Positions 1 to 64,000 of a stretch of 64,000 nt of DNA are shown here, piece after piece. The notes below the pieces were generated by a model that had not been told where the DNA came from, searched no databases, and saw nothing but the letters and a program-made list of their open reading frames with translations. The position numbers and the translations under genes are program-made. How positions within the stretch are numbered: the stretch's first letter is position 1; every line of letters begins with the position of its first letter. The DNA lies in the IMG/VR virus record IMGVR_UViG_3300010396_000007, positions 1 through 64,000 of that record. One strand, 5' to 3'. The stretch is from a virus.

Positions 1-24
1 AATTTTGACTTTAGTCGAATTGTA

Positions 25-651
25 TTGAATAGAGTAAGTATCAACGGAACTGCGCTTAAAGATTTAAACCTTCGCGGAATTACCATCACAAATTCGTACA
101 TTAGCGGTGAACTGAAAGGTATAAATTTCAAAAACGCCATTCTTACTGGTACTCACTTTAATAGTGCAAGGTTTGAAAAAGTGCAATTCGACGGTGCGAA
201 ACTTGGGAAAACCAATTTCGAAGATGCAGTGTTGGATTTGCAAACACTACGTACTATTCCTTCAAGGTACATTGCAAGCGTTCCTACATTGGCGAGTGCA
301 GAAGCAAGAACATCCTTTATTCCAAAGGAAGGTTCATTCTTGGGGTATAAGAAGCTTCGAGACGGAAAGATTGTGACCCTTGAGATTGGTCCTAAAGCCA
401 AGCGGAGTCACGGCGCGAACGGTCCCACAGAGCGTAAGTGTCGCTGTTCATCGGCTAAAGTTATCTCTATCGTTGATACAAACGGTAAGAAGGTAAAAGA
501 AGGTGTTAGCGATTACGACCCTAATTTTAAGTATACCGTGGGTAAGACGGTTAAACCCCGCCACCCATTTGACGACAATCGTTGGAGCATTTGCACGAGT
601 GGTATTCATTTCTTCCCGACCTTTCAGGAAGCTAAAGACTACGACTTGTAG
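25..651 (+). CDS. Pentapeptide-repeat protein with C-terminal DUF5758-like domain (5' end uncertain)
   Basis: A.L/F pentapeptide repeats, then GYKK...KCRC..AKV...CTSGIHFF. Confidence 0.8.
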   Translation: MNRVSINGTALKDLNLRGITITNSYISGELKGINFKNAILTGTHFNSARFEKVQFDGAKLGKTNFEDAVLDLQTLRTIPSRYIASVPTLASAEARTSFIPKEGSFLGYKKLRDGKIVTLEIGPKAKRSHGANGPTERKCRCSSAKVISIVDTNGKKVKEGVSDYDPNFKYTVGKTVKPRHPFDDNRWSICTSGIHFFPTFQEAKDYDL

Positions 652-660
652 GAAAGAGTT

Positions 661-822
661 ATGACATTAAATGCAGCAATTCGAAAGGCCGAGATACAAG
701 GTAGCACACATGTGTCTCGCCTTTCCCAACCCGCTATCTTGCGCGGTATACGTACCGCGTTCGATGCTATAGACCACACGCATAATGATTGGCATGTGGT
801 ACTACACCATAAGGAGAGGTAA
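661..822 (+). CDS. Small hypothetical protein (53 aa)
   Basis: ATG-TAA ORF that fills the gap; stop overlaps next ATG. Confidence 0.5.
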   Translation: MTLNAAIRKAEIQGSTHVSRLSQPAILRGIRTAFDAIDHTHNDWHVVLHHKER

Positions 823-1229
823 TGTCTGATAGATACAGTTTTACCACAACCCTACAGGATGATTACATCTTCCGGGTAGTGGAAGAGGCCGCAGAGGACA
901 CCGATTTCATCGTTCTGACGGAACGGAACACTCTGTTTGGAAGAGGAAACCAAGCACAGATTGCAGTACGCAAGTCTATCCTTGTAGCGGCAGTCTTTGA
1001 TAATAACTTGACGTTGGCAGGACGTAGCCTAGGAGATATCTTTGCCGATGTTCTGGCCGAAGACCTTCAGCTTGAGAATGTTGATGAAGCTACTGATTGG
1101 TTTGTCCTTACCGTGACCGGGGACCCGGATGACGTTGACGATGAGCTTGAGCGCATTCGTAATGAAGTGCGGCGCATCAAGAACATCAAAGAGGGCCGAG
1201 TGGTTCGCGTCAACGTGGAGTCGTTTTAA
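822..1229 (+). CDS. Hypothetical acidic protein
   Basis: AGGAGAGG SD before ATG. Confidence 0.7.
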   Translation: MSDRYSFTTTLQDDYIFRVVEEAAEDTDFIVLTERNTLFGRGNQAQIAVRKSILVAAVFDNNLTLAGRSLGDIFADVLAEDLQLENVDEATDWFVLTVTGDPDDVDDELERIRNEVRRIKNIKEGRVVRVNVESF

Positions 1230-1411
1230 AACAAGACGGGATAGAGTAAGTTGTATTAGCTCTGGTAGCGGGTGATTGGCCTTGCCTACCTTTGATATCT
1301 GAGAAAAGGCCAATCCTACTCTATCCCTTGATCTGCAAGCTTAGTTTCAATGGCGAGAATAGCTCACTCTTAAGAAGGAACAAAGCTAGAATTCACATTC
1401 TGAAAGAAATT

Positions 1412-1594
1412 ATGACCGAGCAGGAAAAAGCACTAAAGACTGTAAAGAAGATATATGGTACTACGGGATTTACTGAGCACCACATTAACTATTGCCGTGT
1501 GGGGTTTAGGAGAGGCGGGAAGGTAATATCCGCTGTCGGCGATGATTGGACTCAAGCGTTTACCGAGCTTGACAAGAAGTTAAAATTGGTGTAG
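1412..1594 (+). CDS. Small hypothetical protein
   Basis: In-frame ATG within ORF 1292-1594. Confidence 0.55.
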   Translation: MTEQEKALKTVKKIYGTTGFTEHHINYCRVGFRRGGKVISAVGDDWTQAFTELDKKLKLV

Positions 1595-1597
1595 GAT
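1569..1597 (+). promoter_or_regulatory. Sigma70-type promoter; leaderless start for the recombinase gene
   Basis: TTGACA-17-TAGGAT, then 6 nt to ATG 1604. Confidence 0.7.
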
Positions 1598-1603
1598 GGT
1601 TTT

Positions 1604-2131
1604 ATGAAACATCTCACACAAGACGAACTTAAATTATTGCTGCAAGAGATACCTGATAAACGTCAGAAATTGATGTTTAAAGTTGGATTCTTTCATGCTC
1701 TACGTATTAGTGAGATAGTCAATCTTACAAAAGAGAACATAAGAGAGGGGTTTGTTACCATCCAGCGCTTGAAAGGGTCTGCAAAAACTATGCAGCCTTA
1801 TATTAAGCACCCTGACCCGGAGTTGGATGAATCCGTTGAGCTAGGAGAATTATCAAATACCCTCCAAAAAGGAGAAAAACTATTCCAGATTACAAGGAAT
1901 GGAGCTTACAAATTGATGCAACGAGCGGGAAAGCGAGCGGGTATTCCTTCGTATAAGTTACACCCACATTCGCTTAAACATGGATGTGCCATGCATTTGA
2001 TTCAAAAGAAGATAGGAATTGAGGAATTGAGAATTTTCTTAGGTCATAAATCGCTTAGTTCTACAGGGGAATACATCAAAGTTAGCGATGAGGTAGCAAG
2101 TAGGGCAGCGTCGGTAGCGTTTAATTCATAA
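1604..2131 (+). CDS. Minimal tyrosine recombinase (FimB/XerC-like catalytic domain only)
   Basis: LRISE, RLKG, HPHSLKH, LGHKSLSSTGEY. Confidence 0.88.
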   Translation: MKHLTQDELKLLLQEIPDKRQKLMFKVGFFHALRISEIVNLTKENIREGFVTIQRLKGSAKTMQPYIKHPDPELDESVELGELSNTLQKGEKLFQITRNGAYKLMQRAGKRAGIPSYKLHPHSLKHGCAMHLIQKKIGIEELRIFLGHKSLSSTGEYIKVSDEVASRAASVAFNS

Positions 2132-2200
2132 TTGTGACCTTGACAGGTATGGTATAATTACTAGTAGGATGTATTTTAGTAAAACCTACAAAAGGAGATT

Positions 2201-2977
2201 ATGCCAGATTTAATTGATTTAACCGGAAAGACTTTCGGGAAGCTTATTGTTCTTAGTCGAGCATCAAATAAGGGCAAGTATACTATGTGGAATGTAAAGT
2301 GTACTTGCCCTGCTGGAACTGAATTTACCGCAAGCTCTAGAAAACTAATAAGAGGAAAGTATCCTAGTTGTGGATGTGAGACACGAAGATTGCTTTCTGA
2401 AGCTCTTACTAATGATCTAACAGGTAAAACTTTCGGACGATTAACCGTCCTTGAAAAAGATGATACTGGAGGAAGATTACGAGCTTATTGGAAGGTGAAA
2501 TGTAGTTGTCCTCTAGGTACTATAAAAGTAGTATCTGGTAAACATTTGGTTGATGGGAAAGTTATCGGTTGTGGATGTATGCAAAAAGAGAGAAGGGCAA
2601 TTCAAGTAATTCCTTTCATGGCCTTGTATAATGCATTTTGTAGCTCTGCAAAACGTACAGGGCGCGAGGTATCACTCTCATTCGAGGACTTTTTAGAATT
2701 TACGAAACAAAAAGAATGCCACTATTGTGGTAGAATTCTTCATTGGGCAGTAAAACAGAAAATAGGAGAGCCTTTTGGACATAATTTGGATCGTAAAAAC
2801 AATGATTTAGGCTACTCAAAAGAAAATTGTGTAGCATGTTGTGGGGTATGCAATAAATCACGCGGGGACAGATTTACTTACGAAGAGTGGTTGGAGCATG
2901 GTGCCATTATCCGCGAAAGGCGTAAGAGGAAAGAGTCCGATGAAACAGCGAGCCGAGCGTTCGCAGGAGTGTTCTAA
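2201..2977 (+). CDS. Free-standing HNH-type homing endonuclease
   Basis: Two DLTGKTFG.L..C.C..GCGC repeats, then CHYCG...LDRKNNDLGYSKENCVACC..CN. Confidence 0.85.
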   Translation: MPDLIDLTGKTFGKLIVLSRASNKGKYTMWNVKCTCPAGTEFTASSRKLIRGKYPSCGCETRRLLSEALTNDLTGKTFGRLTVLEKDDTGGRLRAYWKVKCSCPLGTIKVVSGKHLVDGKVIGCGCMQKERRAIQVIPFMALYNAFCSSAKRTGREVSLSFEDFLEFTKQKECHYCGRILHWAVKQKIGEPFGHNLDRKNNDLGYSKENCVACCGVCNKSRGDRFTYEEWLEHGAIIRERRKRKESDETASRAFAGVF

Positions 2978-3570
2978 TGCAAGCCGTTAAGGTTAAATTC
3001 GAAACACTCGATTATGGTTGGATGTTCAAGATTACTAGTTTTCTTGAGCTAATGGATTACCATGAAAAGGTTAGGGCTAATCGGATTCAATCTGGATTTT
3101 CCAACCTTTTACGTTCACGAGAACTAGAGTCATTAACAGGAGTTTCCAAATTAGGCAACGAACATATGAGCCATCCTGATGCTTTTGGTATTTACTCAAA
3201 ATGCCTAGCCACGGATGGAACATGCTTCGACGCAGTTGCATCCTACGCAACAGATTTGTTGCGGGGAATGCTGCGAAGTCTTGAAGAAACTGGGGCTATT
3301 TATGTCAATAACAAAGGTGGGTACTTCTCGCATCATCCTAGATTAGAAGAATACGCAAGTAAAGAAATAACGGAATGGGTACTCCCCGGAGAAACAATTT
3401 CGATTACACAGTGGCCCGGTGGTACACATTGGTATGCATCTGTTGGTGGACGGTCCGTAACTAGGTACGGTGTGAATAAATGGAGCACCAAGACCATGGC
3501 GCAGACCAATGCTGAAAAATGGGCCGAAGAAAATGGAGTCGTTTTAGAAACCGTAAACGATACGCCTTGA
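2977..3570 (+). CDS. Hypothetical protein
   Basis: Translationally coupled ORF. Confidence 0.7.
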   Translation: MQAVKVKFETLDYGWMFKITSFLELMDYHEKVRANRIQSGFSNLLRSRELESLTGVSKLGNEHMSHPDAFGIYSKCLATDGTCFDAVASYATDLLRGMLRSLEETGAIYVNNKGGYFSHHPRLEEYASKEITEWVLPGETISITQWPGGTHWYASVGGRSVTRYGVNKWSTKTMAQTNAEKWAEENGVVLETVNDTP

Positions 3571-3595
3571 CAATTAATGGTACTTGTGGTACAAT
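3567..3595 (+). promoter_or_regulatory. Strong sigma70-type promoter, leaderless mRNA
   Basis: TTGACA-17-(TG)-TACAAT, then 6 nt to ATG 3602. Confidence 0.8.
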
Positions 3596-3601
3596 GGTTG
3601 T

Positions 3602-3874
3602 ATGACTGGACATTCTAAATGGAGTACAATCAAGCACAAGCCTCAACTGAAGGTAGCACCGAAGTACCCTCATTTGACAGAGACTAACGCTAATAAGGCA
3701 GGGGAAAGCGCATTCAAGATTCGCGTACCCTTATACAATAACCCATATACCGAGAACCCTTGCAAAAGTGCTTGGATTCGTGGATTTAAACGGGCCGAGC
3801 GTAACTTTAACGAAGGACTACGCTTCAGTGCTCGCGTCCTAGAGACAATAGCACTTGAGGAAGTTGAGGCATAA
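3602..3874 (+). CDS. Small protein with YebC-like N-terminus and RMF-like motif
   Basis: MTGHSKWSTIKHK, then AG..A...NPY.....AW.RGF. Confidence 0.7.
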   Translation: MTGHSKWSTIKHKPQLKVAPKYPHLTETNANKAGESAFKIRVPLYNNPYTENPCKSAWIRGFKRAERNFNEGLRFSARVLETIALEEVEA

Positions 3875-3876
3875 AC

Positions 3877-4035
3877 GTGACATGGTATCGTACAGGATAT
3901 GTCGATGGCTTGCATACTAATGCACAACGTTATTTGTTCCGAACCAAGAAGGCCGAACGTCTGTATAATCGTGGATATGCAAAAGGATTAGGGACATTAT
4001 ACTTCAGAATCCTTATGGAGCAAACAAGTGCCTAA
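3877..4035 (+). CDS. Small hypothetical protein (52 aa) with two Y..GY..G motifs
   Basis: GAGG SD plus GTG start; MTWYRTGYVDG...YNRGYAKG. Confidence 0.5.
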   Translation: MTWYRTGYVDGLHTNAQRYLFRTKKAERLYNRGYAKGLGTLYFRILMEQTSA

Positions 4036-4237
4036 GAAGAAAGCACCAAAGGTTTTCCTACCCCTGCCAGATGGGGTGAAGATTGGTGACAACATCGCGT
4101 ATTACCTTAACGGATGGCGAACAGGCCGGTTGGATAAAGTAGACGGTAGTTATGCTGGCATTCATGTCCTAGGTGGAGCAGTAGGTGCCCATCTCAAATG
4201 GGTAAGCATCGCGGACATAAAGAAGGTAGATGAGTGA
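4028..4237 (+). CDS. Hypothetical protein
   Basis: GGAG SD; coupled to next gene. Confidence 0.6.
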   Translation: MPKKKAPKVFLPLPDGVKIGDNIAYYLNGWRTGRLDKVDGSYAGIHVLGGAVGAHLKWVSIADIKKVDE

Positions 4238-5351
4238 AGTAGATAGTTTTATTACAAAGTTCTCAGAGCTAACGGAGGAGTATACCTTTTATGGAGGAGA
4301 AGTTACCCTCCGTTACGACCCAAAGGACCATGTATACTTATTAGTAACACCAGACGGATTAGAAAAGCAGGCAGGTGTAACTACAATTTGCCATATCATC
4401 GACAAGTCCAACGTATTAATTCCATGGGCGTGCAAGATGATGGCGCAGAAGTTGATGACTTTAATACCTATAAACTCTAGCGTGAATGGGCCGGATGCGG
4501 ATTTTATATCTCCTATTCAAGTGACGGATTTTGTAAAACTGGTACATGAAGCCAAATCTGCACATAAAGACAAGCTAGAGGACGCCGGGGAAGTTGGTCA
4601 CGCTGCTCATGCATGGATTGAAGCTTACATTAAAAAGGTTTTAGAGTACACAGATTATCGTGAGACTTTTGAACTACCTGAGATACCAAAAGATGACCGC
4701 GCTACAAGCTGTACGAAAGCCGGTCTATCTTGGATGCAGCGCCACAACGTCAGGTGGATTAGCACCGAGCGTAAGATTTATAGCCGTGAAGACAAGTATG
4801 CTGGTACGATGGATGGTCTATGTCGTGCTGATAGTTGCTCTGACCCGGCTTGCTGTAAGGTACAGTTCAAGGACAAGCTTACATTAGTTGACTGGAAGAC
4901 TAGTAACTATCTGTATATCGAGTATATCCTGCAAACTGCCGCATACAAAAAAGCGTATGAGGAGGAGACAGGGGAACACATTGAGGATATCTGGATTATC
5001 AGGTTGGGCAAGGAAGACGCCGAGTTCGATGCTTGGCATGTAGACCTAGAGACGGCAGAGTTGGGCTGGCAGGCATTCAAAGCGGCATTGGGACTCAGTA
5101 GAGCTATGGTACTCGTGGAAGAGGCTGTAGGGCAAATGAAGGACCATAGAAAACAGCTTGAAAAGGCCGCTAAAGCCGCAAAGAAAGCCGAGGACCTAAA
5201 GGTGAAATGCAAGAACGCTGACCGCTACAAGGGAATAAGAAAACCGACTTGTAACAACGGAAATCCTTGTGAGACCTGCCTTAAGCGGTATGCTGAAACA
5301 CAGGAAAGAATCGCAAAAGACTTGCAGAATTTAGTTGACAAACTAAAGTAG
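4230..5351 (+). CDS. PD-(D/E)XK exonuclease (Cas4/RecB-like)
   Basis: G...H, E, YAGTMDG, VDWKTS, Q..AY motifs; Cys-rich C-terminus. Confidence 0.8.
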   Translation: MSEVDSFITKFSELTEEYTFYGGEVTLRYDPKDHVYLLVTPDGLEKQAGVTTICHIIDKSNVLIPWACKMMAQKLMTLIPINSSVNGPDADFISPIQVTDFVKLVHEAKSAHKDKLEDAGEVGHAAHAWIEAYIKKVLEYTDYRETFELPEIPKDDRATSCTKAGLSWMQRHNVRWISTERKIYSREDKYAGTMDGLCRADSCSDPACCKVQFKDKLTLVDWKTSNYLYIEYILQTAAYKKAYEEETGEHIEDIWIIRLGKEDAEFDAWHVDLETAELGWQAFKAALGLSRAMVLVEEAVGQMKDHRKQLEKAAKAAKKAEDLKVKCKNADRYKGIRKPTCNNGNPCETCLKRYAETQERIAKDLQNLVDKLK

Positions 5352-5363
5352 TTGTGGTAAACT
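5335..5363 (+). promoter_or_regulatory. Sigma70-type promoter
   Basis: TTGACA-17-(TG)-TAAACT. Confidence 0.7.
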
Positions 5364-5467
5364 ATACGTATTAAGTTGAGCTTCATCGGCACAGAGGGGT
5401 AGCGTTAGTACTTGGCTTCGATGCAGTACGAAGCGCTACCCCGTCACGGGATTAAATTAAGGAGAAC

Positions 5468-6328
5468 ATGGCAAATGAACTAACTGTCCTGAATACCAAT
5501 ACGGCCATTCAGGAAGGTGGGCTAGGCGTAGATTTTGGTAGTAAACTCTTTGAGCTAAAGCCAGCTAACCTATTTATTGTACAGAACAACACGAACATTG
5601 AGGGAGCAGTTAAAGGAAACCTACGCATTGCAGAGACGGGTGACGAATATGATTCCATGTATGCGACACTTCTAGTCATGCCGACTGAGCAGCGTCAATA
5701 CCACATCGGTAACCCCGGAGAGCTTAATCGTACTCCTGAAAACCTAATGTGCTTCAGCACTGATATGAAGGTGCCACATGCAAAGGCACGCATTCCACAA
5801 GCAGTAAGCTGTGCAACATGCGCAAGAGCCGACTGGGAGCCATGGCGCGAGTACAAGGAAAAGAACAACGGGCAGACAAATAAGGCTCTGATTCCTCCGT
5901 GTGATGCTCATTATCGTGCATTGTTCATTGACGACCAGTACAAGTTGCCACTTCAAATGTTCATTCGTTCAAAGGCTAAAGAGCCATTTGAGCAGGGAAT
6001 GCAGAATCTAGCGCGCGTAATCGCTATGATGAAGGCAGAAGGAAAGAATCCTAACATCTTTGATGTGCGCTTTAAGATTAGCACAAAGGTTATTACAACA
6101 GGTAAATTCACGAGTTATGTACCTGTATTCAGTGACTTTAAGCCGCTGACAGAAGAACAGAGGGCAGCATTTGGTGCGGTGTACCTACAGTACATTAATC
6201 AGAAGAACCGTAAACAAGAAGCAGACGCGCAGGCAGAGGCCGAGGCAGAAGTTTCTGCAACTAATCAGTCCGTAGACGCATCTGTAGTAGAAGGTGAATA
6301 TGTCGGACAGGACGAAATCACTATCTAG
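5468..6328 (+). CDS. Probable ssDNA-binding/annealing protein
   Basis: Follows exonuclease; C..CxxC..C cluster; acidic C-terminal tail. Confidence 0.5.
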   Translation: MANELTVLNTNTAIQEGGLGVDFGSKLFELKPANLFIVQNNTNIEGAVKGNLRIAETGDEYDSMYATLLVMPTEQRQYHIGNPGELNRTPENLMCFSTDMKVPHAKARIPQAVSCATCARADWEPWREYKEKNNGQTNKALIPPCDAHYRALFIDDQYKLPLQMFIRSKAKEPFEQGMQNLARVIAMMKAEGKNPNIFDVRFKISTKVITTGKFTSYVPVFSDFKPLTEEQRAAFGAVYLQYINQKNRKQEADAQAEAEAEVSATNQSVDASVVEGEYVGQDEITI

Positions 6329-6338
6329 GAGAAAAACA

Positions 6339-6587
6339 ATGGCAGTGAAACTTTCAGTACCCGGTGAAACACCAGATGTAAAATCGGCTATCCCATGGGT
6401 AGTTACTGTTGAAAACAATGGCGATGGTAGTGTTGACGTTGGTGTATCTACCGATGGTGAAACCCATGAATGGGTTATCTTTAAACTCAAAGCAGACGGA
6501 ACCTTTTACCGCTATGCCGATATTGGCAGTGATTCTGGGTTCAAAATCGACAAAAATGGACGCATAACTGAAACGAAGGCGGAATAA
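6339..6587 (+). CDS. Hypothetical protein
   Basis: AGGAG SD. Confidence 0.65.
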   Translation: MAVKLSVPGETPDVKSAIPWVVTVENNGDGSVDVGVSTDGETHEWVIFKLKADGTFYRYADIGSDSGFKIDKNGRITETKAE

Positions 6588-6590
6588 TCA

Positions 6591-6974
6591 ATGAATCTTG
6601 CAATGTCAGCGTTAATGGTCGGAATGCTTGTAGCTAATATCCAAGACCATTCCAAAAAGTTAGAAGTACCTGTAGAACCTTTTTCTCACAAGTATTTCAC
6701 ACAGTTAGACAAAGCTAACACTGCATTGCAAGTTTATTCTAATACCCCTTGCGCTGCGCCGGAATTTATTACCACTGCCCAAAATCTTGTTGTACAGATT
6801 ACTACTCTAAAAGAGATGGAAAAGAACATTCCATCGACGGAAGATGAAATTACAAAAGCACATGAAGTTGAGGCATTTTTGGGATTTGTAGTAGTTGCCA
6901 ATGAGGCAGTTGATAACCAAAATAAATGTCTAACACCTACAGATAAAGAAGATAAGAAAAGGAGCATTCTATGA
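6591..6974 (+). CDS. Hypothetical protein with hydrophobic N-terminus
   Basis: ORF track. Confidence 0.6.
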   Translation: MNLAMSALMVGMLVANIQDHSKKLEVPVEPFSHKYFTQLDKANTALQVYSNTPCAAPEFITTAQNLVVQITTLKEMEKNIPSTEDEITKAHEVEAFLGFVVVANEAVDNQNKCLTPTDKEDKKRSIL

Positions 6975-7303
6975 AATCGTTATTTATTGCATTGCTAACA
7001 GGCATTGCTCTGGCCCAAACGCCAGCAACACCGACAGCAGCGCCTGAGAAGCTTACGGCCACCGAGGTACTAGCTCTAAACCAAGTGGCGCAGGAAATCA
7101 ACAAGGCTAGCCAAGACGCCGGTAATGTTGTAGCAGATATCCAGAAGGCACATCCCGGTTACACATATGACTTCCGTACTGGGCAACTTCAGAAGGTTGT
7201 TCCTCTACAGACGCCAGCAGCGCAGCCGAAGACTGAGAACCGGACAAAGACAGCGCCGGAAACTCCGGTCCCTGCAAAACCAGTGGCAAAGCCAGTTAAG
7301 TAA
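6971..7303 (+). CDS. Hypothetical exported protein
   Basis: MKSLFIALLTGIALA-Q signal peptide. Confidence 0.65.
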   Translation: MKSLFIALLTGIALAQTPATPTAAPEKLTATEVLALNQVAQEINKASQDAGNVVADIQKAHPGYTYDFRTGQLQKVVPLQTPAAQPKTENRTKTAPETPVPAKPVAKPVK

Positions 7304-7385
7304 ACCCGTAACCTAAAGGGGAGAAGCTACGGGGTCCGTAAGGCTGTTTACCGGAGGATTAGGCAAGCTCCCCCAAAGGATTAAT

Positions 7386-8423
7386 ATGAAGCTCAATGAG
7401 TACTTGGACGTAAAGAAACTGAGACAGCACATTAACGTGGGTCTAGTGACCGAACGTTTTCACGATACCCTCCCCCTTGCCATATACTGCTATGGGCGCA
7501 AGGCAGTATTTGACCAACACTGGGATGACGTAACAACTAAGACTCGTGGGCTAATTGTGGACCTTAACACAAATGATATTGTCGCACGTCCTTATGAAAA
7601 GTTCTTCGCCTATGAGACACCTGGGCGCGCGGAGACATACAATCGTAATGTCGAAACAACCGAGACATTGTTTGGACCGCCTATCATTACGGAGAAGGTA
7701 AACGGTTGCCTTGGTACTTTCTGGCGACATGGTATTCATTGGGGTATCGCCTCTAAGGGTTCGTTCCATTCTCCTCATGCGAAGTTTGCGACTGAGTGGC
7801 TGGAAAAGCACATTGAGGAGCACGGGAAGCTTATCTTCCCTGAAGGTTATACCCCAGTATTCGAAATCATTTGCCAAGAAGTACAACCGCATGTGATTAA
7901 ATATGAGCGTGATGGTTTAATACTTCTCAGTCTTATAAACAAAGAAACAGGTGACGAGTTAACTCAAGGTGAGGTAGACTACTACTCCGGTAAGAATTTA
8001 ATTGATACCGTTATGACTTATTCAAATGCTACTTTAAAAGTAGCGTTGGAAGCGGACAGAAATGATATGGAAGGCTTCGTAGCAACTTACCGCCGTCCCG
8101 GACAGTCACCGTTGAAGTTGAAAATTAAATTTCCAACGTTCCTCAAGAACCGCAAGATATTCTACGAAGAACAGAAGCGACTAGCAGTTCCTAAGAACAA
8201 CGATGAATATGTGAAAATCTTCAACGAAGCGTCCACGCTATTGCGGGATGCACTGGTTGCTTGCACCGAGCGCAAGGAGTTCGCAGAGTTTTTCCAGAAG
8301 TCTAATCCTAAGCTTACTCCGGTATGCTTTGCGATGATGGATGAGCGCGATTACAAGAAGGTCATTTGGAGGATAGTTGATAGAGAACAACGAGAAGGAA
8401 GCTCGCAAGAAAGAGCGGCTTAA
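7386..8423 (+). CDS. RNA ligase, T4 Rnl1 family
   Basis: TRGL, ARPYEKFF, motif I TEKVNG, FEII, EGFV, KIK. Confidence 0.88.
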   Translation: MKLNEYLDVKKLRQHINVGLVTERFHDTLPLAIYCYGRKAVFDQHWDDVTTKTRGLIVDLNTNDIVARPYEKFFAYETPGRAETYNRNVETTETLFGPPIITEKVNGCLGTFWRHGIHWGIASKGSFHSPHAKFATEWLEKHIEEHGKLIFPEGYTPVFEIICQEVQPHVIKYERDGLILLSLINKETGDELTQGEVDYYSGKNLIDTVMTYSNATLKVALEADRNDMEGFVATYRRPGQSPLKLKIKFPTFLKNRKIFYEEQKRLAVPKNNDEYVKIFNEASTLLRDALVACTERKEFAEFFQKSNPKLTPVCFAMMDERDYKKVIWRIVDREQREGSSQERAA

Positions 8424-8769
8424 GGAGAACTACATCTATCCTTGGGTTGGTGTAGACCTTGACAAGACATTAGCGGTATACGATACGTTCGTCAGTGAAA
8501 CACACATTGGCGAACCTATACCGGAAATGGTTGAACGTGTACAGAAGATGTTGATGGCTGGTACTATCGTTAAAATCTTCACTGCACGCGCGTCCGAGCC
8601 AAATCCACGGCAAAGACTAGCAAGTATCGCGGCAATCGAGGAGTGGTGTTTGAAGCATATTGGCAGAGTATTGCCGATTACCTGTATTAAAGATTATGGT
8701 TGTACTCGAATCTACGACGATAGAGCAATACAAGTAGAGGCAAATACTGGGAGAATAATTGGCGAGTAA
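8377..8769 (+). CDS. HAD-family phosphatase (Pnkp-like 3'-phosphatase)
   Basis: GVDLDKTLA, IFTAR, K, YDDRA; adjacent to Rnl1. Confidence 0.75.
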   Translation: MIENNEKEARKKERLKENYIYPWVGVDLDKTLAVYDTFVSETHIGEPIPEMVERVQKMLMAGTIVKIFTARASEPNPRQRLASIAAIEEWCLKHIGRVLPITCIKDYGCTRIYDDRAIQVEANTGRIIGE

Positions 8770-9286
8770 AGGTTTTGATTTATCAGGACAACGATTTGGG
8801 AATCTCCGCGTCGAGGATAGAACAAACGAACGCGGTCATGGCGGGGGTGTCATTTGGAACTGTACGTGTGATTGCGGAAATAAATGTAAAAAGCTAGCTG
8901 GAGATTTAAGAAGTGGTCATGTGAAATCTTGTGGATGTGCCAATGTAGAGCAACGAAGAAAAAGACCGTATGAGGCATTATACAATAATTTCATAAACGT
9001 GGGAGTAAAAAGAAAAGGACGAGTATTATCAAATACTCTAACCTACGAAGAGTTTTTAGAATTTATTCAAAATGGTCATTGCTTTTATTGTGGTGACAAA
9101 GTTGAATGGGCTGAATACAACATCGTAAGGAACAAAGCATCGTATAAACTTGATAGAAAAGATTCTAGCTTAGGTTATACAAAAGAAAATTGTGTAGTTT
9201 GTTGCCCAATGTGTAATCAAATGAAGTTAAAGCTTAGCTGTATAGATTTTATACGGCAAGTTCGAAAAATAGCAGAACATTTTTAG
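8759..9286 (+). CDS. HNH-type homing endonuclease
   Basis: DLSGQRFG..WNCTCDCG..SCGC; LDRKDSSLGYTKENCV. Confidence 0.85.
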   Translation: MASKGFDLSGQRFGNLRVEDRTNERGHGGGVIWNCTCDCGNKCKKLAGDLRSGHVKSCGCANVEQRRKRPYEALYNNFINVGVKRKGRVLSNTLTYEEFLEFIQNGHCFYCGDKVEWAEYNIVRNKASYKLDRKDSSLGYTKENCVVCCPMCNQMKLKLSCIDFIRQVRKIAEHF

Positions 9287-9294
9287 GAGGAAAT

Positions 9295-9747
9295 TTGAAA
9301 ATTTACTTAGCCGCCCGTTACTCTAGACGCGACGAATTGCGAGAGTACAAGAAGCAATTAGAAGAAGTGGGAATCGTGGTGACTTCCCGCTGGCTTGATG
9401 AAAAGGAACCACTAGACTCCCAGATGGGGCAGCATAGTGACGAGTTTTACGTAGAAACAGCAACCATTGACCTAGAAGATATTGACAAGGCCGATGCAGT
9501 AATTTTCTTTTCCGAAGACCCTTTAACTGGATGGGTACGCGGTGGAAGACATGTAGAGTATGGTTATGCCATTGGTACTGGTAAGTCCATAGCAATTATC
9601 GGGCCGAAGGAAAATGTATTCCATTATCTTGAAAATCCTAGAGCTAATCTTATCCATTTACCTAGTCTTGAGGAATTCATTTCTCAGTATACGAGAGTCA
9701 AGGAAAAAGAGCTTTTGGAATTTGTAAATGCAGTATTTGGAGAGTAA
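9295..9747 (+). CDS. Nucleoside 2-deoxyribosyltransferase-like protein
   Basis: KIYLAA, DLEDIDKAD, GGRHVEYGYA. Confidence 0.8.
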   Translation: MKIYLAARYSRRDELREYKKQLEEVGIVVTSRWLDEKEPLDSQMGQHSDEFYVETATIDLEDIDKADAVIFFSEDPLTGWVRGGRHVEYGYAIGTGKSIAIIGPKENVFHYLENPRANLIHLPSLEEFISQYTRVKEKELLEFVNAVFGE

Positions 9748-10517
9748 TGGAAGCAATTAATGCAGTCCCACAGTTTCCTGTGCAGGCGACAATTGTGGGA
9801 GAAAAGGTAGCCGGGGAAGCGGCTAAGGTACGTAAGCAACTTGAACAGTTAATTAAGAAAGTCAATAGTTCTGCATTTGATATTGCCGAACTGTTGCATA
9901 CAATCAAAAAGAACGGGTACTATGAAGGGTTCACGACCTTCCAAGAATACGTAAAAACTCTTGAGATTAAGCCCCGCAAGGCACAGTACTTGAGACGAAT
10001 CGCTGAAGTCATGGAAATTATGACCATCGCGCGCGACAAGTATGAACCCCTTGGTGTAGCAAAGCTTAGAGAGATTACTAGCCTTGATGTTGGTGGTACT
10101 TGGATAAATCCTGAGACTAAAGAGGAAACTCCAATAAAAGCCTTCGTTCAAGGATTCATTGACAAGGGTAAAGACATGCCTCTTGAAGAAATCAAGAACC
10201 ATGTAAAAACTCTGAAAGGTTTAATTGGGGAAGACGCGATGGCTTGGCTCCATTTGTACATGAAGGAGCAGGCGATTGATAAGGTTGTCCGACCAGCAAT
10301 GGAACTTGCCAAAGCTCAGATTGGGTCTGTAGGCAAGGATGACGAGGGTGTAAGTAAAGATGCATCCGATGGCGCAGCAATCGAATCTATATGTGGGGCG
10401 TTCTTAGCGGACCCTGCAAATGAGATTTTGGCGGGAGGAGATTATGCCGTATCAACAGAGGATGGATCAACCGACGATGCCGACCAGACCGGGGACAACA
10501 ACGACAACAAAGTATAG
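9747..10517 (+). CDS. Hypothetical, probably DNA-binding protein
   Basis: GFTTFQEYV..LEIKPRKAQYL helix pattern. Confidence 0.6.
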   Translation: MEAINAVPQFPVQATIVGEKVAGEAAKVRKQLEQLIKKVNSSAFDIAELLHTIKKNGYYEGFTTFQEYVKTLEIKPRKAQYLRRIAEVMEIMTIARDKYEPLGVAKLREITSLDVGGTWINPETKEETPIKAFVQGFIDKGKDMPLEEIKNHVKTLKGLIGEDAMAWLHLYMKEQAIDKVVRPAMELAKAQIGSVGKDDEGVSKDASDGAAIESICGAFLADPANEILAGGDYAVSTEDGSTDDADQTGDNNDNKV

Positions 10518-10698
10518 TTGTGGACATGTATTGTGTACTACTACTAACCCAGTTATCTACGATCCGGCAGGTATTTTATGTGCTATTCAGATAAATGAAA
10601 CGTCTGATAAAACATGTGGACATTGTGAGAAAATTGAGCAAGATAGGAGAACCCGTTGAGGAACCTGATACTGAATCTACAGTGGATAATTCTTAATT

Positions 10699-10959
10699 AT
10701 GCTGCCTATTTACCTATCTTGCTTTCGTAGAGATGGTTGGAAGTGTAGACATTGTGGTGACCGGGGAGGATTACATCCACACCACATTGTCTATCAGTCA
10801 CATCAAGGTGAAGATAAACTTAACAATCTCATAACCTTATGTGCCCAATGTCATTTAATAGGAATACACCAAGGAAAGCTGAAACTTGAAGTAATTGAAT
10901 TACTTGATAATGATGTGAAAGTAAAATTCACAAGGATAAAGAATTGGAAACCTCAGTAA
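10699..10959 (+). CDS. HNH endonuclease
   Basis: RDGWKCRHCG..HHI..NLITLCAQCH...H. Confidence 0.85.
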   Translation: MLPIYLSCFRRDGWKCRHCGDRGGLHPHHIVYQSHQGEDKLNNLITLCAQCHLIGIHQGKLKLEVIELLDNDVKVKFTRIKNWKPQ

Positions 10960-11351
10960 AACCTAAATTCGATATAAAAGCTTATAGAAAACAGTATAGG
11001 CTAGACCATCGTGACCGTATCGAAGAAACTAGAAGAATTAGATCGCGTAAGAATCCCGCTAAAAGGTTATTCTCTAACGCAAAGAAAAGGGCTAAAGAAA
11101 TCAATGTACCTTTTTCCATAGAGCCAAGTGATATTAAAGTGCCAGAATATTGTCCAATTTTAGGAATTCTTTTATTTGTTGGAAATGGAAAGCAGGGAGC
11201 AAATTCTCCAAGCGTGGATAGAATTGATTCCAGTAAAGGGTATGAGAAGGGCAATGTACAGGTTATATCATACAAAGCAAACGCAATGAAGCAGAATGCG
11301 ACTAAAGAGGAATTGGTCAAATTTGCTGAATGGATTTTATCAGGGAAATAA
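10944..11351 (+). CDS. HNH-type endonuclease
   Basis: CPILG..SPSVDRIDSSKGYEKGNV..AN.MK. Confidence 0.8.
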   Translation: METSVKPKFDIKAYRKQYRLDHRDRIEETRRIRSRKNPAKRLFSNAKKRAKEINVPFSIEPSDIKVPEYCPILGILLFVGNGKQGANSPSVDRIDSSKGYEKGNVQVISYKANAMKQNATKEELVKFAEWILSGK

Positions 11352-13063
11352 TGCCTCTACGTGTATACCAAAATTTAGCCGTCAATGCGATTGATTCATC
11401 CCTAGCTGCCGAGATTAACCGGCAGCTTTTGGTTATGGCGACGGGAACTGGTAAAACTGAGGTATTCTCCCATCTTCCTGAGAAGCTAAAGCATAGACTT
11501 CCGGGACAGCAAATGGTGCTCCTGCATCGTGACGAGCTTGCACAGCAGGCTATTAAGAAACTTCAGAAGCGAAACCCCGGTAAAATCGTACAGCAAGAGG
11601 CAGGCGCGGAACATTGCGACCCTGCTGTAGCGGACATGATTGTAGCAAGCGTGCAGACTCTTGGGCGCAAAGGTACAAAGCGTCTTGCGAAGTTTAACAA
11701 GAACACACTCGATAAGTTTGTTGTGGATGAAGCACACCGTAGTATAGCAGATTCTTATTACAATGTCTACAACCATTTCGAGTTACTAAAGGATAAAGAC
11801 CCGCGACTGTTACTGGGTGTAACAGCTACCCCGACCCGTGGGGACGGGGAAGGGTTAGGAAAGCTTTACCAGAAGATTGTTTATACGTATTCTTTACGGC
11901 AAGCTATCGAAGATGGCTTTCTCGTTGATGTAAAAGGAATTAGAGTAGATACGGAGATTTCACTTGACAATGTTAAAACAACTATGGGCGACTTTAACCA
12001 AGATGACCTTGCTAAAGAAGTCGATAATCCTTACCGTAATAATCTTGTCGCTATTGCTTATAGTGAGCATTGCGCGGGACGCCAAGCAATCGGATTCGGG
12101 GTCAACATCCAACATTCATGTAATCTTGCAAATACATTTAAAGATAGGGGATTCAACGCCGAAGCCGTCTGGGGAGCCGACCCAGACCGGGACGACAAAA
12201 TCCAACGATTCCGTGAAGGAAAGATAGACATACTCTTTAACGCACAGCTATTAGTAGAAGGTTTCGATCTAGCTACTATTGGATGTGTTATTCTAGCTGC
12301 TCCTACAAAGAGTGGTGTAGTATTTAGTCAAAGAGTGGGTAGAGGTACGAGATTAGACTTACCAGACGGTTTCGATAATTTACATGAGTACCGTTCGTAT
12401 ATGAAAGACCTAGCATTAAGCACTGAAGGTCTAAAAGAGGACTGTATCATCCTTGATGTATGTGATGCTACGACGCGCCACAGCCTCATAACGCTGCCGA
12501 CACTACTTGGACTACCTTCTGGCCTCAATATGCGCGGGAAATCGCTTGTAGGGACTGCTAGGGCCATTGAAGATATGATTGCGAAGTACCCGCATCTAGA
12601 CTTTAGCACCCTTAAGGACGCAGATAAAGTTGAAGCTTTTGTTGAATCGGTGAATCTATTTGAAGTGAAATTCCCAAGTGAGGTTGAGGCTAACAGCGAA
12701 TTCACATGGCACCCTGCGTATTCTGGCGGTTACCTATTGATGTTACCAGACAAAGATTCTCTCAGAATTGAAGAAAATTTGTTGACAAAATGGGTCATAA
12801 GTGGTAATATTAAGGGTAAGAAGTATAAAGGCGAACGTAACACCATGGCAGAAGCATTTTCTGCCGCTGATGATTTGATTAAAAAGATAGCCCCGGAAGC
12901 TCTAAAGATTGTGAAACGTGAGGCGCATTGGCATAATGACCCTCCTACGCCGGGGCAGTTAAAGCTACTTGCTAAGTTGTTTAGAGGCAAGCAAATACCG
13001 GCGGATTTAACAAAAGGTGCAGCAAGTAAACTAATCGGGTCCGCATTAGCGGGAAAAGGATAA
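11351..13063 (+). CDS. SF2 DEAH helicase
   Basis: ATGTGKT, DEAH, TAT, EGFD, QRVGRGTR. Confidence 0.92.
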   Translation: MPLRVYQNLAVNAIDSSLAAEINRQLLVMATGTGKTEVFSHLPEKLKHRLPGQQMVLLHRDELAQQAIKKLQKRNPGKIVQQEAGAEHCDPAVADMIVASVQTLGRKGTKRLAKFNKNTLDKFVVDEAHRSIADSYYNVYNHFELLKDKDPRLLLGVTATPTRGDGEGLGKLYQKIVYTYSLRQAIEDGFLVDVKGIRVDTEISLDNVKTTMGDFNQDDLAKEVDNPYRNNLVAIAYSEHCAGRQAIGFGVNIQHSCNLANTFKDRGFNAEAVWGADPDRDDKIQRFREGKIDILFNAQLLVEGFDLATIGCVILAAPTKSGVVFSQRVGRGTRLDLPDGFDNLHEYRSYMKDLALSTEGLKEDCIILDVCDATTRHSLITLPTLLGLPSGLNMRGKSLVGTARAIEDMIAKYPHLDFSTLKDADKVEAFVESVNLFEVKFPSEVEANSEFTWHPAYSGGYLLMLPDKDSLRIEENLLTKWVISGNIKGKKYKGERNTMAEAFSAADDLIKKIAPEALKIVKREAHWHNDPPTPGQLKLLAKLFRGKQIPADLTKGAASKLIGSALAGKG

Positions 13064-13066
13064 ATA

Positions 13067-13366
13067 ATGGATAAGACTCTGAGTGAAAAGCAGTTTAACT
13101 TCTTGAAAGCATTGTGTGAGAATGAAACTTACATCATGCTTGTCCCTGCTGTATTAGATGAGGACCCAGAAGAACTTAAGGAAAAGCACCGGGCCGGTAT
13201 GACGGATATCCGCGAACTTGCCGAGATGGGTTTCATTGAGAACATTACCGACAAGTTCCAAGAGATGCTTGATATTGTCAAGAAGGAAGGGGCGCGCGGA
13301 TTTGAAGCATTCCTTGTGACAGCAGATACGGCGCGCATGTTTACACCGGGAGCAAATATACAATGA
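13067..13366 (+). CDS. Hypothetical protein
   Basis: ORF with SD. Confidence 0.65.
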   Translation: MDKTLSEKQFNFLKALCENETYIMLVPAVLDEDPEELKEKHRAGMTDIRELAEMGFIENITDKFQEMLDIVKKEGARGFEAFLVTADTARMFTPGANIQ

Positions 13367-13527
13367 AGAACAAGATTTTTATAGTAACAAGTGAAGATGG
13401 TGAAACTCAGCTTAGGTTAGCTGCACTGTCCGCTAAAGAAGCAATTAAAAGAGCGCAAGAGTACTTACCTTACTATTTTGGAAAGGAAGCAACTGCTATT
13501 AGAGATACTAGCGGTTCAAGAGAATAA
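13363..13527 (+). CDS. Small hypothetical protein
   Basis: ATGA overlap with previous stop; 54 aa. Confidence 0.5.
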   Translation: MKNKIFIVTSEDGETQLRLAALSAKEAIKRAQEYLPYYFGKEATAIRDTSGSRE

Positions 13528-13615
13528 TGAGCAAGCCTATGTACTACTACTCTTGCGCAGTATGCGGAAAAGTTATGCTAATAGGACAGGGGCATAGGTG
13601 CGAGGGAAAGAAATA

Positions 13616-13858
13616 ATGGACACACAAAACATTAGGTCACGCGAGCCGCTGTCTAGCTTCATCCGGTATTGTGTGACCCATCCCGAAGAACGTTTCTGGC
13701 AAGCTCTAAAGAATTGGAGCGACTATCAGCGTATCAGTGCGGTAGAGATTTATCACGACCCGGAGCCTGTTCCAAACCCGTTAATGATATCGGGATACAG
13801 GGAAACACACATGGATACCTATAACTGGGAAGGAAGACGATATGACGAAAAAAGCTAA
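13616..13858 (+). CDS. Hypothetical protein
   Basis: HPEERFWQAL motif. Confidence 0.6.
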   Translation: MDTQNIRSREPLSSFIRYCVTHPEERFWQALKNWSDYQRISAVEIYHDPEPVPNPLMISGYRETHMDTYNWEGRRYDEKS

Positions 13859-15065
13859 CCACCAAGCGAACATAGTACGCATTTCTCAAATTGAGAAACA
13901 TCCGAACGCGGACACTCTTGAGATTATCAAGATTGGCGAATATCAAGTCGTGTCTAAAATCGGACAGTTCAAGGTGGGAGACTTGGGCGTTTATATTCAG
14001 CCTGATAGTGTTGTGCCTCAGACTGAGCCGTTTAGGTTTATCTGGGAGCCGCATCAAGTTCTAGCAGCCGATAGTCCTTATGCGTTTCATTCTCCTGTAC
14101 CGGAACGTAAGAGACGTATCACGGTTAGAAAATTCCGTAAAGAGTGGTCAGAGGGTTTGCTGCTTCCAATTAGTGATTTCTGGACTCTGGATCATTTCGA
14201 ATCTAATGGTGACCAACATGTAGCCGTTACTTGGGATGAAGCAGACCAAGAACCCGGTTATTTATATGAAGGGCAGGATATATCTGACCTTCTAGGGATT
14301 ACTCACTACGACCCGGACACTGAGAGTACCAAAGGAGAGAACAGCAATGCTCCAAAACTCAGCAAAAAGTACCCAAAGAGCCTTCGTGGATGGTACAACT
14401 TCCTTGTGCGTAAGATTAAGAACTTCTTTGGCAAGGACGACCTTGGGGGTTCAAACGACAATATCAGTTTGGGGATTCCTGTGTACGATGTAGACGCTCT
14501 AAAGAACTATCCCAAGACGTTCGAAGACGGGGAGCCGGTAATCGTTACTGAGAAGATTCACGGAAGTAATGCGCGCTTCTTGTTCCTTGAAGGGGTAATG
14601 TATGCAGGGTCACGTAAGCTATGGAAGTCACCAAATTCTACTTGCATTTTCCGCCGTGCTGTGAAAGAATTGAAGTGGATTGAGGAATGGTGCCGTGAGC
14701 ATGAAGGTTATGTATTGTGGGGCGAGCTTACCCCAACTCAAGGCGGCTTTGAATACGGTAGTAAACACGTCCAATTCTTCGTGTTTGATATCCGTACTCC
14801 CGATGGGAAATGGTTGGACAGGGAGCACGATGAAGCTGGATTACTCGCGCAGTTGATGGACTATTCAGTTCCTATTCTGTATCAGGGTCCATATGACCTT
14901 GAAGTAATCAAGAAGTTCGTAGACGGTCCTTCTATGGTCCCTCTGGCGAAGAACATTCGTGAAGGTGTGGTTATCAAGACTGCTACTGAGAAGCACAAGA
15001 CTGGTATCGGACGCTGCCAGATGAAGGTGGTATCGAATGCGTACCTCGAAAAAGATAATAAATAA
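13842..15065 (+). CDS. RNA ligase, DRB0094/Rnl2-like family
   Basis: HPNADTLE, SEGLLLP, TEKIHGSN, GE, FDI, EGVV. Confidence 0.88.
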   Translation: MTKKANHQANIVRISQIEKHPNADTLEIIKIGEYQVVSKIGQFKVGDLGVYIQPDSVVPQTEPFRFIWEPHQVLAADSPYAFHSPVPERKRRITVRKFRKEWSEGLLLPISDFWTLDHFESNGDQHVAVTWDEADQEPGYLYEGQDISDLLGITHYDPDTESTKGENSNAPKLSKKYPKSLRGWYNFLVRKIKNFFGKDDLGGSNDNISLGIPVYDVDALKNYPKTFEDGEPVIVTEKIHGSNARFLFLEGVMYAGSRKLWKSPNSTCIFRRAVKELKWIEEWCREHEGYVLWGELTPTQGGFEYGSKHVQFFVFDIRTPDGKWLDREHDEAGLLAQLMDYSVPILYQGPYDLEVIKKFVDGPSMVPLAKNIREGVVIKTATEKHKTGIGRCQMKVVSNAYLEKDNK

Positions 15066-15119
15066 TTGCTAACCTTTTACATTACTATTCGTCTAATATG
15101 GTGTAGTATAAAGGAAAGC

Positions 15120-15653
15120 ATGGAAAAAGTATGTACTAAATGTAAGAAATCAAAATCTTTAACTCTATTTCCTGCAAATAAACATTGCGAGGGAGGAAAA
15201 GATTCTTGGTGTAAACCTTGTAAAAATGAAAGTTCGAAGGCATATTATAACAAAAATAGAGATGCCCAGAAAAAGAGAATGAGAGAATACGGGAGAAAAT
15301 GTTGGCCGGGACTTGTCCAAAAGAGATTGAAAAACCCGGAGAAATATCTTTGCAAAATAGCGCGCAGTAGGGCTAAAAAAGAAGGTATTACATTTTCGAT
15401 AACCCCAGATGATATCCACATACCAGAATTTTGTCCGGTTTTGGGCATCAAGTTGGAGTTTTCAGTAGGAAAGCATTCGACAGATTGTTCTCCGACACTG
15501 GATAAATTAATCCCAGAACTAGGTTATGTACCGGGAAATATATCGGTAATTTCAAAAAGAGCTAACAGATTAAAAGGAGATGCCTGCTTAGGTGAAATTG
15601 AATCGTTGCTAACGTGGATGACTAAGCAGATATACCAAAAGGACAACAAATAA
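15120..15653 (+). CDS. HNH-type endonuclease
   Basis: KVCTKC..WCKPC; CPVLG..SPTLDK..GYVPGNI. Confidence 0.8.
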   Translation: MEKVCTKCKKSKSLTLFPANKHCEGGKDSWCKPCKNESSKAYYNKNRDAQKKRMREYGRKCWPGLVQKRLKNPEKYLCKIARSRAKKEGITFSITPDDIHIPEFCPVLGIKLEFSVGKHSTDCSPTLDKLIPELGYVPGNISVISKRANRLKGDACLGEIESLLTWMTKQIYQKDNK

Positions 15654-16201
15654 TGGACGTAGCTAACATGCCAAAAGTTGTACCGATGGAGGAGCGCGAG
15701 TGGTTCGTGCTCTTTGCCATCTGTGTAGCTGGAAAGAGTGCGAAGCAGACTCAGGACAAGCTTAATCAATATTTAGCTGGAGTTACATTATCTCCATTCG
15801 ACATTGTGAGGACAGATATAAAATTAGAATGGCTAGAAAGTCTTCTTAGAGATTGTAAAATGGGTCAGTACAAACGTATTGTAAAAGCATTCAAGGAAGT
15901 AGTCAAGTTGAACGTTAAGACAGACCTAACCGTAGAGAAGCTAGAAGCCATTCCCGGCATTGGTCCTAAGACGGCGCGGTTTATTGTATTGTATACGGAC
16001 CCAGATGCGAACTGTGTCCCACTTGACACTCATATTTTGAAGTTTCTAAGAGAATGTGGTTACAGAGCGCCGAAGAGTACTCCACCTAAAGGTAATGTGT
16101 ATAAATGGTTGGAAGCTAAGTTTCAAATTGAAGCTGCAAAAAGAGACAAGACCGTAAGACAACTCGATACGGAGGTATGGCAGTCTTACGCAAAGAAGTA
16201 A
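15653..16201 (+). CDS. HhH DNA glycosylase/AP lyase (Ogg-like)
   Basis: IPGIGPKTARF and LDTHIL. Confidence 0.8.
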   Translation: MDVANMPKVVPMEEREWFVLFAICVAGKSAKQTQDKLNQYLAGVTLSPFDIVRTDIKLEWLESLLRDCKMGQYKRIVKAFKEVVKLNVKTDLTVEKLEAIPGIGPKTARFIVLYTDPDANCVPLDTHILKFLRECGYRAPKSTPPKGNVYKWLEAKFQIEAAKRDKTVRQLDTEVWQSYAKK

Positions 16202-16211
16202 CCGGGGGTAA

Positions 16212-18245
16212 ATGGTAATACCAAGTGAATTTCAGGGCAGCGCAGCCCTTCAGTTAATACAGTCGCAAGGTTGGAATTTCAAAGTAGTCAACTCAAGTGA
16301 AGTAGTTTTAGGCAAATGCCCGTTATGTGGCAAAGATGACCACTGCTACATGCAAATTAAAGGCGCAGCAGCCGAAGATAAGAACAAGGATGGGTTGTTT
16401 CTCTGTCAGCGTTGCGGCAAGAGTGGTAACCTTTATCTACTAAAAGAGAAGCTAGGACTAATTATACCCGGAGTATCCTCACAAAAGGAATGGGGTAACT
16501 CTGAAAAGAAGATTGATCCACTACCTGATACCGAAGCCTGCCATGCAGCGCTAATGGAAGATGATGACGCTCTTGCGTACCTAATGCAGATTAGAGGATT
16601 CAGTCTTGATATCATTAAGAAGCAAAAGCTTGGTCTAACCAAGACGTACTTCAAAGCTACAGGTAAAGACACACGAGCATTAGTATTCCCGTACCTAGTC
16701 AACGGCAACACCGTATGGGCGCACTTTAGAACCCTCCCGGACCCTAACGATCTAAAGAAGGTCCCTAAGGACTTCGCAGCGCCGAAGGGTTGGGAGTCTA
16801 CCCTCTATAACGGCGAAGTACTCAAGCCCGGTCTGAAAGATATTGTACTGGTAGAGGGTGAGATGAATTGTCTTGCCGCTATGAATGTTGGTATTCACAA
16901 CATTTGTGGCGTGCCGGGTGCAAATATAAAGAAGGCCGAATGGATTACCAAGATAGACGAAATAGGATTGGAGAAAGTCTATGTATGCTACGATTCTGAC
17001 AAGGTGGGGCAGAGAGAGGCACAGGCGATTGCGTCCCGTATTGGTATCGAAAGGTGCTATAAAATTATTCTTCCAACCTTTGATGTGGTTACGGAATCTG
17101 GGGAAACACGTAAAGGTAAGGACCTTAATGAATGGTTCCAAAATGGAGGGACAGCGTCAGCATTCGAACAGTTAAAGCAGGATGCACTCTTGTTCGATGT
17201 AGATGGTGTTTCATCTGCCATGGACGCCCTTGACGAATTCACCGAAGAGTTAGACGGTAAAGGTGCTGGACAGAAATACGTTTGGCCGCTCATCTCTGAG
17301 CTTATTCAGTTTGATGAAGGCGATATCATCGACATTCTAGCCGAAGAGAAAATCGGCAAGACCAAGTTCGGTATGAACCTAATTGAGTACATGGTTGATA
17401 CCTATGGTGACGATGGAATCATTATCTGTGCTGAAATGACACGCGCGAAGCTAGCCCGTTCGTGGGTTAGCCACAAGGCGCAAGTAGCAGATAATCTACC
17501 GAAGACGCCTGAAGAGGCAGCAGCACTAACCGAAGCGTTCAAACAAGCCATTCCCGGAGTCAAGGATATGGCAGCAAACCGGGAGGGAACACTCTACCTG
17601 TGTTATCCAAAGTTCACTACAATGGATGACATTTACAAGCTGGTAACCGATTGTATCAGACGCTACGGAGTCAAATGGGTAATGCTGGACAACCTGCAAA
17701 GGTTTTGTGACCTAACAAAAGGGACACGGAACAGAACCGAATGGCTGTCCGAAATCAGCAAGCGTACCTCACAGATTGGTAAAGACTATAATGTGCAGAT
17801 GATTCGTATTCTACAGCCGCACAGAGTAGGAGAGAACCATTTGACCAGTGTATCTAGTGTAGACGGTGCCTCACAAATCGCTAAAGACTGTGATGGCATG
17901 TTGATTCTCAACCGTAATCGTATTGGAGGAGTGGATAAGAACACATTCCAGTCCGGGGCATTCGTAGAAAGCAATACCACATTTTCACCTGAGACATTAG
18001 TGACATGTGGGATCAGCCGATACAGTGCAGGCGGTGAGACTCAGGTATGGTTTGACGGGGCTACAAGTACCTTCAGCAAGCTCAACGAGGGTAAGGTGAA
18101 GTCTATGAAGGAAAGTGTTGGCAACGGCATTCTAAAGGGCGCTAAAGGCCCAGACCCGGTAATGCCGTTAGACGCCCTGAAAGCAGCCATGGCACCCGAG
18201 CCAACTGCACCATGGCAAAATGTAGAAGGAAACATTGTCATATGA
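16212..18245 (+). CDS. Primase-helicase (T7 gp4/Twinkle architecture)
   Basis: Zn finger, TOPRIM EGE/YDSD, Walker A AEEKIGKT, LDNLQ. Confidence 0.85.
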   Translation: MVIPSEFQGSAALQLIQSQGWNFKVVNSSEVVLGKCPLCGKDDHCYMQIKGAAAEDKNKDGLFLCQRCGKSGNLYLLKEKLGLIIPGVSSQKEWGNSEKKIDPLPDTEACHAALMEDDDALAYLMQIRGFSLDIIKKQKLGLTKTYFKATGKDTRALVFPYLVNGNTVWAHFRTLPDPNDLKKVPKDFAAPKGWESTLYNGEVLKPGLKDIVLVEGEMNCLAAMNVGIHNICGVPGANIKKAEWITKIDEIGLEKVYVCYDSDKVGQREAQAIASRIGIERCYKIILPTFDVVTESGETRKGKDLNEWFQNGGTASAFEQLKQDALLFDVDGVSSAMDALDEFTEELDGKGAGQKYVWPLISELIQFDEGDIIDILAEEKIGKTKFGMNLIEYMVDTYGDDGIIICAEMTRAKLARSWVSHKAQVADNLPKTPEEAAALTEAFKQAIPGVKDMAANREGTLYLCYPKFTTMDDIYKLVTDCIRRYGVKWVMLDNLQRFCDLTKGTRNRTEWLSEISKRTSQIGKDYNVQMIRILQPHRVGENHLTSVSSVDGASQIAKDCDGMLILNRNRIGGVDKNTFQSGAFVESNTTFSPETLVTCGISRYSAGGETQVWFDGATSTFSKLNEGKVKSMKESVGNGILKGAKGPDPVMPLDALKAAMAPEPTAPWQNVEGNIVI

Positions 18246-18751
18246 AGTCAAAACTAACAGTGTATGATATCTCATATATTATGAAAAAGTTTAGGCTGAA
18301 GACTGTCGAAGACTTTGCAGACTTTGGCCTAAGACTTACAGCTATAGGGTCTGGTTGTTCCCGTAATGTTTACGCCATTCGTGGATACAATCTTGTCGTT
18401 AAGATTCCATTTGGTGATGACAAAGGTGAACTTAAAAGTGCTAGACGACACGCAATGCAGGAATATAAAGCATATCGAAGAATAGCAAATGAGAGGATTA
18501 AAAAGTATAAACCATTGCGGAAGTATCTTCCTGAGATTCATTGTCATACCAAAGACGGTCTTATTCTAATGGATAAATATAAAGTAGTAGGCTACGGGAA
18601 GAAATACGAGAAAGAGATTCAAGAGATACGCCGACATGCTAATTATCTGTTCCCAGAAAATGACGGAACGGATATGTACGGGGAAAACATAGGCCGAGAT
18701 GCCGAAGGAAATTTAGTGATTCTCGATTTTGGATGCTTTTTTAGATGGTAA
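18242..18751 (+). CDS. Minimal protein-kinase-like protein
   Basis: GSGCSRNVY, VVK, QEY, DMYGEN, ILDFG. Confidence 0.7.
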   Translation: MKSKLTVYDISYIMKKFRLKTVEDFADFGLRLTAIGSGCSRNVYAIRGYNLVVKIPFGDDKGELKSARRHAMQEYKAYRRIANERIKKYKPLRKYLPEIHCHTKDGLILMDKYKVVGYGKKYEKEIQEIRRHANYLFPENDGTDMYGENIGRDAEGNLVILDFGCFFRW

Positions 18752-19185
18752 TGACAAAACAGGAAAAAGCAAAGGACGCTAGGCTAAGACGGGAATTTCA
18801 CATTACCCTAGCTGAGTACTATAAAGTCCTTGACTATCAACAAGGTGTGTGTTATATTTGTAAGCATAAGTATAACAAAAAAGGCAAGCCTTTACAGCTT
18901 TCCGTAGACCACGATCACACAACAGGCGAAGTACGCGGACTCCTGTGTTGGCCTTGTAACAAAGCGATTGCGATTCTTCAGGACGATATTGAGCGTATGC
19001 ACAATGCATACCTTTACTTTAAGAACATTCCATTTGAAGTAGTCCTTGGGGAAAAGCGATACACAGCGCCGGGAAAGATAGGCGCTAAGAAGCGAATAAA
19101 ACAATTGGCCGCGTTCAATGCGGCGAGGGGAGTAGGTGCCAAGAAAGAAAAGGGACAGATACGCAGAAAAAGCCGCAAGGTTTAA
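18745..19185 (+). CDS. Endonuclease VII-family protein
   Basis: QQGVCYIC..VDHDH..VRGLLCWPCN. Confidence 0.88.
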   Translation: MVMTKQEKAKDARLRREFHITLAEYYKVLDYQQGVCYICKHKYNKKGKPLQLSVDHDHTTGEVRGLLCWPCNKAIAILQDDIERMHNAYLYFKNIPFEVVLGEKRYTAPGKIGAKKRIKQLAAFNAARGVGAKKEKGQIRRKSRKV

Positions 19186-19561
19186 AAGAGCTTTTGATGA
19201 AATTATTGGGGACCCATATGCTAAACCGGACCCAATAGAGGGTCATTATTCAATGCTTAAAAGTAGAAGCTCATTAGCAATAGCCGAGCCGGAACGCAAG
19301 GCAAAGACTCCGGTAAATGAAGCACGGCCTAGCGCTATTGACTTCTTTATTGACGTAGAAGCAGCAGTCTTAGACGGTCTAGAAGTATGGTGGTTTGGAT
19401 CAAAAGATGCCAAGCGCATCTTCTGCAACACTTACTTTTATGAAACCGGCGAAATACTAACTCAAAAGGAACGGGCAGAAGTAGAGCAGGCAATCGGGCA
19501 GATTCTAGTTTACCGAGGAATTAGTCCTGCTGCAAAGTACTTTACCGCAATCCGACAATAG
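19136..19561 (+). CDS. Hypothetical protein
   Basis: GGAG SD with GTG start. Confidence 0.6.
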   Translation: MPRKKRDRYAEKAARFKRAFDEIIGDPYAKPDPIEGHYSMLKSRSSLAIAEPERKAKTPVNEARPSAIDFFIDVEAAVLDGLEVWWFGSKDAKRIFCNTYFYETGEILTQKERAEVEQAIGQILVYRGISPAAKYFTAIRQ

Positions 19562-19572
19562 AAAGGCAGTAA

Positions 19573-19875
19573 ATGAAAGAAGCATACAAATTGGTCAGAG
19601 TGAGAAAAAATTACACACTAGGGCCATTGTTTATTGACAAAAAACGTATACTTCCAGTGGGCAAATGGTTGAAAGCTGATGCTGTTCTGACAAAAGGTTT
19701 TGCATTTAGACCGGGATGGCATTGCTGCGAAAAACCAGAAGCTCCTCATTTATCTAAAAAGGGACGAATTTGGTGTAAAGTTCTCATCAAAGGTGTAGAG
19801 AAGCATCAAAGACCAGAATCCCAAGGTGGGCTCTGGTATACGGCCCAACAAATGAAAATAACCGAATTACTTTAG
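19573..19875 (+). CDS. Phage hypothetical protein
   Basis: AYKL..PLFI..GFAFRPGWHC. Confidence 0.65.
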   Translation: MKEAYKLVRVRKNYTLGPLFIDKKRILPVGKWLKADAVLTKGFAFRPGWHCCEKPEAPHLSKKGRIWCKVLIKGVEKHQRPESQGGLWYTAQQMKITELL

Positions 19876-19884
19876 AAAGGTAAT

Positions 19885-20049
19885 ATGGAAAACGATTACG
19901 ATTTAGCAGTAGAGGAACTTAAGGATGCATCGAACCCAGTGGAAAAGCAGATGCTACTGCAAAAATACGGGATGATTGAACCGAAGCTTACACAAGAAGA
20001 ACAGTTCATTATTGCAGATGAACTTACTTCAAAGTGGGAGGACCAATGA
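19885..20049 (+). CDS. Small hypothetical protein
   Basis: AAGG SD; ATGA coupling to next gene. Confidence 0.5.
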   Translation: MENDYDLAVEELKDASNPVEKQMLLQKYGMIEPKLTQEEQFIIADELTSKWEDQ

Positions 20050-20489
20050 GTGAATTCTACGATGTAGTAGACTCTGAAGGCAACGTTGTAGAAACCGCTG
20101 CCGAGCAACAGGTAGAAGTTCCTCTTGAACGTGAGCAGAAGGCTCCAACTGAAGGTGAGTTGAAGCTACTCCGTAAACAGTACGTAACTGTACAACATCC
20201 ACGGGTAGTTGCTTGTCAGCATGAGTTGAATCTTAGTAAACAGCCTACACACCGTAATTGTGAAAGTTGTTGGTTCGCTTGGTTCAATAATCATGGAGAA
20301 CTTGTGCAGCAATTGGATGAAATGCACACGGGCGGGAATGATGCGATTATCATTCAGTTACAGGGTAAGAAGTTCTTCAAGCGCTGGACTCAATTTATGA
20401 GCACCATCGCACAATGGGAAAAGCAACAGGCATCGCAAGCCTTAGCCGACCAAGAAGCATTACAGGAGATAAATGAGCAAGCTAGCTAG
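20046..20489 (+). CDS. Hypothetical protein
   Basis: GGAGG SD. Confidence 0.65.
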   Translation: MSEFYDVVDSEGNVVETAAEQQVEVPLEREQKAPTEGELKLLRKQYVTVQHPRVVACQHELNLSKQPTHRNCESCWFAWFNNHGELVQQLDEMHTGGNDAIIIQLQGKKFFKRWTQFMSTIAQWEKQQASQALADQEALQEINEQAS

Positions 20490-21600
20490 CCTAGCCGCAG
20501 CATTGAATGAACCGGGGGCAGTAGACCCGGTTCAACCTGCGTCTAAGAAAGAGAAAAAAGAACCTGAGAAAGAATTAACGAAGAAAGATAAGTTTGAAAT
20601 CCTATCTGATCTTAACAAGACACTTAATAAGCAGTTCGATTGCAAAGTATCACTAGTCCGCATGGGGGACAAGGTAGGTGTTCGCGTACCCAGTATCAGT
20701 ACGAACCTACCATCTCTAGATGAGGAGGTAATTCAATCGGGCGGTATTCCTAGGGGCCGAATTGTAGAAATCTTTGGGCCGGAATCAGCAGGTAAAACTA
20801 CCATTGCTTTACATATTATTGCCTGTGAACAAGAAACTACTAGTAACATCTGTGCGTTTGTAGACGCCGAGCATTCGTTAGACCCTACATATGCTTCAAC
20901 TCTTGGGGTAAATGTAGATGATCTATGGATTTCACAGCCGGATAGCGGAGAGCAAGCACTGACCATTGTGGAGCAGCTTATTGACTCCGGGGCGGTAAGT
21001 TTGATTGTCATTGACTCCGTAGCTGCGCTTGTACCTCAAGCCGAGCTTGACGGTGAGATGGGCGATTCTAATATAGGCCTTGCTGCCCGATTGATGAGTC
21101 AGGCCATGCGTAAGTTACGCGGAAAGGCTAGCATGAAAGGCGTTACTCTAATCTTTATCAATCAGATTCGTGAGAAGATTGGTGTAATGTTTGGCTCTCC
21201 CGAGACTACTACAGGTGGAAGGGCATTGAAGTTCTTCGCATCTCTGAGACTTGATGTGCGCCGTAAGGACCCAATTGGTCCCAAGGAAAGTCCCATCGGG
21301 CACACATTGAAGGTCAAAGCAGTGAAGAATAAAATGGGCAGTCCAATGCGCGAGACGTTTATCAACTTACTGTATGGGAAGGGTTTAGATACTTTCGCGG
21401 ATACTATTGCTTACGCAGTTAAGATTGGAGTAATCGACAAAGACGGAGCGTGGTATTCCTACAAGGGTGAGCGAATCGGTTATGGTCTGGAAACAGCAAC
21501 TGAGAACCTTCGGAACAATCCCGAATGGTTTAGTAAAATTCTCTTGACAATTCAAGAACATCGTGATACTGTTGTACATGAAAGCGAGAAATCAAAGTAA
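20473..21600 (+). CDS. recA: RecA recombinase
   Basis: GGIPRGRIVEIFGPESAGKTT, DSVAAL, ARLMSQAMRK, GGRALKF. Confidence 0.96.
   Translation: MSKLASLAAALNEPGAVDPVQPASKKEKKEPEKELTKKDKFEILSDLNKTLNKQFDCKVSLVRMGDKVGVRVPSISTNLPSLDEEVIQSGGIPRGRIVEIFGPESAGKTTIALHIIACEQETTSNICAFVDAEHSLDPTYASTLGVNVDDLWISQPDSGEQALTIVEQLIDSGAVSLIVIDSVAALVPQAELDGEMGDSNIGLAARLMSQAMRKLRGKASMKGVTLIFINQIREKIGVMFGSPETTTGGRALKFFASLRLDVRRKDPIGPKESPIGHTLKVKAVKNKMGSPMRETFINLLYGKGLDTFADTIAYAVKIGVIDKDGAWYSYKGERIGYGLETATENLRNNPEWFSKILLTIQEHRDTVVHESEKSK
21544..21572 (+). promoter_or_regulatory. Probable sigma70-type promoter in recA 3' end
   Basis: TTGACA-17-(TG)-TACTGT. Confidence 0.45.
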
Positions 21601-21857
21601 TGGAAATCAATATTAATGCAGTACTGCCACCAAGACTTATCAAAGTTTCGGAGATGCCTGTCGGCTCTATCGGAAAAGTCGTAGGCGCTAGTATGAGTGA
21701 TTTATATGTTATTCATACCAATGAAAATGGGGACAAATATATTTGCCTTTGGCCCAATTCTAATCCTCCGGGACTAGAAGTACGGTCTGAAAAAATCGTG
21801 GAAAGCTTTGAAGTAGAGTTACTTCCAGAAGGCACTACCATTGAGTTGAAGTTCTAG
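21600..21857 (+). CDS. Hypothetical protein
   Basis: Coupled ORF. Confidence 0.6.
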   Translation: MEININAVLPPRLIKVSEMPVGSIGKVVGASMSDLYVIHTNENGDKYICLWPNSNPPGLEVRSEKIVESFEVELLPEGTTIELKF

Positions 21858-21869
21858 AAAGGGAACAAA

Positions 21870-22121
21870 GTGAGCCGCAAGAAAAAGAGCAGTAAGGTAG
21901 CAGTAAAGAGAGTCTTCGAATATAAATCAGAGTGTTGCAACGAACTTGCCAAGAAGCCTCCGGTTGAGCGTTCCAGTGCTGACCGGAAGGAGAATAAATA
22001 CTCTGAGTGCGGTCTAGGGCACTGGCATTGTTCCAAATGCGGTAACAATTGCAAGGTGAAACGTAGCCGGGTTAAAAAGGAAACGAGTGGACAACCAGCA
22101 GAAGGAACCGGAGTTAACTGA
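21870..22121 (+). CDS. Basic Zn-ribbon-like protein
   Basis: SECC...WHCSKCG. Confidence 0.6.
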   Translation: MSRKKKSSKVAVKRVFEYKSECCNELAKKPPVERSSADRKENKYSECGLGHWHCSKCGNNCKVKRSRVKKETSGQPAEGTGVN

Positions 22122-22386
22122 TATCGGCACACGTTACGAGCATCTTCAAGAACATCTTGATGCTTTAGAAGCGTGTGTCGAAGCTTTAAAATCAAGAGCG
22201 CATGGCCCAGAAACCAGACAGCGCTTGATGAAACTAACCATAGCTGCTGAAGTTATGCGCGCTACAATAGATTCGTATGCGGGTGTAAACGCTAATGCGA
22301 ATGAATACGCACTGTACAGACTGTTGAATAGTATTCCCGAGCACCCGGAAAATATCGAAGGGGGAAGGGGAACACCCTTAATATGA
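22087..22386 (+). CDS. Hypothetical protein
   Basis: ORF track. Confidence 0.55.
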   Translation: MDNQQKEPELTDIGTRYEHLQEHLDALEACVEALKSRAHGPETRQRLMKLTIAAEVMRATIDSYAGVNANANEYALYRLLNSIPEHPENIEGGRGTPLI

Positions 22387-22565
22387 AGAAAGTGTATTTA
22401 GGAAGCATCAAAATCGAGAATGTTGATGGTGAGTACATTCGATTAACCGTTGACACCGAGCCTTTTTTAGATAACAGGCTTGAGCAAATGGAAGCCGAGG
22501 GGGAAACCTTAGAGGCGGCATTAATAAGCCTGCACGAGCAGGTAGAGGCAGTATTGCACGATTAG
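22383..22565 (+). CDS. Small hypothetical protein
   Basis: ORF track. Confidence 0.5.
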   Translation: MKKVYLGSIKIENVDGEYIRLTVDTEPFLDNRLEQMEAEGETLEAALISLHEQVEAVLHD

Positions 22566-22572
22566 GAGATTT

Positions 22573-22914
22573 ATGGATTTTAATGAATATCAGCGGCAAG
22601 CCAACGAGCTTGCAACTTATCCCCAAGTCGGAACTAATCTAGCATACCCGGCTCTGGGACTTGCCGGTGAAGCTGGTGAAGCAGCCGATAAGATTAAGAA
22701 GACATGGCGCAATCAAGGTTTAATGAGCGCCAACGGATATAGCGCAACTCAGAAACTCGAACTTGCTAAAGAAGTAGGAGATGTGTTATGGTACATAGCA
22801 GCAATCGCAATGGAACTTGGGATTCCTATGGAGGAAATCGCTCAAATGAATTTGGACAAACTCCATGACCGCAGGAACCGAGGCGTTATCAAATCTGAGG
22901 GAGATAACCGTTGA
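22573..22914 (+). CDS. mazG: MazG-like NTP pyrophosphohydrolase
   Basis: LGLAGEAGE..KEVGDVLWY..N..KL. Confidence 0.9.
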   Translation: MDFNEYQRQANELATYPQVGTNLAYPALGLAGEAGEAADKIKKTWRNQGLMSANGYSATQKLELAKEVGDVLWYIAAIAMELGIPMEEIAQMNLDKLHDRRNRGVIKSEGDNR

Positions 22915-23384
22915 AATTTAAAACACTTATCGCAGTCGCATTGTTAGCACTTTCATGTGCTGTTGGCAATGCCCAAATTAAATCAAAACCGGCAGTTAAG
23001 CTAAAGAGTTTTGCTGCACCAATTGGCGCAACGTATAGCTCAATTGTCGTTGCATGGCAGTTCACACCAAATGCACCACCTTGTTCATCTAGCGGAGTAT
23101 TGACGAACTGTATTGACGGTTTCAACACAACTATCGTTGTAGGTGGAACTACCGTTTACAGCGCTACCGCTGGTTACGGAACAGGCCAACTTAATCCTTC
23201 TGCTCTGGGATATACCTTTACACCAGCGGCAGGAGTCTCATTTGGAAACTACACTATCACTGTTACGACAGTAGGATATGATGGAGTCGGTAATCAAATC
23301 TTCTCTACTCCTGCTACGACAACACTAGCTGTAAATCTTACATCTCTTAACCCGCCAACTAACGTAACGGCAACAGGAAAGTAA
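22911..23384 (+). CDS. Exported beta-sandwich (FN3-like) protein
   Basis: Signal peptide; Thr-rich beta strands. Confidence 0.6.
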   Translation: MKFKTLIAVALLALSCAVGNAQIKSKPAVKLKSFAAPIGATYSSIVVAWQFTPNAPPCSSSGVLTNCIDGFNTTIVVGGTTVYSATAGYGTGQLNPSALGYTFTPAAGVSFGNYTITVTTVGYDGVGNQIFSTPATTTLAVNLTSLNPPTNVTATGK

Positions 23385-23684
23385 ATGAAAAAGTGGTTAC
23401 TTTGTAGCCTAATTATTTTAACCGGATGCGGGGGTTTGTCGAAGACACTTCCCCCGCCTTCAACTATAACAATTAACTGGCAAGATGGGAACCCAACCAT
23501 TCCTGCATGTGGCAGCTTTAACTGTAAATCAGGTTGGCAAATTTTAGACAACGGAAAACTTGAATCTCTCCCCCTTTCAACTACATCTTATATAGGAGTG
23601 GCATCTCATACGTATCAAATACGGGCTACCGGCTTAGATGGAAAAGGTAACCCGCTTTACTCTTCGTATGTAGCTGTCCCATGA
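23385..23684 (+). CDS. Lipoprotein
   Basis: LTGC lipobox. Confidence 0.7.
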   Translation: MKKWLLCSLIILTGCGGLSKTLPPPSTITINWQDGNPTIPACGSFNCKSGWQILDNGKLESLPLSTTSYIGVASHTYQIRATGLDGKGNPLYSSYVAVP

Positions 23685-23691
23685 GGAGAAC

Positions 23692-24138
23692 ATGGATATT
23701 CTAAAAGCGTTACTAAGTTTTTCTTTAGGATTGTCATTACTGTTGATGACATTCCTATTCCCGCTATTCAAGATTTGTTTCATTATATTCATGCTTGCGT
23801 ATTTGCTACATAAAACATATAAATACCGCAACTGGACTTTTGCGGTCCCTAGTGTGGGAGGAGTATTAAATCTGACCGCAATTCTTTCGAATGGTGGCAA
23901 AATGCCGGTGCTAGTCCCTCCGGGATTTCAACTTACTGGGATTGACCCTTGTCATTCTCTTCTAACTGCCGGGACACATGTTAAGATGCTCTGCGACATT
24001 TTCCCGCTCATGCATCTAGGTTTGTTTAGTGTAGGCGACGTGACAATCGCTGTAATTTGGCCCTTGACAGTCATAGGGTATGTATGCTACAGTAAATACA
24101 CTAAGAGAAAGGCAGCAAATGTCAGTTCACATTCTTAA
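23692..24138 (+). CDS. DUF5317-like membrane protein
   Basis: N...I..NGGKMPV, LCDI, FSVGD. Confidence 0.65.
   Translation: MDILKALLSFSLGLSLLLMTFLFPLFKICFIIFMLAYLLHKTYKYRNWTFAVPSVGGVLNLTAILSNGGKMPVLVPPGFQLTGIDPCHSLLTAGTHVKMLCDIFPLMHLGLFSVGDVTIAVIWPLTVIGYVCYSKYTKRKAANVSSHS
24064..24093 (+). promoter_or_regulatory. Probable promoter of the NAD operon
   Basis: TTGACA-18-(TG)-TACAGT. Confidence 0.5.
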
Positions 24139-24940
24139 CGGTTACACCGTCATTCCTTACAAGAGCTTCAAGTTCTCCGGGGGCGAGATTCAAGTAAAGC
24201 TCGCTCCAGCAAATATGGAATACAGCGCAGACAAACCAGTTGTGTTCCATGCTACCATTACTAGCGCTGATGACCTTATGGAATTGGCCCTTGTGGTAGA
24301 CGCGGTGAAGCGATTCTTCAATCAGCCAATCAAGACACAGTTGTACCTTCCCTACATGCCATATGCGCGTCAAGACCGTGTATGCGCTAAAGGTGAAGCA
24401 CTATCTCTTCGTGTGGCCGCAACTTTCATTAACTCCCTTGAATTTGACAAGGTTACGGTAGTGGACCCTCACAGTGATGTGACACCGGCTTTACTTAACA
24501 ACTGCTCTGTCACTGACATAGTTGAGATTTTTGCCACTCGTATGCATCACTTTGCTCCAATTGGGAACACTGTGTTGGTATCCCCGGATGCAGGAGCAAT
24601 TAAGAAGGTCCTGAAGCTTGCACAATTTCTCAAATTGAGAATGATTCAAGCAGAGAAGATTCGCAATCCTATGGATGGTGAAATTACCGGCACGAAGGTT
24701 CACACAGACCACCTTGGATTAAAACCAGTTCTAGTAGTGGATGATATCTGCGATGGTGGGCGTACCTTTACCGAGCTTGCTAAAGAGCTTTCCCATAAGA
24801 CGGATGGAAAGTTGAATCTTTACGTCACCCATGGCATCTTTAGTAAAGGACTAGAACCGTTGCTGGAATGGTACGACAAAATCTATTGTCCATATGTGTT
24901 CCCCGGCGTTGAACAGAACGAGAAGTTGGTGAGAATATGA
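24119..24940 (+). CDS. prs: Ribose-phosphate pyrophosphokinase homologue (probable Adps of NARP1)
   Basis: FSGGE, PYARQDR, DPHS, SPDAGA, VDDICDGGRTF. Confidence 0.9.
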   Translation: MSVHILNGYTVIPYKSFKFSGGEIQVKLAPANMEYSADKPVVFHATITSADDLMELALVVDAVKRFFNQPIKTQLYLPYMPYARQDRVCAKGEALSLRVAATFINSLEFDKVTVVDPHSDVTPALLNNCSVTDIVEIFATRMHHFAPIGNTVLVSPDAGAIKKVLKLAQFLKLRMIQAEKIRNPMDGEITGTKVHTDHLGLKPVLVVDDICDGGRTFTELAKELSHKTDGKLNLYVTHGIFSKGLEPLLEWYDKIYCPYVFPGVEQNEKLVRI

Positions 24941-25254
24941 GAGAAATGAAAACATTGCAACAGCCATCAAGTAAACGATTTATCTATACCCTCATGGGAT
25001 TTATAGTTTCTTGGTGTATCTTTGCTGGCGTTATCGGTTGTGAAGTGAGTGCTGTAGCTACAGTGAAAACGAATAATCCAAATATGAAAGTGGACTTCCT
25101 TTTCGAACATGAGGGCTGCCGCGTCTATAGATTTTCAGATAACGGCAACGATCACTACTACGCCAAGTGTGCAAATGGATCATTTACGTCTAGTGAAATA
25201 CCGCAAGGTAAGACAACTAGACCAGAAGAAATTCCGACAGGAGAAACAAATTGA
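24937..25254 (+). CDS. DUF4884-like membrane/lipoprotein
   Basis: LFEHEGCRVYRF.D.G..HYY. Confidence 0.6.
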   Translation: MREMKTLQQPSSKRFIYTLMGFIVSWCIFAGVIGCEVSAVATVKTNNPNMKVDFLFEHEGCRVYRFSDNGNDHYYAKCANGSFTSSEIPQGKTTRPEEIPTGETN

Positions 25255-26723
25255 ATATCTTTCCATTACACGCAACAGATTTCTACAAGACTGGACACTA
25301 TGCCCAGTACCCTGCTGGCAGTGAGTTTGTCTATGAGAACTTCACTTGTCGGTCATCCAAGTTCTTCGAACACGCTATCGGCTATGACAGCACAGTAGTG
25401 TTCTTTGGACTCCAATATGTCCTGAAGAACCTTCTTGTGGATATTTGGAACAAGAATTTCTTTGAAAAGCCTATTGAGGAAGTCGTTGCGAAGTATGAGC
25501 GCCGTATGACGGGAGCGCTTGGACCGGGACTGGTGACCATGGAACATATCCGTGAGTTGCACGCTCTAGGATACCTACCTATCCGCATCAAGGCTCTCCC
25601 TGAAGGTTCGCACGTCGATATCAGGGTGCCTCTCTTTACCATTGAGAACACCGTAGCAGGATTCGGATGGGTTGTGGGATACCTTGAAACGGCCATCTCA
25701 GCCGAGCTTTGGCAGACTATTACATCGGCCACTTCAGCCTATGAGTATCGCAGGATGCTGGACATGTATGCAGATGCTACGGGGGCCGATAAGAGCTTCG
25801 TGCCGTGGCAGGGACATGACTTCTCAGCGCGCGGTATGGTTGGAGTCATAGGTGGAGCAGCAAGCGGTATGGGTCATCTGACCAGTTTTACAGGCACAGA
25901 TACAGTCCTTGCATTGGACTTCCTTGAGGAATACTATCGTGGAGGAGAAACATTCCTTGGAGGGTCTGTGCCTGCTACGGAGCATTCCGTGATGTGCATG
26001 GGCACCGAAGACGAAGAGATTTACACATTCAGTCGCTTGATTACTGAGGTTTATCCAAGCGGAGTTGTCAGTATCGTATCTGATACGTGGGACTTCTGGA
26101 CAGTTATTACCAGCTTCACACGTCAATTGAAATCGGAAATCCTTGACCGTAAAGGTAAAGTAGTGTTCCGCCCCGACTCTGGGGACCCTGTGAAGATTAT
26201 TTGTGGGGACCCGGAAGCTGAGAAAGGCTCTCCTGCTTTCAAAGGAGCGGTTGAATGTCTCTGGGAAATCTTTGGTGGGACTATCACTAGCAAGGGTTAT
26301 AAGGTCCTTGACTCGCATGTTGGCCTTATCTACGGGGACAGCATCTCGCTTACTCGTGCTGATGCGATTCTTAGTGGATTGCAGGAGAAGGGCTTTGCCT
26401 CGTCTAACATCGTGTTTGGGATTGGCAGCTACACATATCAGCATGTGACCCGCGATACTCTTGGTACTGCTATCAAGGCGACTTGGGGGCAGGTAAACGG
26501 GAAGGGACGTGAGCTTTTCAAGAAGCCGAAGACTGACAACGGTATGAAGAATTCCGCTTGTGGTCTTCTGAGAATTGAGCGCGAGCATGGGCAGTTTGTA
26601 CTCTATGACCGTCAAACGCGCGAGCAGGAACAAAAAGGACTCTTGACAACTGTGTTCGAAGATGGTAAGATAGTTAAAGAATACAGCATCGTAGAGATTC
26701 GTGACACGGTTTTGAAAGGATAG
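25251..26723 (+). CDS. nadV: Nicotinamide phosphoribosyltransferase homologue (probable Namat of NARP1)
   Basis: TDFYKTGH, HDFSARG, PATEHSVM, SIVSDTWD, RPDSGDP, IYGDSI. Confidence 0.92.
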   Translation: MNIFPLHATDFYKTGHYAQYPAGSEFVYENFTCRSSKFFEHAIGYDSTVVFFGLQYVLKNLLVDIWNKNFFEKPIEEVVAKYERRMTGALGPGLVTMEHIRELHALGYLPIRIKALPEGSHVDIRVPLFTIENTVAGFGWVVGYLETAISAELWQTITSATSAYEYRRMLDMYADATGADKSFVPWQGHDFSARGMVGVIGGAASGMGHLTSFTGTDTVLALDFLEEYYRGGETFLGGSVPATEHSVMCMGTEDEEIYTFSRLITEVYPSGVVSIVSDTWDFWTVITSFTRQLKSEILDRKGKVVFRPDSGDPVKIICGDPEAEKGSPAFKGAVECLWEIFGGTITSKGYKVLDSHVGLIYGDSISLTRADAILSGLQEKGFASSNIVFGIGSYTYQHVTRDTLGTAIKATWGQVNGKGRELFKKPKTDNGMKNSACGLLRIEREHGQFVLYDRQTREQEQKGLLTTVFEDGKIVKEYSIVEIRDTVLKG

Positions 26724-26799
26724 GGCGCGTAACTCAGCGGACTAGAGTCACGAGCTTCTACCTCGTTGGCCGCAGGTTCGAATCCTGCCGTGCCCTCCA
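26723..26799 (+). tRNA. tRNA-Arg(TCT)
   Basis: Cloverleaf; loop CTTCTAC; A20; TTCGAAT T-loop; encoded CCA. Confidence 0.92.
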
Positions 26800-26816
26800 A
26801 TTTTGAAAGGAAACAA

Positions 26817-27953
26817 ATGGGAATCCAAACTGACAACGTAACATTCTTTCGCAATGATGATAACTTCATGCTAGGGAATGACAAGCCATCTAAACGCTAT
26901 CCAACCCTTCCTGCTGCGACGTATGTATTACGTTTCTCCCCGGAAGTTGGATTTTACCTTGAATTAACTGATGACTTCGATTTGCCTAAGAAACTTTATG
27001 GTAATCTCGAAAAGAAAGCTGACCGCATTCTTAATACCTTCAGTACACGTCCGGGGACAACCGGAGTACTCTTGTGCGGAGAGAAGGGAAGTGGTAAAAC
27101 TCTTCTGACGAAGCTGATTGCAACTAAGGCGCGCGATACTGGAATGCCGACCATTCTGGTTAACTTCGCAGCACAGGGAGATTCATTTAATACCTTCCTT
27201 GCGAAGATTGACCAACCCGCTGTTGTACTCTTTGATGAGTTTGAGAAGACGTATGATGAAAACGAGCAGCAGGGATTGCTGACGCTGTTGGATGGTGTGT
27301 TTTCGAGTAAGAAGCTTTGCCTGCTTACTTCTAACGAATTCAAGCAGATTAATAGCCACATGAAGAATCGTCCGGGACGTGTGTTCTATTACCTCAACTT
27401 TGAGGGATTGGATAGCCAGTTCGTTAAGGAATATGGAGCGGACAACCTCAAGAACCCAAATCATCTTGCAAGTCTTCAAGTGCTTGGTAATCTGGTAAAG
27501 CCGTTGAACTTCGACATGCTTCAGGCTGTTGTCGAAGAAGCTAACCGCTACAATGAGCCGCCAATGGAAACTTTGGACATGTTGAACGTCCGGGTATCTG
27601 GGTATGCTGACACCTTCTTGTATGAGCTTATCATTCCGGGTCGCAAGTTGACGAAGGGTAATGAAAAGGAAGTTCGTTGTAACCCAATCAACGGTTGTCG
27701 TCTGGCGTATTATTATTCTAAGCCAGCCAAAGAAGGTTCGAAAAAGAAGCCTACCATTGAGTATGACGAGGCGCAATTTGAATCGAAAGACTTGGTGGCT
27801 TTGAATGCGGACCTTGGTTCCTATGAGTATAAAAACGAAAAGGGTGAAATCCTGAAGCTCACACTGAAGCCAATCTCTGCATACAGTAGTGGTATGGATA
27901 AGGTAAAAGAACTTGTGGGGGACAGTGTTAAGGACCCCAATGACGACCTTTAA
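26817..27953 (+). CDS. AAA+ ATPase
   Basis: GEKGSGKT, FDEFEK, NRPGR. Confidence 0.88.
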   Translation: MGIQTDNVTFFRNDDNFMLGNDKPSKRYPTLPAATYVLRFSPEVGFYLELTDDFDLPKKLYGNLEKKADRILNTFSTRPGTTGVLLCGEKGSGKTLLTKLIATKARDTGMPTILVNFAAQGDSFNTFLAKIDQPAVVLFDEFEKTYDENEQQGLLTLLDGVFSSKKLCLLTSNEFKQINSHMKNRPGRVFYYLNFEGLDSQFVKEYGADNLKNPNHLASLQVLGNLVKPLNFDMLQAVVEEANRYNEPPMETLDMLNVRVSGYADTFLYELIIPGRKLTKGNEKEVRCNPINGCRLAYYYSKPAKEGSKKKPTIEYDEAQFESKDLVALNADLGSYEYKNEKGEILKLTLKPISAYSSGMDKVKELVGDSVKDPNDDL

Positions 27954-27961
27954 ATAGGCAC

Positions 27962-27997
27962 AAAAAGAAGGCCCCCTTTTCGGGGGCTTTTCCTTTT
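27962..27997. terminator. Bidirectional intrinsic terminator at the junction of the two arms
   Basis: GCCCCC/GGGGGC stem flanked by A- and T-tracts. Confidence 0.85.
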
Positions 27998-28610
27998 ACA
28001 TCTGTGATAATTTAGTGTACTCTACTAATTTACACCATGTTTTAAATTCTTCGTCTGAAAGCGGTCCCTTCATTCTATTGATAACTTTGTGGACCCATTG
28101 AATATTATCAACCGTGTATCCTTTGCTAGAATCTTTTCTATCTAAAGAAGCTGTGAAATCTGAATAATCAGGATTACTATTTAACAATTTCGAGGAAAGA
28201 TTAATAGGAACACCTGACAAAGCACAAGTTCCGTTTTGTCGGACAAATTGTTCCCATGCCTGTTCGATTGTCAAGTCAAAAGATATATCTCTCTTTTTAG
28301 CTCCCTCTCTAATACCTGCCCACACAGTTTTAGTCAAGTCACCAATACCTTCATGCGGACGTTTGCAAAAATAACCATTACTATTAGTTTTGACAGTCTC
28401 TTTAGCAGAGCACTTTTTACAACAAGTGCTTCTACCAGATTCAACATGATCTATTCGGCGGACTCCTTTGTAACCACACGAACATTCAACAGTATAGCAT
28501 TTTCGTCTGTTATGTAGAATTGTTCCCGTGATTTTCCATTTAGTTTCCACAGGAACCGCCTTTTGTCCAGTCGCAAATATCTCCTTGTTCATAAAAAATC
28601 TTTCCTTCAT
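27996..28610 (-). CDS. HNH-type homing endonuclease next to nrdJ
   Basis: CALSG..ASLDRKDSSKGYTVDNIQWVHK..N.MK. Confidence 0.85.
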   Translation of the reverse strand: MKERFFMNKEIFATGQKAVPVETKWKITGTILHNRRKCYTVECSCGYKGVRRIDHVESGRSTCCKKCSAKETVKTNSNGYFCKRPHEGIGDLTKTVWAGIREGAKKRDISFDLTIEQAWEQFVRQNGTCALSGVPINLSSKLLNSNPDYSDFTASLDRKDSSKGYTVDNIQWVHKVINRMKGPLSDEEFKTWCKLVEYTKLSQM

Positions 28611-30201
28611 GTTTGATAGCTGTGTTAAATTTCACCGCATTGAGAGGTTGTCCCGAACGCGCACCATCTGGGTAGCATGTAATTCCACGAAGGTTGGGCA
28701 GATGTTTCAAGAGCATTTCTCCAAAAGATTTTACTCTATCTTCGTTATTGAACTCACTTCCCCACGCTGGTAAATTTAAAGTGCTACTGATCCCATGATC
28801 GACGTATTGTTGAAGCCAAACTTGGAATTCAATTCTCCTAGTAGGATTCTCAGCTAGCGAATACGCATCTTCAATACTTTCAGGCGAGATTCCAGTTTCA
28901 ACTAGACGTTTTACAATTGGGTCAATAACGTATTGGTATTCCCATGTTCTGCCATTTAGATAACGTCTTTTGTAAGCACAGCAAAATATAGGCTCCATAC
29001 CAGATGTTGTTTCCGCAGCTATACTTATCGTACCCGTTGGCGCGATAGCTCTTGTCTTAACAGAATGGGACAGGCTCCATTGGTCTTCAATGCTGTGTGC
29101 GATTCCTGTACTTTGTGCATAAATCTCCAAATACTTCGCTAGGTCATCATCCGGCCCGTATTGTTTACCGTGTTTGACTAGCCACTCGTGGATTCCCATG
29201 AGTCCCAAACCAAGTCTACGGTTGTCTCTACGCACATCGGCAACTTTGTCGTAGGGCACATGTGAGTACTCAGTACCCGCAACCAATAGAGCAGTCCCGA
29301 CTTCAACACATGCCTGCATGTCCGCGAGGGTATGAATGCGAGCAAGGTTGAGACTGAGCAAATTACAAATGTCGCTATCCGTATCGCTAGTAACTTCAGT
29401 GCAAGCATTTCTTAGGTGTTCTCCTTCATTCTCGCCAGTGTCGATACTGAATCCCGGTTCCCCGGTGCTCACCATCTGTCTGACGGTTTCCCAGTACACC
29501 TTATAAGCATGAAGGTGTTTGGGATGATTCTTGTCATTATACGCTTTAAAGAACTCGCCGTCAAGTCGTACCGATACGTTCGTACCGTCCATGGGGGCAG
29601 GGAAGTTGAAATCCTGAGCCTTAAGTGCTCGTACCTCGGGGGACCAATCTTTCATATGAATAAACTTGAAAATGTCTGGATGATCCCATCCTAAACCGGC
29701 CCATATAGCACTTCTACGGCTTCCTCCTTGCATTATATATCTACCGGCCTCGTTTACCATTGCTTGAAGGGCTAGAGGGCCGGTAGCATGGCCCCCTGTT
29801 CGTTTAATGAGTGCTCCCTCCTCTCTGACACGGGAATATTCGATCCCGATTCCCGCGCCACTCATTAGCGCCATGGAAGCGTTGTGCATAATCTCTGACC
29901 ATCCCTCACGGCTATCTTCGGCTCGCATGAGTAGGCAGTTTTGAACTTGGTGGTAATCTCTCCCGGCTGCATACAAGTATCTCCCACCGGGTATAATTTG
30001 TCGCATTGCTATGCGATAGGTTAATTCATCTATCAAGTCTCTTTTGGCTGGCACCGCTGAAAATACACTCTCTGATACTCTCGATGCAATTTCAGGCCAT
30101 GTTTGTCTGTCATCTAGTGTTGGAAATTTGGCGTACTTATTATTAATAGTAGTTTGTGCGAACGTACTAAATACCTGTGATTGCGGGTCTACTGCCTGCA
30201 T
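28540..30201 (-). CDS. nrdJ: Ribonucleotide reductase, class II (B12-dependent)
   Basis: PGGRYL, NC, RRSA, GEPG, NACTE, CNL, APTGT, C-terminal Cys pair; no NrdB seen. Confidence 0.88.
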   Translation of the reverse strand: MQAVDPQSQVFSTFAQTTINNKYAKFPTLDDRQTWPEIASRVSESVFSAVPAKRDLIDELTYRIAMRQIIPGGRYLYAAGRDYHQVQNCLLMRAEDSREGWSEIMHNASMALMSGAGIGIEYSRVREEGALIKRTGGHATGPLALQAMVNEAGRYIMQGGSRRSAIWAGLGWDHPDIFKFIHMKDWSPEVRALKAQDFNFPAPMDGTNVSVRLDGEFFKAYNDKNHPKHLHAYKVYWETVRQMVSTGEPGFSIDTGENEGEHLRNACTEVTSDTDSDICNLLSLNLARIHTLADMQACVEVGTALLVAGTEYSHVPYDKVADVRRDNRRLGLGLMGIHEWLVKHGKQYGPDDDLAKYLEIYAQSTGIAHSIEDQWSLSHSVKTRAIAPTGTISIAAETTSGMEPIFCCAYKRRYLNGRTWEYQYVIDPIVKRLVETGISPESIEDAYSLAENPTRRIEFQVWLQQYVDHGISSTLNLPAWGSEFNNEDRVKSFGEMLLKHLPNLRGITCYPDGARSGQPLNAVKFNTAIKHEGKIFYEQGDICDWTKGGSCGN

Positions 30202-30321
30202 TGATTCTCCCTGTATTGTTTACTACATCGTGCAAAGACACGAAAAGCCGGGTAACCTGTGAGGGCTACCCGGAGTTAAATCTACCATCGGAGATGGCGC
30301 TACAGTTAGTAGCTTTTCTGG

Positions 30322-30741
30322 TTACTTAAAGAATGTGTGGTGACCGATTACTACTGTGATTGGGTGTTGAAGCTTATCAGCAACGATATGGTTGAAAAAC
30401 CATCCACTCGTTGTGTTCTTGAGGTTGGCATAGTAATGAGCGCCGAGTGTATTGTCTACATCCTGTCCTGAAAGGACTAGCTGTGCTAGATTCTCACATG
30501 CCGCATAGATTTTATCACCCGGTTTCGGCTGTAGGTTAAACTCTGGATCAGAAATTACAGACATACTAGTAAAAGCATTCTTCTGATAAATCACATTATG
30601 CAAAGTAGAAGGAAAATCTTTGGCACCTACGCGATTAGCTATTACATGCATGACCGCTCTACATCCCTCTACACCTTCTCCTCTAGCTTCCTTCCATGTC
30701 ACAAGAGCTAGGTTATCTACATCTACATTATCGAATGTCAT
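30322..30741 (-). CDS. SleB-family cell wall hydrolase (endolysin)
   Basis: EARGE..V..VIANR..AF, GAHYY, IGHHTF. Confidence 0.85.
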   Translation of the reverse strand: MTFDNVDVDNLALVTWKEARGEGVEGCRAVMHVIANRVGAKDFPSTLHNVIYQKNAFTSMSVISDPEFNLQPKPGDKIYAACENLAQLVLSGQDVDNTLGAHYYANLKNTTSGWFFNHIVADKLQHPITVVIGHHTFFK

Positions 30742-30757
30742 TTGTTCCTTAAATCTT

Positions 30758-30832
30758 TGGCATGAGATGAACGATTTGCACGCTCGCCCTAACGCTTTGG
30801 AGGCGTAGATGCTGCTGTTACACCAATCTCAT
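30758..30832 (-). tRNA. tRNA-Trp(CCA), atypical T-loop
   Basis: Loop CTCCAAA; T-loop TGCAAAT; CCA end. Confidence 0.8.
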
Positions 30833-30833
30833 A

Positions 30834-30909
30834 TGGAGCCTGCGGAGGGAATCGAACCCCCGACATTCTGTTTACAAAACAGATGCTCTACCAACTGAGC
30901 TACACAGGC
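30834..30909 (-). tRNA. tRNA-Thr(TGT)
   Basis: Canonical cloverleaf; CCA end. Confidence 0.93.
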
Positions 30910-30988
30910 CGGTTTTAGGTTTTTTACAAGGTTTATACCTTTATCCTTGATTAGTCACTCCTAAAAATTGATGAGAATGATCCTAATA

Positions 30989-31063
30989 TGGAGCGGAATA
31001 CCCGACTTGAACGGGTGCCTTTGGTTTGGAAGACCACGATGCTACCACTAACACCAATCCCGC
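30989..31063 (-). tRNA. tRNA-Gly(TCC)
   Basis: Loop CTTCCAA; U73-CCA. Confidence 0.88.
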
Positions 31064-31071
31064 TTTAAATT

Positions 31072-31145
31072 TGGCACCGGGGCAGAGATTCGAACTCCAA
31101 TAAGCAGCTTCAAAGACTGCCGTCCTTCCATTGAACGAACCCGGT
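31072..31145 (-). tRNA. tRNA-Gln(TTG)
   Basis: Loop CTTTGAA; TTCGAAT; GCCA end. Confidence 0.85.
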
Positions 31146-31146
31146 A

Positions 31147-31299
31147 TTATGTACAGTCTTCCCTGTACTTTCTACAGGCAAGACATTTACAATCATTCTC
31201 GTGTTGGGCGCGATACAAATGACAAATGATAAGCTTTTGACTATTAAAAATAGTCGCAATTATTGCCCATATGAAGAATATAACTATAAAGAATCCCAT
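31147..31299 (-). CDS. Small membrane peptide (50 aa) inside the tRNA cluster
   Basis: AAGGA SD; hydrophobic N-half, Cys-rich C-half. Confidence 0.5.
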   Translation of the reverse strand: MGFFIVIFFIWAIIATIFNSQKLIICHLYRAQHENDCKCLACRKYREDCT

Positions 31300-31310
31300 T
31301 ATTTCCTTTC

Positions 31311-31384
31311 TGGCACCCAGTCATGGATTTGCACCACGATTCACGGATTCAGAATCCGCTGTCCTGCTGTTGAACGAACTAGGT
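31311..31384 (-). tRNA. tRNA-Gln(CTG), atypical T-loop
   Basis: Loop TTCTGAA; T-loop TGCAAAT. Confidence 0.82.
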
Positions 31385-31386
31385 AT

Positions 31387-31462
31387 TGGCGGTTCCAGCG
31401 GGATTCGAACCCGCACCTTTCACCTTGACAAGATGGCATCCTAGCCGTTAGACCATGAAACC
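31387..31462 (-). tRNA. tRNA-Asp(GTC)
   Basis: Loop TTGTCAA; G73-CCA. Confidence 0.9.
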
Positions 31463-31463
31463 G

Positions 31464-31539
31464 TGGTGGACCCATCCGGCTCTGCCCCGGACGCCCCCTG
31501 ATTGCAAATCAGGCGCTCTCCTAAATGAGCTATAGGCCC
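31464..31539 (-). tRNA. tRNA-Ala(TGC), atypical T-loop
   Basis: G3:U70, A73, loop TTTGCAA, T-loop GGCAGAG. Confidence 0.85.
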
Positions 31540-31541
31540 AC

Positions 31542-32270
31542 TTAAAACCCAAATACATGTGCTACTAAACCGCTCACAAGTCCTAGACCGTATCCGATAC
31601 CAAATGCTTTCAACTTACCTTTACGCGCCTGTGCTTTAGTAGCATTCAATTCTGCTGTACACGCTTTATCTTTGTCAGTCAGTTGAAGCTGTAAACCATT
31701 TACTACAATCTTTCCTTGCCCGATTAAATCATTTGCGCTAGCTACATCCTTCTGTAACGCTGCTGTTTTTGACTGCTCATCCGCAAGGTCAGCTTTTAAG
31801 ACAGGAACTTGTTCAAGATTCTGCACAGTCGTAAGAGCGGCTGAGTCGGAAACTGTATATCCAGTGGCAACTGGAACTACACCAGAATCACCTACAAGTC
31901 CCTGCCATCTTTGCGCCAACTGAGAAGGTGGCATTGCTGCATCAGCTTTCTGCTGTACAACTACTACTCTATCTCTAGATACTTGCGCAGTCGTTAAAGT
32001 TGCAATTTCTTTTGTAGCTGCTGCCAATTGAGTCTGGTAATCTGATAGCATTCCCTTCGCCGTAGCTAGGTCTGCATCATTTTTAGCTTTCTGTGCATCA
32101 AGCACTTTCTCAGCCTGTGTTGCTTTATGTTGTTCCCATGATGCCACAATACCGAGAGTCTTATTTACGACTAAAAAAGAGACAAATAAAACAGCGAAGA
32201 TGATAAGAAGCCTTTCATGCTTCTGAAGCCACGTCTTTGCAATCTGTACATCCTTCGCTACTGTTTCCAT
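31542..32270 (-). CDS. Membrane-anchored coiled-coil protein (spanin-like)
   Basis: N-terminal TM, long coiled coil, hydrophobic C-terminus; near endolysin. Confidence 0.5.
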   Translation of the reverse strand: METVAKDVQIAKTWLQKHERLLIIFAVLFVSFLVVNKTLGIVASWEQHKATQAEKVLDAQKAKNDADLATAKGMLSDYQTQLAAATKEIATLTTAQVSRDRVVVVQQKADAAMPPSQLAQRWQGLVGDSGVVPVATGYTVSDSAALTTVQNLEQVPVLKADLADEQSKTAALQKDVASANDLIGQGKIVVNGLQLQLTDKDKACTAELNATKAQARKGKLKAFGIGYGLGLVSGLVAHVFGF

Positions 32271-32700
32271 TGTACTCCTTCAAATAATTAATAGCATTTT
32301 CGAGAATTTTTATACTATCTTGAAAAGCTCCTAGGCCCATATTACAAACATTACATAATAATGCTCTTACACAAGTGCCACAGCTTTTCTTTCCCCTACA
32401 GCAAGAATGGTCATGGTCGATGTAGTATAGTTCCTTTTCGTTAAAGAGTTTACCACAAATTTTACATTTCCCATTTTGTTTCTGTAGAATAGCAGATAAT
32501 TTTTCTTCTGTCAAGCCGTAATTGCTTTTTATGGCAACAATTTTCGCTCGTTGCTTATTCTCTTGGTAATACTCTTTGCCTCTAACTTTACGACAAAGTT
32601 TGCATCCCCTTTCATTGGTATGCTTACCTTTATAGAGGTTTTCCTCTATTCTTAGGTGTCCGCGTTTACAATGTGTTGCTTTATATCCCTTTACAGGCAT
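32215..32700 (-). CDS. Endonuclease VII-family homing endonuclease
   Basis: THCKRGH; YGLT..QNGKCKIC..DHDH..VRALLC..CN. Confidence 0.85.
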   Translation of the reverse strand: MPVKGYKATHCKRGHLRIEENLYKGKHTNERGCKLCRKVRGKEYYQENKQRAKIVAIKSNYGLTEEKLSAILQKQNGKCKICGKLFNEKELYYIDHDHSCCRGKKSCGTCVRALLCNVCNMGLGAFQDSIKILENAINYLKEYNGNSSEGCTDCKDVASEA

Positions 32701-32702
32701 AA

Positions 32703-32981
32703 TTACTCGTCAAAGTCTTCGTATCGTTCAATATTTTGTTCTGTTCGCCCACTGATCCCCTCCTGTCGGCTTGGTGTTTCTACAATAGGGAATTTTGAAG
32801 GAACTTGTGTATCAGAACGGATAGTTCCATATCGTTCTACCTGCGTGCTATGTCCACCAAAATATGAAACGCCACACCATCTCTCAAATTGATACCATCC
32901 TCCGTCTTCATATTCCCTTTCCCCAAGAGGACCACCTTCTAACGGTTTATGGTCTGGGTCAATTTTGATCTTCTTAGCCAT
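32703..32981 (-). CDS. Hypothetical protein
   Basis: AGGAG SD before ATG 32981. Confidence 0.55.
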   Translation of the reverse strand: MAKKIKIDPDHKPLEGGPLGEREYEDGGWYQFERWCGVSYFGGHSTQVERYGTIRSDTQVPSKFPIVETPSRQEGISGRTEQNIERYEDFDE

Positions 32982-32988
32982 ATTGCTC

Positions 32989-33141
32989 CTACTTCTTACG
33001 CTTTGCTTTCTTTCCGCCACCTGCTCGACGCTGTACGTCAAGGGCAATGGCAATCGCCTGCTTACGCGGCTTTCCTGCTTCAATTTCAGCTTTGTAGTTT
33101 TTTCCTACGGCTGCTTTACTTTTGCTCTTTAATAGTGGCAT
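32989..33141 (-). CDS. Small basic phage protein (MPL.K...GKP.KQA.AIAL type)
   Basis: MPLLKSKSKAAVGKNYKAEIEAGKPRKQAIAIALDVQRRAGGGKKAKRKK; GGAGG SD; missing from ORF track. Confidence 0.7.
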   Translation of the reverse strand: MPLLKSKSKAAVGKNYKAEIEAGKPRKQAIAIALDVQRRAGGGKKAKRKK

Positions 33142-33493
33142 TTTCCTCCGCTTTTCTCTCTGCTTCAATTTCTAGCTGAAGAATAGCAAGTGCTCTCCAC
33201 GCCATCTTTGCGCTATGACGTTGACCATCATTGTCAATCGTACCTGCTTCCATCAAATGACGAACCATCGTATCCTCTTGGTCTGTAGACTTCTCCTTGG
33301 CCCAATGTAAAGGTTCGCCGGGATTGTGCTGCTCATTACCTGCGAATGATACCTTAGCAATTTCAGCCAAAGCATCTGGAAAATATTTGATTACCCCTGA
33401 ATAAATAGGAATGCGCTTACGTTCTTTCGCATCCGTTGGCAGTTTGACACCTGTACTCAATGTATATCTCCTCCCCACCAAAGCCGGGTCCAC
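33116..33493 (-). CDS. dATP/dGTP diphosphohydrolase (DUF5664-like)
   Basis: FPDAL..IA.VS..G..QH, RHL, H.A..AWRALA.L. Confidence 0.8.
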   Translation of the reverse strand: MDPALVGRRYTLSTGVKLPTDAKERKRIPIYSGVIKYFPDALAEIAKVSFAGNEQHNPGEPLHWAKEKSTDQEDTMVRHLMEAGTIDNDGQRHSAKMAWRALAILQLEIEAERKAEENATIKEQK

Positions 33494-33651
33494 CAGTTAT
33501 AATGGACTACTCGAAGCTTGGCACAATCACGATATAAAAGTCTATATCGAGTTTTGCCGTCCATGAAAGTGTCTCCGACATTAATATCGCAGAATGCTTC
33601 CACATTTTTAGTGACATAAAATGGAAACAAATCAAGGATAAAATCAAGCAT
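33457..33651 (-). CDS. Small hypothetical protein
   Basis: Coupled ORF. Confidence 0.5.
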   Translation of the reverse strand: MLDFILDLFPFYVTKNVEAFCDINVGDTFMDGKTRYRLLYRDCAKLRVVHYNWWTRLWWGGDIH

Positions 33652-34937
33652 TAATCTAACTCCGTATGAATGAATTCCGCGATTCTACCGTACTCTTTGT
33701 TCCAAACAATTGCCTCTGCTTGACGAAGGTTGCCTACAAAATGCTCCGCGCTGTGCCAAGCATCGGGAGGACAGAGGGCTGCAAATGTTCGCACTCTAAC
33801 GCCGAACTTTTCATCTACCTTCAACCCATGTGTATGTCCGATGTGGATTTCACGAAAGAACGTTTCGCCAAAATCTTGAGGACGCTCTGTTGCCATCCAT
33901 AGACCGTAGTCAGCTTTCTTGCCTTTATCACCGTGAGTGAATCCCAGAAGAACCTTGCCCCAACGATAGAACTTATGTGGGCTAGGTGCGTTGTCAATTT
34001 CCACGTCATCATAGTTATGGAAATAACATTCTAGGGAATCTCCTAGTGTAAACGTGCTCTGCGTATCATGGTTACCCGGAATGACCTTCACTACCACCTT
34101 CTTACAAAGAGGGCGAAGTCTTTCAATTGTACGACAAATCATCTCACGTACTGCTTTATAGGTCTTCTGGTAACGAGTGTCGCTACTTACCAGTGTTCCC
34201 TTTGTGGTCTGACTGTTGTAATCATCCGAGTTGAGTAAGTCGTTCCCTACTCCTAACAGGATTTCGTCAAACACGTATCCTTGGGCGCGATCTAAAATCG
34301 TCTGTACCGCACGCTCATATGTCTCAATAGCGGTAGGAGTGTCGTAATCTTCGTGGAGTGTTTCCTTCGCCCACGCGAATTTACCGGCATGAAGGTCTGG
34401 AATCAACATCTCTAGACAATTTTTTGACTTCACCCCGGACTTCACCACTACAGGAGGAAGATGTGCAGCAAGTTTAGCCGCTTTCTTTAAATCCTCAATC
34501 TCCGCGCGTGCATCTACAATGTTCTGCTTCTTAACGAAAGTGGCTTTAACCTGATACAACGGGATATAGCTTGCTACTTTATCTTCCTGCGGTCCAGTAG
34601 TATAGCCCATTTCCCATTTGTTAGCAATAAAGCGCTCAACTTGCCAAACACCTAAGTCTACATCGAATTGCTTAACAAGTTCGTCAAGGCTTTTGATTCT
34701 ACTGACTAGTGACAAATCCCATTTATCATCATGGAACGTTTGTTGCACAGACTCATCCGATGTGTGACCAGATGCAGCCGCTACGAAGTCTGTAAATGTA
34801 GGAAAATACTTCCGATATAATTCCGGGTATGCCCCTTCTTTTCTATAAAAGTCTCGTGTGACCTTAGTATGTTTAGCTAGAAGCTTTTGCATATCTGCAA
34901 TCAATGCTTCCTTTGACGTATCGTTTACGCTACTCAT
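33651..34937 (-). CDS. Calcineurin-like metallophosphoesterase
   Basis: DLH, GND, GNHD, THGD, GHTH. Confidence 0.85.
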   Translation of the reverse strand: MSSVNDTSKEALIADMQKLLAKHTKVTRDFYRKEGAYPELYRKYFPTFTDFVAAASGHTSDESVQQTFHDDKWDLSLVSRIKSLDELVKQFDVDLGVWQVERFIANKWEMGYTTGPQEDKVASYIPLYQVKATFVKKQNIVDARAEIEDLKKAAKLAAHLPPVVVKSGVKSKNCLEMLIPDLHAGKFAWAKETLHEDYDTPTAIETYERAVQTILDRAQGYVFDEILLGVGNDLLNSDDYNSQTTKGTLVSSDTRYQKTYKAVREMICRTIERLRPLCKKVVVKVIPGNHDTQSTFTLGDSLECYFHNYDDVEIDNAPSPHKFYRWGKVLLGFTHGDKGKKADYGLWMATERPQDFGETFFREIHIGHTHGLKVDEKFGVRVRTFAALCPPDAWHSAEHFVGNLRQAEAIVWNKEYGRIAEFIHTELD

Positions 34938-34969
34938 TACCCTCCGATTGAATTTTTAACTACACACCA

Positions 34970-34998
34970 AGTATACCACACATGGCTTTGTTTGTCAA
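34970..34998 (-). promoter_or_regulatory. Sigma70-type promoter driving the nucleotide/tRNA/lysis block
   Basis: TTGACA-17-(TG)-TATACT on - strand. Confidence 0.75.
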
Positions 34999-35361
34999 TT
35001 ATTTCTTTCGTGCTGCCTTTTTGCGCTTGGCGCGAACGGGCATAAGGGCGGCAGGTTGCTGCATCTGTTGCATTTGTTGCATCATCATTACCGGGGCGTA
35101 GAACGTTCTAAAGTCTTGTCTCTGCTCGGATAATGCTGTAGCAATGGTTGATGTTTGACTTTTAATGTCCTCTCTCAAACCTGTAATATGTACATCCATG
35201 GAATTTTTTAGCTCTACTACATTATTATCAATACTCGTGAATTTATTCTTAATCCATGTAATCACTTTAAACACTCCAATAATGAACCCAGAGAATGTTG
35301 CTATACCACCAGCGATTTTGAGAATCAATAAAATTGTAGCAAGTGAAATAAAATCCGGCAT
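34999..35361 (-). CDS. Membrane protein (holin candidate)
   Basis: N-terminal TM, coiled coil, basic tail. Confidence 0.45.
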   Translation of the reverse strand: MPDFISLATILLILKIAGGIATFSGFIIGVFKVITWIKNKFTSIDNNVVELKNSMDVHITGLREDIKSQTSTIATALSEQRQDFRTFYAPVMMMQQMQQMQQPAALMPVRAKRKKAARKK

Positions 35362-35373
35362 TACTTCTCCAAT

Positions 35374-35781
35374 CTATCGAAAAAGCATTAAGCTATTCAT
35401 GTTGCCCACTTTTGGATGAGCAAATGAGTCACTTAAAATTTTATCTTGGAACCACGGGTTATCAATTGGTTTGGCGGTATCGCACCAATATAACGCTCCT
35501 TTAGCGTAGTCTTGAGAGCCATCATAGATAGCTTCAACTTCATGGAGGAGTCTTACAAATGCCATATCCCAAATGGAAGGTACACCTGAAGGCTGCTCGA
35601 TAGTAGCAGAATACTTAGGTATACTATCAACAATATCTAACCAGTTTCCCCATCCTAAACGCTGACGGTTAGCAAGACATGACATTATCATGCAACTTGC
35701 TAGATGGCCTCCGTACTCACGTCCATGTTTCCATCCCGCGAGTACGAGTTGACCTTTTTGAAAATCATCCTGTCTGAGCAA
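35374..35781 (-). CDS. Divergent SleB-like paralogue lacking the catalytic Glu
   Basis: Aligns by eye to 30322-30741 (WK.., ANR, GALY, WF, HP). Confidence 0.6.
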   Translation of the reverse strand: MLRQDDFQKGQLVLAGWKHGREYGGHLASCMIMSCLANRQRLGWGNWLDIVDSIPKYSATIEQPSGVPSIWDMAFVRLLHEVEAIYDGSQDYAKGALYWCDTAKPIDNPWFQDKILSDSFAHPKVGNMNSLMLFR

Positions 35782-35790
35782 TCTCTCTCC

Positions 35791-37893
35791 TTATTGCAAT
35801 GCACTAGATGTTTGTGAGTAAATATCTCTCAATTTATCTTTACTCTGGGTTGCGTTGAGCGCATCGGTTGCACCTTTGGCAATAACCTTCGCAGCCGTAC
35901 CCGGAGCACCACGTTCTGCCATTTGCCCTGCTTTTTGATAAAAGTTCCAAACTTCAGGGTGCGTTGCTATCTTATTCAGCAAAGCACGTCCAGCAGCGAA
36001 TCCGCCACCTTCAGCTACAGTTAAACCAAGTAGCGCTCCCAATCCCATATGGGCTATACTAGCGCCCCCTGCCGCACCAAGCGGAACAAGAACGCCCGCA
36101 CGAGTTAGGTGCTGTAACTGTTCGCCTGCGTGAGCATCTTGTGCAAGTTGTTTCAAACCATTTTTAGCATCAGCAACATTGAATAAATCATTCTTGCTAT
36201 CATCAGTAATTCGGGTCCATGCTTCAGAAAACTTTGCTGGATTAAACTGTCCATCGTCCAGTGAGTCTTTCATCATGGTTTGAAATACATCTTTGCCAAA
36301 CGCTTTTACACCATCTGCACCAATTACTCTTTTCAGAACATCTGTATTAAAGTTTGCTTTACCTGCGGACGGCAATGCCGAACCCGCGCGTTTCAATCCT
36401 ACGAAAGCCTTTGCTGCATCATCCATCTTACCGTCACGCAGCGCTGCAATAACAGGATTGTCGAATAAATTAACCTTATCGCGGTAGCCTGCTCTCAATT
36501 CCTTGTAATCATTTAGAGCCGTTGGGTCACCACTTTTCTGAGCCATCTGACCAATTGTGTCATCAAGGGCATTGTTAATCTTTCTTAATACACGACCATT
36601 GATATCACCAAGCTCATAACTATCACCTAAAGTACGAACCTGCTGACGAAGCGCCACTAAATCATCAATATTGAGATTCTTTACTGGTTTCGTTTCAGGA
36701 GCTAAATCTTTAGAAGATTGAATAGGCTTACCGGAGGCATCGAGAATTTTAGGCGCTTCCGCAGTTGCTTCTTTCTCTACAGGTTGTGTGCCTGTTGAAA
36801 GTTGCTCTAGCAAGTCCTTAGTACTTTTATCAAGCTTGTCGCCTGTGGCGTTCTTAGCAGTGACAACAAAAGGATGTTCTTCGGGATTAGGCTTCGCTAG
36901 AAGCTCTTTGGCTTTCTTTTGAAGAGGATTGTCTGTTGGGTCAATCTCCTGCCCGCTTAGTCTGTCCTTAATATCCTTGATACCAGTTTCAAAATCGGTA
37001 TGCATTTGGGCGTTAGATGCTTTAATACGATTGCCCATTTCTTCTACGATTTCCTGCTTACCTTTCGCGCCCTCGGCCACTTGAGATAGATTTTTAACCT
37101 TACCAGCAACTTGCCCTGCTTTCTGCAAAAGCTCGCCACCAGCTTCTAATGGGACACCTACGGCTGTACCAAATGCGGTAGCTTCCGCGCCCTGCTTTAA
37201 ACCTTCTTTAGCTTTATCTTCAATGCTCCCTTGTTCTCGGGCAGCAGATTGCGCACCTTGTACGATGCCACCTTCTGCACCATGGATACCAGCAAGAGCA
37301 AGCATTCTAGCGCCAATGCGGAGAGCATTTACCAGTCTAGGAGAGCCTTCTACAGTCTTAATAGCTTTTGCTGCCGTCTCAAGTCTCTGAGCAACAGGGA
37401 GTGCTTTTAAAGCTTCATCACCCATTAGGAATTCAGCAAGTGTCTCACCGCCATAGCCAATCTTAGCAGCAGGAGGAAGATTTTCTTCTTTTGCTACATT
37501 ATCATCGGCAATGTGATGCAGGAATTGTCTTGCTTTATCAGGTAGACCTAGGGTGTCCGCAGCCTTGGACGCCGCTTGAAAAACACCTTGTCCAACGCCG
37601 CCGAGAGTATTTAAAACCCCCGCACCCGCACCTTCTAGCGTTTCTCCGACTCCTACACCTGCATTTCCTACAACTTTACCGGCTGTAGTCAGAGCGGAAT
37701 CTTCTGGCTTAAACTCTAACCCATGCGCCGCTTTTTCAAAACCGTCTTCAGTGTTCTGTTGTGTTGGCGGTTGTCCTACAGTTGCGCCTTGTGGGATAGG
37801 CGTAGAATACTGATCTTGATTCGAAGCCTGTCCCACAGTTGCGCCTTGAGGCAATGGTGTAGAATATTGGTCCTGCTGTTGGTTATTTTCCAT
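35791..37893 (-). CDS. Internal virion/ejection protein
   Basis: Ala/Gly-rich helical protein after the SLT gene; N-terminal DQYSTP.PQGATVGQ repeat. Confidence 0.6.
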   Translation of the reverse strand: MENNQQQDQYSTPLPQGATVGQASNQDQYSTPIPQGATVGQPPTQQNTEDGFEKAAHGLEFKPEDSALTTAGKVVGNAGVGVGETLEGAGAGVLNTLGGVGQGVFQAASKAADTLGLPDKARQFLHHIADDNVAKEENLPPAAKIGYGGETLAEFLMGDEALKALPVAQRLETAAKAIKTVEGSPRLVNALRIGARMLALAGIHGAEGGIVQGAQSAAREQGSIEDKAKEGLKQGAEATAFGTAVGVPLEAGGELLQKAGQVAGKVKNLSQVAEGAKGKQEIVEEMGNRIKASNAQMHTDFETGIKDIKDRLSGQEIDPTDNPLQKKAKELLAKPNPEEHPFVVTAKNATGDKLDKSTKDLLEQLSTGTQPVEKEATAEAPKILDASGKPIQSSKDLAPETKPVKNLNIDDLVALRQQVRTLGDSYELGDINGRVLRKINNALDDTIGQMAQKSGDPTALNDYKELRAGYRDKVNLFDNPVIAALRDGKMDDAAKAFVGLKRAGSALPSAGKANFNTDVLKRVIGADGVKAFGKDVFQTMMKDSLDDGQFNPAKFSEAWTRITDDSKNDLFNVADAKNGLKQLAQDAHAGEQLQHLTRAGVLVPLGAAGGASIAHMGLGALLGLTVAEGGGFAAGRALLNKIATHPEVWNFYQKAGQMAERGAPGTAAKVIAKGATDALNATQSKDKLRDIYSQTSSALQ

Positions 37894-37907
37894 GTCCTAC
37901 CTTTTTA

Positions 37908-40784
37908 TTACTGCGTTTGTAATGCTCGATATCCCTTTGCACCGGGGACAGTAAACCCAAGAACTTGACCATTGTTACCGTAAACAGGAACCTCTTGCGG
38001 AGTTAACTGTCCGGGTAACATTTGCTGTGTTCCCTGCGCTTGCTGTCTTTGCGACCACGGAGTTTCATAACCGTACTTCTGGCTTAATGTAGTAAAGCTA
38101 GAAGGAATGTTAGCTAGGTGCTTGTCGGCTGCTCCCGACATTTGATTGTATTGTTCGTCGTAAGGAGCAACTTTTCCATGCATAACACCTGTGTACAGTC
38201 TAGCAAGGTCATCAATTTGCTTCTCTGAGTTTTCAGGAGTCATGTTCTTCATAATAGCTTCAACTTGTCCCTTTTGAGGAGCGAAGCCACCTGACAGAAC
38301 CTTACCCATTTCATCGTTTACCGCGCCGGTTAAGGCCGCGAGCCTGCTATAATCACTTCCACCTGTATGATAATTTAACTCATTCTCTAATTTATTAATC
38401 AGAGGATATTGACCGGCCCCGCTCTTAATGGCGTGTGCCAATTCAGTTAACATATTCAAGTGGTTTGAAACAGCAGCGGCAGCTTGGAATGTCTGCGCAG
38501 GTTTACTATTAGCACTCGTAAAGGAGTGTAAGTCCTTGTAGTTGTCCACATTATATGTTGGATTAAACTGTCTTACCACATTCAACATATCCTGCTGTGT
38601 AAGTGATTGATCTTTGAACCATAGTTTGTTCGAAGCAACATTAATAGGAGCATCATAACGAGCAATAGCCATAGCATCACGAATAGCTTCAGCCGGTAAT
38701 GTTACGCCTTGGGCTTGTAGACTCTTATATACATCTTTAGGGTCCATCTTCAAAGCATCTTGCGGAACATTAGCTGTTTCCAACGTATCCAACATAGCTT
38801 GTTTCTTAGCATGAGCGGCCTCATCGTTGGCATTCTTAGCGGCTGCTCTTGCTTCAATTGCTTTTGTTTGAACATCACTCTTACGTTGTTCTGCTTGTGT
38901 GGTTACATAATCGTCATGCGTTTTGATCGCATCGGCACCACCTTGCTGCAAGTAAGCTGCGATGTTATTAGCAGCGTCCCCTTGTCCTGATTGACGTAGG
39001 TGTGCTAATGCCGCGCCAACCTGTCCTTCGGAACCCGGAGGAAGACTGTTGTATGCACCCATGAATTTCTCTACATCAGAGGCAAACGTCGCGTGCTCTT
39101 TAGCAAAGTCTGTTGGCAGAGGATGCTTTTTATCAGTCGCTACATCTGGTGCTTGCAGAAGTCCTACACGTCCCGCAACTGAGTCCACATACTTCTGCGT
39201 GTCTGCTGCTGAATGGTCTTTTGTGTCCTGAATGGCACCGTTTGGACCGATAGCTCCCGGACCACTATAATACGCCGCTAGTGCCTTCTTAGGGTCACCT
39301 TGGTATTGCTTTAGTAAGTCAGAGAAATAATGAGCCGTGGCATCAGTATTCTTAGCCGGGTCTGTTCTATTGTCATTACCATCTGCGTCAATTAATCCAT
39401 ACTGTTTAGCCGTTGTTTTGGTAAACTGTCCGACACCTGTAGCACCTGTAGCACTAATTGCATTTGGATCGCCGCCTGATTCTTGTGATACAAGGCCGCG
39501 AAGCAGCGCTTGAAAGTTATCAGGAGTTATTAATGTTTTAATAGACGGTGCGTACTTCTCTGCTACATTATCAACCATGCCTTGAATTTTTGTGTTCTTA
39601 ACTTCGGGTGAAGTTAGAGTCCCCGGCTTGGTTACATCGGCAGAGATTTGATGGTTCACTCCGGTTGCTTCGTCAACAGTGTCAAAGAAGTTGCTAAACA
39701 TCTGCTCGGCTACACCCAATTGAGTAGCCATCGACTTCTTATTTAGTGCCAAGCGCGCGTTAAGAGGAGCATCTGTAATGTTTTGATTGTCCATTCCCGG
39801 TTGTCCCCAAGCTGACAAACGTTTAGTGTCTTCAGGACTCAACATTCCTGTAGTCTTAAATGAAGGGTCCAGAATTAGATAATCCATATCCCATTGTGGT
39901 TTACCGTTAATCTCTACTTGCTTTCCCTCACTATCAAGGCGAGGTACGCGTTTATAAGGAATTGCAGTATCCGCAGTGACATTATACTTAGCCAAATCCT
40001 TGTAGGATGCTATTGCTTTAATATAGCCGGGAAATTCAGATTGAATCTTATCGACTAAATCTTTGTACTGCCCAATGTATGCATCTGCTGCGTCAGCATC
40101 CATCTTCCCAATACTGCGAGCATTGTTGTACATGCGCATATTCAATTCAGTGGTCTGTACGCGGCGAGCATAATCCTGAGTAGCTTGGTCTTTAGCATTC
40201 TGTGTGATCTGTTGACTCTGTTTTGCACCAGCAGCAAACCCGGCTGAAGCTGCGCGCCCAAGATTACCCGGACCATTTTGTACACCAAATCCGGCAGCAG
40301 CGCCTGTTAAAGCTTCCATGGCGATAGCAAGAGCTAAGTGTCCGTTACTTATCGGAACTTGCTTCTTTTGCATGTTACCCATTGAATCGACAGAATAGGT
40401 GTAACGTGGTCCTCCTGCAAGTGCTTCCGCAATATCATGGAACATGCTCGCCTTTTTAACAGCAGGCGGTGGTCCTTGAGGGGCGGGAATGCCATTAGGC
40501 TGCTGCGGCCCCGGAGTCTTAGACAAATCTGAAGGTTTACCGGGTTGCTGTCCGGGACCATTAGAGGTGTTTCCCTGTACCGGCGAAGAATTGACACCTT
40601 GGGGAGCGGTGGCAGTTACAGGTGTGGGAGCAGGAGTAGGAGGAATATTTGGCGCTGCTGTTTGTGAAACGGTAGCAGCGTCATTCGCCTCTGGATTTGC
40701 AATGTCAAGTACCTGTCCTCCATTTGGCGGATTAGAGGTTCCTTCCATTGGTTCCTGATTTTGAGATTGTGTTTGTGCGTCCAT
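37908..40784 (-). CDS. Internal virion protein with lytic transglycosylase (SLT) domain
   Basis: QESGG, ATGVGQF, ALAAYYSG, TQKYV. Confidence 0.85.
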   Translation of the reverse strand: MDAQTQSQNQEPMEGTSNPPNGGQVLDIANPEANDAATVSQTAAPNIPPTPAPTPVTATAPQGVNSSPVQGNTSNGPGQQPGKPSDLSKTPGPQQPNGIPAPQGPPPAVKKASMFHDIAEALAGGPRYTYSVDSMGNMQKKQVPISNGHLALAIAMEALTGAAAGFGVQNGPGNLGRAASAGFAAGAKQSQQITQNAKDQATQDYARRVQTTELNMRMYNNARSIGKMDADAADAYIGQYKDLVDKIQSEFPGYIKAIASYKDLAKYNVTADTAIPYKRVPRLDSEGKQVEINGKPQWDMDYLILDPSFKTTGMLSPEDTKRLSAWGQPGMDNQNITDAPLNARLALNKKSMATQLGVAEQMFSNFFDTVDEATGVNHQISADVTKPGTLTSPEVKNTKIQGMVDNVAEKYAPSIKTLITPDNFQALLRGLVSQESGGDPNAISATGATGVGQFTKTTAKQYGLIDADGNDNRTDPAKNTDATAHYFSDLLKQYQGDPKKALAAYYSGPGAIGPNGAIQDTKDHSAADTQKYVDSVAGRVGLLQAPDVATDKKHPLPTDFAKEHATFASDVEKFMGAYNSLPPGSEGQVGAALAHLRQSGQGDAANNIAAYLQQGGADAIKTHDDYVTTQAEQRKSDVQTKAIEARAAAKNANDEAAHAKKQAMLDTLETANVPQDALKMDPKDVYKSLQAQGVTLPAEAIRDAMAIARYDAPINVASNKLWFKDQSLTQQDMLNVVRQFNPTYNVDNYKDLHSFTSANSKPAQTFQAAAAVSNHLNMLTELAHAIKSGAGQYPLINKLENELNYHTGGSDYSRLAALTGAVNDEMGKVLSGGFAPQKGQVEAIMKNMTPENSEKQIDDLARLYTGVMHGKVAPYDEQYNQMSGAADKHLANIPSSFTTLSQKYGYETPWSQRQQAQGTQQMLPGQLTPQEVPVYGNNGQVLGFTVPGAKGYRALQTQ

Positions 40785-40796
40785 TATTGATACTCC

Positions 40797-41543
40797 TTAT
40801 CCACCAAAGAATCCTTTTCCTTTCCCGAGATTAGCCATCCCGCCTGTTGCAACAGCACCGCCAATAGAACCGACAGCGCCAAGAACACCTTGTAAAACAC
40901 TGTTATCCGCTTGGGCAACATCATTTTGTGATGTGGTAGCGGCTTCACCGGCTTGTGTCCCGGCTCCTGTAGCTCCGGTTGCCGCACCAAATACGCTTGG
41001 TGCTGCTAATTCACCTTGTACAGCAGTGGCCCAGTTTTGTCTTCCTTGGGCATAGTTCTCTGTAGTAATTTCATTAAGCTGATTTGCAGTTTGTGATGCG
41101 CCTGCATTAGCAAGTTGCAATTCTTCATTAGCTGCCACGCCGCTAGGTAATGCGGTGTTACCGCCACCTTGAGCCGCAAGATTCTCACCAAGAGCTTGTC
41201 GTGCGTTCTTAAAGCTTTGACCAGTTGTTGTAATTGCGGCTGATCTTTTAGCAGCAAGTTCCGTAGGAGAAAACCCTTGTTGATTTGGGCCTGCGTTGAC
41301 AATTGGCGCGAATGTATTCATCAGCCCTTGAAAGACTTGAGAAGCATCGCCAAAAACAGTCTTAGCTTGATCCTGAGCTTGTGTCATAAAGCTTGTGGTG
41401 CTAGCTGCTACCTGCTTCTGTCCTGAAGTTGCACCACATGCTAATGCGATAGTTCCATTATACTCGAAAGAGGATGAAGTGTCAAGCACGTAACGACCCA
41501 TGCCGTCATCCCAGTGATACTCAAGCTTCGTAAATATTCTCAT
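40797..41543 (-). CDS. Ejection/pilot protein
   Basis: Ala/Gly/Gln-rich; position in module. Confidence 0.55.
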   Translation of the reverse strand: MRIFTKLEYHWDDGMGRYVLDTSSSFEYNGTIALACGATSGQKQVAASTTSFMTQAQDQAKTVFGDASQVFQGLMNTFAPIVNAGPNQQGFSPTELAAKRSAAITTTGQSFKNARQALGENLAAQGGGNTALPSGVAANEELQLANAGASQTANQLNEITTENYAQGRQNWATAVQGELAAPSVFGAATGATGAGTQAGEAATTSQNDVAQADNSVLQGVLGAVGSIGGAVATGGMANLGKGKGFFGG

Positions 41544-41998
41544 TATACCATTTCCTCTTTCGGTGTGTCAATGAAAAGTTTTCCAAGAACCCCTTCACCG
41601 AAGTCCTGAAATCCTAATCGCTTGATGCAAAAATTTCGCAATAACGGGACGGTGCTTATAAAAAAGAAGCCACTGAATCCATTGTCTTTAGCTTTATTCT
41701 CTAATTCAGGAAAACCCGTTAGCATCGCTTTTAAATTTCGTCTACCATCGTCATTATTTAGATATTGAATGTCTAACTGTATAATGCCTACACCTTTTTC
41801 AACAATGGGCTTGCCGCGTACAAAACATATCGGCCCTTTCTCATCTTCATACACAGAACACACAGTACCATCTGCGTAAAAGAAACTAGCGGGTGTATCT
41901 TTGTGGTGCTCGTCAAGCATTAAAGAACTTGCTAACAAACTGTAATCATCATCTGTAATGTATCTACTTGTTATCATTACCTTCCTTTTGCTTCCCAA
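41543..41998 (-). CDS. Virion assembly protein, GNAT-like fold possible
   Basis: Syntenic slot before ejection genes; KRLGF motif. Confidence 0.45.
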   Translation of the reverse strand: MGSKRKVMITSRYITDDDYSLLASSLMLDEHHKDTPASFFYADGTVCSVYEDEKGPICFVRGKPIVEKGVGIIQLDIQYLNNDDGRRNLKAMLTGFPELENKAKDNGFSGFFFISTVPLLRNFCIKRLGFQDFGEGVLGKLFIDTPKEEMV

Positions 41999-42567
41999 TA
42001 CGCGAATCCACTTGAGCCGTTGTTAGAGATAGTAAAGCCAGTGATGGACTCAGAACCTTTAACAACAAACGTGATACGATCTGTAGGCGACCAAGTTGTT
42101 ACTAAAATCATTTCAATAGTAGATGGGAAAGGAATTGGGAACGTAACAGCTATTGTACCAGCATTAATATCAGTCGTTACTGCACCCCATTGTGTTATAA
42201 TTCCGAGTGGGTCTTTCTCCCAAAACCCATTAGCATTAGACCCTTGACTAAATCCTGCCGTTGGGTCCGTGTTTGTGATATTAGTGACTTTAGTTGTGTT
42301 CGTAACATTGGTTACAGATTGCACAAGATTATTTGGTGGAGTAGGAGGGATAATTCTATTCTGGGGAACTACCCCTCCATTGAAATAAGTTCGCAAAGAA
42401 TCACTTGATGCGTGCCATATAGGAGGTATAGGGGTACGCATATAAACACTCTGCCCCGGTGCTGCTTGGGATGTTTGTGCAAATCCTGTTAAAGAAGTTA
42501 CGGGCGCTGTAAGAACAGGCTCGTAACCGCTAGTATCAGCATTTGTTGATTCTTGTAAACTTGGCAT
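41977..42567 (-). CDS. Tail-fibre-related protein (gp53-like C-terminus)
   Basis: GIITQWG, VTFPIPFP, YWEAKG. Confidence 0.7.
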   Translation of the reverse strand: MPSLQESTNADTSGYEPVLTAPVTSLTGFAQTSQAAPGQSVYMRTPIPPIWHASSDSLRTYFNGGVVPQNRIIPPTPPNNLVQSVTNVTNTTKVTNITNTDPTAGFSQGSNANGFWEKDPLGIITQWGAVTTDINAGTIAVTFPIPFPSTIEMILVTTWSPTDRITFVVKGSESITGFTISNNGSSGFAYWEAKGR

Positions 42568-45338
42568 TATAACTCCTGCAAATATGTACCAAATACGGTC
42601 ATTGTTAGAAGTTCATTCATAACGGTGTCCGCAGGACTAAATATAACCTGTATCTGCATGTGTCTCAGTGTTGCTAACACATTTTCGTTATCCGATAAAT
42701 AGAAACGCTGACTATAAAAAGATTTGCTTGTGGGCAAATTAGGAGGGTCAGATTCCCAATTTTTCAGAATATCAATTGGACCTGTATAATAAGGCAATGC
42801 CTCATCAATGAGTACGCCCAATGAGATAGGACTTCCAACTCTTACAGAATCGGTAACAATATGTGCTACTTGTGCTACTTGTCCCGGCTGAGTAAGTACC
42901 GCAGAGCCTACAACTGCATATGCCGAATATGGTGTTCCGTTATCTGCATACACACTAAGGTCACGTTGTAAAAGTTCACCTGTTGACACAGGACCAAGTA
43001 ATAGTCTATGTACACCCGGAGATACCTCAATTGATTGAACCGCTTTGACACCGCCACTAATTTGTGCGAACGGTGACCATGTATATCCTGTCTCCGGTGC
43101 CGGTGTAGTCATCAACCTGTACCAGCCGTTTGCTCCGTCACATACGTACCAAGCTTGATCTTCACCTTGGACATGCCATGCAACGTAAGCATTCTTAGGA
43201 TTCCACGATGTGCCTAATCCGCCATTATTTAAGCGAAGTTGGTCACCAATCGGGAATCCTGCGTATACTGTACCGGCTGACGGGTCTAGAATGAGGAATT
43301 GATTGTCTGTAGTAAACAGACCAATAATTGCTCCATTTACATCTAAAGCATTATAACTAAGTAAACCAATGCCCGGTAGCAAGGGTTGAGAGCCTTGAAT
43401 TGGACTTGTTTGTGTTCCTAGTCCTTGTATAATGTATACATCTGAAACGGTAAATACTAACATTCCAGAAGTCGTAGGAACCAAGCGCGTAACTAAGGAT
43501 GGCATGGAGTCAAAATTCAAAGGACTTGACCCATTTAGTCCATTGCCTTCCGGCGCATCTGGTCCTGAAGTCCAATAAACTACGTTTCCGATGCTGTACC
43601 AAATTCTATTTAAGTGGTATGTAAGATTAATAGCCCCTGTTGCCGGAACAGTGTTTTCTCCCGCTATCGGTGCAGAAATTAGGTTATTCAAACCCGTGTC
43701 TTGAGTATTGTCCCAAAATCCGTGTATTAAATAATCACTTAATCTCATAGTCCAAGTCGTACCGTCTTGCCCCGGAATTAAAAACGGCGTGGCCTGTCCA
43801 TCGGTTGTTCTAAAAATAGCAACATAATCAGCTTGGAAATCCAGTGTCGTACCGGGGATAATCGTATGGGGCGCTCGTACTATAGACGGCAGTCCCATTC
43901 CCGGTGCTAGATAAACATTCTGCGCTCCATTGAAATTACCAGTAGGAGGAGATAGGGGCGAAACATTCGAGTAAGTATCATCCAGACTGTTTACCAAAGC
44001 TACGCAGTATTGATATCCCCCATTGGAAGGACTCAAAGCACTCTGGTAAATCATTGTCCATGTGTTACCACCATCTACAGTCGTATCACCAATGATCTTT
44101 GACCAATTAGGCTCCGGTCCAGCCGGTGTACCTGCAAATGTCAATTGCTGAAGATTGTTGTTTGAATCAATTACAGTTTGTCCTGCTATATAAGCTGTGC
44201 CCGCTGTCCAATTTGGGAAGGGCAGCGTTCCTACAGAACCTAATCCCGCATAATTCTGGTTAAACACAGTCGAAATAGGAATCGTGGGAGTATTTGTAAT
44301 CCCCCAGTTTTTGACTAGAGGACCATGATTCACCCAAAGAACCGTATTATCAACTGTCCAACCGCCTTTATATTTATTAGGAGCAATAGCTACCACGCCC
44401 GGTTGAACGTTACTGAATGTAGGAATTGTAGCACCAGATTTGGGTGTACCTCCGTTAAAAGCAATTACGTTGCCAGTAGTTGCAGTTGTTGTAACAGGAA
44501 GTGTAAAAGGGCTAATGGTAGGAAAAGGCCAAGTCGTTGTCATACTTGTACCTGAAACCGTAAGTACTGTTACATTTGCAAAAAGCTCTTGTCCTACTAT
44601 GATACCAGAATCCCAATATGTAATAAACGGTGCTGCGTCAATTGATACTGTATCCCCTGCTGCAAAAAAGTTGGATAGAGTTATACTAGATGTTAATGTA
44701 ATAACAGGCCCGCTAGTGGTAGTGGGGGCAGCAATCGAGTATGACACTAAAGGTGCAATAGTACCAAGAAGCTGTTGTATATTTCCGTTTGAATCTACAA
44801 TGAAAGTAGTTAAGAATGGGGTAGTTTGCTGCCCGTACAGAAAGTTAGCCTGCCAAGTCTGCAAGGTTTGCATGTACTTTTTATTGTCGATTCCATTTGC
44901 AAAGTAGAGAATATTTCCTACCGACTGCATATAAGTTTGACCAGCACCAATACTCTTATCAAAAATATCCGTCTTAACTCCACCAGACAATGAGTACAAA
45001 GCGTTCGCTTGGTCAACCATCAATATAATTGTTTCTGTATTCTGGTCAAATAGGCGAAATTCATAGAAGCGATCTACACCTGTGTAACTGTTAGAATCGT
45101 ACACTGATGTACCGGGTCTACGCGCTAGTGTCAATTTATTTGTAATTTCAACGTTCAATCCGGCAATAAGGGCATCCCCTGCTTGACCATAAAACTTTTC
45201 GACAATACGGCTGGTAGTGGCATCTCTTAAAGGGGAACGATTTGTCCATAAACCACTAGACCAACGACCTGTATACAAAGGCGCAAACTTCGGCTGCTTA
45301 CTTGGTGTTGCTCCTGCTAGTCCGAGGTTGTTACTCAA
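42567..45338 (-). CDS. Tail tube/nozzle (stabilisation) protein
   Basis: LARRPGT N-terminal motif; beta-propeller-like; TTG start with GAGGAAGG SD. Confidence 0.65.
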   Translation of the reverse strand: MSNNLGLAGATPSKQPKFAPLYTGRWSSGLWTNRSPLRDATTSRIVEKFYGQAGDALIAGLNVEITNKLTLARRPGTSVYDSNSYTGVDRFYEFRLFDQNTETIILMVDQANALYSLSGGVKTDIFDKSIGAGQTYMQSVGNILYFANGIDNKKYMQTLQTWQANFLYGQQTTPFLTTFIVDSNGNIQQLLGTIAPLVSYSIAAPTTTSGPVITLTSSITLSNFFAAGDTVSIDAAPFITYWDSGIIVGQELFANVTVLTVSGTSMTTTWPFPTISPFTLPVTTTATTGNVIAFNGGTPKSGATIPTFSNVQPGVVAIAPNKYKGGWTVDNTVLWVNHGPLVKNWGITNTPTIPISTVFNQNYAGLGSVGTLPFPNWTAGTAYIAGQTVIDSNNNLQQLTFAGTPAGPEPNWSKIIGDTTVDGGNTWTMIYQSALSPSNGGYQYCVALVNSLDDTYSNVSPLSPPTGNFNGAQNVYLAPGMGLPSIVRAPHTIIPGTTLDFQADYVAIFRTTDGQATPFLIPGQDGTTWTMRLSDYLIHGFWDNTQDTGLNNLISAPIAGENTVPATGAINLTYHLNRIWYSIGNVVYWTSGPDAPEGNGLNGSSPLNFDSMPSLVTRLVPTTSGMLVFTVSDVYIIQGLGTQTSPIQGSQPLLPGIGLLSYNALDVNGAIIGLFTTDNQFLILDPSAGTVYAGFPIGDQLRLNNGGLGTSWNPKNAYVAWHVQGEDQAWYVCDGANGWYRLMTTPAPETGYTWSPFAQISGGVKAVQSIEVSPGVHRLLLGPVSTGELLQRDLSVYADNGTPYSAYAVVGSAVLTQPGQVAQVAHIVTDSVRVGSPISLGVLIDEALPYYTGPIDILKNWESDPPNLPTSKSFYSQRFYLSDNENVLATLRHMQIQVIFSPADTVMNELLTMTVFGTYLQEL

Positions 45339-45855
45339 TTTGACCTTCCTCAAGCATAACAACTTTAGCCCACTCACCGAGTAAAATAAGTTCTTCTAAT
45401 GAGGCATTGCTTTTCATTGTGTTAGCTTTATTTGATATTATGTGAATATTACCTTTAACATATCCTCCATTCGGGTCAATTCTATCTAAGCTAGGAGAAT
45501 TTGGCAAAGGACCATGAGGCCCAAAGTTTTTCACAATCGGTATATTAAGTATTGGACAATGTGTAGGTATTTCGATATCCTCTACTTTTATCGTAAATTC
45601 TATACCCCTTTGATTAGCACGCTGTCTAGCAGAGGCATAAACCGCTATACGATTATCTTCCTTGGTTTTTTGAATTCGGTGTTTATTGGCTTGTTTATTA
45701 ATTTTTTCTCTAACGCCGGGTTTAGATTTATACAGATCACGAGACTTTTTGTTACACACTTTACAATAAGACCGTCGCTTTTCACCGCGTCCACATTTGG
45801 TGTAACTTGTAAATGTTTTAACTTCTCCGCATTTTGAACATTTCTTAGTTTCCAT
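45331..45855 (-). CDS. HNH-type endonuclease
   Basis: KKCSKCG; CPIL..SPSLDRID..GYVKGN. Confidence 0.82.
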   Translation of the reverse strand: METKKCSKCGEVKTFTSYTKCGRGEKRRSYCKVCNKKSRDLYKSKPGVREKINKQANKHRIQKTKEDNRIAVYASARQRANQRGIEFTIKVEDIEIPTHCPILNIPIVKNFGPHGPLPNSPSLDRIDPNGGYVKGNIHIISNKANTMKSNASLEELILLGEWAKVVMLEEGQIE

Positions 45856-45866
45856 AAATATTTCCT

Positions 45867-46211
45867 TTAAGCGTTTGGCACCCAAGCACCGATATCAAAT
45901 GGACTAGGTGAGCTTAAAATCTGCTGTACATTCGGTCCCCATACGCGCTCTCCGTTTTTAGTATATGCGGATACAGTATAAAAGGAACCGGATGGTGTTA
46001 TTAAATCGTTGGGCCAAAATGAATGTGCAGGGGACGTTACAACATTACCATTAGAATCTAATGGAACCTTCACCACAAGCCCTGAGCAAATCAAAGTACT
46101 TGTATTCACAACTTCATCTTGATTTAGCTGAAGTAAAAGGTAACCATTAGCTAAAAGGTTACCTTCACTATCGGCAAAACTTCCTCCAACAATCTGATTA
46201 ATTGTTGACAT
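45867..46211 (-). CDS. Small virion protein, paralogue of 52298-52579
   Basis: Shared GYLL..LN.D, LD..GN, FWPN..I.PSG..Y. Confidence 0.65.
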   Translation of the reverse strand: MSTINQIVGGSFADSEGNLLANGYLLLQLNQDEVVNTSTLICSGLVVKVPLDSNGNVVTSPAHSFWPNDLITPSGSFYTVSAYTKNGERVWGPNVQQILSSPSPFDIGAWVPNA

Positions 46212-46590
46212 GTTGATACCTCTTCAAATAATTCTCTATGCCCCTAACCATATCAGGATCATCAAGTAGAAGTCCGATAGCGAAATTGCACTGCTTACAT
46301 AATAAACCACGCACTTCATTTGTAGCATGATCGTGGTCAATATATTCCGCTGGTCTTTTACATTGCTCATTCGCACATTTTCCGCCCTGTAATTCATACA
46401 TTTCTTTATATTATTCAGGGGTTAAACCGTATCGCCATTTGAGCATGTATTTTTGACGAGCCTCACGAGTAGCTTCAGGATGATCTTTCTTCCACTTAGC
46501 TGCTCGCTCGCTCCGTTTTCTTTTACGTTCCGGGTCTTGGTTACGCTTATGTTCGTATTCTTTACGTACTTCCGCATCTTTGTGCGACAT
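46198..46590 (-). pseudogene. Endonuclease VII gene with in-frame TAA
   Basis: MSHKD...YGLTPE*YKEMYELQGGKC...DHDH..VRGLLC; stop at 46411-46413. Confidence 0.75.
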
Positions 46591-46865
46591 TACGCCCCCG
46601 GTTTATTATCTTTATTCTTTAACCAATCAGCAGCTTTATTGGCCCCGTAAAGAGGACCACATGTGGTTACAATAAAAGTAGCCCCTGAATTAAGAAAGTT
46701 ATTGAATTGTTCTACTGTGATGCGCTTTTGATAAGTAGCTATACCGAAAGAAATACCTACCCCCAAAATGAACGCAACTAGCATTGTTATATGGATACGA
46801 GTTGAAGACCCGCTTCCATCAGGTTCGCTCCAAATAGAACGAACCCATGTCCAAAATTGATTCAT
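46590..46865 (-). CDS. Holin-like two-TM protein
   Basis: SSTR motif, two hydrophobic segments, basic tail. Confidence 0.55.
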   Translation of the reverse strand: MNQFWTWVRSIWSEPDGSGSSTRIHITMLVAFILGVGISFGIATYQKRITVEQFNNFLNSGATFIVTTCGPLYGANKAADWLKNKDNKPGA

Positions 46866-46873
46866 AAAATCCT

Positions 46874-48898
46874 CTATTGTACTACTTGTCCTGATAAACT
46901 AAGGACTCCAGAAAATGATGTTCCGGGTGTAACAGGCGATGTTGCCGGATAGCAGGTATTTGCATCAAAAGCGAGCACCGTTGACGATCCATTCGTCAGT
47001 CCACCCAGGACATTCAGATAGCAGTTAGCCGCAGGGTTCAGCCACGCATGGCCTGCGGTGTTCGCAATGTTGCCGCCTGTGACTTCCGGGCCGATACCGG
47101 GATAGGGAGCCCCCGAGCCCGATGGAAACACCCACCATGGCGGCGTGCCGCTTCGGTAAAGCGATGGGTAGCTTGCATACGACGTTGACGGGCTTGCGAG
47201 TCCGGGGTACGTCGAGGCGGTTGAGGCTGTTTGGCAGGCATGAATCCCCGCTGTGACCGCATCCCAGTTGCCGCAAAGCATGGAGGAATCAGACGGCCCA
47301 GCGTTCGCCACCACATCGTTAGGCACAGGGCCGGGAGGGCTGAGAGTTCCCCCGTAGCAGGTCGAAGAATACTCGCTTCCAATCTGGCCGGTATCTCCCA
47401 GAAGAAACACCATCCCATTGTTGCCGGTTCCGCAATCAGTAGTCGAAGCCATTGCATAACTGTAAGTCGAGGCATGGCCTCCGTACCCGAGAACATTCAT
47501 CACGTAATTCAGGTACCGGGCATAGCCCATCGTGTTCGTGGAAAGAAGATTCTGCGTCTTTGCGGCTGTCGAGGTCGAAGGATCGAAGCCGGAGAGAGCG
47601 TTGCGGAAGATCGTGTTTGCAAACGCTGTGCCGTGGATCGAGTCTTCCGTGTGGCACGTTCCGATGTTGCCTTCCCATAGGTTGTAGTAGTCGCCTGCAT
47701 TGTGGTGGAACTGATCGCATTGCTGCCACGCCGGGTCGCCGTTGTCGTAAAAGTTATCGACGGCATAGTGATAGCCGAAGACGTTCCCGGCGCCGCCCTC
47801 CATGATTTCGCAGGTTGCGATTTTCTGGCAGATGTTGTTCTCTGCCAGCGAATCCGAGGATTGCCAGAAGTCCACCCCGTAAGCTTCTGACGATGGACTG
47901 GACCCATACTCGTAAGAATCTCTGACCGTGATGTGCGAGGAGGCTGCAACCCATACATGCTTGTGCATGGCGGTTGAAGTCGTCGTCGCGTTGACCATCG
48001 CAACATTTTTGATCCATGAGTTTGTGGCCCAAATGTACTGAATCATCGCCGCGTCGGACGTGCTTCCGGTGATTCCCTGTGTATCTACCGTCAAGTTCTC
48101 AAGGCCGAATCCGGTCAAGGGCAGCGACGAAGAAAAGGTCGCGAGAGGGTTTTTAGAGTTCGACCAGTTCGGCGCATAGAGAGCCGGGGTAAAGGTGACG
48201 GTTGATCCCGAGATTCCCGTCACGGTCACAACCTGAATCTCCGATTGCCCCGGAAAGACGTTCCCGCCGTCACCCTGCTGCGAGTAGGTTGTGGACCCGT
48301 TGAAGAAGGCGTTCCCGGTGTCGGTTGAATCGTCAATTTGATTAAAGGAAATCAGCGAACCGACATGTAGATTCGAGATTGAGCCCGAGCACACACTTGA
48401 CCCCGAGCCGCAGATATTTGAGACAGGAGCCGAGCCTAAAACAACGGAAGTTGAGCCCTGTGCCATGCCGCTTGAAACAGTCAGCACGTTGGCTGCGTAG
48501 CCAATGGCTCCAGAGTCGCCGTTGTAGAGACACATCGCCACAGGGCCAATGCCGAGGCAGTTGGTTGAGGTTCCAGTGAAAACCAGCTTGGTTGAGTTTG
48601 GCCCCGCACCTCTGAGCGTCACGTTCGATGCTGTCGAGACGAGCGAAGATGACCAGTTGTACGTCCCTGCCGCCAGAGAGACGGTTTGCCCTGCCGTGCA
48701 ACTGGAAAGCGCCGACTGCACAGCAGCGGGTGTAGCGGTTGAAGTCAGCGATGCGCAGATCGTAGTACGCGCTGGGATGGTTCCCGCGCCTGCGTTCGAC
48801 CATCCAGCGGAGGGATAGCGATTCGTATTCAGCAGCCCAGAGGGAGACTGTGCCATCGCAGGGAGAGAGACGAGGAGCAGGATGAGAAGTTTCTTCAT
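46874..48898 (-). CDS. Exported pectin-lyase-like beta-helix protein
   Basis: Signal peptide; V.LAAGTY..NVTLRGAG; Asn ladders; GC-rich. Confidence 0.75.
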   Translation of the reverse strand: MKKLLILLLVSLPAMAQSPSGLLNTNRYPSAGWSNAGAGTIPARTTICASLTSTATPAAVQSALSSCTAGQTVSLAAGTYNWSSSLVSTASNVTLRGAGPNSTKLVFTGTSTNCLGIGPVAMCLYNGDSGAIGYAANVLTVSSGMAQGSTSVVLGSAPVSNICGSGSSVCSGSISNLHVGSLISFNQIDDSTDTGNAFFNGSTTYSQQGDGGNVFPGQSEIQVVTVTGISGSTVTFTPALYAPNWSNSKNPLATFSSSLPLTGFGLENLTVDTQGITGSTSDAAMIQYIWATNSWIKNVAMVNATTTSTAMHKHVWVAASSHITVRDSYEYGSSPSSEAYGVDFWQSSDSLAENNICQKIATCEIMEGGAGNVFGYHYAVDNFYDNGDPAWQQCDQFHHNAGDYYNLWEGNIGTCHTEDSIHGTAFANTIFRNALSGFDPSTSTAAKTQNLLSTNTMGYARYLNYVMNVLGYGGHASTYSYAMASTTDCGTGNNGMVFLLGDTGQIGSEYSSTCYGGTLSPPGPVPNDVVANAGPSDSSMLCGNWDAVTAGIHACQTASTASTYPGLASPSTSYASYPSLYRSGTPPWWVFPSGSGAPYPGIGPEVTGGNIANTAGHAWLNPAANCYLNVLGGLTNGSSTVLAFDANTCYPATSPVTPGTSFSGVLSLSGQVVQ

Positions 48899-48901
48899 AA
48901 A

Positions 48902-49204
48902 TTATTTACCAATTAAATGCCAGAGTCGTGCTCGCAGCGTTGGGATTGGAAGCGGGCGTAATGGTAGCGACCCGGCGCCCACCCAGTTCAAGCCCTTGTT
49001 GTCCACCACAGTAGAAGGCCATGTTACACTTCCTGAAGTTGAAGGAATGTGTAGCGTGTCACCGGGAGAGGCGGCAGTGATACAATCCGTTATGTCAGTT
49101 TGGGCGGCTGAGGCGGCTGTCCAATTGGGACTCGAACCTCCACATACCGCCATAGCTGATGCAGTACAGAGTAACATCAACAGAAGAAGCTGAAGAGTTT
49201 TCAT
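48902..49204 (-). pseudogene. Truncated N-terminal remnant of a second beta-helix gene
   Basis: Signal peptide plus CITAASPGDTLHIP..KGLNWVGAG, then a non-homologous tail. Confidence 0.55.
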
Positions 49205-49215
49205 GCTTGGCTCCA

Positions 49216-52200
49216 TTAGTAATTAAATGCCATAATCACGTTTTGTCCTATTCCGCCAGAGTTTGTGTAGGGCCAACTATTTCCCATTCCGCCAATAAAT
49301 GTTCCAGCGGCTGGAACAGCATAGGATTCACACGCGTTAGTTGCAATTGATGGACCCACGCCTTGATCGCTCCAATCCAGATGTGCTAAATTCCCGGCAA
49401 TCATGCCCGGAAATCTTCCCTGTTGATCCGCCCATCCGCCGCAGAACACGACGAATGTTCGCTGCGTGGTTGTAGTCGAAGCGGAAGTCATGTACGACGT
49501 TCCAGTTCCAATACCGTTAGTTGTTGGAGTTAAATTTGTAGTTGGACTGGCAAGTGAATATTCCACCACCGTCATAGACATAAACGTGTCCGCTGAGTTA
49601 GGCGTACAAGTGAAAGTAGTTGAACCTGCCGATGTAGCTGCCCATGCGGAACCAGTTGACTGCGACCCTCCTGCTATGCCGGTATTTTGATTCCAAGAAA
49701 GCGTAGGAGTGCTCGACACTGTAAATGTTCTAGTTGACCCACTACGGCAAAAGACAACAACAGTATGATTCGCTGCCAGCGTAATCGCAGGACTTGTAAT
49801 TGATGCGCTAGAAGGTGTGGTCAAGCCGACATTTGTTCCCTGCACAAAGGCAGGTACAGTACTACCTCCTCCACCAGAACCTAACACAATATGACCACTC
49901 ACATCAGTAGCCAAAGATGAAAGATTTGCGGCTACAGTGGCGCCATTAACTTCATTTGCGTTGACGATGCCTGTACCCGTAGGACCAAATGAGCCGCCAG
50001 TACCTATATTAAGAGCGTTAGTGTTAGTACCAGATGCGATAGCTGACCAAGCAGTTGAACCGCTTCCCGGACAACCTGTAGATTGAGTACAGATAAGAGA
50101 AAAAGCAGCCCCTGCATTAGACACTTCAGCATTACCCGAAGCATCAACAGCATAAACCGTTGTAGTAGCAGACCCAACTACAGGAGCAAACCCTGTAGAA
50201 TAAGTCATATTCATTTGCGTTGAACTTGTAGTGCATGTACTTACAAATGCACCAGAAGCATTTACTTCCCATCCACATCCATTAGCATCAGCTTTGAATG
50301 GTATTTCCGTAGAGCCACTGGCAGTATAGACATGGAATAATACTCCCGTTCCGGTATTAGACGTAGTATCAGTCAGGCCAAATAAGTCACTTGAACCTGT
50401 GGCTGCGTTGTATGTAAACAGACTTGTATCTGCTCCCATTGCCAATGAAAGGTTGCCAGTTGGATTTGTTAGTGCAGACCAAGCCGAGCTTCCACCAGTA
50501 TTGCAGTCTGGACCAGTGTTTGTAATATTTCCGGCAGTGTCTATGTGTAAACATGAATGACCTGAGGCGGCTGCTATTGCAGTTGCCCTGAGTCCAGCAG
50601 AAATCAAGTTGCCACTTGCATCTACATACATTGCACCTGTTACGCAAAACGGGGCGAATGAGGGGCAAATAGCATTCCCGTTAAACACGCGAAGAGTTGG
50701 TACATACATACCAACAGCGTGGATTTCGGCATTTATTGTTCCTAAATCTGGAGAACGAAAATCAAATATAGGATCACTTAAAGACCCTGCCCATGTATAA
50801 CCAGCTACACTCGATCCGGGAGGAGCAGCCCAAACCCAAGGTTGGTAATTGACAGGAGTTCCTGCGCCGTCATTTATAGCGGCTGCATTAGCATCAGCGA
50901 CCCTTCTTTGAGAACCCGTTTGTTGTGGTTGGTTGGAAGGATCAGTTCCGTCCATTGTTGGTGTGGATGTATCCACTATAATGTCCCAATATTGACCGCT
51001 GGCAGCGTTAGCTACGGTCTTGTACATACCGAATAACGCCTGTCGATTGTAGTTCCAAAGCTGCCAAGCTGTAGCACACCCTATAGTTTGGTTGAACCCT
51101 TGTTGCGACACTCCAGCGCCGACAACTACTATGTAACCATCAGCGTGAGCTTGCGCGAACAAACTTTTGTATGCCGCCTGAACTGTAGCTGTGGCAGTAC
51201 AAAGCTGGTCGTCGTTTCCGTGGTCATTAATAATCAGGTAAGCGGGACGGCCTCCATTTGCCGCAGGACTGAGCGCGTGGTAGTTCACGGTATAGTTACT
51301 GGCAGCGCCGGGTATTGTTACCGGATTTGGAATAGCTGTATACGTTCTACTTACGGCCCCAGAAGGAAATGTTGCACGGTTTGTTGTCATAAATGGTGCG
51401 TAGCCCATTGCTGACTCAGCATAACCGCAACTTGAAGAACAAGGACTTTCTGTAAGAGTTCCAATATCTATTTGAAATGTAGTACCGCTAAGACCTGTGG
51501 ATAATACCTTGAAAATGTTGTAACCAGTTCCAAAAAATACTCCGGTGGGAGCGCCAAAAGACCATCCCGTAAGGAAGCGCGTATTTATCCAGTCTCCCGC
51601 TGAGAAGTTGTTAGTTCCGCTGTTGACGAATGAAACAACAGTACCAGTTTGAGTCCAACTGTTAACTGCTACATGTGGTGCTAGCACTCCTAAATCATCA
51701 TCGTTTATTGATGTTCCAGTGAATACGAAAATAGCATTAGAAGGTATAGTACCTCCTCCTGTAGATGCAGCTTGTAAATTAATTAATCCCGGAGACGGTG
51801 TAATTATCACAGAACCATCTGTTGACTGTAAATTAATGGACCCGTTTAGGCCATTTAGAAGCGTAACGCCAGCAACGCCAGTTCCAATATCAGAAAACAT
51901 AGTTCTTACGTCTAGGATACTTGTAATATTTCCACCACTAGCTACAACTACTGCGATTGGAAATTGACCAGAAGTAAAATTAGAAGTGCTAGATGCTAAG
52001 GCACCTGTGGTAGAATTAAGGTAAACATAGTTAGTCCCATTTACCATTGTTATTGTTTGCGCACCGTCTGTTCTATAAGTGGAACCAAAGAATGACGTAC
52101 CTGCGCTCACATTCAGGGTAAGACCAGTTGATGCGGCAGTAGGCCAATAACCCGGTGCCACGCCGTTTACCAATTTTGCATTTGTGGCATAAATAGGCTG

Positions 52201-52290
52201 TGTTGGGGGTAAATCATTAGCTTGTGGTTGCTGAGAATAAACTAACGATGCCACGGCAAGCGTCAATGATGCAATGATCTTTTTAAACAT
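49216..52290 (-). CDS. Mosaic tail fibre/spike-like protein with signal peptide and SGNH-like domain
   Basis: GTSI...GND esterase-like motifs; GVTLLNGLNG linker; repeated SAWSAL/AI. Confidence 0.6.
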   Translation of the reverse strand: MFKKIIASLTLAVASLVYSQQPQANDLPPTQPIYATNAKLVNGVAPGYWPTAASTGLTLNVSAGTSFFGSTYRTDGAQTITMVNGTNYVYLNSTTGALASSTSNFTSGQFPIAVVVASGGNITSILDVRTMFSDIGTGVAGVTLLNGLNGSINLQSTDGSVIITPSPGLINLQAASTGGGTIPSNAIFVFTGTSINDDDLGVLAPHVAVNSWTQTGTVVSFVNSGTNNFSAGDWINTRFLTGWSFGAPTGVFFGTGYNIFKVLSTGLSGTTFQIDIGTLTESPCSSSCGYAESAMGYAPFMTTNRATFPSGAVSRTYTAIPNPVTIPGAASNYTVNYHALSPAANGGRPAYLIINDHGNDDQLCTATATVQAAYKSLFAQAHADGYIVVVGAGVSQQGFNQTIGCATAWQLWNYNRQALFGMYKTVANAASGQYWDIIVDTSTPTMDGTDPSNQPQQTGSQRRVADANAAAINDGAGTPVNYQPWVWAAPPGSSVAGYTWAGSLSDPIFDFRSPDLGTINAEIHAVGMYVPTLRVFNGNAICPSFAPFCVTGAMYVDASGNLISAGLRATAIAAASGHSCLHIDTAGNITNTGPDCNTGGSSAWSALTNPTGNLSLAMGADTSLFTYNAATGSSDLFGLTDTTSNTGTGVLFHVYTASGSTEIPFKADANGCGWEVNASGAFVSTCTTSSTQMNMTYSTGFAPVVGSATTTVYAVDASGNAEVSNAGAAFSLICTQSTGCPGSGSTAWSAIASGTNTNALNIGTGGSFGPTGTGIVNANEVNGATVAANLSSLATDVSGHIVLGSGGGGSTVPAFVQGTNVGLTTPSSASITSPAITLAANHTVVVFCRSGSTRTFTVSSTPTLSWNQNTGIAGGSQSTGSAWAATSAGSTTFTCTPNSADTFMSMTVVEYSLASPTTNLTPTTNGIGTGTSYMTSASTTTTQRTFVVFCGGWADQQGRFPGMIAGNLAHLDWSDQGVGPSIATNACESYAVPAAGTFIGGMGNSWPYTNSGGIGQNVIMAFNY

Positions 52291-52297
52291 GTGTCTC

Positions 52298-52579
52298 CTA
52301 AACTGTGACCTTGCTAGGTCCTGAAATTAATTGCCCATTAGCGCCATAAACTGACTGTATATAATAAGTACCCGATGGGGATATACTTGAATTGGGCCAA
52401 AATGTCGGACTACCTGTTATATTTCCACTTGCATCAAGAAGAATTTTCGTAGTCTGTGAGGATATTTGCGTATCGTTTACGGAACCATCTGTATTCAATT
52501 TAAACAGAAGGTAGCCACTGATAACAGGGCTACCATCGGGGTTCTGAAAATTCGTAACTGTTAGTGGAATTCTAGGCAT
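52298..52579 (-). CDS. Small virion protein, paralogue of 45867-46211
   Basis: Shared motifs. Confidence 0.65.
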   Translation of the reverse strand: MPRIPLTVTNFQNPDGSPVISGYLLFKLNTDGSVNDTQISSQTTKILLDASGNITGSPTFWPNSSISPSGTYYIQSVYGANGQLISGPSKVTV

Positions 52580-53502
52580 TAGAGTGCTATTCTCCCCTGT
52601 CGTCCTTGGGCAATGTTATCTGTCATAACAGTTGACGCCCCTGTAATCTGCTGCCAATTGTTGAGCATAATATTGACTTCTGTTTCCGTCAAACCTTCGC
52701 TTGTGCTCAAAAGATTAGCAATGAATTTTTGGTTTGCAAACTGAAAACGAGTATCATCTGCGAACATATACATTAAGGCTAGAAATCCCCAATTATACAA
52801 ACGAGAATATTCATCCGGTATTGGTGCCCATGTATCTTGTAAACTAGCAATGACAGGAGGCTTCTGTTGTATCGTAATGGACACTGGATACGCCTTGTCA
52901 GGGGCAGGCATCAAACGAAATGTGGTATTACCGTTGCCGTCGTCAAATTCTGCTGAAATACTGTGAGGACGTGCTTGAGCGGAATCCAAAGCTAAGTCAA
53001 TTTTAGGGCTAATTTGTACCCATGCAAAATTACATGTATTTTGGTTTACATCTCGTACAGATGCATTTTCAATCCAACCGAAGTTGTAAGTTGTATTAAA
53101 ATGAGAAACACCAATGGACCCCATATTTGTCCATACGGCTGTGCCGTCTGCTGTTGTTCCTCCTACAGTCTGGTTGAATGTGGGCAGAGAGCTACCAGTT
53201 GTACCGGCTGTAGTTACTTGTTGTGAAAAACCATTACTATCTACAAGAACATATCCTACTCTAACCGCTGTGTTAGCAGTCCAATTAAAAATTGTATAGT
53301 CTTGCACGCCTGCTTGTGTAACAAAACCAATGACGGCGCGGTTCCATCTCCATTTGAAAGGAGCGCCAAGGATGGTCTGTAAGATAATATTCGCACTGGT
53401 AATGGCAGGTTCTAAATAATTTCCGATAGCCACGGGGCGCTGAAATATAAAACGCTTAACCCACTCAGTAGACTGTAATAATGTATAGGAAGAACTCGCC
53501 AT
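52579..53502 (-). CDS. Head-tail adaptor-like protein
   Basis: WRWNR, QDY, P.PD, PIPD; paralogue of 53563-54918. Confidence 0.6.
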   Translation of the reverse strand: MASSSYTLLQSTEWVKRFIFQRPVAIGNYLEPAITSANIILQTILGAPFKWRWNRAVIGFVTQAGVQDYTIFNWTANTAVRVGYVLVDSNGFSQQVTTAGTTGSSLPTFNQTVGGTTADGTAVWTNMGSIGVSHFNTTYNFGWIENASVRDVNQNTCNFAWVQISPKIDLALDSAQARPHSISAEFDDGNGNTTFRLMPAPDKAYPVSITIQQKPPVIASLQDTWAPIPDEYSRLYNWGFLALMYMFADDTRFQFANQKFIANLLSTSEGLTETEVNIMLNNWQQITGASTVMTDNIAQGRQGRIAL

Positions 53503-53515
53503 TTGGCTCCTTAAT

Positions 53516-53555
53516 AAAAAAGACGGCAGGCGGCTAAAATGCCAAAGCCTGCCGT
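53516..53555 (-). terminator. Intrinsic terminator
   Basis: ACGGCAGGC/GCCTGCCGT stem plus U-tract. Confidence 0.7.
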
Positions 53556-53562
53556 TAGGTGT

Positions 53563-54918
53563 TTACCAACCTGTCCATGGACCCCATGGTTGTGCCGGAG
53601 TTACAGGGTTGTAACCAAACCCAGTGTCCATTACCATTCCTCCGGGACCCACGTAGAAACCAAAATCATCTGGTTCTCTATCGTATTGACGCACCGCTTT
53701 ATCGAGAGATTCCAACCACCACATTTTCTCTTGCTGATATTTCGCGCGTACTTTTGGGTCTGGATTTCGTCTGAAGCATTCTGCAAAAAAGCCCTGTTTA
53801 AAAGCCCATTCCATTGCATCAGGGATAGGGTTCAAATATTGTTGTAAATTATAAAAACGCGGTGCTACCATCTGTCCAACAGCTTGAACTGCCCATACGA
53901 CGCCGGATTGCGGCGGTACTGGGCTAAGTCTCATGCCTTGTCCTTTAGGATTAATTGCTGTCCATACACATGTTCCATCAACCACCGTAGTAGGTAGGAT
54001 ATTTGGATTACGAAGTGTAGGAAATGTTGGATTAGACGGCCACACAGGTTCGGTACTACCACAAACGCCGTATGTCGTCAAGCACCACAAGTTTCCGTAA
54101 GGGTCCGTTATCGCTGTAGTAGCGTTATACGGAGTAACCAACGTTCCCACTGGGTTCGTAAAGATTACACCCGGTCCCGGATTCTGCAATCCTGTAAGGT
54201 CCGGTCCTGCTACCGTTGTCTGCCCCGAAGGGAAGCCAGCAGTAGGGCCTAGAGGCGCTGCACCCCACGTCCCAGTCTGAAGCATACTATTTGGCAACCA
54301 TGCGATCTTAGCCATGTATGTGCCCGCCTGATACGTTAGTAAAAGGTCTTTGTCTACTTCTAGAGGGAAGTTCTGTTTAGGAACAGATGTTTGATTGATA
54401 TTTACTGCCCATGCCGATTCTAGCCAACCAAGGTTAACCAAACCGGGGATGAAATAATCTTGCTGCAAACTATTAGTGTAGAACACAGGTAGATTATAAC
54501 GATTCCATTTCCAGTTGTAGGGCTGCCCTCCGGGTCCTCCGTTAATCAATGCCTGCATTACGTCATTGGCGATTGATAAGGCGGGTGCCATAGAGAATCC
54601 GCCCGTAGCCAGCGCGGGGGCAACATCCCCTAACGTTGCCGCATCGTCTACAACTTCCTGCAAACGAATAGTTGAATTACCATACACCACACACTGAGGA
54701 GTCACACTCGCAAAGATAATTGCAAAGCCTGTTATTCCCGCGTCCGACGCTACTAAATAAAGGTTACTTGCATCATATTTAAGTGGAGTTTGGAACCAAA
54801 CGGCACCGCCTGACGTAAATTCAAAGATAACAGAACCGGGCGTAACTCCAAGATTATGTGGTAGAGTAAACGGTCCCGGTGCCGAAGTTGTGAACGCTAC
54901 TTGTGTTTGAGATGCCAT
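53563..54918 (-). CDS. Head-tail adaptor-like protein with extra N-terminal domain
   Basis: WKWNR, QDY, GWLESA, PIPD. Confidence 0.6.
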   Translation of the reverse strand: MASQTQVAFTTSAPGPFTLPHNLGVTPGSVIFEFTSGGAVWFQTPLKYDASNLYLVASDAGITGFAIIFASVTPQCVVYGNSTIRLQEVVDDAATLGDVAPALATGGFSMAPALSIANDVMQALINGGPGGQPYNWKWNRYNLPVFYTNSLQQDYFIPGLVNLGWLESAWAVNINQTSVPKQNFPLEVDKDLLLTYQAGTYMAKIAWLPNSMLQTGTWGAAPLGPTAGFPSGQTTVAGPDLTGLQNPGPGVIFTNPVGTLVTPYNATTAITDPYGNLWCLTTYGVCGSTEPVWPSNPTFPTLRNPNILPTTVVDGTCVWTAINPKGQGMRLSPVPPQSGVVWAVQAVGQMVAPRFYNLQQYLNPIPDAMEWAFKQGFFAECFRRNPDPKVRAKYQQEKMWWLESLDKAVRQYDREPDDFGFYVGPGGMVMDTGFGYNPVTPAQPWGPWTGW

Positions 54919-54929
54919 TTTTTTTCCTC

Positions 54930-55151
54930 TTAACAACCGCAGTCTGCGAATATGATAACAACCCCGGTAATACCGGCGTCTGAAGCTACTAGGTAAAGAT
55001 TTGTTGAATCATAGCGCTGTGGCTGAAACCACACTGTACCGCCATCAGTGAATTCAAAAATAACAGTAGAGGGAACTATACCTAGATTGTGAGCTAGAGT
55101 AAAGTTCCCCGGTGCTGATGTATTGAATGGGATAGTAGCGTTTGCTTGCAT
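54930..55151 (-). CDS. Small protein duplicating the N-terminal domain of 53563-54918
   Basis: TSAPG.FTL.HNLG..P..VIFEFT.GG.VWFQ..YD..NLYLVASDAGITG. Confidence 0.75.
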   Translation of the reverse strand: MQANATIPFNTSAPGNFTLAHNLGIVPSTVIFEFTDGGTVWFQPQRYDSTNLYLVASDAGITGVVIIFADCGC

Positions 55152-55159
55152 TTTTCCTC

Positions 55160-55759
55160 TTATCGAAGTGTCGTAGCTTTAGTCACTTCGCGGTAGTATT
55201 GTCCGTTGTCGGAGAAGCGGAAAGTTACAGACCCAGAGGGCACATTACGTGTCTGGAAATTAACTGCCGTCTCGTATTCTACAACTGCCTTCAGGAACAA
55301 TGCCTCACTCTCGTAATCTTCCTTAACGGGTGGTTTCCAAGTCTTACCGCAACGCAGACAACGTACCCACATATCGCCGTTAGCGAACGTGTGCTTCAAT
55401 ACAGCGTACTGAGAGTCGTCTCCCTGTCCTGCAACCACGCCTTGTGCTCCGTTTCCACCTTTACGATGATTGCAACGTTTCTGAGCAGCAGTATCATTCT
55501 GTGCAAGCTGCTTCAATGTTTGACCATTGGTAAGGCTGCGCTGTCTCTTATTCTCACGCTTTAATTCGCGCTCTGCTAGACGTTCCTCTACGTCCTGTAG
55601 GTTAGCGGTACGTTCTTTTAGCTCAAGTTGCTTTGCAGCAAGCTCTGCTTTCTTAATTTCAATATCAAGTAGCTCACCCTCTGTGAGTACTTTCTTTTTT
55701 TCGGGAGCAGGACTTCCGTTCTGCTTCGGCTCTCCTGCAATGTCATTTAAATTACTCAT
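55160..55759 (-). CDS. Hypothetical protein (coiled coil plus CNH/CxxC)
   Basis: ORF with SD. Confidence 0.65.
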   Translation of the reverse strand: MSNLNDIAGEPKQNGSPAPEKKKVLTEGELLDIEIKKAELAAKQLELKERTANLQDVEERLAERELKRENKRQRSLTNGQTLKQLAQNDTAAQKRCNHRKGGNGAQGVVAGQGDDSQYAVLKHTFANGDMWVRCLRCGKTWKPPVKEDYESEALFLKAVVEYETAVNFQTRNVPSGSVTFRFSDNGQYYREVTKATTLR

Positions 55760-55771
55760 AGTCTCCTCTAA

Positions 55772-56431
55772 CTATTCATCAAGTCTGCTACCAGCATTAC
55801 GAAATGCTTTTAGCAACGAATTGTATCTATCGAAAGCTTTATCCTGTCTAGGTCTTCCGAATACCTCAATCGCTTTTTCCTCTGTGATAATCCCTTTCAG
55901 GATAATCTGAAGCAAACAAGTTCTCCATCCTCTGCGTCTTTCAGCTAGAGGAGCACCGTATTGGTCAAAGTTCATAATGGACAATTCAGGCATTTGTCCA
56001 AACTGTGCCCAACATGCTACTTCAGGTTTCTCTAATCCACGTATTTGATATAATAGAGTAACCTTATCGGCATGTGGATGCTGCACATACCAACAATGTA
56101 CGCCAGCTTGTCTTAGCTTCGTAATGAACTCGGCATGAGACATTACTTTTCCTATTCTGGCTTCAACATCTGCGTAATCATTCGGATTCAGCCATTGGTA
56201 TTGTTTGGCTATTTCCGAGTTGATTTCTTGATTCTCAGCAATAATTTCCTGAGTTTGATTACTAGGTTTAGTATCTTGGTGACGCTTTGTAGCATACTCA
56301 GCAACTTGTGCCGCCAACTCCGGGGTCATTTTCTGCCCGGTTAGTTCTGCATCGTAAGACTCCCACGGAGCGGTTTCGCTCAAACGTGTGCCTTGCGCTT
56401 TCTGAATTTCTTGTGCGCTTGGTTGTGTCAT
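55772..56431 (-). CDS. Hypothetical protein
   Basis: GAGGAG SD. Confidence 0.65.
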   Translation of the reverse strand: MTQPSAQEIQKAQGTRLSETAPWESYDAELTGQKMTPELAAQVAEYATKRHQDTKPSNQTQEIIAENQEINSEIAKQYQWLNPNDYADVEARIGKVMSHAEFITKLRQAGVHCWYVQHPHADKVTLLYQIRGLEKPEVACWAQFGQMPELSIMNFDQYGAPLAERRRGWRTCLLQIILKGIITEEKAIEVFGRPRQDKAFDRYNSLLKAFRNAGSRLDE

Positions 56432-56600
56432 GCTCTCCTCAAAGCATTCAATAATATGTTCCCCCATCCACCTGAAGTCTATAACACTCTAACTGGTGAG
56501 GGTCTTTTCACCCGGCTGTACACACCTGACAGGAAAAGAAAAACTGTATAGTCTTTCATAATTCAGGTAATCCACCCTACTATAGTATTCCCTATACAGC

Positions 56601-56626
56601 AAAAAAGTGCGGCCCCGTAAGGCCGC
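56601..56626 (-). terminator. Intrinsic terminator
   Basis: GCGGCC/GGCCGC stem plus U6. Confidence 0.75.
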
Positions 56627-56629
56627 GAT

Positions 56630-56896
56630 TTAGCTTTGGTCTATGGGGTTAAGTGCTCTCACGCAACTCTCGACTATGAAATCATAATCCAATGGACCGC
56701 ATTCAAATCCCCCAAGCGTCCACAGTTTTTCCAAAGCAATTTCGGCGTCCGATTTTACTTCTAGTATCTGTAGAAAGTTTTCATCAGCCTGTTCTTGTAT
56801 TTTTCTATGTGTACTACGGAGAGATTTATTAACTTTCCGTAGTACACGATTGTGATGCCTGATTACCGATACTTGCTCGTCATCCATTTCTGCCAT
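56630..56896 (-). CDS. Hypothetical protein
   Basis: GGGAGG SD. Confidence 0.6.
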   Translation of the reverse strand: MAEMDDEQVSVIRHHNRVLRKVNKSLRSTHRKIQEQADENFLQILEVKSDAEIALEKLWTLGGFECGPLDYDFIVESCVRALNPIDQS

Positions 56897-56920
56897 AATA
56901 CCCTCCCGTATTAAGACTGA

Positions 56921-57865
56921 TTAAGCTACAACAGTTACGCTGTTTTCCGCGTAAATCTTCGCAATTGGAAGACCGTTCATAGGGTTGCCGCTAGAAACGA
57001 TATCCCCAATTGAGTTGTTGAACGTTGGATACGAAGTTTCTACAACAGAACCACCTTCTGCAACCGCAGTCACAAGACCACTTGAAGAAACAGTAACAAC
57101 CGCAGTAGAAGTACCTGAGGGCTGATATGTGTTACCTGTTAGAGTCTTAAAACCGTAAGCTACATAGGTAAGAGCGTTTCCACTCTCCTGTGCAGTAGCA
57201 GTTCCAGCATGTGTTTCTGAGGCTCCGTTCGGATTCTCAAGTGTTAGAGTTGTAGTTGTAGATGCTGTAGCAATGAACGTTCCATTGTTAGAGGCAGTTG
57301 CAAATCCTGCTACTACAAATGTTTCACCCTTGAATGCGTTAGAACCACCACCTGTAATAGTACCAGTGTATACAGTTGTCCCCTGTTCATCTTGTGCAGT
57401 TCCAGCATGTGTTTCTGCAACACCGAATTCGTTAACAAGTGTAAGAGTAGTAGTTGTGCTAGCTACGCAAATAAATGAACCGTTGTTCGATGCATTTACA
57501 AATCCAGCAATGATAAAGCTGTGGCCTTGGAATGCGTTAGAACCACCACCTGTGATTGTTCCGGTATAAACCGTTTGGTTACCACTTGCTGCTGCTACGG
57601 CTGATAGTGTAAGTACAGGAGCGGAACCCGCTGCTGCTGCCGTAAGCACGAACTGTGTTCCGGCTGTTACTTCATTACCGGCTACGTCCTCTAGCTGTGG
57701 ATTTAGTTGAAAGGTTTGAGGCCCATTAAGTCCGCTCAAAGACAGTCTAATCTTATTGTAACCATTGACACCGGCCTTTGCTTCTTGACCCGGAGGTGTT
57801 ACGTTACCTTGAGATACAATCTTTGCAGCTACGCCCAAACCTGTAGTTTGACTAGGAAAGCTCAT
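56921..57865 (-). CDS. Capsid decoration/Ig-like protein with internal 66-aa duplication
   Basis: VTVSSSGLVTAVAEG Big-like motif; repeat TVYTGTITGGGSNAF...ETHAGTA. Confidence 0.6.
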   Translation of the reverse strand: MSFPSQTTGLGVAAKIVSQGNVTPPGQEAKAGVNGYNKIRLSLSGLNGPQTFQLNPQLEDVAGNEVTAGTQFVLTAAAAGSAPVLTLSAVAAASGNQTVYTGTITGGGSNAFQGHSFIIAGFVNASNNGSFICVASTTTTLTLVNEFGVAETHAGTAQDEQGTTVYTGTITGGGSNAFKGETFVVAGFATASNNGTFIATASTTTTLTLENPNGASETHAGTATAQESGNALTYVAYGFKTLTGNTYQPSGTSTAVVTVSSSGLVTAVAEGGSVVETSYPTFNNSIGDIVSSGNPMNGLPIAKIYAENSVTVVA

Positions 57866-57883
57866 GTTTTTCTATTCTCCTTA

Positions 57884-58384
57884 TTAACCTAGGAACTCTA
57901 CGCGCGCTTTTAGCGTGTAAGTAAGAGTTGCTGCTGCCGCAGATGAAATGACAATATTTGTCCCTGCCTTTGCGTTAATTACAAGTGACCCACTCTTGTT
58001 GTCACCAGCATTTGTACCCGTGCCAGTTGCCTGAATAGCCGCACCTGTCTCAGCTACGCCAGTATCACCTTCTGTATAAGCTGCCGCAGTAGATGGAAGT
58101 GTTCCACCTGTTGCAGTCATCTGCACAGCATAAGTAGTTAGGCGGTATAGTCCAGTTGCAGGAACCGCAAATGTCAGCACATTAGCCTGTGTTGCCGCTG
58201 TCTGACTTGACAAAATTGACTTAGCCAGAGCATCGGAAAAAGGTTGCCATCCGTTACCAGCACTGATATATAGTGCAGCGTTAACAGTATCAACCGCAAT
58301 ATTTGGAGCCTGTTGCGAACCACCAGAAGCTACTGCTCCTAGGGCGTTTGGGTTCCCTTGAAATACTTGATTCAGTAAACTCAT
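57884..58384 (-). CDS. Probable virion structural protein
   Basis: Directly after capsid gene; Ala/Thr-rich. Confidence 0.55.
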   Translation of the reverse strand: MSLLNQVFQGNPNALGAVASGGSQQAPNIAVDTVNAALYISAGNGWQPFSDALAKSILSSQTAATQANVLTFAVPATGLYRLTTYAVQMTATGGTLPSTAAAYTEGDTGVAETGAAIQATGTGTNAGDNKSGSLVINAKAGTNIVISSAAAATLTYTLKARVEFLG

Positions 58385-58466
58385 TATTTCTCCTTGATGA
58401 GTGCACCCATCTTAGGATGCGTGGGGAGTATATTTCAACTCCCCTCAGTTGCTTAATCAGCCCTGA

Positions 58467-59501
58467 TTAGCTGATGGCAGATGCCGCGTCGATTTCACGG
58501 ATGCGGATTGTGGTATCCGGTCCAAGTGAAGTCGTAAAGTGAACACGGTAGCTAGTCCATCCGGGGATTAGACCTTCAGGGTCAGCTACAGTTGGTTCTG
58601 CGTTCTGCACAATGTTGCACTTGATGTTCTGCCATTCTCCGTCACCGAAGCCTGTATCTCCCTGCGCACCAAGCTTAATGCTGAAGATGCCATCACGTCC
58701 GAAGATATAAGTACGTAGGGCCGTTAGACCTGTTACGCTCTTATAGTTCGAAGTTGTGGTAACCTGATTGGTCTGGAAGAAACGAACACCCGTTGAAGGA
58801 AGTTCGATCATTTCAGTTAGGTCTACAGAGATAAGGTCTTCCATGCGAGCAAGACCTACCGGGGTGTGCTTCAGAATGTCGATAGGTGAGTCGTTGCTGT
58901 TGTCAGCAAGAACGTCGCCAAGGGCAAACGGATGAATTACACCGCAGAATGTCTTACTTGCTTCGTCAAACGGACGTACCGAACGACCAGCAAGGCTCTG
59001 CACAGAGTTACGAATCTGGTTAAGGCTTAGAGTTGTAAAGCTTGTAAGTGAAGTTGCGCCAAGCTGCACAAGTACACTTGAGTCAACAGCATTTGCACCG
59101 TCAGCAGTTGCACGGACAAGACCGCTTAGAGACTCGCCAAGGCGATACGCAAGTTCACGCGCAACGTTCTCAACAGTGTTGTCAATTGCGGTAGCAAGAG
59201 ACAGACTTGAGAAGTTAGCGTAGTCCGCATATTCACCGATTGTTGCTGTGGTTGTAAGCACGTTGATAGCAATACCGCTTCCAACAGTACCCTCAGTTGT
59301 CTGAGTTGTGTTGGCTGCTAGAGGAACGTACATAAACATTTCGTACTGGTTACCAGACTTCATTGGTAGGTCCAGACGCTCCGAGCAAGCAACGAACGGA
59401 GTTTGCGCCTTCAGGTTCTCACGGAACTTCTTGTCGTAGTAACGAACCGTTGACTGAGGCAAATTTGACTGACTATTACTAGATGGGCTATAACCGGCCA
59501 T
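58467..59501 (-). CDS. Major capsid protein (HK97 fold, N4-gp56-like)
   Basis: LP..SG, TEG, EYADY, IHP, FG.D, ADP; size and position. Confidence 0.82.
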   Translation of the reverse strand: MAGYSPSSNSQSNLPQSTVRYYDKKFRENLKAQTPFVACSERLDLPMKSGNQYEMFMYVPLAANTTQTTEGTVGSGIAINVLTTTATIGEYADYANFSSLSLATAIDNTVENVARELAYRLGESLSGLVRATADGANAVDSSVLVQLGATSLTSFTTLSLNQIRNSVQSLAGRSVRPFDEASKTFCGVIHPFALGDVLADNSNDSPIDILKHTPVGLARMEDLISVDLTEMIELPSTGVRFFQTNQVTTTSNYKSVTGLTALRTYIFGRDGIFSIKLGAQGDTGFGDGEWQNIKCNIVQNAEPTVADPEGLIPGWTSYRVHFTTSLGPDTTIRIREIDAASAIS

Positions 59502-59726
59502 GTTGGTTATTCCTTATAAAAGTGGTTGGTTACGCTTCTCCTCCCAGAGAATAAACACCCATGTCCTTATCGCGTCACTTACTTCACGCCAGTAATCCGA
59601 CTGTGTTTTTCAGTGACCAAGGTTAAGACTTCAACCTTAGTTGCCTCACGCTTTTGGTGGCTCTACAGTAATCCGACTGTGAATTCCATTTGTATCGTAT
59701 TGTTTACGCTAGTCTATCTAGGGTCA

Positions 59727-60182
59727 CTAAGACGATACGTTCCAGATGGGTCTAGCGCTTTTTGCCATACATATAGCATGTTTGCCTTTCCCATAATAAT
59801 TCTCATCAACCGAGTACACTCTATATCCCAAATCGAAATACAGTTTTTGTGCAGGGTTGTTTGCGTCAACCTGAAGCCAGAAAAAAATGTTCTCAGGTTT
59901 TTGATTCATTCCATAAACTGATTCAAATTGCTTAATCAATTTAGTGGCAATTCCTTTACCGCGATGTGCGGGTTCTACAGTAACATTGTTAATGTAAGCC
60001 GCTCCATGTTTAATCTTACCAATGATAAAACCGATGACTTCACCATTTTCTTCTGCTACCCATGCGTGTCCTTTTTCAATAGACTCTAATACAAATGATT
60101 TAGGAGCAGGTACGTCTTGGTATTTATCATTTATTTCCATGACTTTCGCAAAGTCTTGCATAACAAAATCGCGTATTGTCAT
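59727..60182 (-). CDS. RimI-like GNAT acetyltransferase
   Basis: VEPAHRGKGIATKL, N.PAQKLY..LGY, NYY. Confidence 0.88.
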   Translation of the reverse strand: MTIRDFVMQDFAKVMEINDKYQDVPAPKSFVLESIEKGHAWVAEENGEVIGFIIGKIKHGAAYINNVTVEPAHRGKGIATKLIKQFESVYGMNQKPENIFFWLQVDANNPAQKLYFDLGYRVYSVDENYYGKGKHAICMAKSARPIWNVSS

Positions 60183-60183
60183 G

Positions 60184-61107
60184 TTAGCCTCTCGGCTTTC
60201 TAGCATCAGCTTCTAGTTTATCTACTAGCTTTCCAAAATTCTTATCACGCAGCAGACGAGTTTTGTACTCTTCTCCCGGCATAGCTGCAATAGCGGCTAG
60301 ACCAGTAAGAACCTGTCCGTTTGGCAGCTTATAGGTAATTTCACTACCTGCTTGTAGTGGAACACCAGAGTCCGAACTCATTTCACGGGTTAATCCCGAT
60401 GGAATACGATGTTGCACAACCTGCTCTTGTACAGGTTCTAACGGAGCAATTGGGACTTCAACCACGGGAGCAACTATCTCTACTACCGGGGCAGCACCTT
60501 CAATTAACAATCCTTGTGCCTTCAACGTATCATATGCTTTCTGGAAGTTAGCTTTTACAGGGGCCAAATCATATCGTACCATCCAAGATGTAATAGCTTC
60601 GAAATTCTCTTGGCAACGATAATAGTCTGGGTTATCTGCAACGAAAGCATTAGCTTCTAGTTTCGCGCGAAGTGAAATTACTTCCTGCTGAGTACTCTGA
60701 AGTGTCTTACCGATGGAGTCCAGCGGAGCGCCAACTGAGGCTTCAATTAATTCCTGAGTTGCCTGTGCTGAAGTCGTAGGGTCTGCTAATCTACGGGCAA
60801 TATCATAACGTTCTTCGTCTGAAAGGTCGCGCGGGGCAAATTGAATAAATCCATCTGCGTGCTGAATATCTTCCGGTAATTCTTCCCTTTCTTCGATACC
60901 AAGGCGAACTTTCTTAGTCTGTTCGCGCAGCTTGCGTACTAGAAGAACATTCTGCTCAGTAAGCTTGTCGCGTAGTTCATCTACCGTTGTGTATTTAATT
61001 ACCTGCGCTCCTCCGATTGGTCTGCCCTCTGCATCGGTAGGCTGATATTTATAAATCTTTTCCTCAACAGGCACAATTACCTGTTCAATTTGCTGTGAAT
61101 TTTCCAC
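60184..61107 (-). CDS. Capsid scaffolding protein
   Basis: Acidic helical protein between portal and capsid. Confidence 0.6.
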   Translation of the reverse strand: MENSQQIEQVIVPVEEKIYKYQPTDAEGRPIGGAQVIKYTTVDELRDKLTEQNVLLVRKLREQTKKVRLGIEEREELPEDIQHADGFIQFAPRDLSDEERYDIARRLADPTTSAQATQELIEASVGAPLDSIGKTLQSTQQEVISLRAKLEANAFVADNPDYYRCQENFEAITSWMVRYDLAPVKANFQKAYDTLKAQGLLIEGAAPVVEIVAPVVEVPIAPLEPVQEQVVQHRIPSGLTREMSSDSGVPLQAGSEITYKLPNGQVLTGLAAIAAMPGEEYKTRLLRDKNFGKLVDKLEADARKPRG

Positions 61108-61630
61108 TGTTCTCCTCCAGTCGATTCACAAAACTCTTCCACTCTTGTAGTGTTAGGTTTCGTTTAATTGTGTTAGCTTTTTGGCTAACTACCCATACAT
61201 TTCCTTTAACATAACCCAAATTTGGATTAAAACAATCAAGTGATGGGCTATTATTTGTAAGTTTACCACCTTTTTTAGATATAGGAATATCCAATAAAGG
61301 GCATACATCAGGAACTACAATATCCTCAACTTCTATATTAAAAGGAATATCACGTAACTTTGCTCTTGATTTAGCATTTTTCCATGTTTTGTATTCGGGA
61401 GTTGTGGATAATCCATGGGTAATTCTAGACTCCCCTAACCGTTGTAACCCTATGCAGCCGCAACTTGTTGTATGTCCGCTCTGAATCGCTGCTCCACGTC
61501 CAATAAATTTATTCCCACAAGAACAAACACAGTGCCAAAATGACCCTTGTTTGTTCGAATGACTATAAGACTTAATCGTTATATGGTTAAATACCATGTC
61601 GGATAAGTCTATATACTCTCCTTTTCTCAT
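61085..61630 (-). CDS. HNH-type homing endonuclease
   Basis: WHCVCSCG..SCGC..THG; SPSLD..GYVKGNV. Confidence 0.82.
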   Translation of the reverse strand: MRKGEYIDLSDMVFNHITIKSYSHSNKQGSFWHCVCSCGNKFIGRGAAIQSGHTTSCGCIGLQRLGESRITHGLSTTPEYKTWKNAKSRAKLRDIPFNIEVEDIVVPDVCPLLDIPISKKGGKLTNNSPSLDCFNPNLGYVKGNVWVVSQKANTIKRNLTLQEWKSFVNRLEENSGKFTAN

Positions 61631-61639
61631 GTTTTTCCT

Positions 61640-61987
61640 TTAAAACAAATTTTCCTCTACCGCGTTACCCTCGTGGGTAAATTCACCAATATCTAGTGAT
61701 GCTGCTACGTCAACTGGTTTATCTTGTGGTTGTGCGTGTATATATTCATCTACTTGAAGTTTAATTTCACTTATGAATGCTGTATAAAGTTGTGCTGCTA
61801 CTTTTGCATGACGATGTGCACGAAGAATGTCTTCATCTGTTGTCTGATTTATCCATTTCACTACAAATTGGTCTACACAGGCTCTGCCAATTTTCTGAAT
61901 CACAGCAAATCCCGGTTGGGACGTTACTGAGGCCAGTGCCGATTGCTCTGCTCTGTCCAGATTAACTTCTGGATTAAAATCTTCCAT
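61640..61987 (-). CDS. Hypothetical head-module protein
   Basis: Typical small gene after portal. Confidence 0.6.
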   Translation of the reverse strand: MEDFNPEVNLDRAEQSALASVTSQPGFAVIQKIGRACVDQFVVKWINQTTDEDILRAHRHAKVAAQLYTAFISEIKLQVDEYIHAQPQDKPVDVAASLDIGEFTHEGNAVEENLF

Positions 61988-62115
61988 CTCCCCTCCCCTC
62001 CCAAGGATTATTGAAGGTATTTCTCACAATGCCACGCCCGTATGGTAACCTTCTGGCATCCTCACAATTTAAGGGCCTTTTTTAAAGAAGGAGGCCCACA
62101 ACCTCTAGCTGGTGA

Positions 62116-64000
62116 CTACTGTACTTCTGGTTCTCCACCGCCTAAACCAACATCGGTGGCTTGTCCTTCATTAGCTTCGCCTTTTGCGCTATTCAGAACT
62201 GCACCTACAATCAATCTTTCCTTGATGCGAGCATCGGCGGATTCTTGCTGTAACTGAGATTTCTGTTCTGCGTTTTGCTTACTAATAGCGGATTGTGTTG
62301 CTAATTTAGACTGCTGTTGAGCCGCCTGCGACTTAGCTGCCATTCGGTCTTTCATAGCTTGAGTCATAGGCTTCACAATATCATTGAAGTCTTTCCATTC
62401 ACTTGCTTCCATCCACATCTTGAGAATCTGCTTGAAGTCAATATACTCTTCGTTAATTTCGGCAAGATTCTGCTGAATTGTTGGGTTCTCGAATATCTGA
62501 GTAATCAAGGTCATTGATTGGCTCATAGTTCTCTTAGCGGCTAATGAAGCACCCGCTAGAACCTCGTATTCTACAACACCTTCATGGAATTCTTCTAAGT
62601 CAACTTCGAAGTCTTTACCCTTCTCTGCACCTAGAATTCTATAAATTTCAGCATCAGAGAAGAACTCAAATACCAACATATCTAGGATGTACAACCAAGG
62701 CTTGAAAACCTGCTCAATAAAATTATCAAGTGGCCCGTCAAGTCGTGTTGCACTAGCTCCTGCCAAGTTGGTAGCACCTGTTGCCGTGCGTCCCATTGAT
62801 GATCTTGGGCCTGCTGTTGAGCCTTGAACAAGCTGTTGATCGGCTCCAGAGCTACTTTCGGTAGCTTTCTCGGACTCTGCCAGCGCGGACCACACATCGG
62901 GTGGAACTTTAGGCGAATCAAGTAATTTATACGCCTTATCAACTTCCGTATCTACGGTCAGGATTTTACCCAATCCGGTGCGAATCATTTGAGTAGGCGA
63001 GTTTGAATCGCGCTTACGCAAATACACAGGATTGACACCAAATGACAGTATTTTCAGGATAGCATTGATTGTTCCCTGATCTACACGTTGGTTTTGTCCT
63101 ACAATTAGGCCCAGTCCCATTCCGTAAAATGCTCTTGGTCTATTCCACCAATTAGCTGAAAGGAAAGGGATAACTCCAAATTGATTTTCCCCTGAGTAAA
63201 GCTTTTTCTTTCGTTGGATTACAATGATTTTGCGCTGCTTATCCCAGTACTCAAGAACTTCCAACTTCTTAAATAGAATGTCTGGGGTTACTTGAATATT
63301 GATATCTTCTGCGTGGTGTACTACGCCTTTAACGTATGCTGCCTGTTGGGTAACTGATTCTCCCATATCGCCAGCATTAGAAGGCGGCATGAACCATGAT
63401 TTTAACTCGGTTTCGCTAGGAAGTTCCCAACCCTTTTTATCAGGATGGCCTGCCGGTAATTCATCAATACCTTTAATCAAGGCTTGAAGTTGGTAGAAGT
63501 CCATGAATCTCTGGTCAATGGCCCAATCCGCTCTACGAATGTCTCCGTAAGAAGTATGAGGGTCCACAAGTACTCTATCAATAGGACGGCTCTCTATATA
63601 AGGTCTGGGAGCATATCGTTCCGTAATAGTGATCTTAGGTGCGTCCTCTGTAGGGATCATAGCCTTGTCCTGATAACCTTCAGGACCAGCTTCTACTTTT
63701 GTAACCGTAGGGGTTCGTTTCTTAGTGATAATTTTCTTGTATTCAATACCCCATTTCCAGATTCCTGTGCCAAAAAGGGCCATCTGTTCAAGGCCAATTT
63801 TAGTTTCCATCTTGAAATTGCACTGATCTAACAGGGCCGAGAATAGCGATGTTTTCGCATCCACTACGTTCTGTGACGTTCCGGGACGCGGACGCAACAC
63901 CATTGGAGGGTCCTGATAGAACAGTCCTTTATATAACTGAGGTACGATAGCATTTACAACTTTTGCGACTGTGAAGCGTTGTACATTAGGTTCCAAAATG
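62116..64000 (-). CDS. Portal protein (5' end outside window)
   Basis: FGTGIWK, YGMG, TATGA; size and position. Confidence 0.8.
   Translation of the reverse strand, partial: ILEPNVQRFTVAKVVNAIVPQLYKGLFYQDPPMVLRPRPGTSQNVVDAKTSLFSALLDQCNFKMETKIGLEQMALFGTGIWKWGIEYKKIITKKRTPTVTKVEAGPEGYQDKAMIPTEDAPKITITERYAPRPYIESRPIDRVLVDPHTSYGDIRRADWAIDQRFMDFYQLQALIKGIDELPAGHPDKKGWELPSETELKSWFMPPSNAGDMGESVTQQAAYVKGVVHHAEDINIQVTPDILFKKLEVLEYWDKQRKIIVIQRKKKLYSGENQFGVIPFLSANWWNRPRAFYGMGLGLIVGQNQRVDQGTINAILKILSFGVNPVYLRKRDSNSPTQMIRTGLGKILTVDTEVDKAYKLLDSPKVPPDVWSALAESEKATESSSGADQQLVQGSTAGPRSSMGRTATGATNLAGASATRLDGPLDNFIEQVFKPWLYILDMLVFEFFSDAEIYRILGAEKGKDFEVDLEEFHEGVVEYEVLAGASLAAKRTMSQSMTLITQIFENPTIQQNLAEINEEYIDFKQILKMWMEASEWKDFNDIVKPMTQAMKDRMAAKSQAAQQQSKLATQSAISKQNAEQKSQLQQESADARIKERLIVGAVLNSAKGEANEGQATDVGLGGGEPEVQ

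Follow-up and report, generated by a model that had tools for sequence, protein, structure and literature searches.

Ribosome modulation factor (RMF; PF04957, NF011162; E. coli b0953; PDB 4V8G, 6H4N, 9IOT and 2JRM) is a small, basic helix-loop-helix protein, a ribosome-silencing hibernation factor of bacteria that binds the 30S subunit and promotes 90S/100S dimers. It binds near the anti-Shine-Dalgarno (anti-SD) site, in a pocket of uS2, uS7, uS9 and bS21, and RMF proper is confined to some Gammaproteobacteria (bioRxiv 10.1101/2025.10.07.680626). Its fold is also found in the CrpP family (NF033696), which is borne by mobile elements, and both are covered by the umbrella family Rmf/CrpP (NF041886). 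CrpP is said to modify ciprofloxacin, a claim that has reportedly been disputed since. We know of no RMF-fold phage protein with a demonstrated function, though phages and conjugative elements often carry this fold.

Two further systems bear on the gene discussed here. Proteins of the YebC/PmpR/TACO1 family (PRK00110; PF20772 and PF01709) have a three-domain fold of roughly 240 amino acids, and the N-terminal motif of YebC lies at the start of a helical domain that is folded. On the ribosome, TACO1 occupies the A site and the EF-Tu site (PMC12996406). The TACO1 and YebC literature does not state what the N-terminal motif contacts, and literature searches gave nothing useful on GHSKW, on phage RMF-like factors or on CrpP function. 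The second system is the cI gene of phage lambda, which is transcribed from PRM as a leaderless mRNA; here, the first transcribed base is the A of the AUG, and there is no Shine-Dalgarno (SD) sequence.

The window, by which is meant the whole stretch of 64,000 nucleotides that was analysed, comes from an uncultivated phage genome of 98.7 kb. On its plus strand, positions 3602..3874 (stop codon TAA, 3872-3874, included) encode a 90-aa protein, P0001, whose translation starts MTGHSKWSTIKHK and also contains NPYTENPCKSAWIRGF; both strings had been quoted correctly in the original prediction. With RMF, P0001 shares the signature G..A...[CN]PY...[RK]..W..G[WF][RK].A, yet it is encoded by a phage and carries additions at both ends, a basic N-terminal tail of 26 amino acids and a 20-aa helix whose end is acidic. 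With CrpP, it shares a home in mobile elements, but its extensions and its genomic setting are different. The small phage proteins of NF041887 (Rmf_like_phage) have the same fold, whereas the P0001 family is set apart by a tail at each end and by a leaderless promoter that is conserved. That no equivalent had been described was thus too strong a statement, as this NCBIfam entry already catalogues phage Rmf/CrpP-fold proteins, none of them characterised.

The gene, its promoter and its start codon

The stretch 3602-3874 is a real phage gene, because its close homologues number 19, within about 45 clusters overall, and synonymous codon variation lies beneath conserved residues. All of these protein clusters come from metagenomes or from phage contigs of roughly 90-99 kb. 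A search of 185,579 species genomes returned no family member, and the INPHARED phages gave neither a DNA match nor a tblastn match. Among the 19 close members, 14 positions of the core are invariant, as are E86 and E87 in the tail. One candidate member, P0028 (1721 aa, seven matched stretches), was rejected as an unrelated tandem-repeat protein with a spurious match.

The gene is preceded by a sigma-70-type promoter with an extended -10 element (3567..3595, plus strand). Its -35 element, TTGACA (3567-3572), overlaps the TGA stop codon (3568-3570) of an upstream 197-aa ORF; a 17-nt spacer follows, ending in TGG with the TG at 3587-3588, and then the -10 element TACAAT (3590-3595). Six nucleotides, GGTTGT, separate this from the ATG, and no SD sequence was found among them. 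The near-consensus promoter predicted 6 nt before the ATG at 3602 can thus be read directly from the sequence. It is the top consensus match within the first 12 kb (11/12 positions plus the TG). Promoter-like sites in those 12 kb are not more numerous than chance would provide (18 observed, 22 expected), so the weight of this promoter lies in its conservation in relatives, and not in the scan.

In the relatives, the same -35/17/-10 layout precedes the homologous gene, divergent members included. In 12 of the 16 distinct related loci, the -10 element ends 6-8 nt before the ATG and the gap has no SD sequence; the gap is 6 nt in nine distinct loci, 7 in two, 8 in one and 9 in one. A leaderless gene would be expected to have its -10 element at this distance from the start codon, to lack an SD sequence and to share the layout with its relatives, and the leaderless geometry that had been proposed is indeed kept across divergent relatives.

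The ATG itself (3602..3604, plus strand), whose A is the seventh base after the -10 element, is the predicted transcription start. It is taken as the true start codon because in one relative (L010) an in-frame TAA stands immediately 5' of the homologous ATG, and because the alternative TTG at 3584 falls within the promoter spacer. Thus, the gene appears to be transcribed without a leader, its promoter being placed for a start at the A of the AUG, as in lambda cI. It differs from cI in heading a multi-gene block whose later genes use SD sites. A strong promoter of the host consensus type would also fit expression early in infection.

The Rmf/CrpP-fold core

P0001 divides into three parts. Residues 1-26 (3602..3679, plus strand) form a basic N-terminal tail with a net charge of +5, predicted to be disordered (pLDDT 56-61). 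Residues 27-70 (3680..3811, plus strand) form the Rmf/CrpP-fold core, with a helix at 27-39, an NPY loop, and the start of a second helix at 54-89; its signature reads G34..A37...N47-P48-Y49...W58..G61-F62-K63.A65. The remainder (3812..3871, plus strand) is a C-terminal extension of helix 2 that ends in a conserved acidic EEVEA. The AlphaFold model has a pLDDT of 83 overall and above 90 across the core.

Profile search and modelling identify the central part of P0001, from about residue 27 to 70, as a genuine if divergent Rmf/CrpP-fold domain. Searched alone, P0001 matches the NCBIfam model CrpP_fam at E 6e-6 (residues 29-66) and Pfam RMF at E 0.056 (residues 46-66). A six-frame search of the genome returned the CrpP_fam match at 3686-3799 (E 7.8e-7), and nothing at E<=1 for PF04957. 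Family-wide, CrpP_fam matches 33 of 35 members (best E 1.3e-7), Rmf_CrpP_fam matches 29, and Rmf_like_phage matches 23 weakly, all below the curated cut-offs; PRK14563 matches four, also weakly. For P0001 itself, the bit scores stand at 26.2 against a cut-off of 55 for the CrpP family NF033696, 13.9 against 27.9 for PF04957 (RMF proper) and 12.9 against 40 for NF041887, with 18 against 28 for a further family model. None of these cut-offs is reached.

Comparisons that use the whole family or the structure agree with the profiles. When the family was aligned with E. coli RMF by hhalign, NPY...W..GF.RA fell on CPY...WLGGWREA (P 3.8e-4). A Foldseek search of 350,542 chains with the AlphaFold model placed RMF at ranks 1 and 2 (9iot_y and 2jrm), the first with an rmsd of 0.9 A over 42 columns. 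An independent search of 48,161 structures with VIA-align placed 70S-bound RMF (4v8g_AV) at rank 1, with 52 of 53 residues aligned, an rmsd of 2.7 and a Z of 6.2. For a helical protein of this small size such a Z is modest, and the structure scores in general are so because the domain is tiny. The prediction that the remainder of the protein is RMF-like is upheld by these family-wide profiles, by hhalign and by the structure searches. Sequence-based profile searching of the PDB gave chance matches only (E>0.1), PHROGs gave nothing better than E 0.16 with P0001, and the ESM Atlas gave no usable match.

A neighbouring ORF, P0002 (52 aa, 3877-4035), also looked RMF-like by eye (RGY..GL). It resembles neither RMF nor the family in sequence, however, and relatives do not have it.

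The family is as basic as RMF, with a median net charge of +7 and a pI of about 10 (E. coli RMF, +7 and 10.9). The basic tail lies at the N-terminal end, or at the C-terminal end in a subfamily that has no N-terminal tail. This charge makes binding to the ribosome, or to RNA, plausible. It is distributed differently, however. Helix 1 of P0001 is neutral to acidic, unlike helix 1 of RMF, and only two of the seven basic positions of the aligned core coincide (R37/K55 and R45/K63), in a comparison made at the level of the alignment.

Such a loss of most of RMF's basic contact positions is what would be expected if P0001 were a diversified binding module of mobile elements, using the Rmf/CrpP fold as a scaffold with which to reach some other host target, in take-over or in counter-defence. 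The best profile being that of the ICE-associated CrpP family, and the confinement of the family to phage and metagenome contigs, would fit this as well. A strongly conserved core, however, argues for a fixed target rather than for a fast-evolving one, and we consider this reading rather improbable.

The YebC-like start

Within the N-terminal tail, residues 3-13 (GHSKWSTIKHK; 3608-3640, plus strand) resemble the N-terminal signature of YebC. The resemblance is in exact register, the model PRK00110 aligning residues 1-14 of P0001 with its own positions 1-14, and P0001 has nine of 13 identities with the YebC consensus. Its E value is 0.064 for one protein searched against 18,950 models, and is not significant alone. 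P0001 is the only one of the 35 members to reach E 0.1 with this model, and a search of the phage genome with Pfam TACO1_YebC_N (PF20772) gave no match at E<=1. Thus, the part of the prediction that placed a YebC-like signature at the start of the protein stands as to register, but the likeness is confined to 13 residues, and P0001 has none of the three-domain fold.

Only some members of the family retain this short YebC-like motif. Of 55 distinct members, 10 have the form H.KW..I+ and five more the shorter W..I+, giving 15 with forms like W..I[KR]H[KR]; the Trp motif is missing from the other 40. Most homologues begin MKN..., so that conservation of GHSKW among homologues, which had been set beforehand as a test, is largely absent. 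Where the motif occurs, its core W-x-x-I-[KR]-H-[KR] is kept under synonymous change. The distant members P0021, P0030 and P0031 have similar motifs, and one more stands at the C-terminus of a member known as a protein only (P0033). In a tree built on 66 core columns, the branching is too poorly resolved to show a single origin of the Trp motif.

It had been proposed that P0001 is a chimera, whose N-terminus would mimic YebC/TACO1 on the ribosome while the remainder mimics RMF. The exact register, the preservation of the motif's core under synonymous change and its recurrence in distant members are what such mimicry would predict. A chimera should, however, show more of YebC than 13 residues that one member in 35 displays at E 0.1 and that most members lack, and the helical domain that the motif opens in YebC is absent from P0001. 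Further, a 26-residue tail could hardly span the sites at which TACO1 and RMF bind. Functional mimicry of both proteins is therefore very improbable.

Conserved neighbours and a possible target

The gene for P0001 opens a block of conserved genes. Next comes a 69-aa gene (4028..4237, plus strand) with a basic tail and a Tudor/SH3-like beta-barrel, assigned from synteny, alignment, a model and fold matches, then a Cas4/PD-(D/E)XK-like exonuclease (4230..5351, plus strand; PHROG 298, E 1.6e-28, and synteny), and then a 286-aa gene (5468..6328, plus strand), identified by synteny and by 47-91% identity to its counterparts after the exonuclease in relatives, and with no match in Pfam or PHROG. This order is kept in virtually all loci that extend far enough to reveal it. 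The 69-aa gene lies just 3' of the RMF-like gene, and directly adjoins it in many relatives, where the stop and start codons of the two genes often overlap. Within the codons of EEVEA (residues 86-90, bases 3857-3871) lies the GAGG-type ribosome-binding site for the gene that follows. Together, the overlap and the placement of this SD site suggest that expression of the two genes is coupled. EEVEA itself is not a mere by-product of the SD site, as third codon positions vary while the residues are kept.

These neighbours introduce a serious rival to ribosome or RNA binding. P0001 might be a nucleic-acid-binding accessory or regulator of a recombination or replication module, acting on DNA or on the module's proteins rather than on ribosomes, with EEVEA as a docking peptide. 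The constant gene order, the apparent coupling and the conservation of EEVEA as protein would all be accommodated, and a basic protein fits DNA as well as it fits RNA. No DNA-binding function is known for any Rmf/CrpP-fold protein, however, and gene order in the compact early region of a phage is weak evidence of shared function. A DNA-side role is thus unlikely, if well worth keeping in view.

The reading that we favour, with a probability of about 40%, is that P0001 binds structured RNA, with the small ribosomal subunit as its preferred target, and modulates translation early in infection. Here, host RNA polymerase would read the gene from the near-consensus promoter, starting at its own AUG or within a base or two of it, to give a leaderless mRNA as the first message of the block. 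The product, a disordered basic tail followed by the divergent helix-loop-helix core and the long helix ending in EEVEA, would bind the small subunit as RMF does, with the tail adding affinity. The leaderless message would keep synthesis of P0001 independent of the anti-SD site that RMF covers. The later genes of the block are SD-led, so a general block of the anti-SD site would also hit the phage.

Against ribosome binding stand the closest profile, which is that of CrpP, itself without a settled function, and the conserved neighbours, which are DNA enzymes (the exonuclease) and not translation genes. The scores below every curated cut-off, the modest Z, the helix 1 that is not basic, the few shared basic positions and the restriction of RMF proper to some Gammaproteobacteria count against it as well. 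A more specific version is doubtful. In it, the basic RMF-fold protein of this clade of soil phages, made from a leaderless message without need of pairing to the anti-SD site, would sit on the host small subunit and re-program initiation, or else act by displacing or mimicking hibernation factors, and the hosts might have no RMF; in its W..I[KR]H[KR] tail it would have an RNA-binding motif that is portable and convergent with YebC/TACO1.

Whichever target is correct, the P0001 family is an unusually good candidate with which to ask whether phage RMF-fold proteins act on ribosomes, because it combines a basic charge at the level of RMF with a strongly conserved core, because host polymerase probably makes a transcript of which it is the first product, and because translation of its message would not need the site that RMF blocks. 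If P0001 binds the 30S subunit, it would represent a new phage means of steering host translation, and an example from nature of a regulatory bypass that works through leaderless translation. If its partner is instead DNA or the nuclease next to it, this would be the first non-ribosomal function for the Rmf/CrpP fold.

The candidacy is also strengthened by what else the phage carries. Its genome encodes 16 tRNAs, a permuted tmRNA and two RNA ligases of the RNA-repair kind, which together suggest that the phage invests in translation. Permuted tmRNAs are at present pooled in one Rfam family.

An Rmf/CrpP-fold core in a phage protein family

The 90-aa protein P0001, whose N-terminus is translated as MTGHSKWSTIKHK, had been predicted to carry an RMF-like part. 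Here, single profile and structure scores are modest, the domain being so small. Against P0001 alone, CrpP_fam gives E 6.3e-6 (26 bits; cut-off 55), Rmf_CrpP_fam E 1.4e-3, Pfam RMF E 0.056 and Rmf_like_phage E 0.057. Among 35 aligned family members, CrpP_fam matches 33, Rmf_CrpP_fam 29 and Rmf_like_phage 23. A six-frame CrpP_fam search of the entire phage genome has its sole match at 3686-3799 (E 7.8e-7), and hhalign places NPY...W..GF.RA of the family profile on CPY...WLGGWREA of E. coli RMF (P 3.8e-4).

An AlphaFold model built from the 35-row alignment has a mean pLDDT of 83, exceeding 90 over residues ~30-80, with predicted helices at 27-39 and 54-89; residues 1-26 are modeled with low confidence. 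Foldseek, searching 350,542 PDB chains, ranks RMF first (9iot_y; rmsd 0.9 Å over 42 columns, probability 0.98) and second (2jrm), with 6h4n_v also among the matches. VIA-align, over 48,161 representatives, ranks first the RMF bound to the 70S ribosome (4v8g_AV; Z 6.2, rmsd 2.7 Å, 52/53 residues). Because the profile results concur with those of two independent aligners, the core of P0001 very probably has the Rmf/CrpP fold, and the RMF-like part of the original prediction is borne out.

The fold itself is, of course, not new, since phage proteins having it are already catalogued (NF041887). P0001 fails every curated family cut-off, however, and stands in a new, divergent subfamily that is neither RMF, CrpP, nor the catalogued phage family. 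What is new is a basic, strongly conserved Rmf/CrpP-fold subfamily with a tail at either end, a conserved promoter ahead of its gene with a predicted leaderless start, and, in one branch, an odd motif resembling that of YebC.

Searching 5.8 billion proteins by word index returned 19 homologues (52-83% identity), and HMMER, run exhaustively over 1.84 billion representatives, gave 18 matches at E<=0.001; profile searching brought the family to ~45 clusters. Every homologue is metagenomic, and each is either unnamed or "hypothetical." IMG/VR supplied 8 related loci, on contigs mostly of 89-99 kb, and JGI metagenomes 17, while none of the 185,579 species genomes scanned held a relative. Thus, the family belongs to one clade of uncultivated phages. 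The virus record itself is 98,677 bp long and its ends repeat only 30 nt, which makes it meaningless to place the gene "near the left end."

In the structural register, RMF residue i corresponds to P0001 residue i+18. The two proteins share scaffold positions G16/G34, A19/A37, P30/P48, Y31/Y49, W40/W58, G43/G61, W44/F62 and A47/A65, but only two of the seven basic core positions of RMF are matched (R37/K55 and R45/K63), and helix 1 of P0001 is neutral to acidic. This pattern would suit a scaffold aimed at some other host target, a reading that we consider rather unlikely. The family is, on the other side, uniformly basic (median net charge +7, pI ~10), as is E. coli RMF (+7, pI 10.9), with a median of +4 in the core and +5 in the tail; an RNA or ribosome target thus stays plausible. 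An outlying subfamily (P0032, P0033, P0035, P0045, P0046) is without the N-terminal tail, and its members have instead a tail at the C-terminus, charged +9 to +15.

The promoter and the predicted leaderless start

The promoter and start read exactly as originally described: a -35 hexamer TTGACA at 3567-3572 (+), a spacer of 17 nt that closes with TGG and holds the TG of an extended -10 at 3587-3588, a -10 hexamer TACAAT at 3590-3595 followed by GGTTGT, and an ATG at 3602 whose frame is closed by TAA at 3872-3874. The TGA stop of an upstream 197-aa ORF falls within the -35 hexamer. In a consensus scan of the first 12 kb this was the top-ranked site (11/12 plus TG). That stretch holds no excess of promoter-like sites, 18 against 22 in shuffles, so the scan by itself is little proof.

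More informative is the distance between the -10 hexamer and the start codon, measured from the best -35/-10 pair upstream of the homologous gene at 16 distinct loci. It is 6 nt at nine loci (the window, L010, L001, L002, L006, L007, L017, L022 and L024), 7 nt at L012 and L020 (the latter ends at a contig edge, with the -10 alone visible), and 8 nt at L014; thus 12 of the 16 fall within 6-8 nt. It is 9 nt at L018 and 2 nt in the L003 group, where a second ATG with an SD lies 21 nt downstream, and L008 and L021 have an ordinary SD-led start. No SD was seen within the gaps between -10 and ATG. The hexamers vary (TACAAT, TATAAT, TATACT, TACTAT, CACACT), as do the gap sequences. Because the geometry is kept while the sequence drifts, transcription probably begins at the AUG or no more than two bases from it, and the leaderless layout of the original prediction would extend to most relatives.

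A host-type consensus promoter implies that unmodified host polymerase would recognize the gene. ORFs in the phage genome do not exceed 1,024 aa, which speaks against a giant N4-type virion polymerase. Early expression is plausible. A second promoter, at 78702, has identical hexamers and spacing (TTGACA-17-TACAAT), then GGTT.

The YebC-like N-terminus

The original prediction joined the RMF-like part to a YebC signature, and this half fared less well. The YebC model does align in exact register, residues 1-14 on positions 1-14, but with only 12.9 bits (E 0.064); at E 0.1 it matches none of the other members of the 35. Pfam TACO1_YebC_N has no match in the phage genome at E<=1, while matching 11 of 14 control genomes. 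Over 55 distinct members, H.[KRP]W..[IVT][KR] occurs in 10, W..I[KR/E][HK] in 5 more, and a looser aromatic-x-x-[LI]-basic form in 9; 30 have no such motif, most of these beginning MKN. In the tree, members with the Trp motif are confined to one poorly resolved clade of 35 rows, spread over several of its subclades. Homology to YebC is not demonstrable.

The motif nevertheless appears to be a real basic-aromatic element of the family. Its shorter W-x-x-I-[KR]-H-[KR] core is selected as protein, with Ile, Lys and Arg codons that differ synonymously between loci. This core recurs in the distant members P0021, P0030 (HTKWQTVRNRK) and P0031, and once at the C-terminus of P0033 (HHKWKTVRNR); the element is possibly portable. 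In our reading, the GHSKW extension in the window's branch is what makes it look like YebC.

Functional mimicry of YebC is speculative. TACO1 occupies the A site and the EF-Tu site, contacting A-site tRNA, H43/44, H89, H95, uS12 and bL12 (PMC12996406), and YebC cross-links map to helix 89 (PMC12234827, PMC13602936); these three papers do not give the contacts of the N-terminal motif. RMF sits far away, in the anti-SD, uS2/uS7/uS9/bS21 pocket (bioRxiv 10.1101/2025.10.07.680626). Because the sites lie so far apart, one 90-aa protein could hardly fill both. A true dual mimic of YebC and RMF, as first proposed, thus seems very improbable, its register-exact N-terminus notwithstanding.

Gene neighborhood and possible roles

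By tblastn of the window's neighbor genes against all related loci, gene order is fixed: a 135-aa gene; a 175-aa tyrosine recombinase of catalytic domain only (1604-2131 (+); Phage_integrase E 8e-24); a variable insert; the RMF-like gene; a 69-aa gene (4028-4237 (+)); a Cas4-like exonuclease (PHROG 298, E 1.6e-28); a 286-aa gene (5468-6328 (+); 47-91% identity in relatives); and an RNA ligase. The recombinase is kept at 54-63% identity in all relatives, in what looks like a lytic phage. The 286-aa protein matches nothing in Pfam or PHROG; it has a CxxC...C cluster and may be a partner of the exonuclease.

A 258-aa HNH-like gene, the upstream 197-aa ORF and a 52-aa ORF have no counterparts at these positions in the relatives, so we regard all three as insertions specific to this phage. 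The HNH-like gene (2201-2977 (+)) and the 197-aa ORF (2977-3570) together resemble a mobile insertion, placed immediately ahead of the promoter. A paralogue of the HNH-like gene lies at 8759-9286 (+); both are Cys-rich, open with ..L[TS]G[KQ][TR]FG.L.V.. and close with C..C...C..C motifs. The 52-aa ORF (3877-4035 (+); GTG start, GAGG 8 nt upstream), between the RMF-like and 69-aa genes, carries a pair of R.GY..GL-like repeats, yet resembles neither RMF nor the P0001 family.

The 69-aa protein combines a basic tail with a Tudor/SH3/KOW-like beta-barrel (by model and fold matches), with P12, P14, G16, Y25, Y26, G29, W30 and G33 invariant. In many relatives its gene start overlaps or adjoins the RMF-like stop, and its GAGG-type SD is supplied by the codons for EEVEA, the acidic C-terminal tail of P0001. 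These residues stay constant while their codons vary (GAG/GAA, GTT/GTA/GTG/GTC, GCA/GCG); selection thus also acts on the tail as protein.

The fixed order would suit an accessory factor that binds DNA or protein and serves the exonuclease module, a doubtful role that we hold to be the second most probable. Ahead of it we place, at roughly 40%, a basic Rmf/CrpP-fold RNA- or ribosome-binder, the first protein translated from a leaderless message that host polymerase makes; below the accessory role come the scaffold for another target and, last, the dual mimic. If P0001 is such a binder, leaderless translation would let it be made without the anti-SD site, which an RMF-like protein would cover. 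The main objection to the ribosome-binder is that later genes of the same block use SD sites, so a strong general anti-SD block would harm the phage itself.

The phage also carries 16 tRNAs, among them a tRNA-Arg (26723-26799), five at 30834-31462 (-) and others, outside the window, at 79760-82006, together with UvsX and a primase-helicase. A permuted, two-piece tmRNA lies outside the window (79259-79637; RF04321, 72.8 bits), its 26-residue tag ending ELVMA (ARAGORN). One strand block holds two RNA ligases and also NAMPT, a nicotinamide phosphoribosyltransferase (7386-8423, 13842-15065, 25251-26723 (+)); they likely repair tRNAs and salvage NAD as a counter to host defences. At 25-651 (+), a pentapeptide-repeat region is fused to DUF5758 (E 1e-27), as in the related locus L026.

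What the first reader, a model, noticed from the sequence alone, without database searches (positions are those of the whole stretch)
45867..52579. Signal-peptide, Cys-paired fibre/spike proteins inside the virion module, bracketed by two paralogous small proteins
Seen: three consecutive genes (52290, 49204, 48898) start with Sec-type signal peptides and contain many closely spaced Cys pairs, yet sit between adaptor and nozzle genes where receptor-binding proteins are expected; paralogues 52298-52579 and 45867-46211 lack signals and flank them. Known: tailed phages normally assemble in the cytoplasm. Inference: receptor-binding proteins may be exported, disulfide-folded in the periplasm and attached at lysis, or act as secreted matrix-degrading enzymes. 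Either would be unusual.
Basis: partly seen in the sequence, partly recalled or inferred. Interest (0 to 1): 0.7.

Follow-up and report, generated by a model that had tools for sequence, protein, structure and literature searches.

The report
Phage tail fibre with export signal
An uncultured soil phage puts a bacterial secretion signal and paired cysteines on the variable fibre encoded in the middle of its tail genes, so this host-recognition part probably folds in the periplasm, not in the cytoplasm where tailed-phage particles are built.

Summary
In a complete 98.7-kb virus record, three consecutive ORFs between an SU10-adaptor-like gene and a large nozzle-position gene begin with canonical Sec/SPase-I leaders. 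The two large ones each carry 16 cysteines in eight consecutive near pairs; the other virion proteins are almost Cys-free.

The three are not equivalent:
- The 1024-aa protein is native. It has a leader, a conserved 115-aa N-module and a variable rest.
- The 104-aa ORF is the 5' remnant of a resident 433-aa gene.
- The 674-aa gene is a recently captured, GC-rich copy of a leader-bearing beta-helix family, most likely of Acidobacteriaceae; one cellular copy lies in a polysaccharide-synthesis cluster.

The leader is conserved. 141 of the best 150 representatives of the fibre N-module (708 clusters) keep it, usually cut as A|QQPQ. Rare leaderless forms start exactly at the predicted cut and lack the module's Cys pair.

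The flanking small paralogues have no leader and fold like the N-terminal attachment domain of phage fibres and spikes.

Export and oxidative folding are very likely. Attachment to the particle at lysis is inferred, not shown.

This scan has noted the same phenomenon on other DNA at least ten times. Six literature searches found no description of the route.

The parts
54930..55151 (-). 73-aa leaderless ORF, a free copy of the N-terminal ~65-aa domain of the next gene ('p457N' domain)
   Evidence: 67% identical to residues 7-76 of the 457-aa protein. A p457-like stretch lies in the gene immediately upstream of the fibre gene in 25 of 49 fibre ORF rows from other viral contigs; 21 of these match this N-terminal domain.
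53563..54936 (-). 457-aa leaderless virion-module protein (p457), a candidate carrier of the fibre docking site
   Evidence: 74-81% identical in 8 related loci. No Pfam, PHROGs or PDB sequence match. Gene neighbourhood with the fibre N-module.
52579..53502 (-). 307-aa adaptor-like protein
   Evidence: PF24175 SU10_adaptor, E 8e-6, 26.9 bits against a cut-off of 27. 61-69% identical in relatives.
52298..52579 (-). Small paralogue A (93 aa, no leader, no Cys): free-standing fibre-attachment-type beta-sandwich
   Evidence: AF2 model with pLDDT 89.2. Best structural matches are residues 1-90 of the cyanophage A-1(L) tail fibre (Z 8.7, rmsd 2.0, 80 aligned), its neck fibre (Z 8.0), a chain of the Ur-lambda tail tip complex (Z 7.3) and the P22/Sf6 tailspike head-binding domain (Z 5.9-6.4).
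49216..52290 (-). 1024-aa fibre/spike-like protein with leader, native to the phage (GC3 0.325)
52234..52290 (-). Leader of the fibre (residues 1-19), predicted cut S19|Q20
   Evidence: A leader is kept in 141 of the best 150 representatives. The junction is [A/G/S]|QQ in at least 90 of them.
51886..52233 (-). Conserved N-module of the mature fibre (residues 20-135)
   Evidence: 30-43% identical among 7 family fibres whose remainders are unrelated. 708 representative clusters at E<=1e-3, always at the N-terminus of proteins of 122-2488 aa. Weak hit to phrog_31611 'tail collar protein', E 0.0023.
48902..49216 (-). 104-aa ORF: 5' remnant of a resident 433-aa leader-bearing gene (likely start 49204, leader 49148-49204)
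   Evidence: Residues 10-83 are 78% identical to residues 5-78 of P0278 (433 aa), which comes from a 65.7-kb contig of a close relative.
46874..48898 (-). 674-aa leader-bearing protein of a right-handed beta-helix family; recent acquisition (leader 48851-48898)
   Evidence: GC3 0.636 against 0.26-0.37 in the neighbouring genes. 73-76% identical to genes of two unrelated phage contigs. 62% identical to a gene inside a polysaccharide-synthesis cluster of an Acidobacteriaceae MAG. 5 of 41 family members match PF13229 and 4 of 41 match PF12708.
46874..46933 (-). Last 19 codons plus stop of the 674-aa gene, inherited from the replaced resident gene (recombination joint)
   Evidence: 18 of 19 residues are identical to the C-terminus of P0278. 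Homology to the donor-type genes ends at residue 650.
46590..46865 (-). 91-aa membrane protein (one clear and one weak hydrophobic segment), a conserved member of the cassette; function unknown
   Evidence: 57-78% identical in 6 related loci, including L006, which lacks a fibre. No family match.
46198..46590 (-). Endonuclease VII-type homing-endonuclease gene in two ORFs (59 aa and 67 aa), inserted here
   Evidence: PF02945, E 1e-16, for the 67-aa ORF. Absent at this position in relatives, where the membrane-protein gene abuts paralogue B.
45867..46211 (-). Small paralogue B (114 aa, no leader)
   Evidence: 41% identical to A. 53-71% identical homologues lie directly before the nozzle-position gene in 8 of 10 related loci and as the N-terminus of a 233-aa protein in the other two. 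An Atlas lead points to PF08400 phage_tail_N clusters, score 0.92.
45331..45885 (-). HNH-type homing endonuclease, inserted here
   Evidence: phrog_3322, E 1e-37. Four paralogues elsewhere in the genome.
42567..45377 (-). 936-aa nozzle-position tail protein
   Evidence: 57-69% identical in 10 related loci. The identity as 'nozzle' is by position only.

Best explanation
The 1024-aa protein is the phage's exchangeable host-recognition fibre or spike. It is made as a Sec pre-protein.

Proposed steps:
1. The leader (residues 1-19) takes it across the inner membrane.
2. Signal peptidase I cuts at S19|Q20.
3. The mature protein folds in the periplasm with up to eight disulfide bonds.
4. Its conserved N-module (residues 20-135) then docks on a leaderless part of the particle built in the cytoplasm. 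Candidates are small paralogue A, which has the fold of a fibre attachment domain, or the p457N domain. Docking would happen once the lysis proteins open the inner membrane and the two compartments mix.

The 674-aa protein is a leader-bearing polysaccharide-active beta-helix enzyme of a mostly cellular family. It was captured recently with its own leader and replaced the middle of a resident 433-aa leader-bearing gene; the 104-aa ORF is what is left of that gene. It most likely cuts the host's exopolysaccharide, either as a free periplasmic or released enzyme or as a second spike.

Shown: the leaders, their conservation, the Cys pairing, the modular build, the gene replacement and the fold of paralogue A.
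Inferred: actual export and cleavage, disulfide formation, the docking partner, and the timing of attachment.
For: 1. Canonical leaders on three adjacent ORFs. The false-positive rate of my rule is 0.6-1.4%.

2. Conservation inside the phage family. In 8 of 10 related loci the first gene after the adaptor/paralogue-A position has a leader followed by QQPQ/QQYQ and the same N-module, with unrelated C-terminal parts.

3. Conservation at large. The N-module finds 708 representative clusters, 454 of them at E<=1e-10. 141 of the best 150 carry a hydrophobic leader. Five start as leaderless M-[A/S]-N-P-Q or similar, exactly at the predicted mature end.

4. Leader and disulfide go together. The N-module's conserved Cys pair is present in 126 of 141 leader-bearing representatives and in 0 of 5 true leaderless ones (Fisher p 3e-5). 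The mature Cys count is even in 110 of 141.

5. Sixteen Cys in consecutive near pairs, against near-zero Cys in the portal, the adaptor-like protein and the 700-aa and 958-aa proteins.

6. Fibre-like context.
- The gene sits inside the tail module.
- Paralogue A folds like the N-terminal attachment domains of fibres and spikes.
- In 63 other viral loci the gene immediately upstream of the fibre carries a p457-like stretch in 25 of 49 rows and an A/B domain in 9 of 49.
- One long leaderless fibre (L046, 1438 aa) sits in the same slot.

7. Precedent. Cellulophaga phage phi10:1 gp091-gp094 have A/G|Q leaders and are annotated in the record as structural proteins found by MS/MS.

8. For the 674-aa gene:
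- GC3 0.636.
- At least 329 homologues, many on large cellular contigs, two named Terriglobia or Terracidiphilus.
- A 62% homologue inside a polysaccharide-synthesis cluster.
- Leader plus Q at +1 in 87 of 94 leader-bearing family members.
- A chimeric 3' end and a 5' remnant of the replaced gene.
Against: - No experiment shows export, cleavage, disulfides or presence in the virion. No SignalP was run.
- Relative L006 has paralogues A and B and the membrane protein but no leader-bearing fibre. The fibre is therefore dispensable for building the tail, and A and B have a role without it.
- The leaderless L046 fibre keeps the N-module Cys pair, so the leader-disulfide link is strong but not absolute.
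- The 674-aa protein and the other second-position leader proteins of relatives share no anchor module.
- The A-type fold is a common beta-sandwich. Fibronectin-type domains score Z about 6 in the same list.
- The fibre itself could not be modelled (pLDDT 40), so its trimeric fibre or spike nature rests on sequence architecture only.
- MS detection in phi10:1 is a record annotation. I did not see the underlying paper, and co-purification is possible.
Confidence: 0.55

Rival explanations
1. The leader-bearing proteins are exported but never join the particle. They act on the infected cell's own envelope. They could trim or remove exopolysaccharide or receptor from the periplasmic side or after release, so that progeny are not trapped on debris or on infected cells (a receptor-destroying role) or so that superinfection is blocked.
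For: - The 674-aa family is mostly cellular and leader-bearing, and one copy sits in a polysaccharide-synthesis cluster.
- Second-position leader proteins of relatives are diverse sugar-type folds without a shared anchor, for example a Kelch propeller in L007.
- L006 builds its tail module without any such protein.
- A second leader-bearing pair (885 aa and 140 aa) lies outside the tail module at 69478-72557.
Against: - The first protein keeps a 115-aa N-module across 708 clusters while everything behind it is swapped. That is the signature of an anchor to a conserved partner.
- Its gene is tied to leaderless small virion-module genes in many phage backgrounds.
- A leaderless form occupies the same slot (L046).
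- Leader-bearing neighbours in phi10:1 are annotated as MS-detected structural proteins.
Confidence: 0.3
2. The leader is an uncleaved signal-anchor. The fibre is held at the inner membrane, as SAR endolysins are, and is released or handed to the particle when the membrane is depolarised at lysis.
For: - The hydrophobic cores of the first-fibre leaders are rich in Ala, Ser, Thr, Gly and Leu.
- A conserved small membrane protein is encoded in the same cassette.
- Phages are known to use this trick for endolysins (my own knowledge).
Against: - The c-region is a standard SPase I site with small residues at -1/-3, often a Pro at -4 to -6, and Gln at +1.
- Leaderless variants begin exactly at the predicted cut, which marks it as the domain boundary.
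- T4 RI, long taken for a SAR protein, has a cleavable leader according to the title of PMC8385771. I saw that paper only as a row in the listing.
Confidence: 0.1
3. The hydrophobic N-termini have no export role. They would be chance features, mis-called starts, or a structural helix of a cytoplasmic fibre.
For: Two clear false positives of my rule in related loci. No trained predictor was available.
Against: - The leader is conserved in 141 of 150 representatives with a fixed junction.
- It covaries with the Cys pair.
- Cys counts are even.
- The stop-to-start geometry leaves no alternative starts.
Confidence: 0.03

Closest known systems
Cellulophaga phage phi10:1 gp091-gp094 (GenBank KC821618)
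   Same: Consecutive proteins encoded after the tail genes, each with a canonical leader and Gln at +1 (SLSA|QTTD, SFG|QNIR, VSA|QTVI, LNA|QTVE). A leader-bearing pectate lyase gene follows them. The record annotates gp091-094 as 'structural protein, based on experimental MS/MS proteomics'.
   Different: A Bacteroidota siphophage with no sequence similarity to the proteins here: tblastn of the N-module against 50,697 phage records found nothing. These proteins have few or no cysteines (0-2 each). The record does not remark on the leaders. I did not see the paper behind the record.
P22 gp9 / Sf6 gp14 tailspikes, and fibres with an N-terminal attachment domain (cyanophage A-1(L) tail and neck fibres; a chain of the Ur-lambda tail tip complex)
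   Same: A particle-binding N-terminal beta-sandwich, followed in the tailspikes by a sugar-cutting part. Paralogue A matches these N-terminal domains over its whole length (Z 8.7 to 5.9).
   Different: In those proteins the attachment domain and the distal part are one leaderless polypeptide made in the cytoplasm. Here the attachment-type domain is a separate leaderless 93-aa protein, and the large variable protein has its own different N-module and a secretion signal.
Pantoea stewartii WceF (PMC7949094; passages read)
   Same: A bacterial, exported, tailspike-like trimeric beta-helix enzyme encoded in an exopolysaccharide cluster, and it cuts that polysaccharide. It is the best functional analogue of the cellular relatives of the 674-aa protein.
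   Different: WceF uses a Tat signal and has a P22-like head domain. The 674-aa family has a Sec-type leader without twin arginines, and no such head domain was detected. No sequence similarity was tested or found. The proposed direction of transfer differs: the WceF authors speculate phage to bacterium, whereas here GC3 and the remnant ORF suggest cell or temperate phage to this phage.
Phage proteins already known to use Sec: SAR endolysins, spanins, T4 antiholin RI (PMC8385771, title seen in the listing only), small lipoprotein exclusion factors
   Same: Phage late genes with host-type export signals that act in the envelope.
   Different: These are lysis or exclusion factors, not large modular fibre or spike proteins encoded inside the tail module.
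Bacteroidetes Q-rule (PMC5837995, abstract and passages; PMC10653852, abstract) and Q-rule proteins of Porphyromonas gingivalis phages (PMC10367356, passages)
   Same: Gln at +1 after the cut in 6 of the 7 SPase-I-type leaders of this phage, in at least 93 of 141 fibre-family leaders and in 87 of 94 members of the 674 family. The P. gingivalis paper notes five phage genes of unknown function that obey the rule.
   Different: The rule is described as specific to Bacteroidetes, whereas the inferred host here is Acidobacteriaceae. The P. gingivalis paper reads its proteins as modifiers of the host surface, not as virion parts.

Membership tests
Sec/signal peptidase I substrates | Tripartite leader: basic n-region, 7-15 uncharged hydrophobic residues, small residues at -1 and -3 | tested here: met
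   All three ORFs meet it. Control rates of the rule are 0.6% and 1.4%. SignalP was not available.
Sec/signal peptidase I substrates | Leader conserved in homologues while its sequence drifts | tested here: met
   141 of 150 fibre-module representatives. 94 of 110 members of the 674 family with an aligned N-part. 8 of 10 related loci.
Sec/signal peptidase I substrates | Translocation and cleavage demonstrated | not testable with these tools
   Needs fusions, fractionation or N-terminal mass spectrometry.
Phage tail fibre / tailspike receptor-binding proteins | Conserved N-terminal anchor module with exchangeable distal part | tested here: met
   Residues 20-135 are conserved at 30-43% among 7 fibres with unrelated remainders. 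The module lies at the N-terminus of proteins of 122-2488 aa. The central part is shared mosaically with L002 and L012 proteins.
Phage tail fibre / tailspike receptor-binding proteins | Encoded within the tail module next to attachment partners | tested here: met
   Synteny in 10 loci. Upstream p457-like or A/B-domain gene in 34 of 49 rows.
Phage tail fibre / tailspike receptor-binding proteins | Trimeric fibre or beta-helix fold | tested here: inconclusive
   The AF2 model of the whole protein has pLDDT 40.1. No Pfam or PDB sequence hit.
Phage tail fibre / tailspike receptor-binding proteins | Physical presence on the virion | not testable with these tools
   Uncultured phage.
Right-handed beta-helix polysaccharide-active enzymes (PF13229 / PF12708), for the 674-aa protein | Match to a beta-helix family model | tested here: inconclusive
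   The window's own protein has 0 Pfam families at E<=0.01. 5 of 41 relatives match PF13229 (best 3.1e-7) and 4 of 41 match PF12708. The family profile hits only the N-cap of mannuronan epimerase and pectinesterases at E 0.011-0.034.
Fibre/spike N-terminal attachment domain (P22 gp9 head-binding type, A-1(L) fibre N-domain, PF08400-like), for paralogues A and B | Same fold over the whole domain | tested here: met
   Z 8.7, 8.0 and 7.3 to residues 1-~90 of fibre and tail-tip proteins, and 5.9-6.4 to P22/Sf6. Foldseek probability 1.0 but E 0.015-0.05. The fold is a common sandwich, so this is resemblance, not proven homology. No sequence-level hit.
Fibre/spike N-terminal attachment domain, for paralogues A and B | Binds the tail at the adaptor/hub junction and carries a distal part | not testable with these tools
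   Would need a structure of the tail or a binding assay.
SU10-type head-to-tail adaptor (PF24175) | Score at or above the curated cut-off | tested here: inconclusive
   26.9 bits against a cut-off of 27, E 8e-6, covering profile positions 71-175 of 194.
Bacteroidetes Q-rule substrates | Gln at +1 of the SPase I site | tested here: met
Bacteroidetes Q-rule substrates | Host belongs to Bacteroidota and cyclises the Gln | tested here: not met
   Named cellular relatives of the captured gene are Terriglobia, Terracidiphilus and Acidobacteriaceae. Cyclisation is not testable.

The most novel reading that the evidence does not exclude
Two-compartment assembly of a tailed phage. The head, the tail and a small leaderless anchor are built in the cytoplasm. 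The host-recognition fibres are secreted, cut after the leader and disulfide-bonded in the periplasm. The particle captures them only when the lysis proteins breach the inner membrane. The route would be common rather than a curiosity, given 708 clusters for this one N-module. It would let phages reuse the host's own periplasmic sugar-cutting enzymes, leader included, as plug-in modules.
Probability: 0.45. Interest if true: 0.85.

Novelty: new variant of a known kind. Interest (0 to 1): 0.7.

Why it matters
Textbook assembly of tailed phages is wholly cytoplasmic. If fibres mature in the periplasm, several things follow.
- Their folding depends on host Sec, signal peptidase and disulfide machinery.
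- Virion completion is coupled to the lysis step.
- Recombinant production of such receptor-binding proteins or depolymerases will fail unless they are exported.
- Host-range prediction and annotation pipelines that discard signal-peptide proteins as 'non-structural' will miss the key specificity determinants of many soil phages.

The gene replacement seen here also shows a direct path by which a leader-bearing polysaccharide enzyme of a mostly cellular family becomes phage equipment.

Tried and rejected
- Complex prediction of three copies of paralogue A with three copies of the fibre N-module (residues 20-140): verdict 'no answer', score 0.00, controls not run. It says nothing either way.
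- AF2 on the whole 1024-aa fibre with a 14-row alignment: pLDDT 40.1, unusable for fold search.
- An SGNH/GDSL esterase reading of the fibre's central domain. I suspected it from motifs by eye (GTSINDDD, INDHGNDD). Only 1 of 5 homologues gave a weak Lipase_GDSL_2 hit (E 0.017), and the PDB profile search gave only a spurious antibody hit. Dropped.
- Megablast of the region and tblastn of the N-module against 50,697 phage records: no match.
- Viral-contig search with the whole fibre: no match.
- Searches for the genomic context of the leaderless representatives P0243 and P0216: nothing useful.
- Sequence searches of PDB with paralogues A/B, the 936-aa protein, p457 and the 674-aa protein: nothing significant.
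- Atlas look-up of the 91-aa membrane protein: only unnamed viral clusters. Its role (holin or other) stays open.
- Promoter and terminator scan of 42000-55500: nothing standing out inside the operon.
- Literature. Six full-text searches found no paper describing Sec-exported tail fibres or spikes of tailed phages. PMC5723332 only counts signal peptides in two Bacteroides phages. PMC6199706 says phage DGR targets lack them. PMC13412088 attributes its dsbA effects to receptors. The library lacks most subscription journals, including the original Cellulophaga phage paper.
- Look-up of earlier scan notes by sequence: nothing.

Full report
**What the window is.** The window is bases 1-64000 of a 98,677-bp IMG/VR virus record with direct terminal repeats, rated complete. 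It is an uncultured phage. Megablast of the region finds nothing among 50,697 phage records.

The late genes run on the minus strand in this order:
- large terminase, portal and major head protein;
- several unknown proteins, then a 73-aa ORF and a 457-aa protein ('p457');
- an adaptor-like protein (PF24175, 26.9 bits against a cut-off of 27);
- the finding itself;
- a 936-aa protein in the nozzle position;
- a 196-aa protein with a gp53-like fibre C-terminus;
- a 958-aa internal protein with a transglycosylase domain.

**The observation.** All three have a basic n-region, an uncharged hydrophobic core and an A/S-x-A/S cut site.

No trained predictor was on hand, so I wrote a rule.
- It flags 8 of 147 ORFs in the genome.
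- It flags 2 of 318 internal Met-started segments and 92 of 6750 shuffled N-termini.
- It also produced two likely false positives in related loci.

The two large proteins each hold 16 cysteines that fall into eight consecutive close pairs. The portal, the adaptor-like protein and the 700-, 958- and 936-aa proteins hold 0-3. The small flanking proteins are true paralogues (41% identity, E 6e-20) without leaders. The three leader proteins are unrelated to one another.

**The three genes have different histories.**

*The 1024-aa gene* has the composition of its neighbours (GC3 0.325).

*The 674-aa gene* has GC3 0.636, against 0.26-0.37 around it.
- It is 73-76% identical to genes in two unrelated phage contigs, where it also follows fibre-like genes and precedes lysis genes.
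- Its family has at least 329 members, many on cellular contigs of up to 1.58 Mb. Two are named Terriglobia and Terracidiphilus.
- A 62% identical copy in an Acidobacteriaceae MAG lies among a UDP-sugar dehydrogenase, a flippase-glycosyltransferase fusion, a polysaccharide deacetylase and an O-antigen-ligase-like gene.
- Relatives match right-handed beta-helix models: 5 of 41 match PF13229 and 4 of 41 match PF12708. The window's own protein matches none.

*The 104-aa ORF* is 78% identical to the first 78 residues of a 433-aa leader-bearing protein (P0278) from a close relative. The last 19 residues of the 674-aa protein are 18/19 identical to the end of that same protein.

A foreign gene with its own start and leader therefore replaced the middle of a resident gene. 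I read it as a leader-bearing exopolysaccharide-processing enzyme of a mostly cellular family. It is functionally comparable to WceF of Pantoea (PMC7949094, passages) and was captured by phages.

**The fibre and its leader are ancient and conserved.** Ten viral contigs carry a 57-69% identical homologue of the 936-aa protein. Their module reads: adaptor, paralogue A (or a protein containing that domain), zero to three leader-bearing large proteins, a ~91-aa membrane protein, paralogue B, then the nozzle-position protein.
- In eight of the ten, the first large protein has a leader, then QQPQ or QQYQ, then the same ~115-residue module. After that come unrelated sequences of 321 to 1278 aa.
- L006 has no such protein.
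- L011 is cut off by the contig end.

Searching residues 1-140 against 1.84 billion representatives gave 708 hits at E<=1e-3.
- In the best 150 the match is always N-terminal, in proteins of 122-2488 aa.
- 141 have a hydrophobic leader, with an [A/G/S]|QQ junction in at least 90.
- 9 have none. Five of these begin M-[A/S]-N-P-Q or similar, exactly at the predicted mature end. Three look like truncated gene calls. One is an internal repeat.

The module's conserved Cys pair is present in 126 of 141 leader-bearing forms and in none of the five true leaderless ones (p 3e-5). The mature Cys number is even in 110 of 141.

One counter-example turned up in viral contigs: a 1438-aa leaderless fibre (L046) that keeps the pair. 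This window's own fibre lacks that particular pair but has eight others.

Gln at +1 is also the rule in the 674 family (87 of 94) and in 6 of the 7 SPase-I-type leaders of this phage.

**Is it a virion part?** The arguments are indirect.
1. The build, a constant N-module followed by swappable parts, is that of anchored receptor-binding proteins.
2. Paralogue A models well (pLDDT 89.2). Its best matches are the first ~90 residues of fibre and tail-tip proteins: A-1(L) tail fibre Z 8.7, its neck fibre Z 8.0, a chain of the Ur-lambda tail tip complex Z 7.3, Pan3 6.8, and the P22/Sf6 head-binding domain 5.9-6.4. The fold is a common sandwich, so this is resemblance only.
3. In 63 further viral loci holding the N-module, the gene directly upstream carries a p457-like stretch in 25 of 49 fibre rows. 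In 21 of those it is the ~65-aa N-terminal domain that this phage also has as a free 73-aa ORF. It carries an A/B domain in 9 of 49 rows. Near-identical loci were not removed from these counts.
4. The leaderless L046 fibre sits in the same slot.
5. In the cultured Cellulophaga phage phi10:1, gp091-gp094 have leaders with Gln at +1 and are annotated as MS/MS-detected structural proteins. I saw the record only, not the paper.

Against this, L006 shows that the tail module works without such a fibre. The second-position leader proteins have no shared anchor.

**Mechanism I commit to.**
- Export by Sec, a cut before Q20 and oxidative folding in the periplasm: about 0.9 likely.
- Capture by the cytoplasm-built particle through the N-module when the inner membrane is opened at lysis: about 0.55.

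The main rival is that these are non-virion envelope-acting enzymes (0.3). An uncleaved signal-anchor (0.1) and an artefact (0.03) trail. The 91-aa membrane protein is a fixed cassette member of unknown role. It persists in L006, so it is not simply a fibre accessory.

**Novelty.** Six literature searches found no description of Sec-exported fibres of tailed phages. The nearest is a remark that some P. gingivalis phage proteins of unknown function obey the Bacteroidetes Q-rule (PMC10367356, passages). The library misses most subscription journals.

This scan has noted the same phenomenon at least ten times on other genomes, including an Acidobacteria podophage. Those notes gave me the Cellulophaga and Q-rule leads, which I checked myself.

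What this window adds:
- a family-wide count of leader conservation;
- leaderless natural variants that start at the cut site;
- the link between leader and Cys pair;
- a caught-in-the-act replacement of a resident gene by a leader-bearing gene of a mostly cellular family;
- the attachment-type fold of the flanking paralogues.

Noticed in passing
G000 69478-72557 (outside the window; L004:5478-8557, minus strand): A second pair of leader-bearing genes lies upstream of the terminase region, flanked by homing-endonuclease genes. One is 885 aa with 18 Cys in nine near pairs and a LASA|QTPV site. The other is 140 aa with 2 Cys. The 885-aa gene has GC 0.514, above the genome level. Neither has a Pfam or PHROGs match.
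   Followed up: partly
window 6971-7303, 22911-23384, 23385-23684 (plus strand, early region): Three small early ORFs with export signals. Two are SPase-I type with A|Q sites (ALA|QTPA, GNA|QIKS). One has a canonical lipobox (ILTG|C). They are candidate envelope-acting or exclusion factors.
   Followed up: no
window-wide leaders; families P0001-P0120 and P0131-P0277: Gln at +1 after the predicted cut is near-universal in this phage and in two large protein families whose named members are Acidobacteriota. The published Q-rule is described as specific to Bacteroidetes. This may be a proteome-wide rule in Terriglobia as well, or only family inheritance.
   Followed up: partly
window 45331-45885, 46198-46590, 27996-28610, 32215-32700, 61085-61630; L004 3941-4570, 9150-9716, 13857-14396: The genome is studded with HNH and endonuclease VII genes. 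Two sit inside the fibre cassette, where relatives have none. The endonuclease VII gene at 46198-46590 is split into 59-aa and 67-aa ORFs.
   Followed up: partly
window 46874-46933 and C-termini of P0003-P0005, P0278, P0279: Members of the 674 family and the replaced resident gene end in similar short tails (…PPPP-N-L/V-T-G-T-V/L-Q/H; …LSLSGQVVQ). This may be the microhomology used for the recombination, or a functional C-terminal tag.
   Followed up: no
window 42567-45377 residues 389-506, and 52579-53502 residues 73-182: The nozzle-position protein and the adaptor-like protein share a ~115-residue domain (33% identity, E about 5e-8). It is also seen in relatives.
   Followed up: no
L007:7836-9341: The second leader-bearing protein of a relative is a Kelch-repeat beta-propeller (Kelch_1, E 6e-26). 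The exchangeable leader-bearing slot therefore accepts quite different sugar-binding folds.
   Followed up: no
L002:2156-11275: An unrelated phage contig has four consecutive leader-bearing proteins (1233, 721, 831 and 184 aa, all with A|Q sites) between a long, possibly tape-measure-type protein and the lysis genes. Residues 660-1130 of its 1233-aa protein are about 50% identical to residues 136-596 of this window's fibre.
   Followed up: partly
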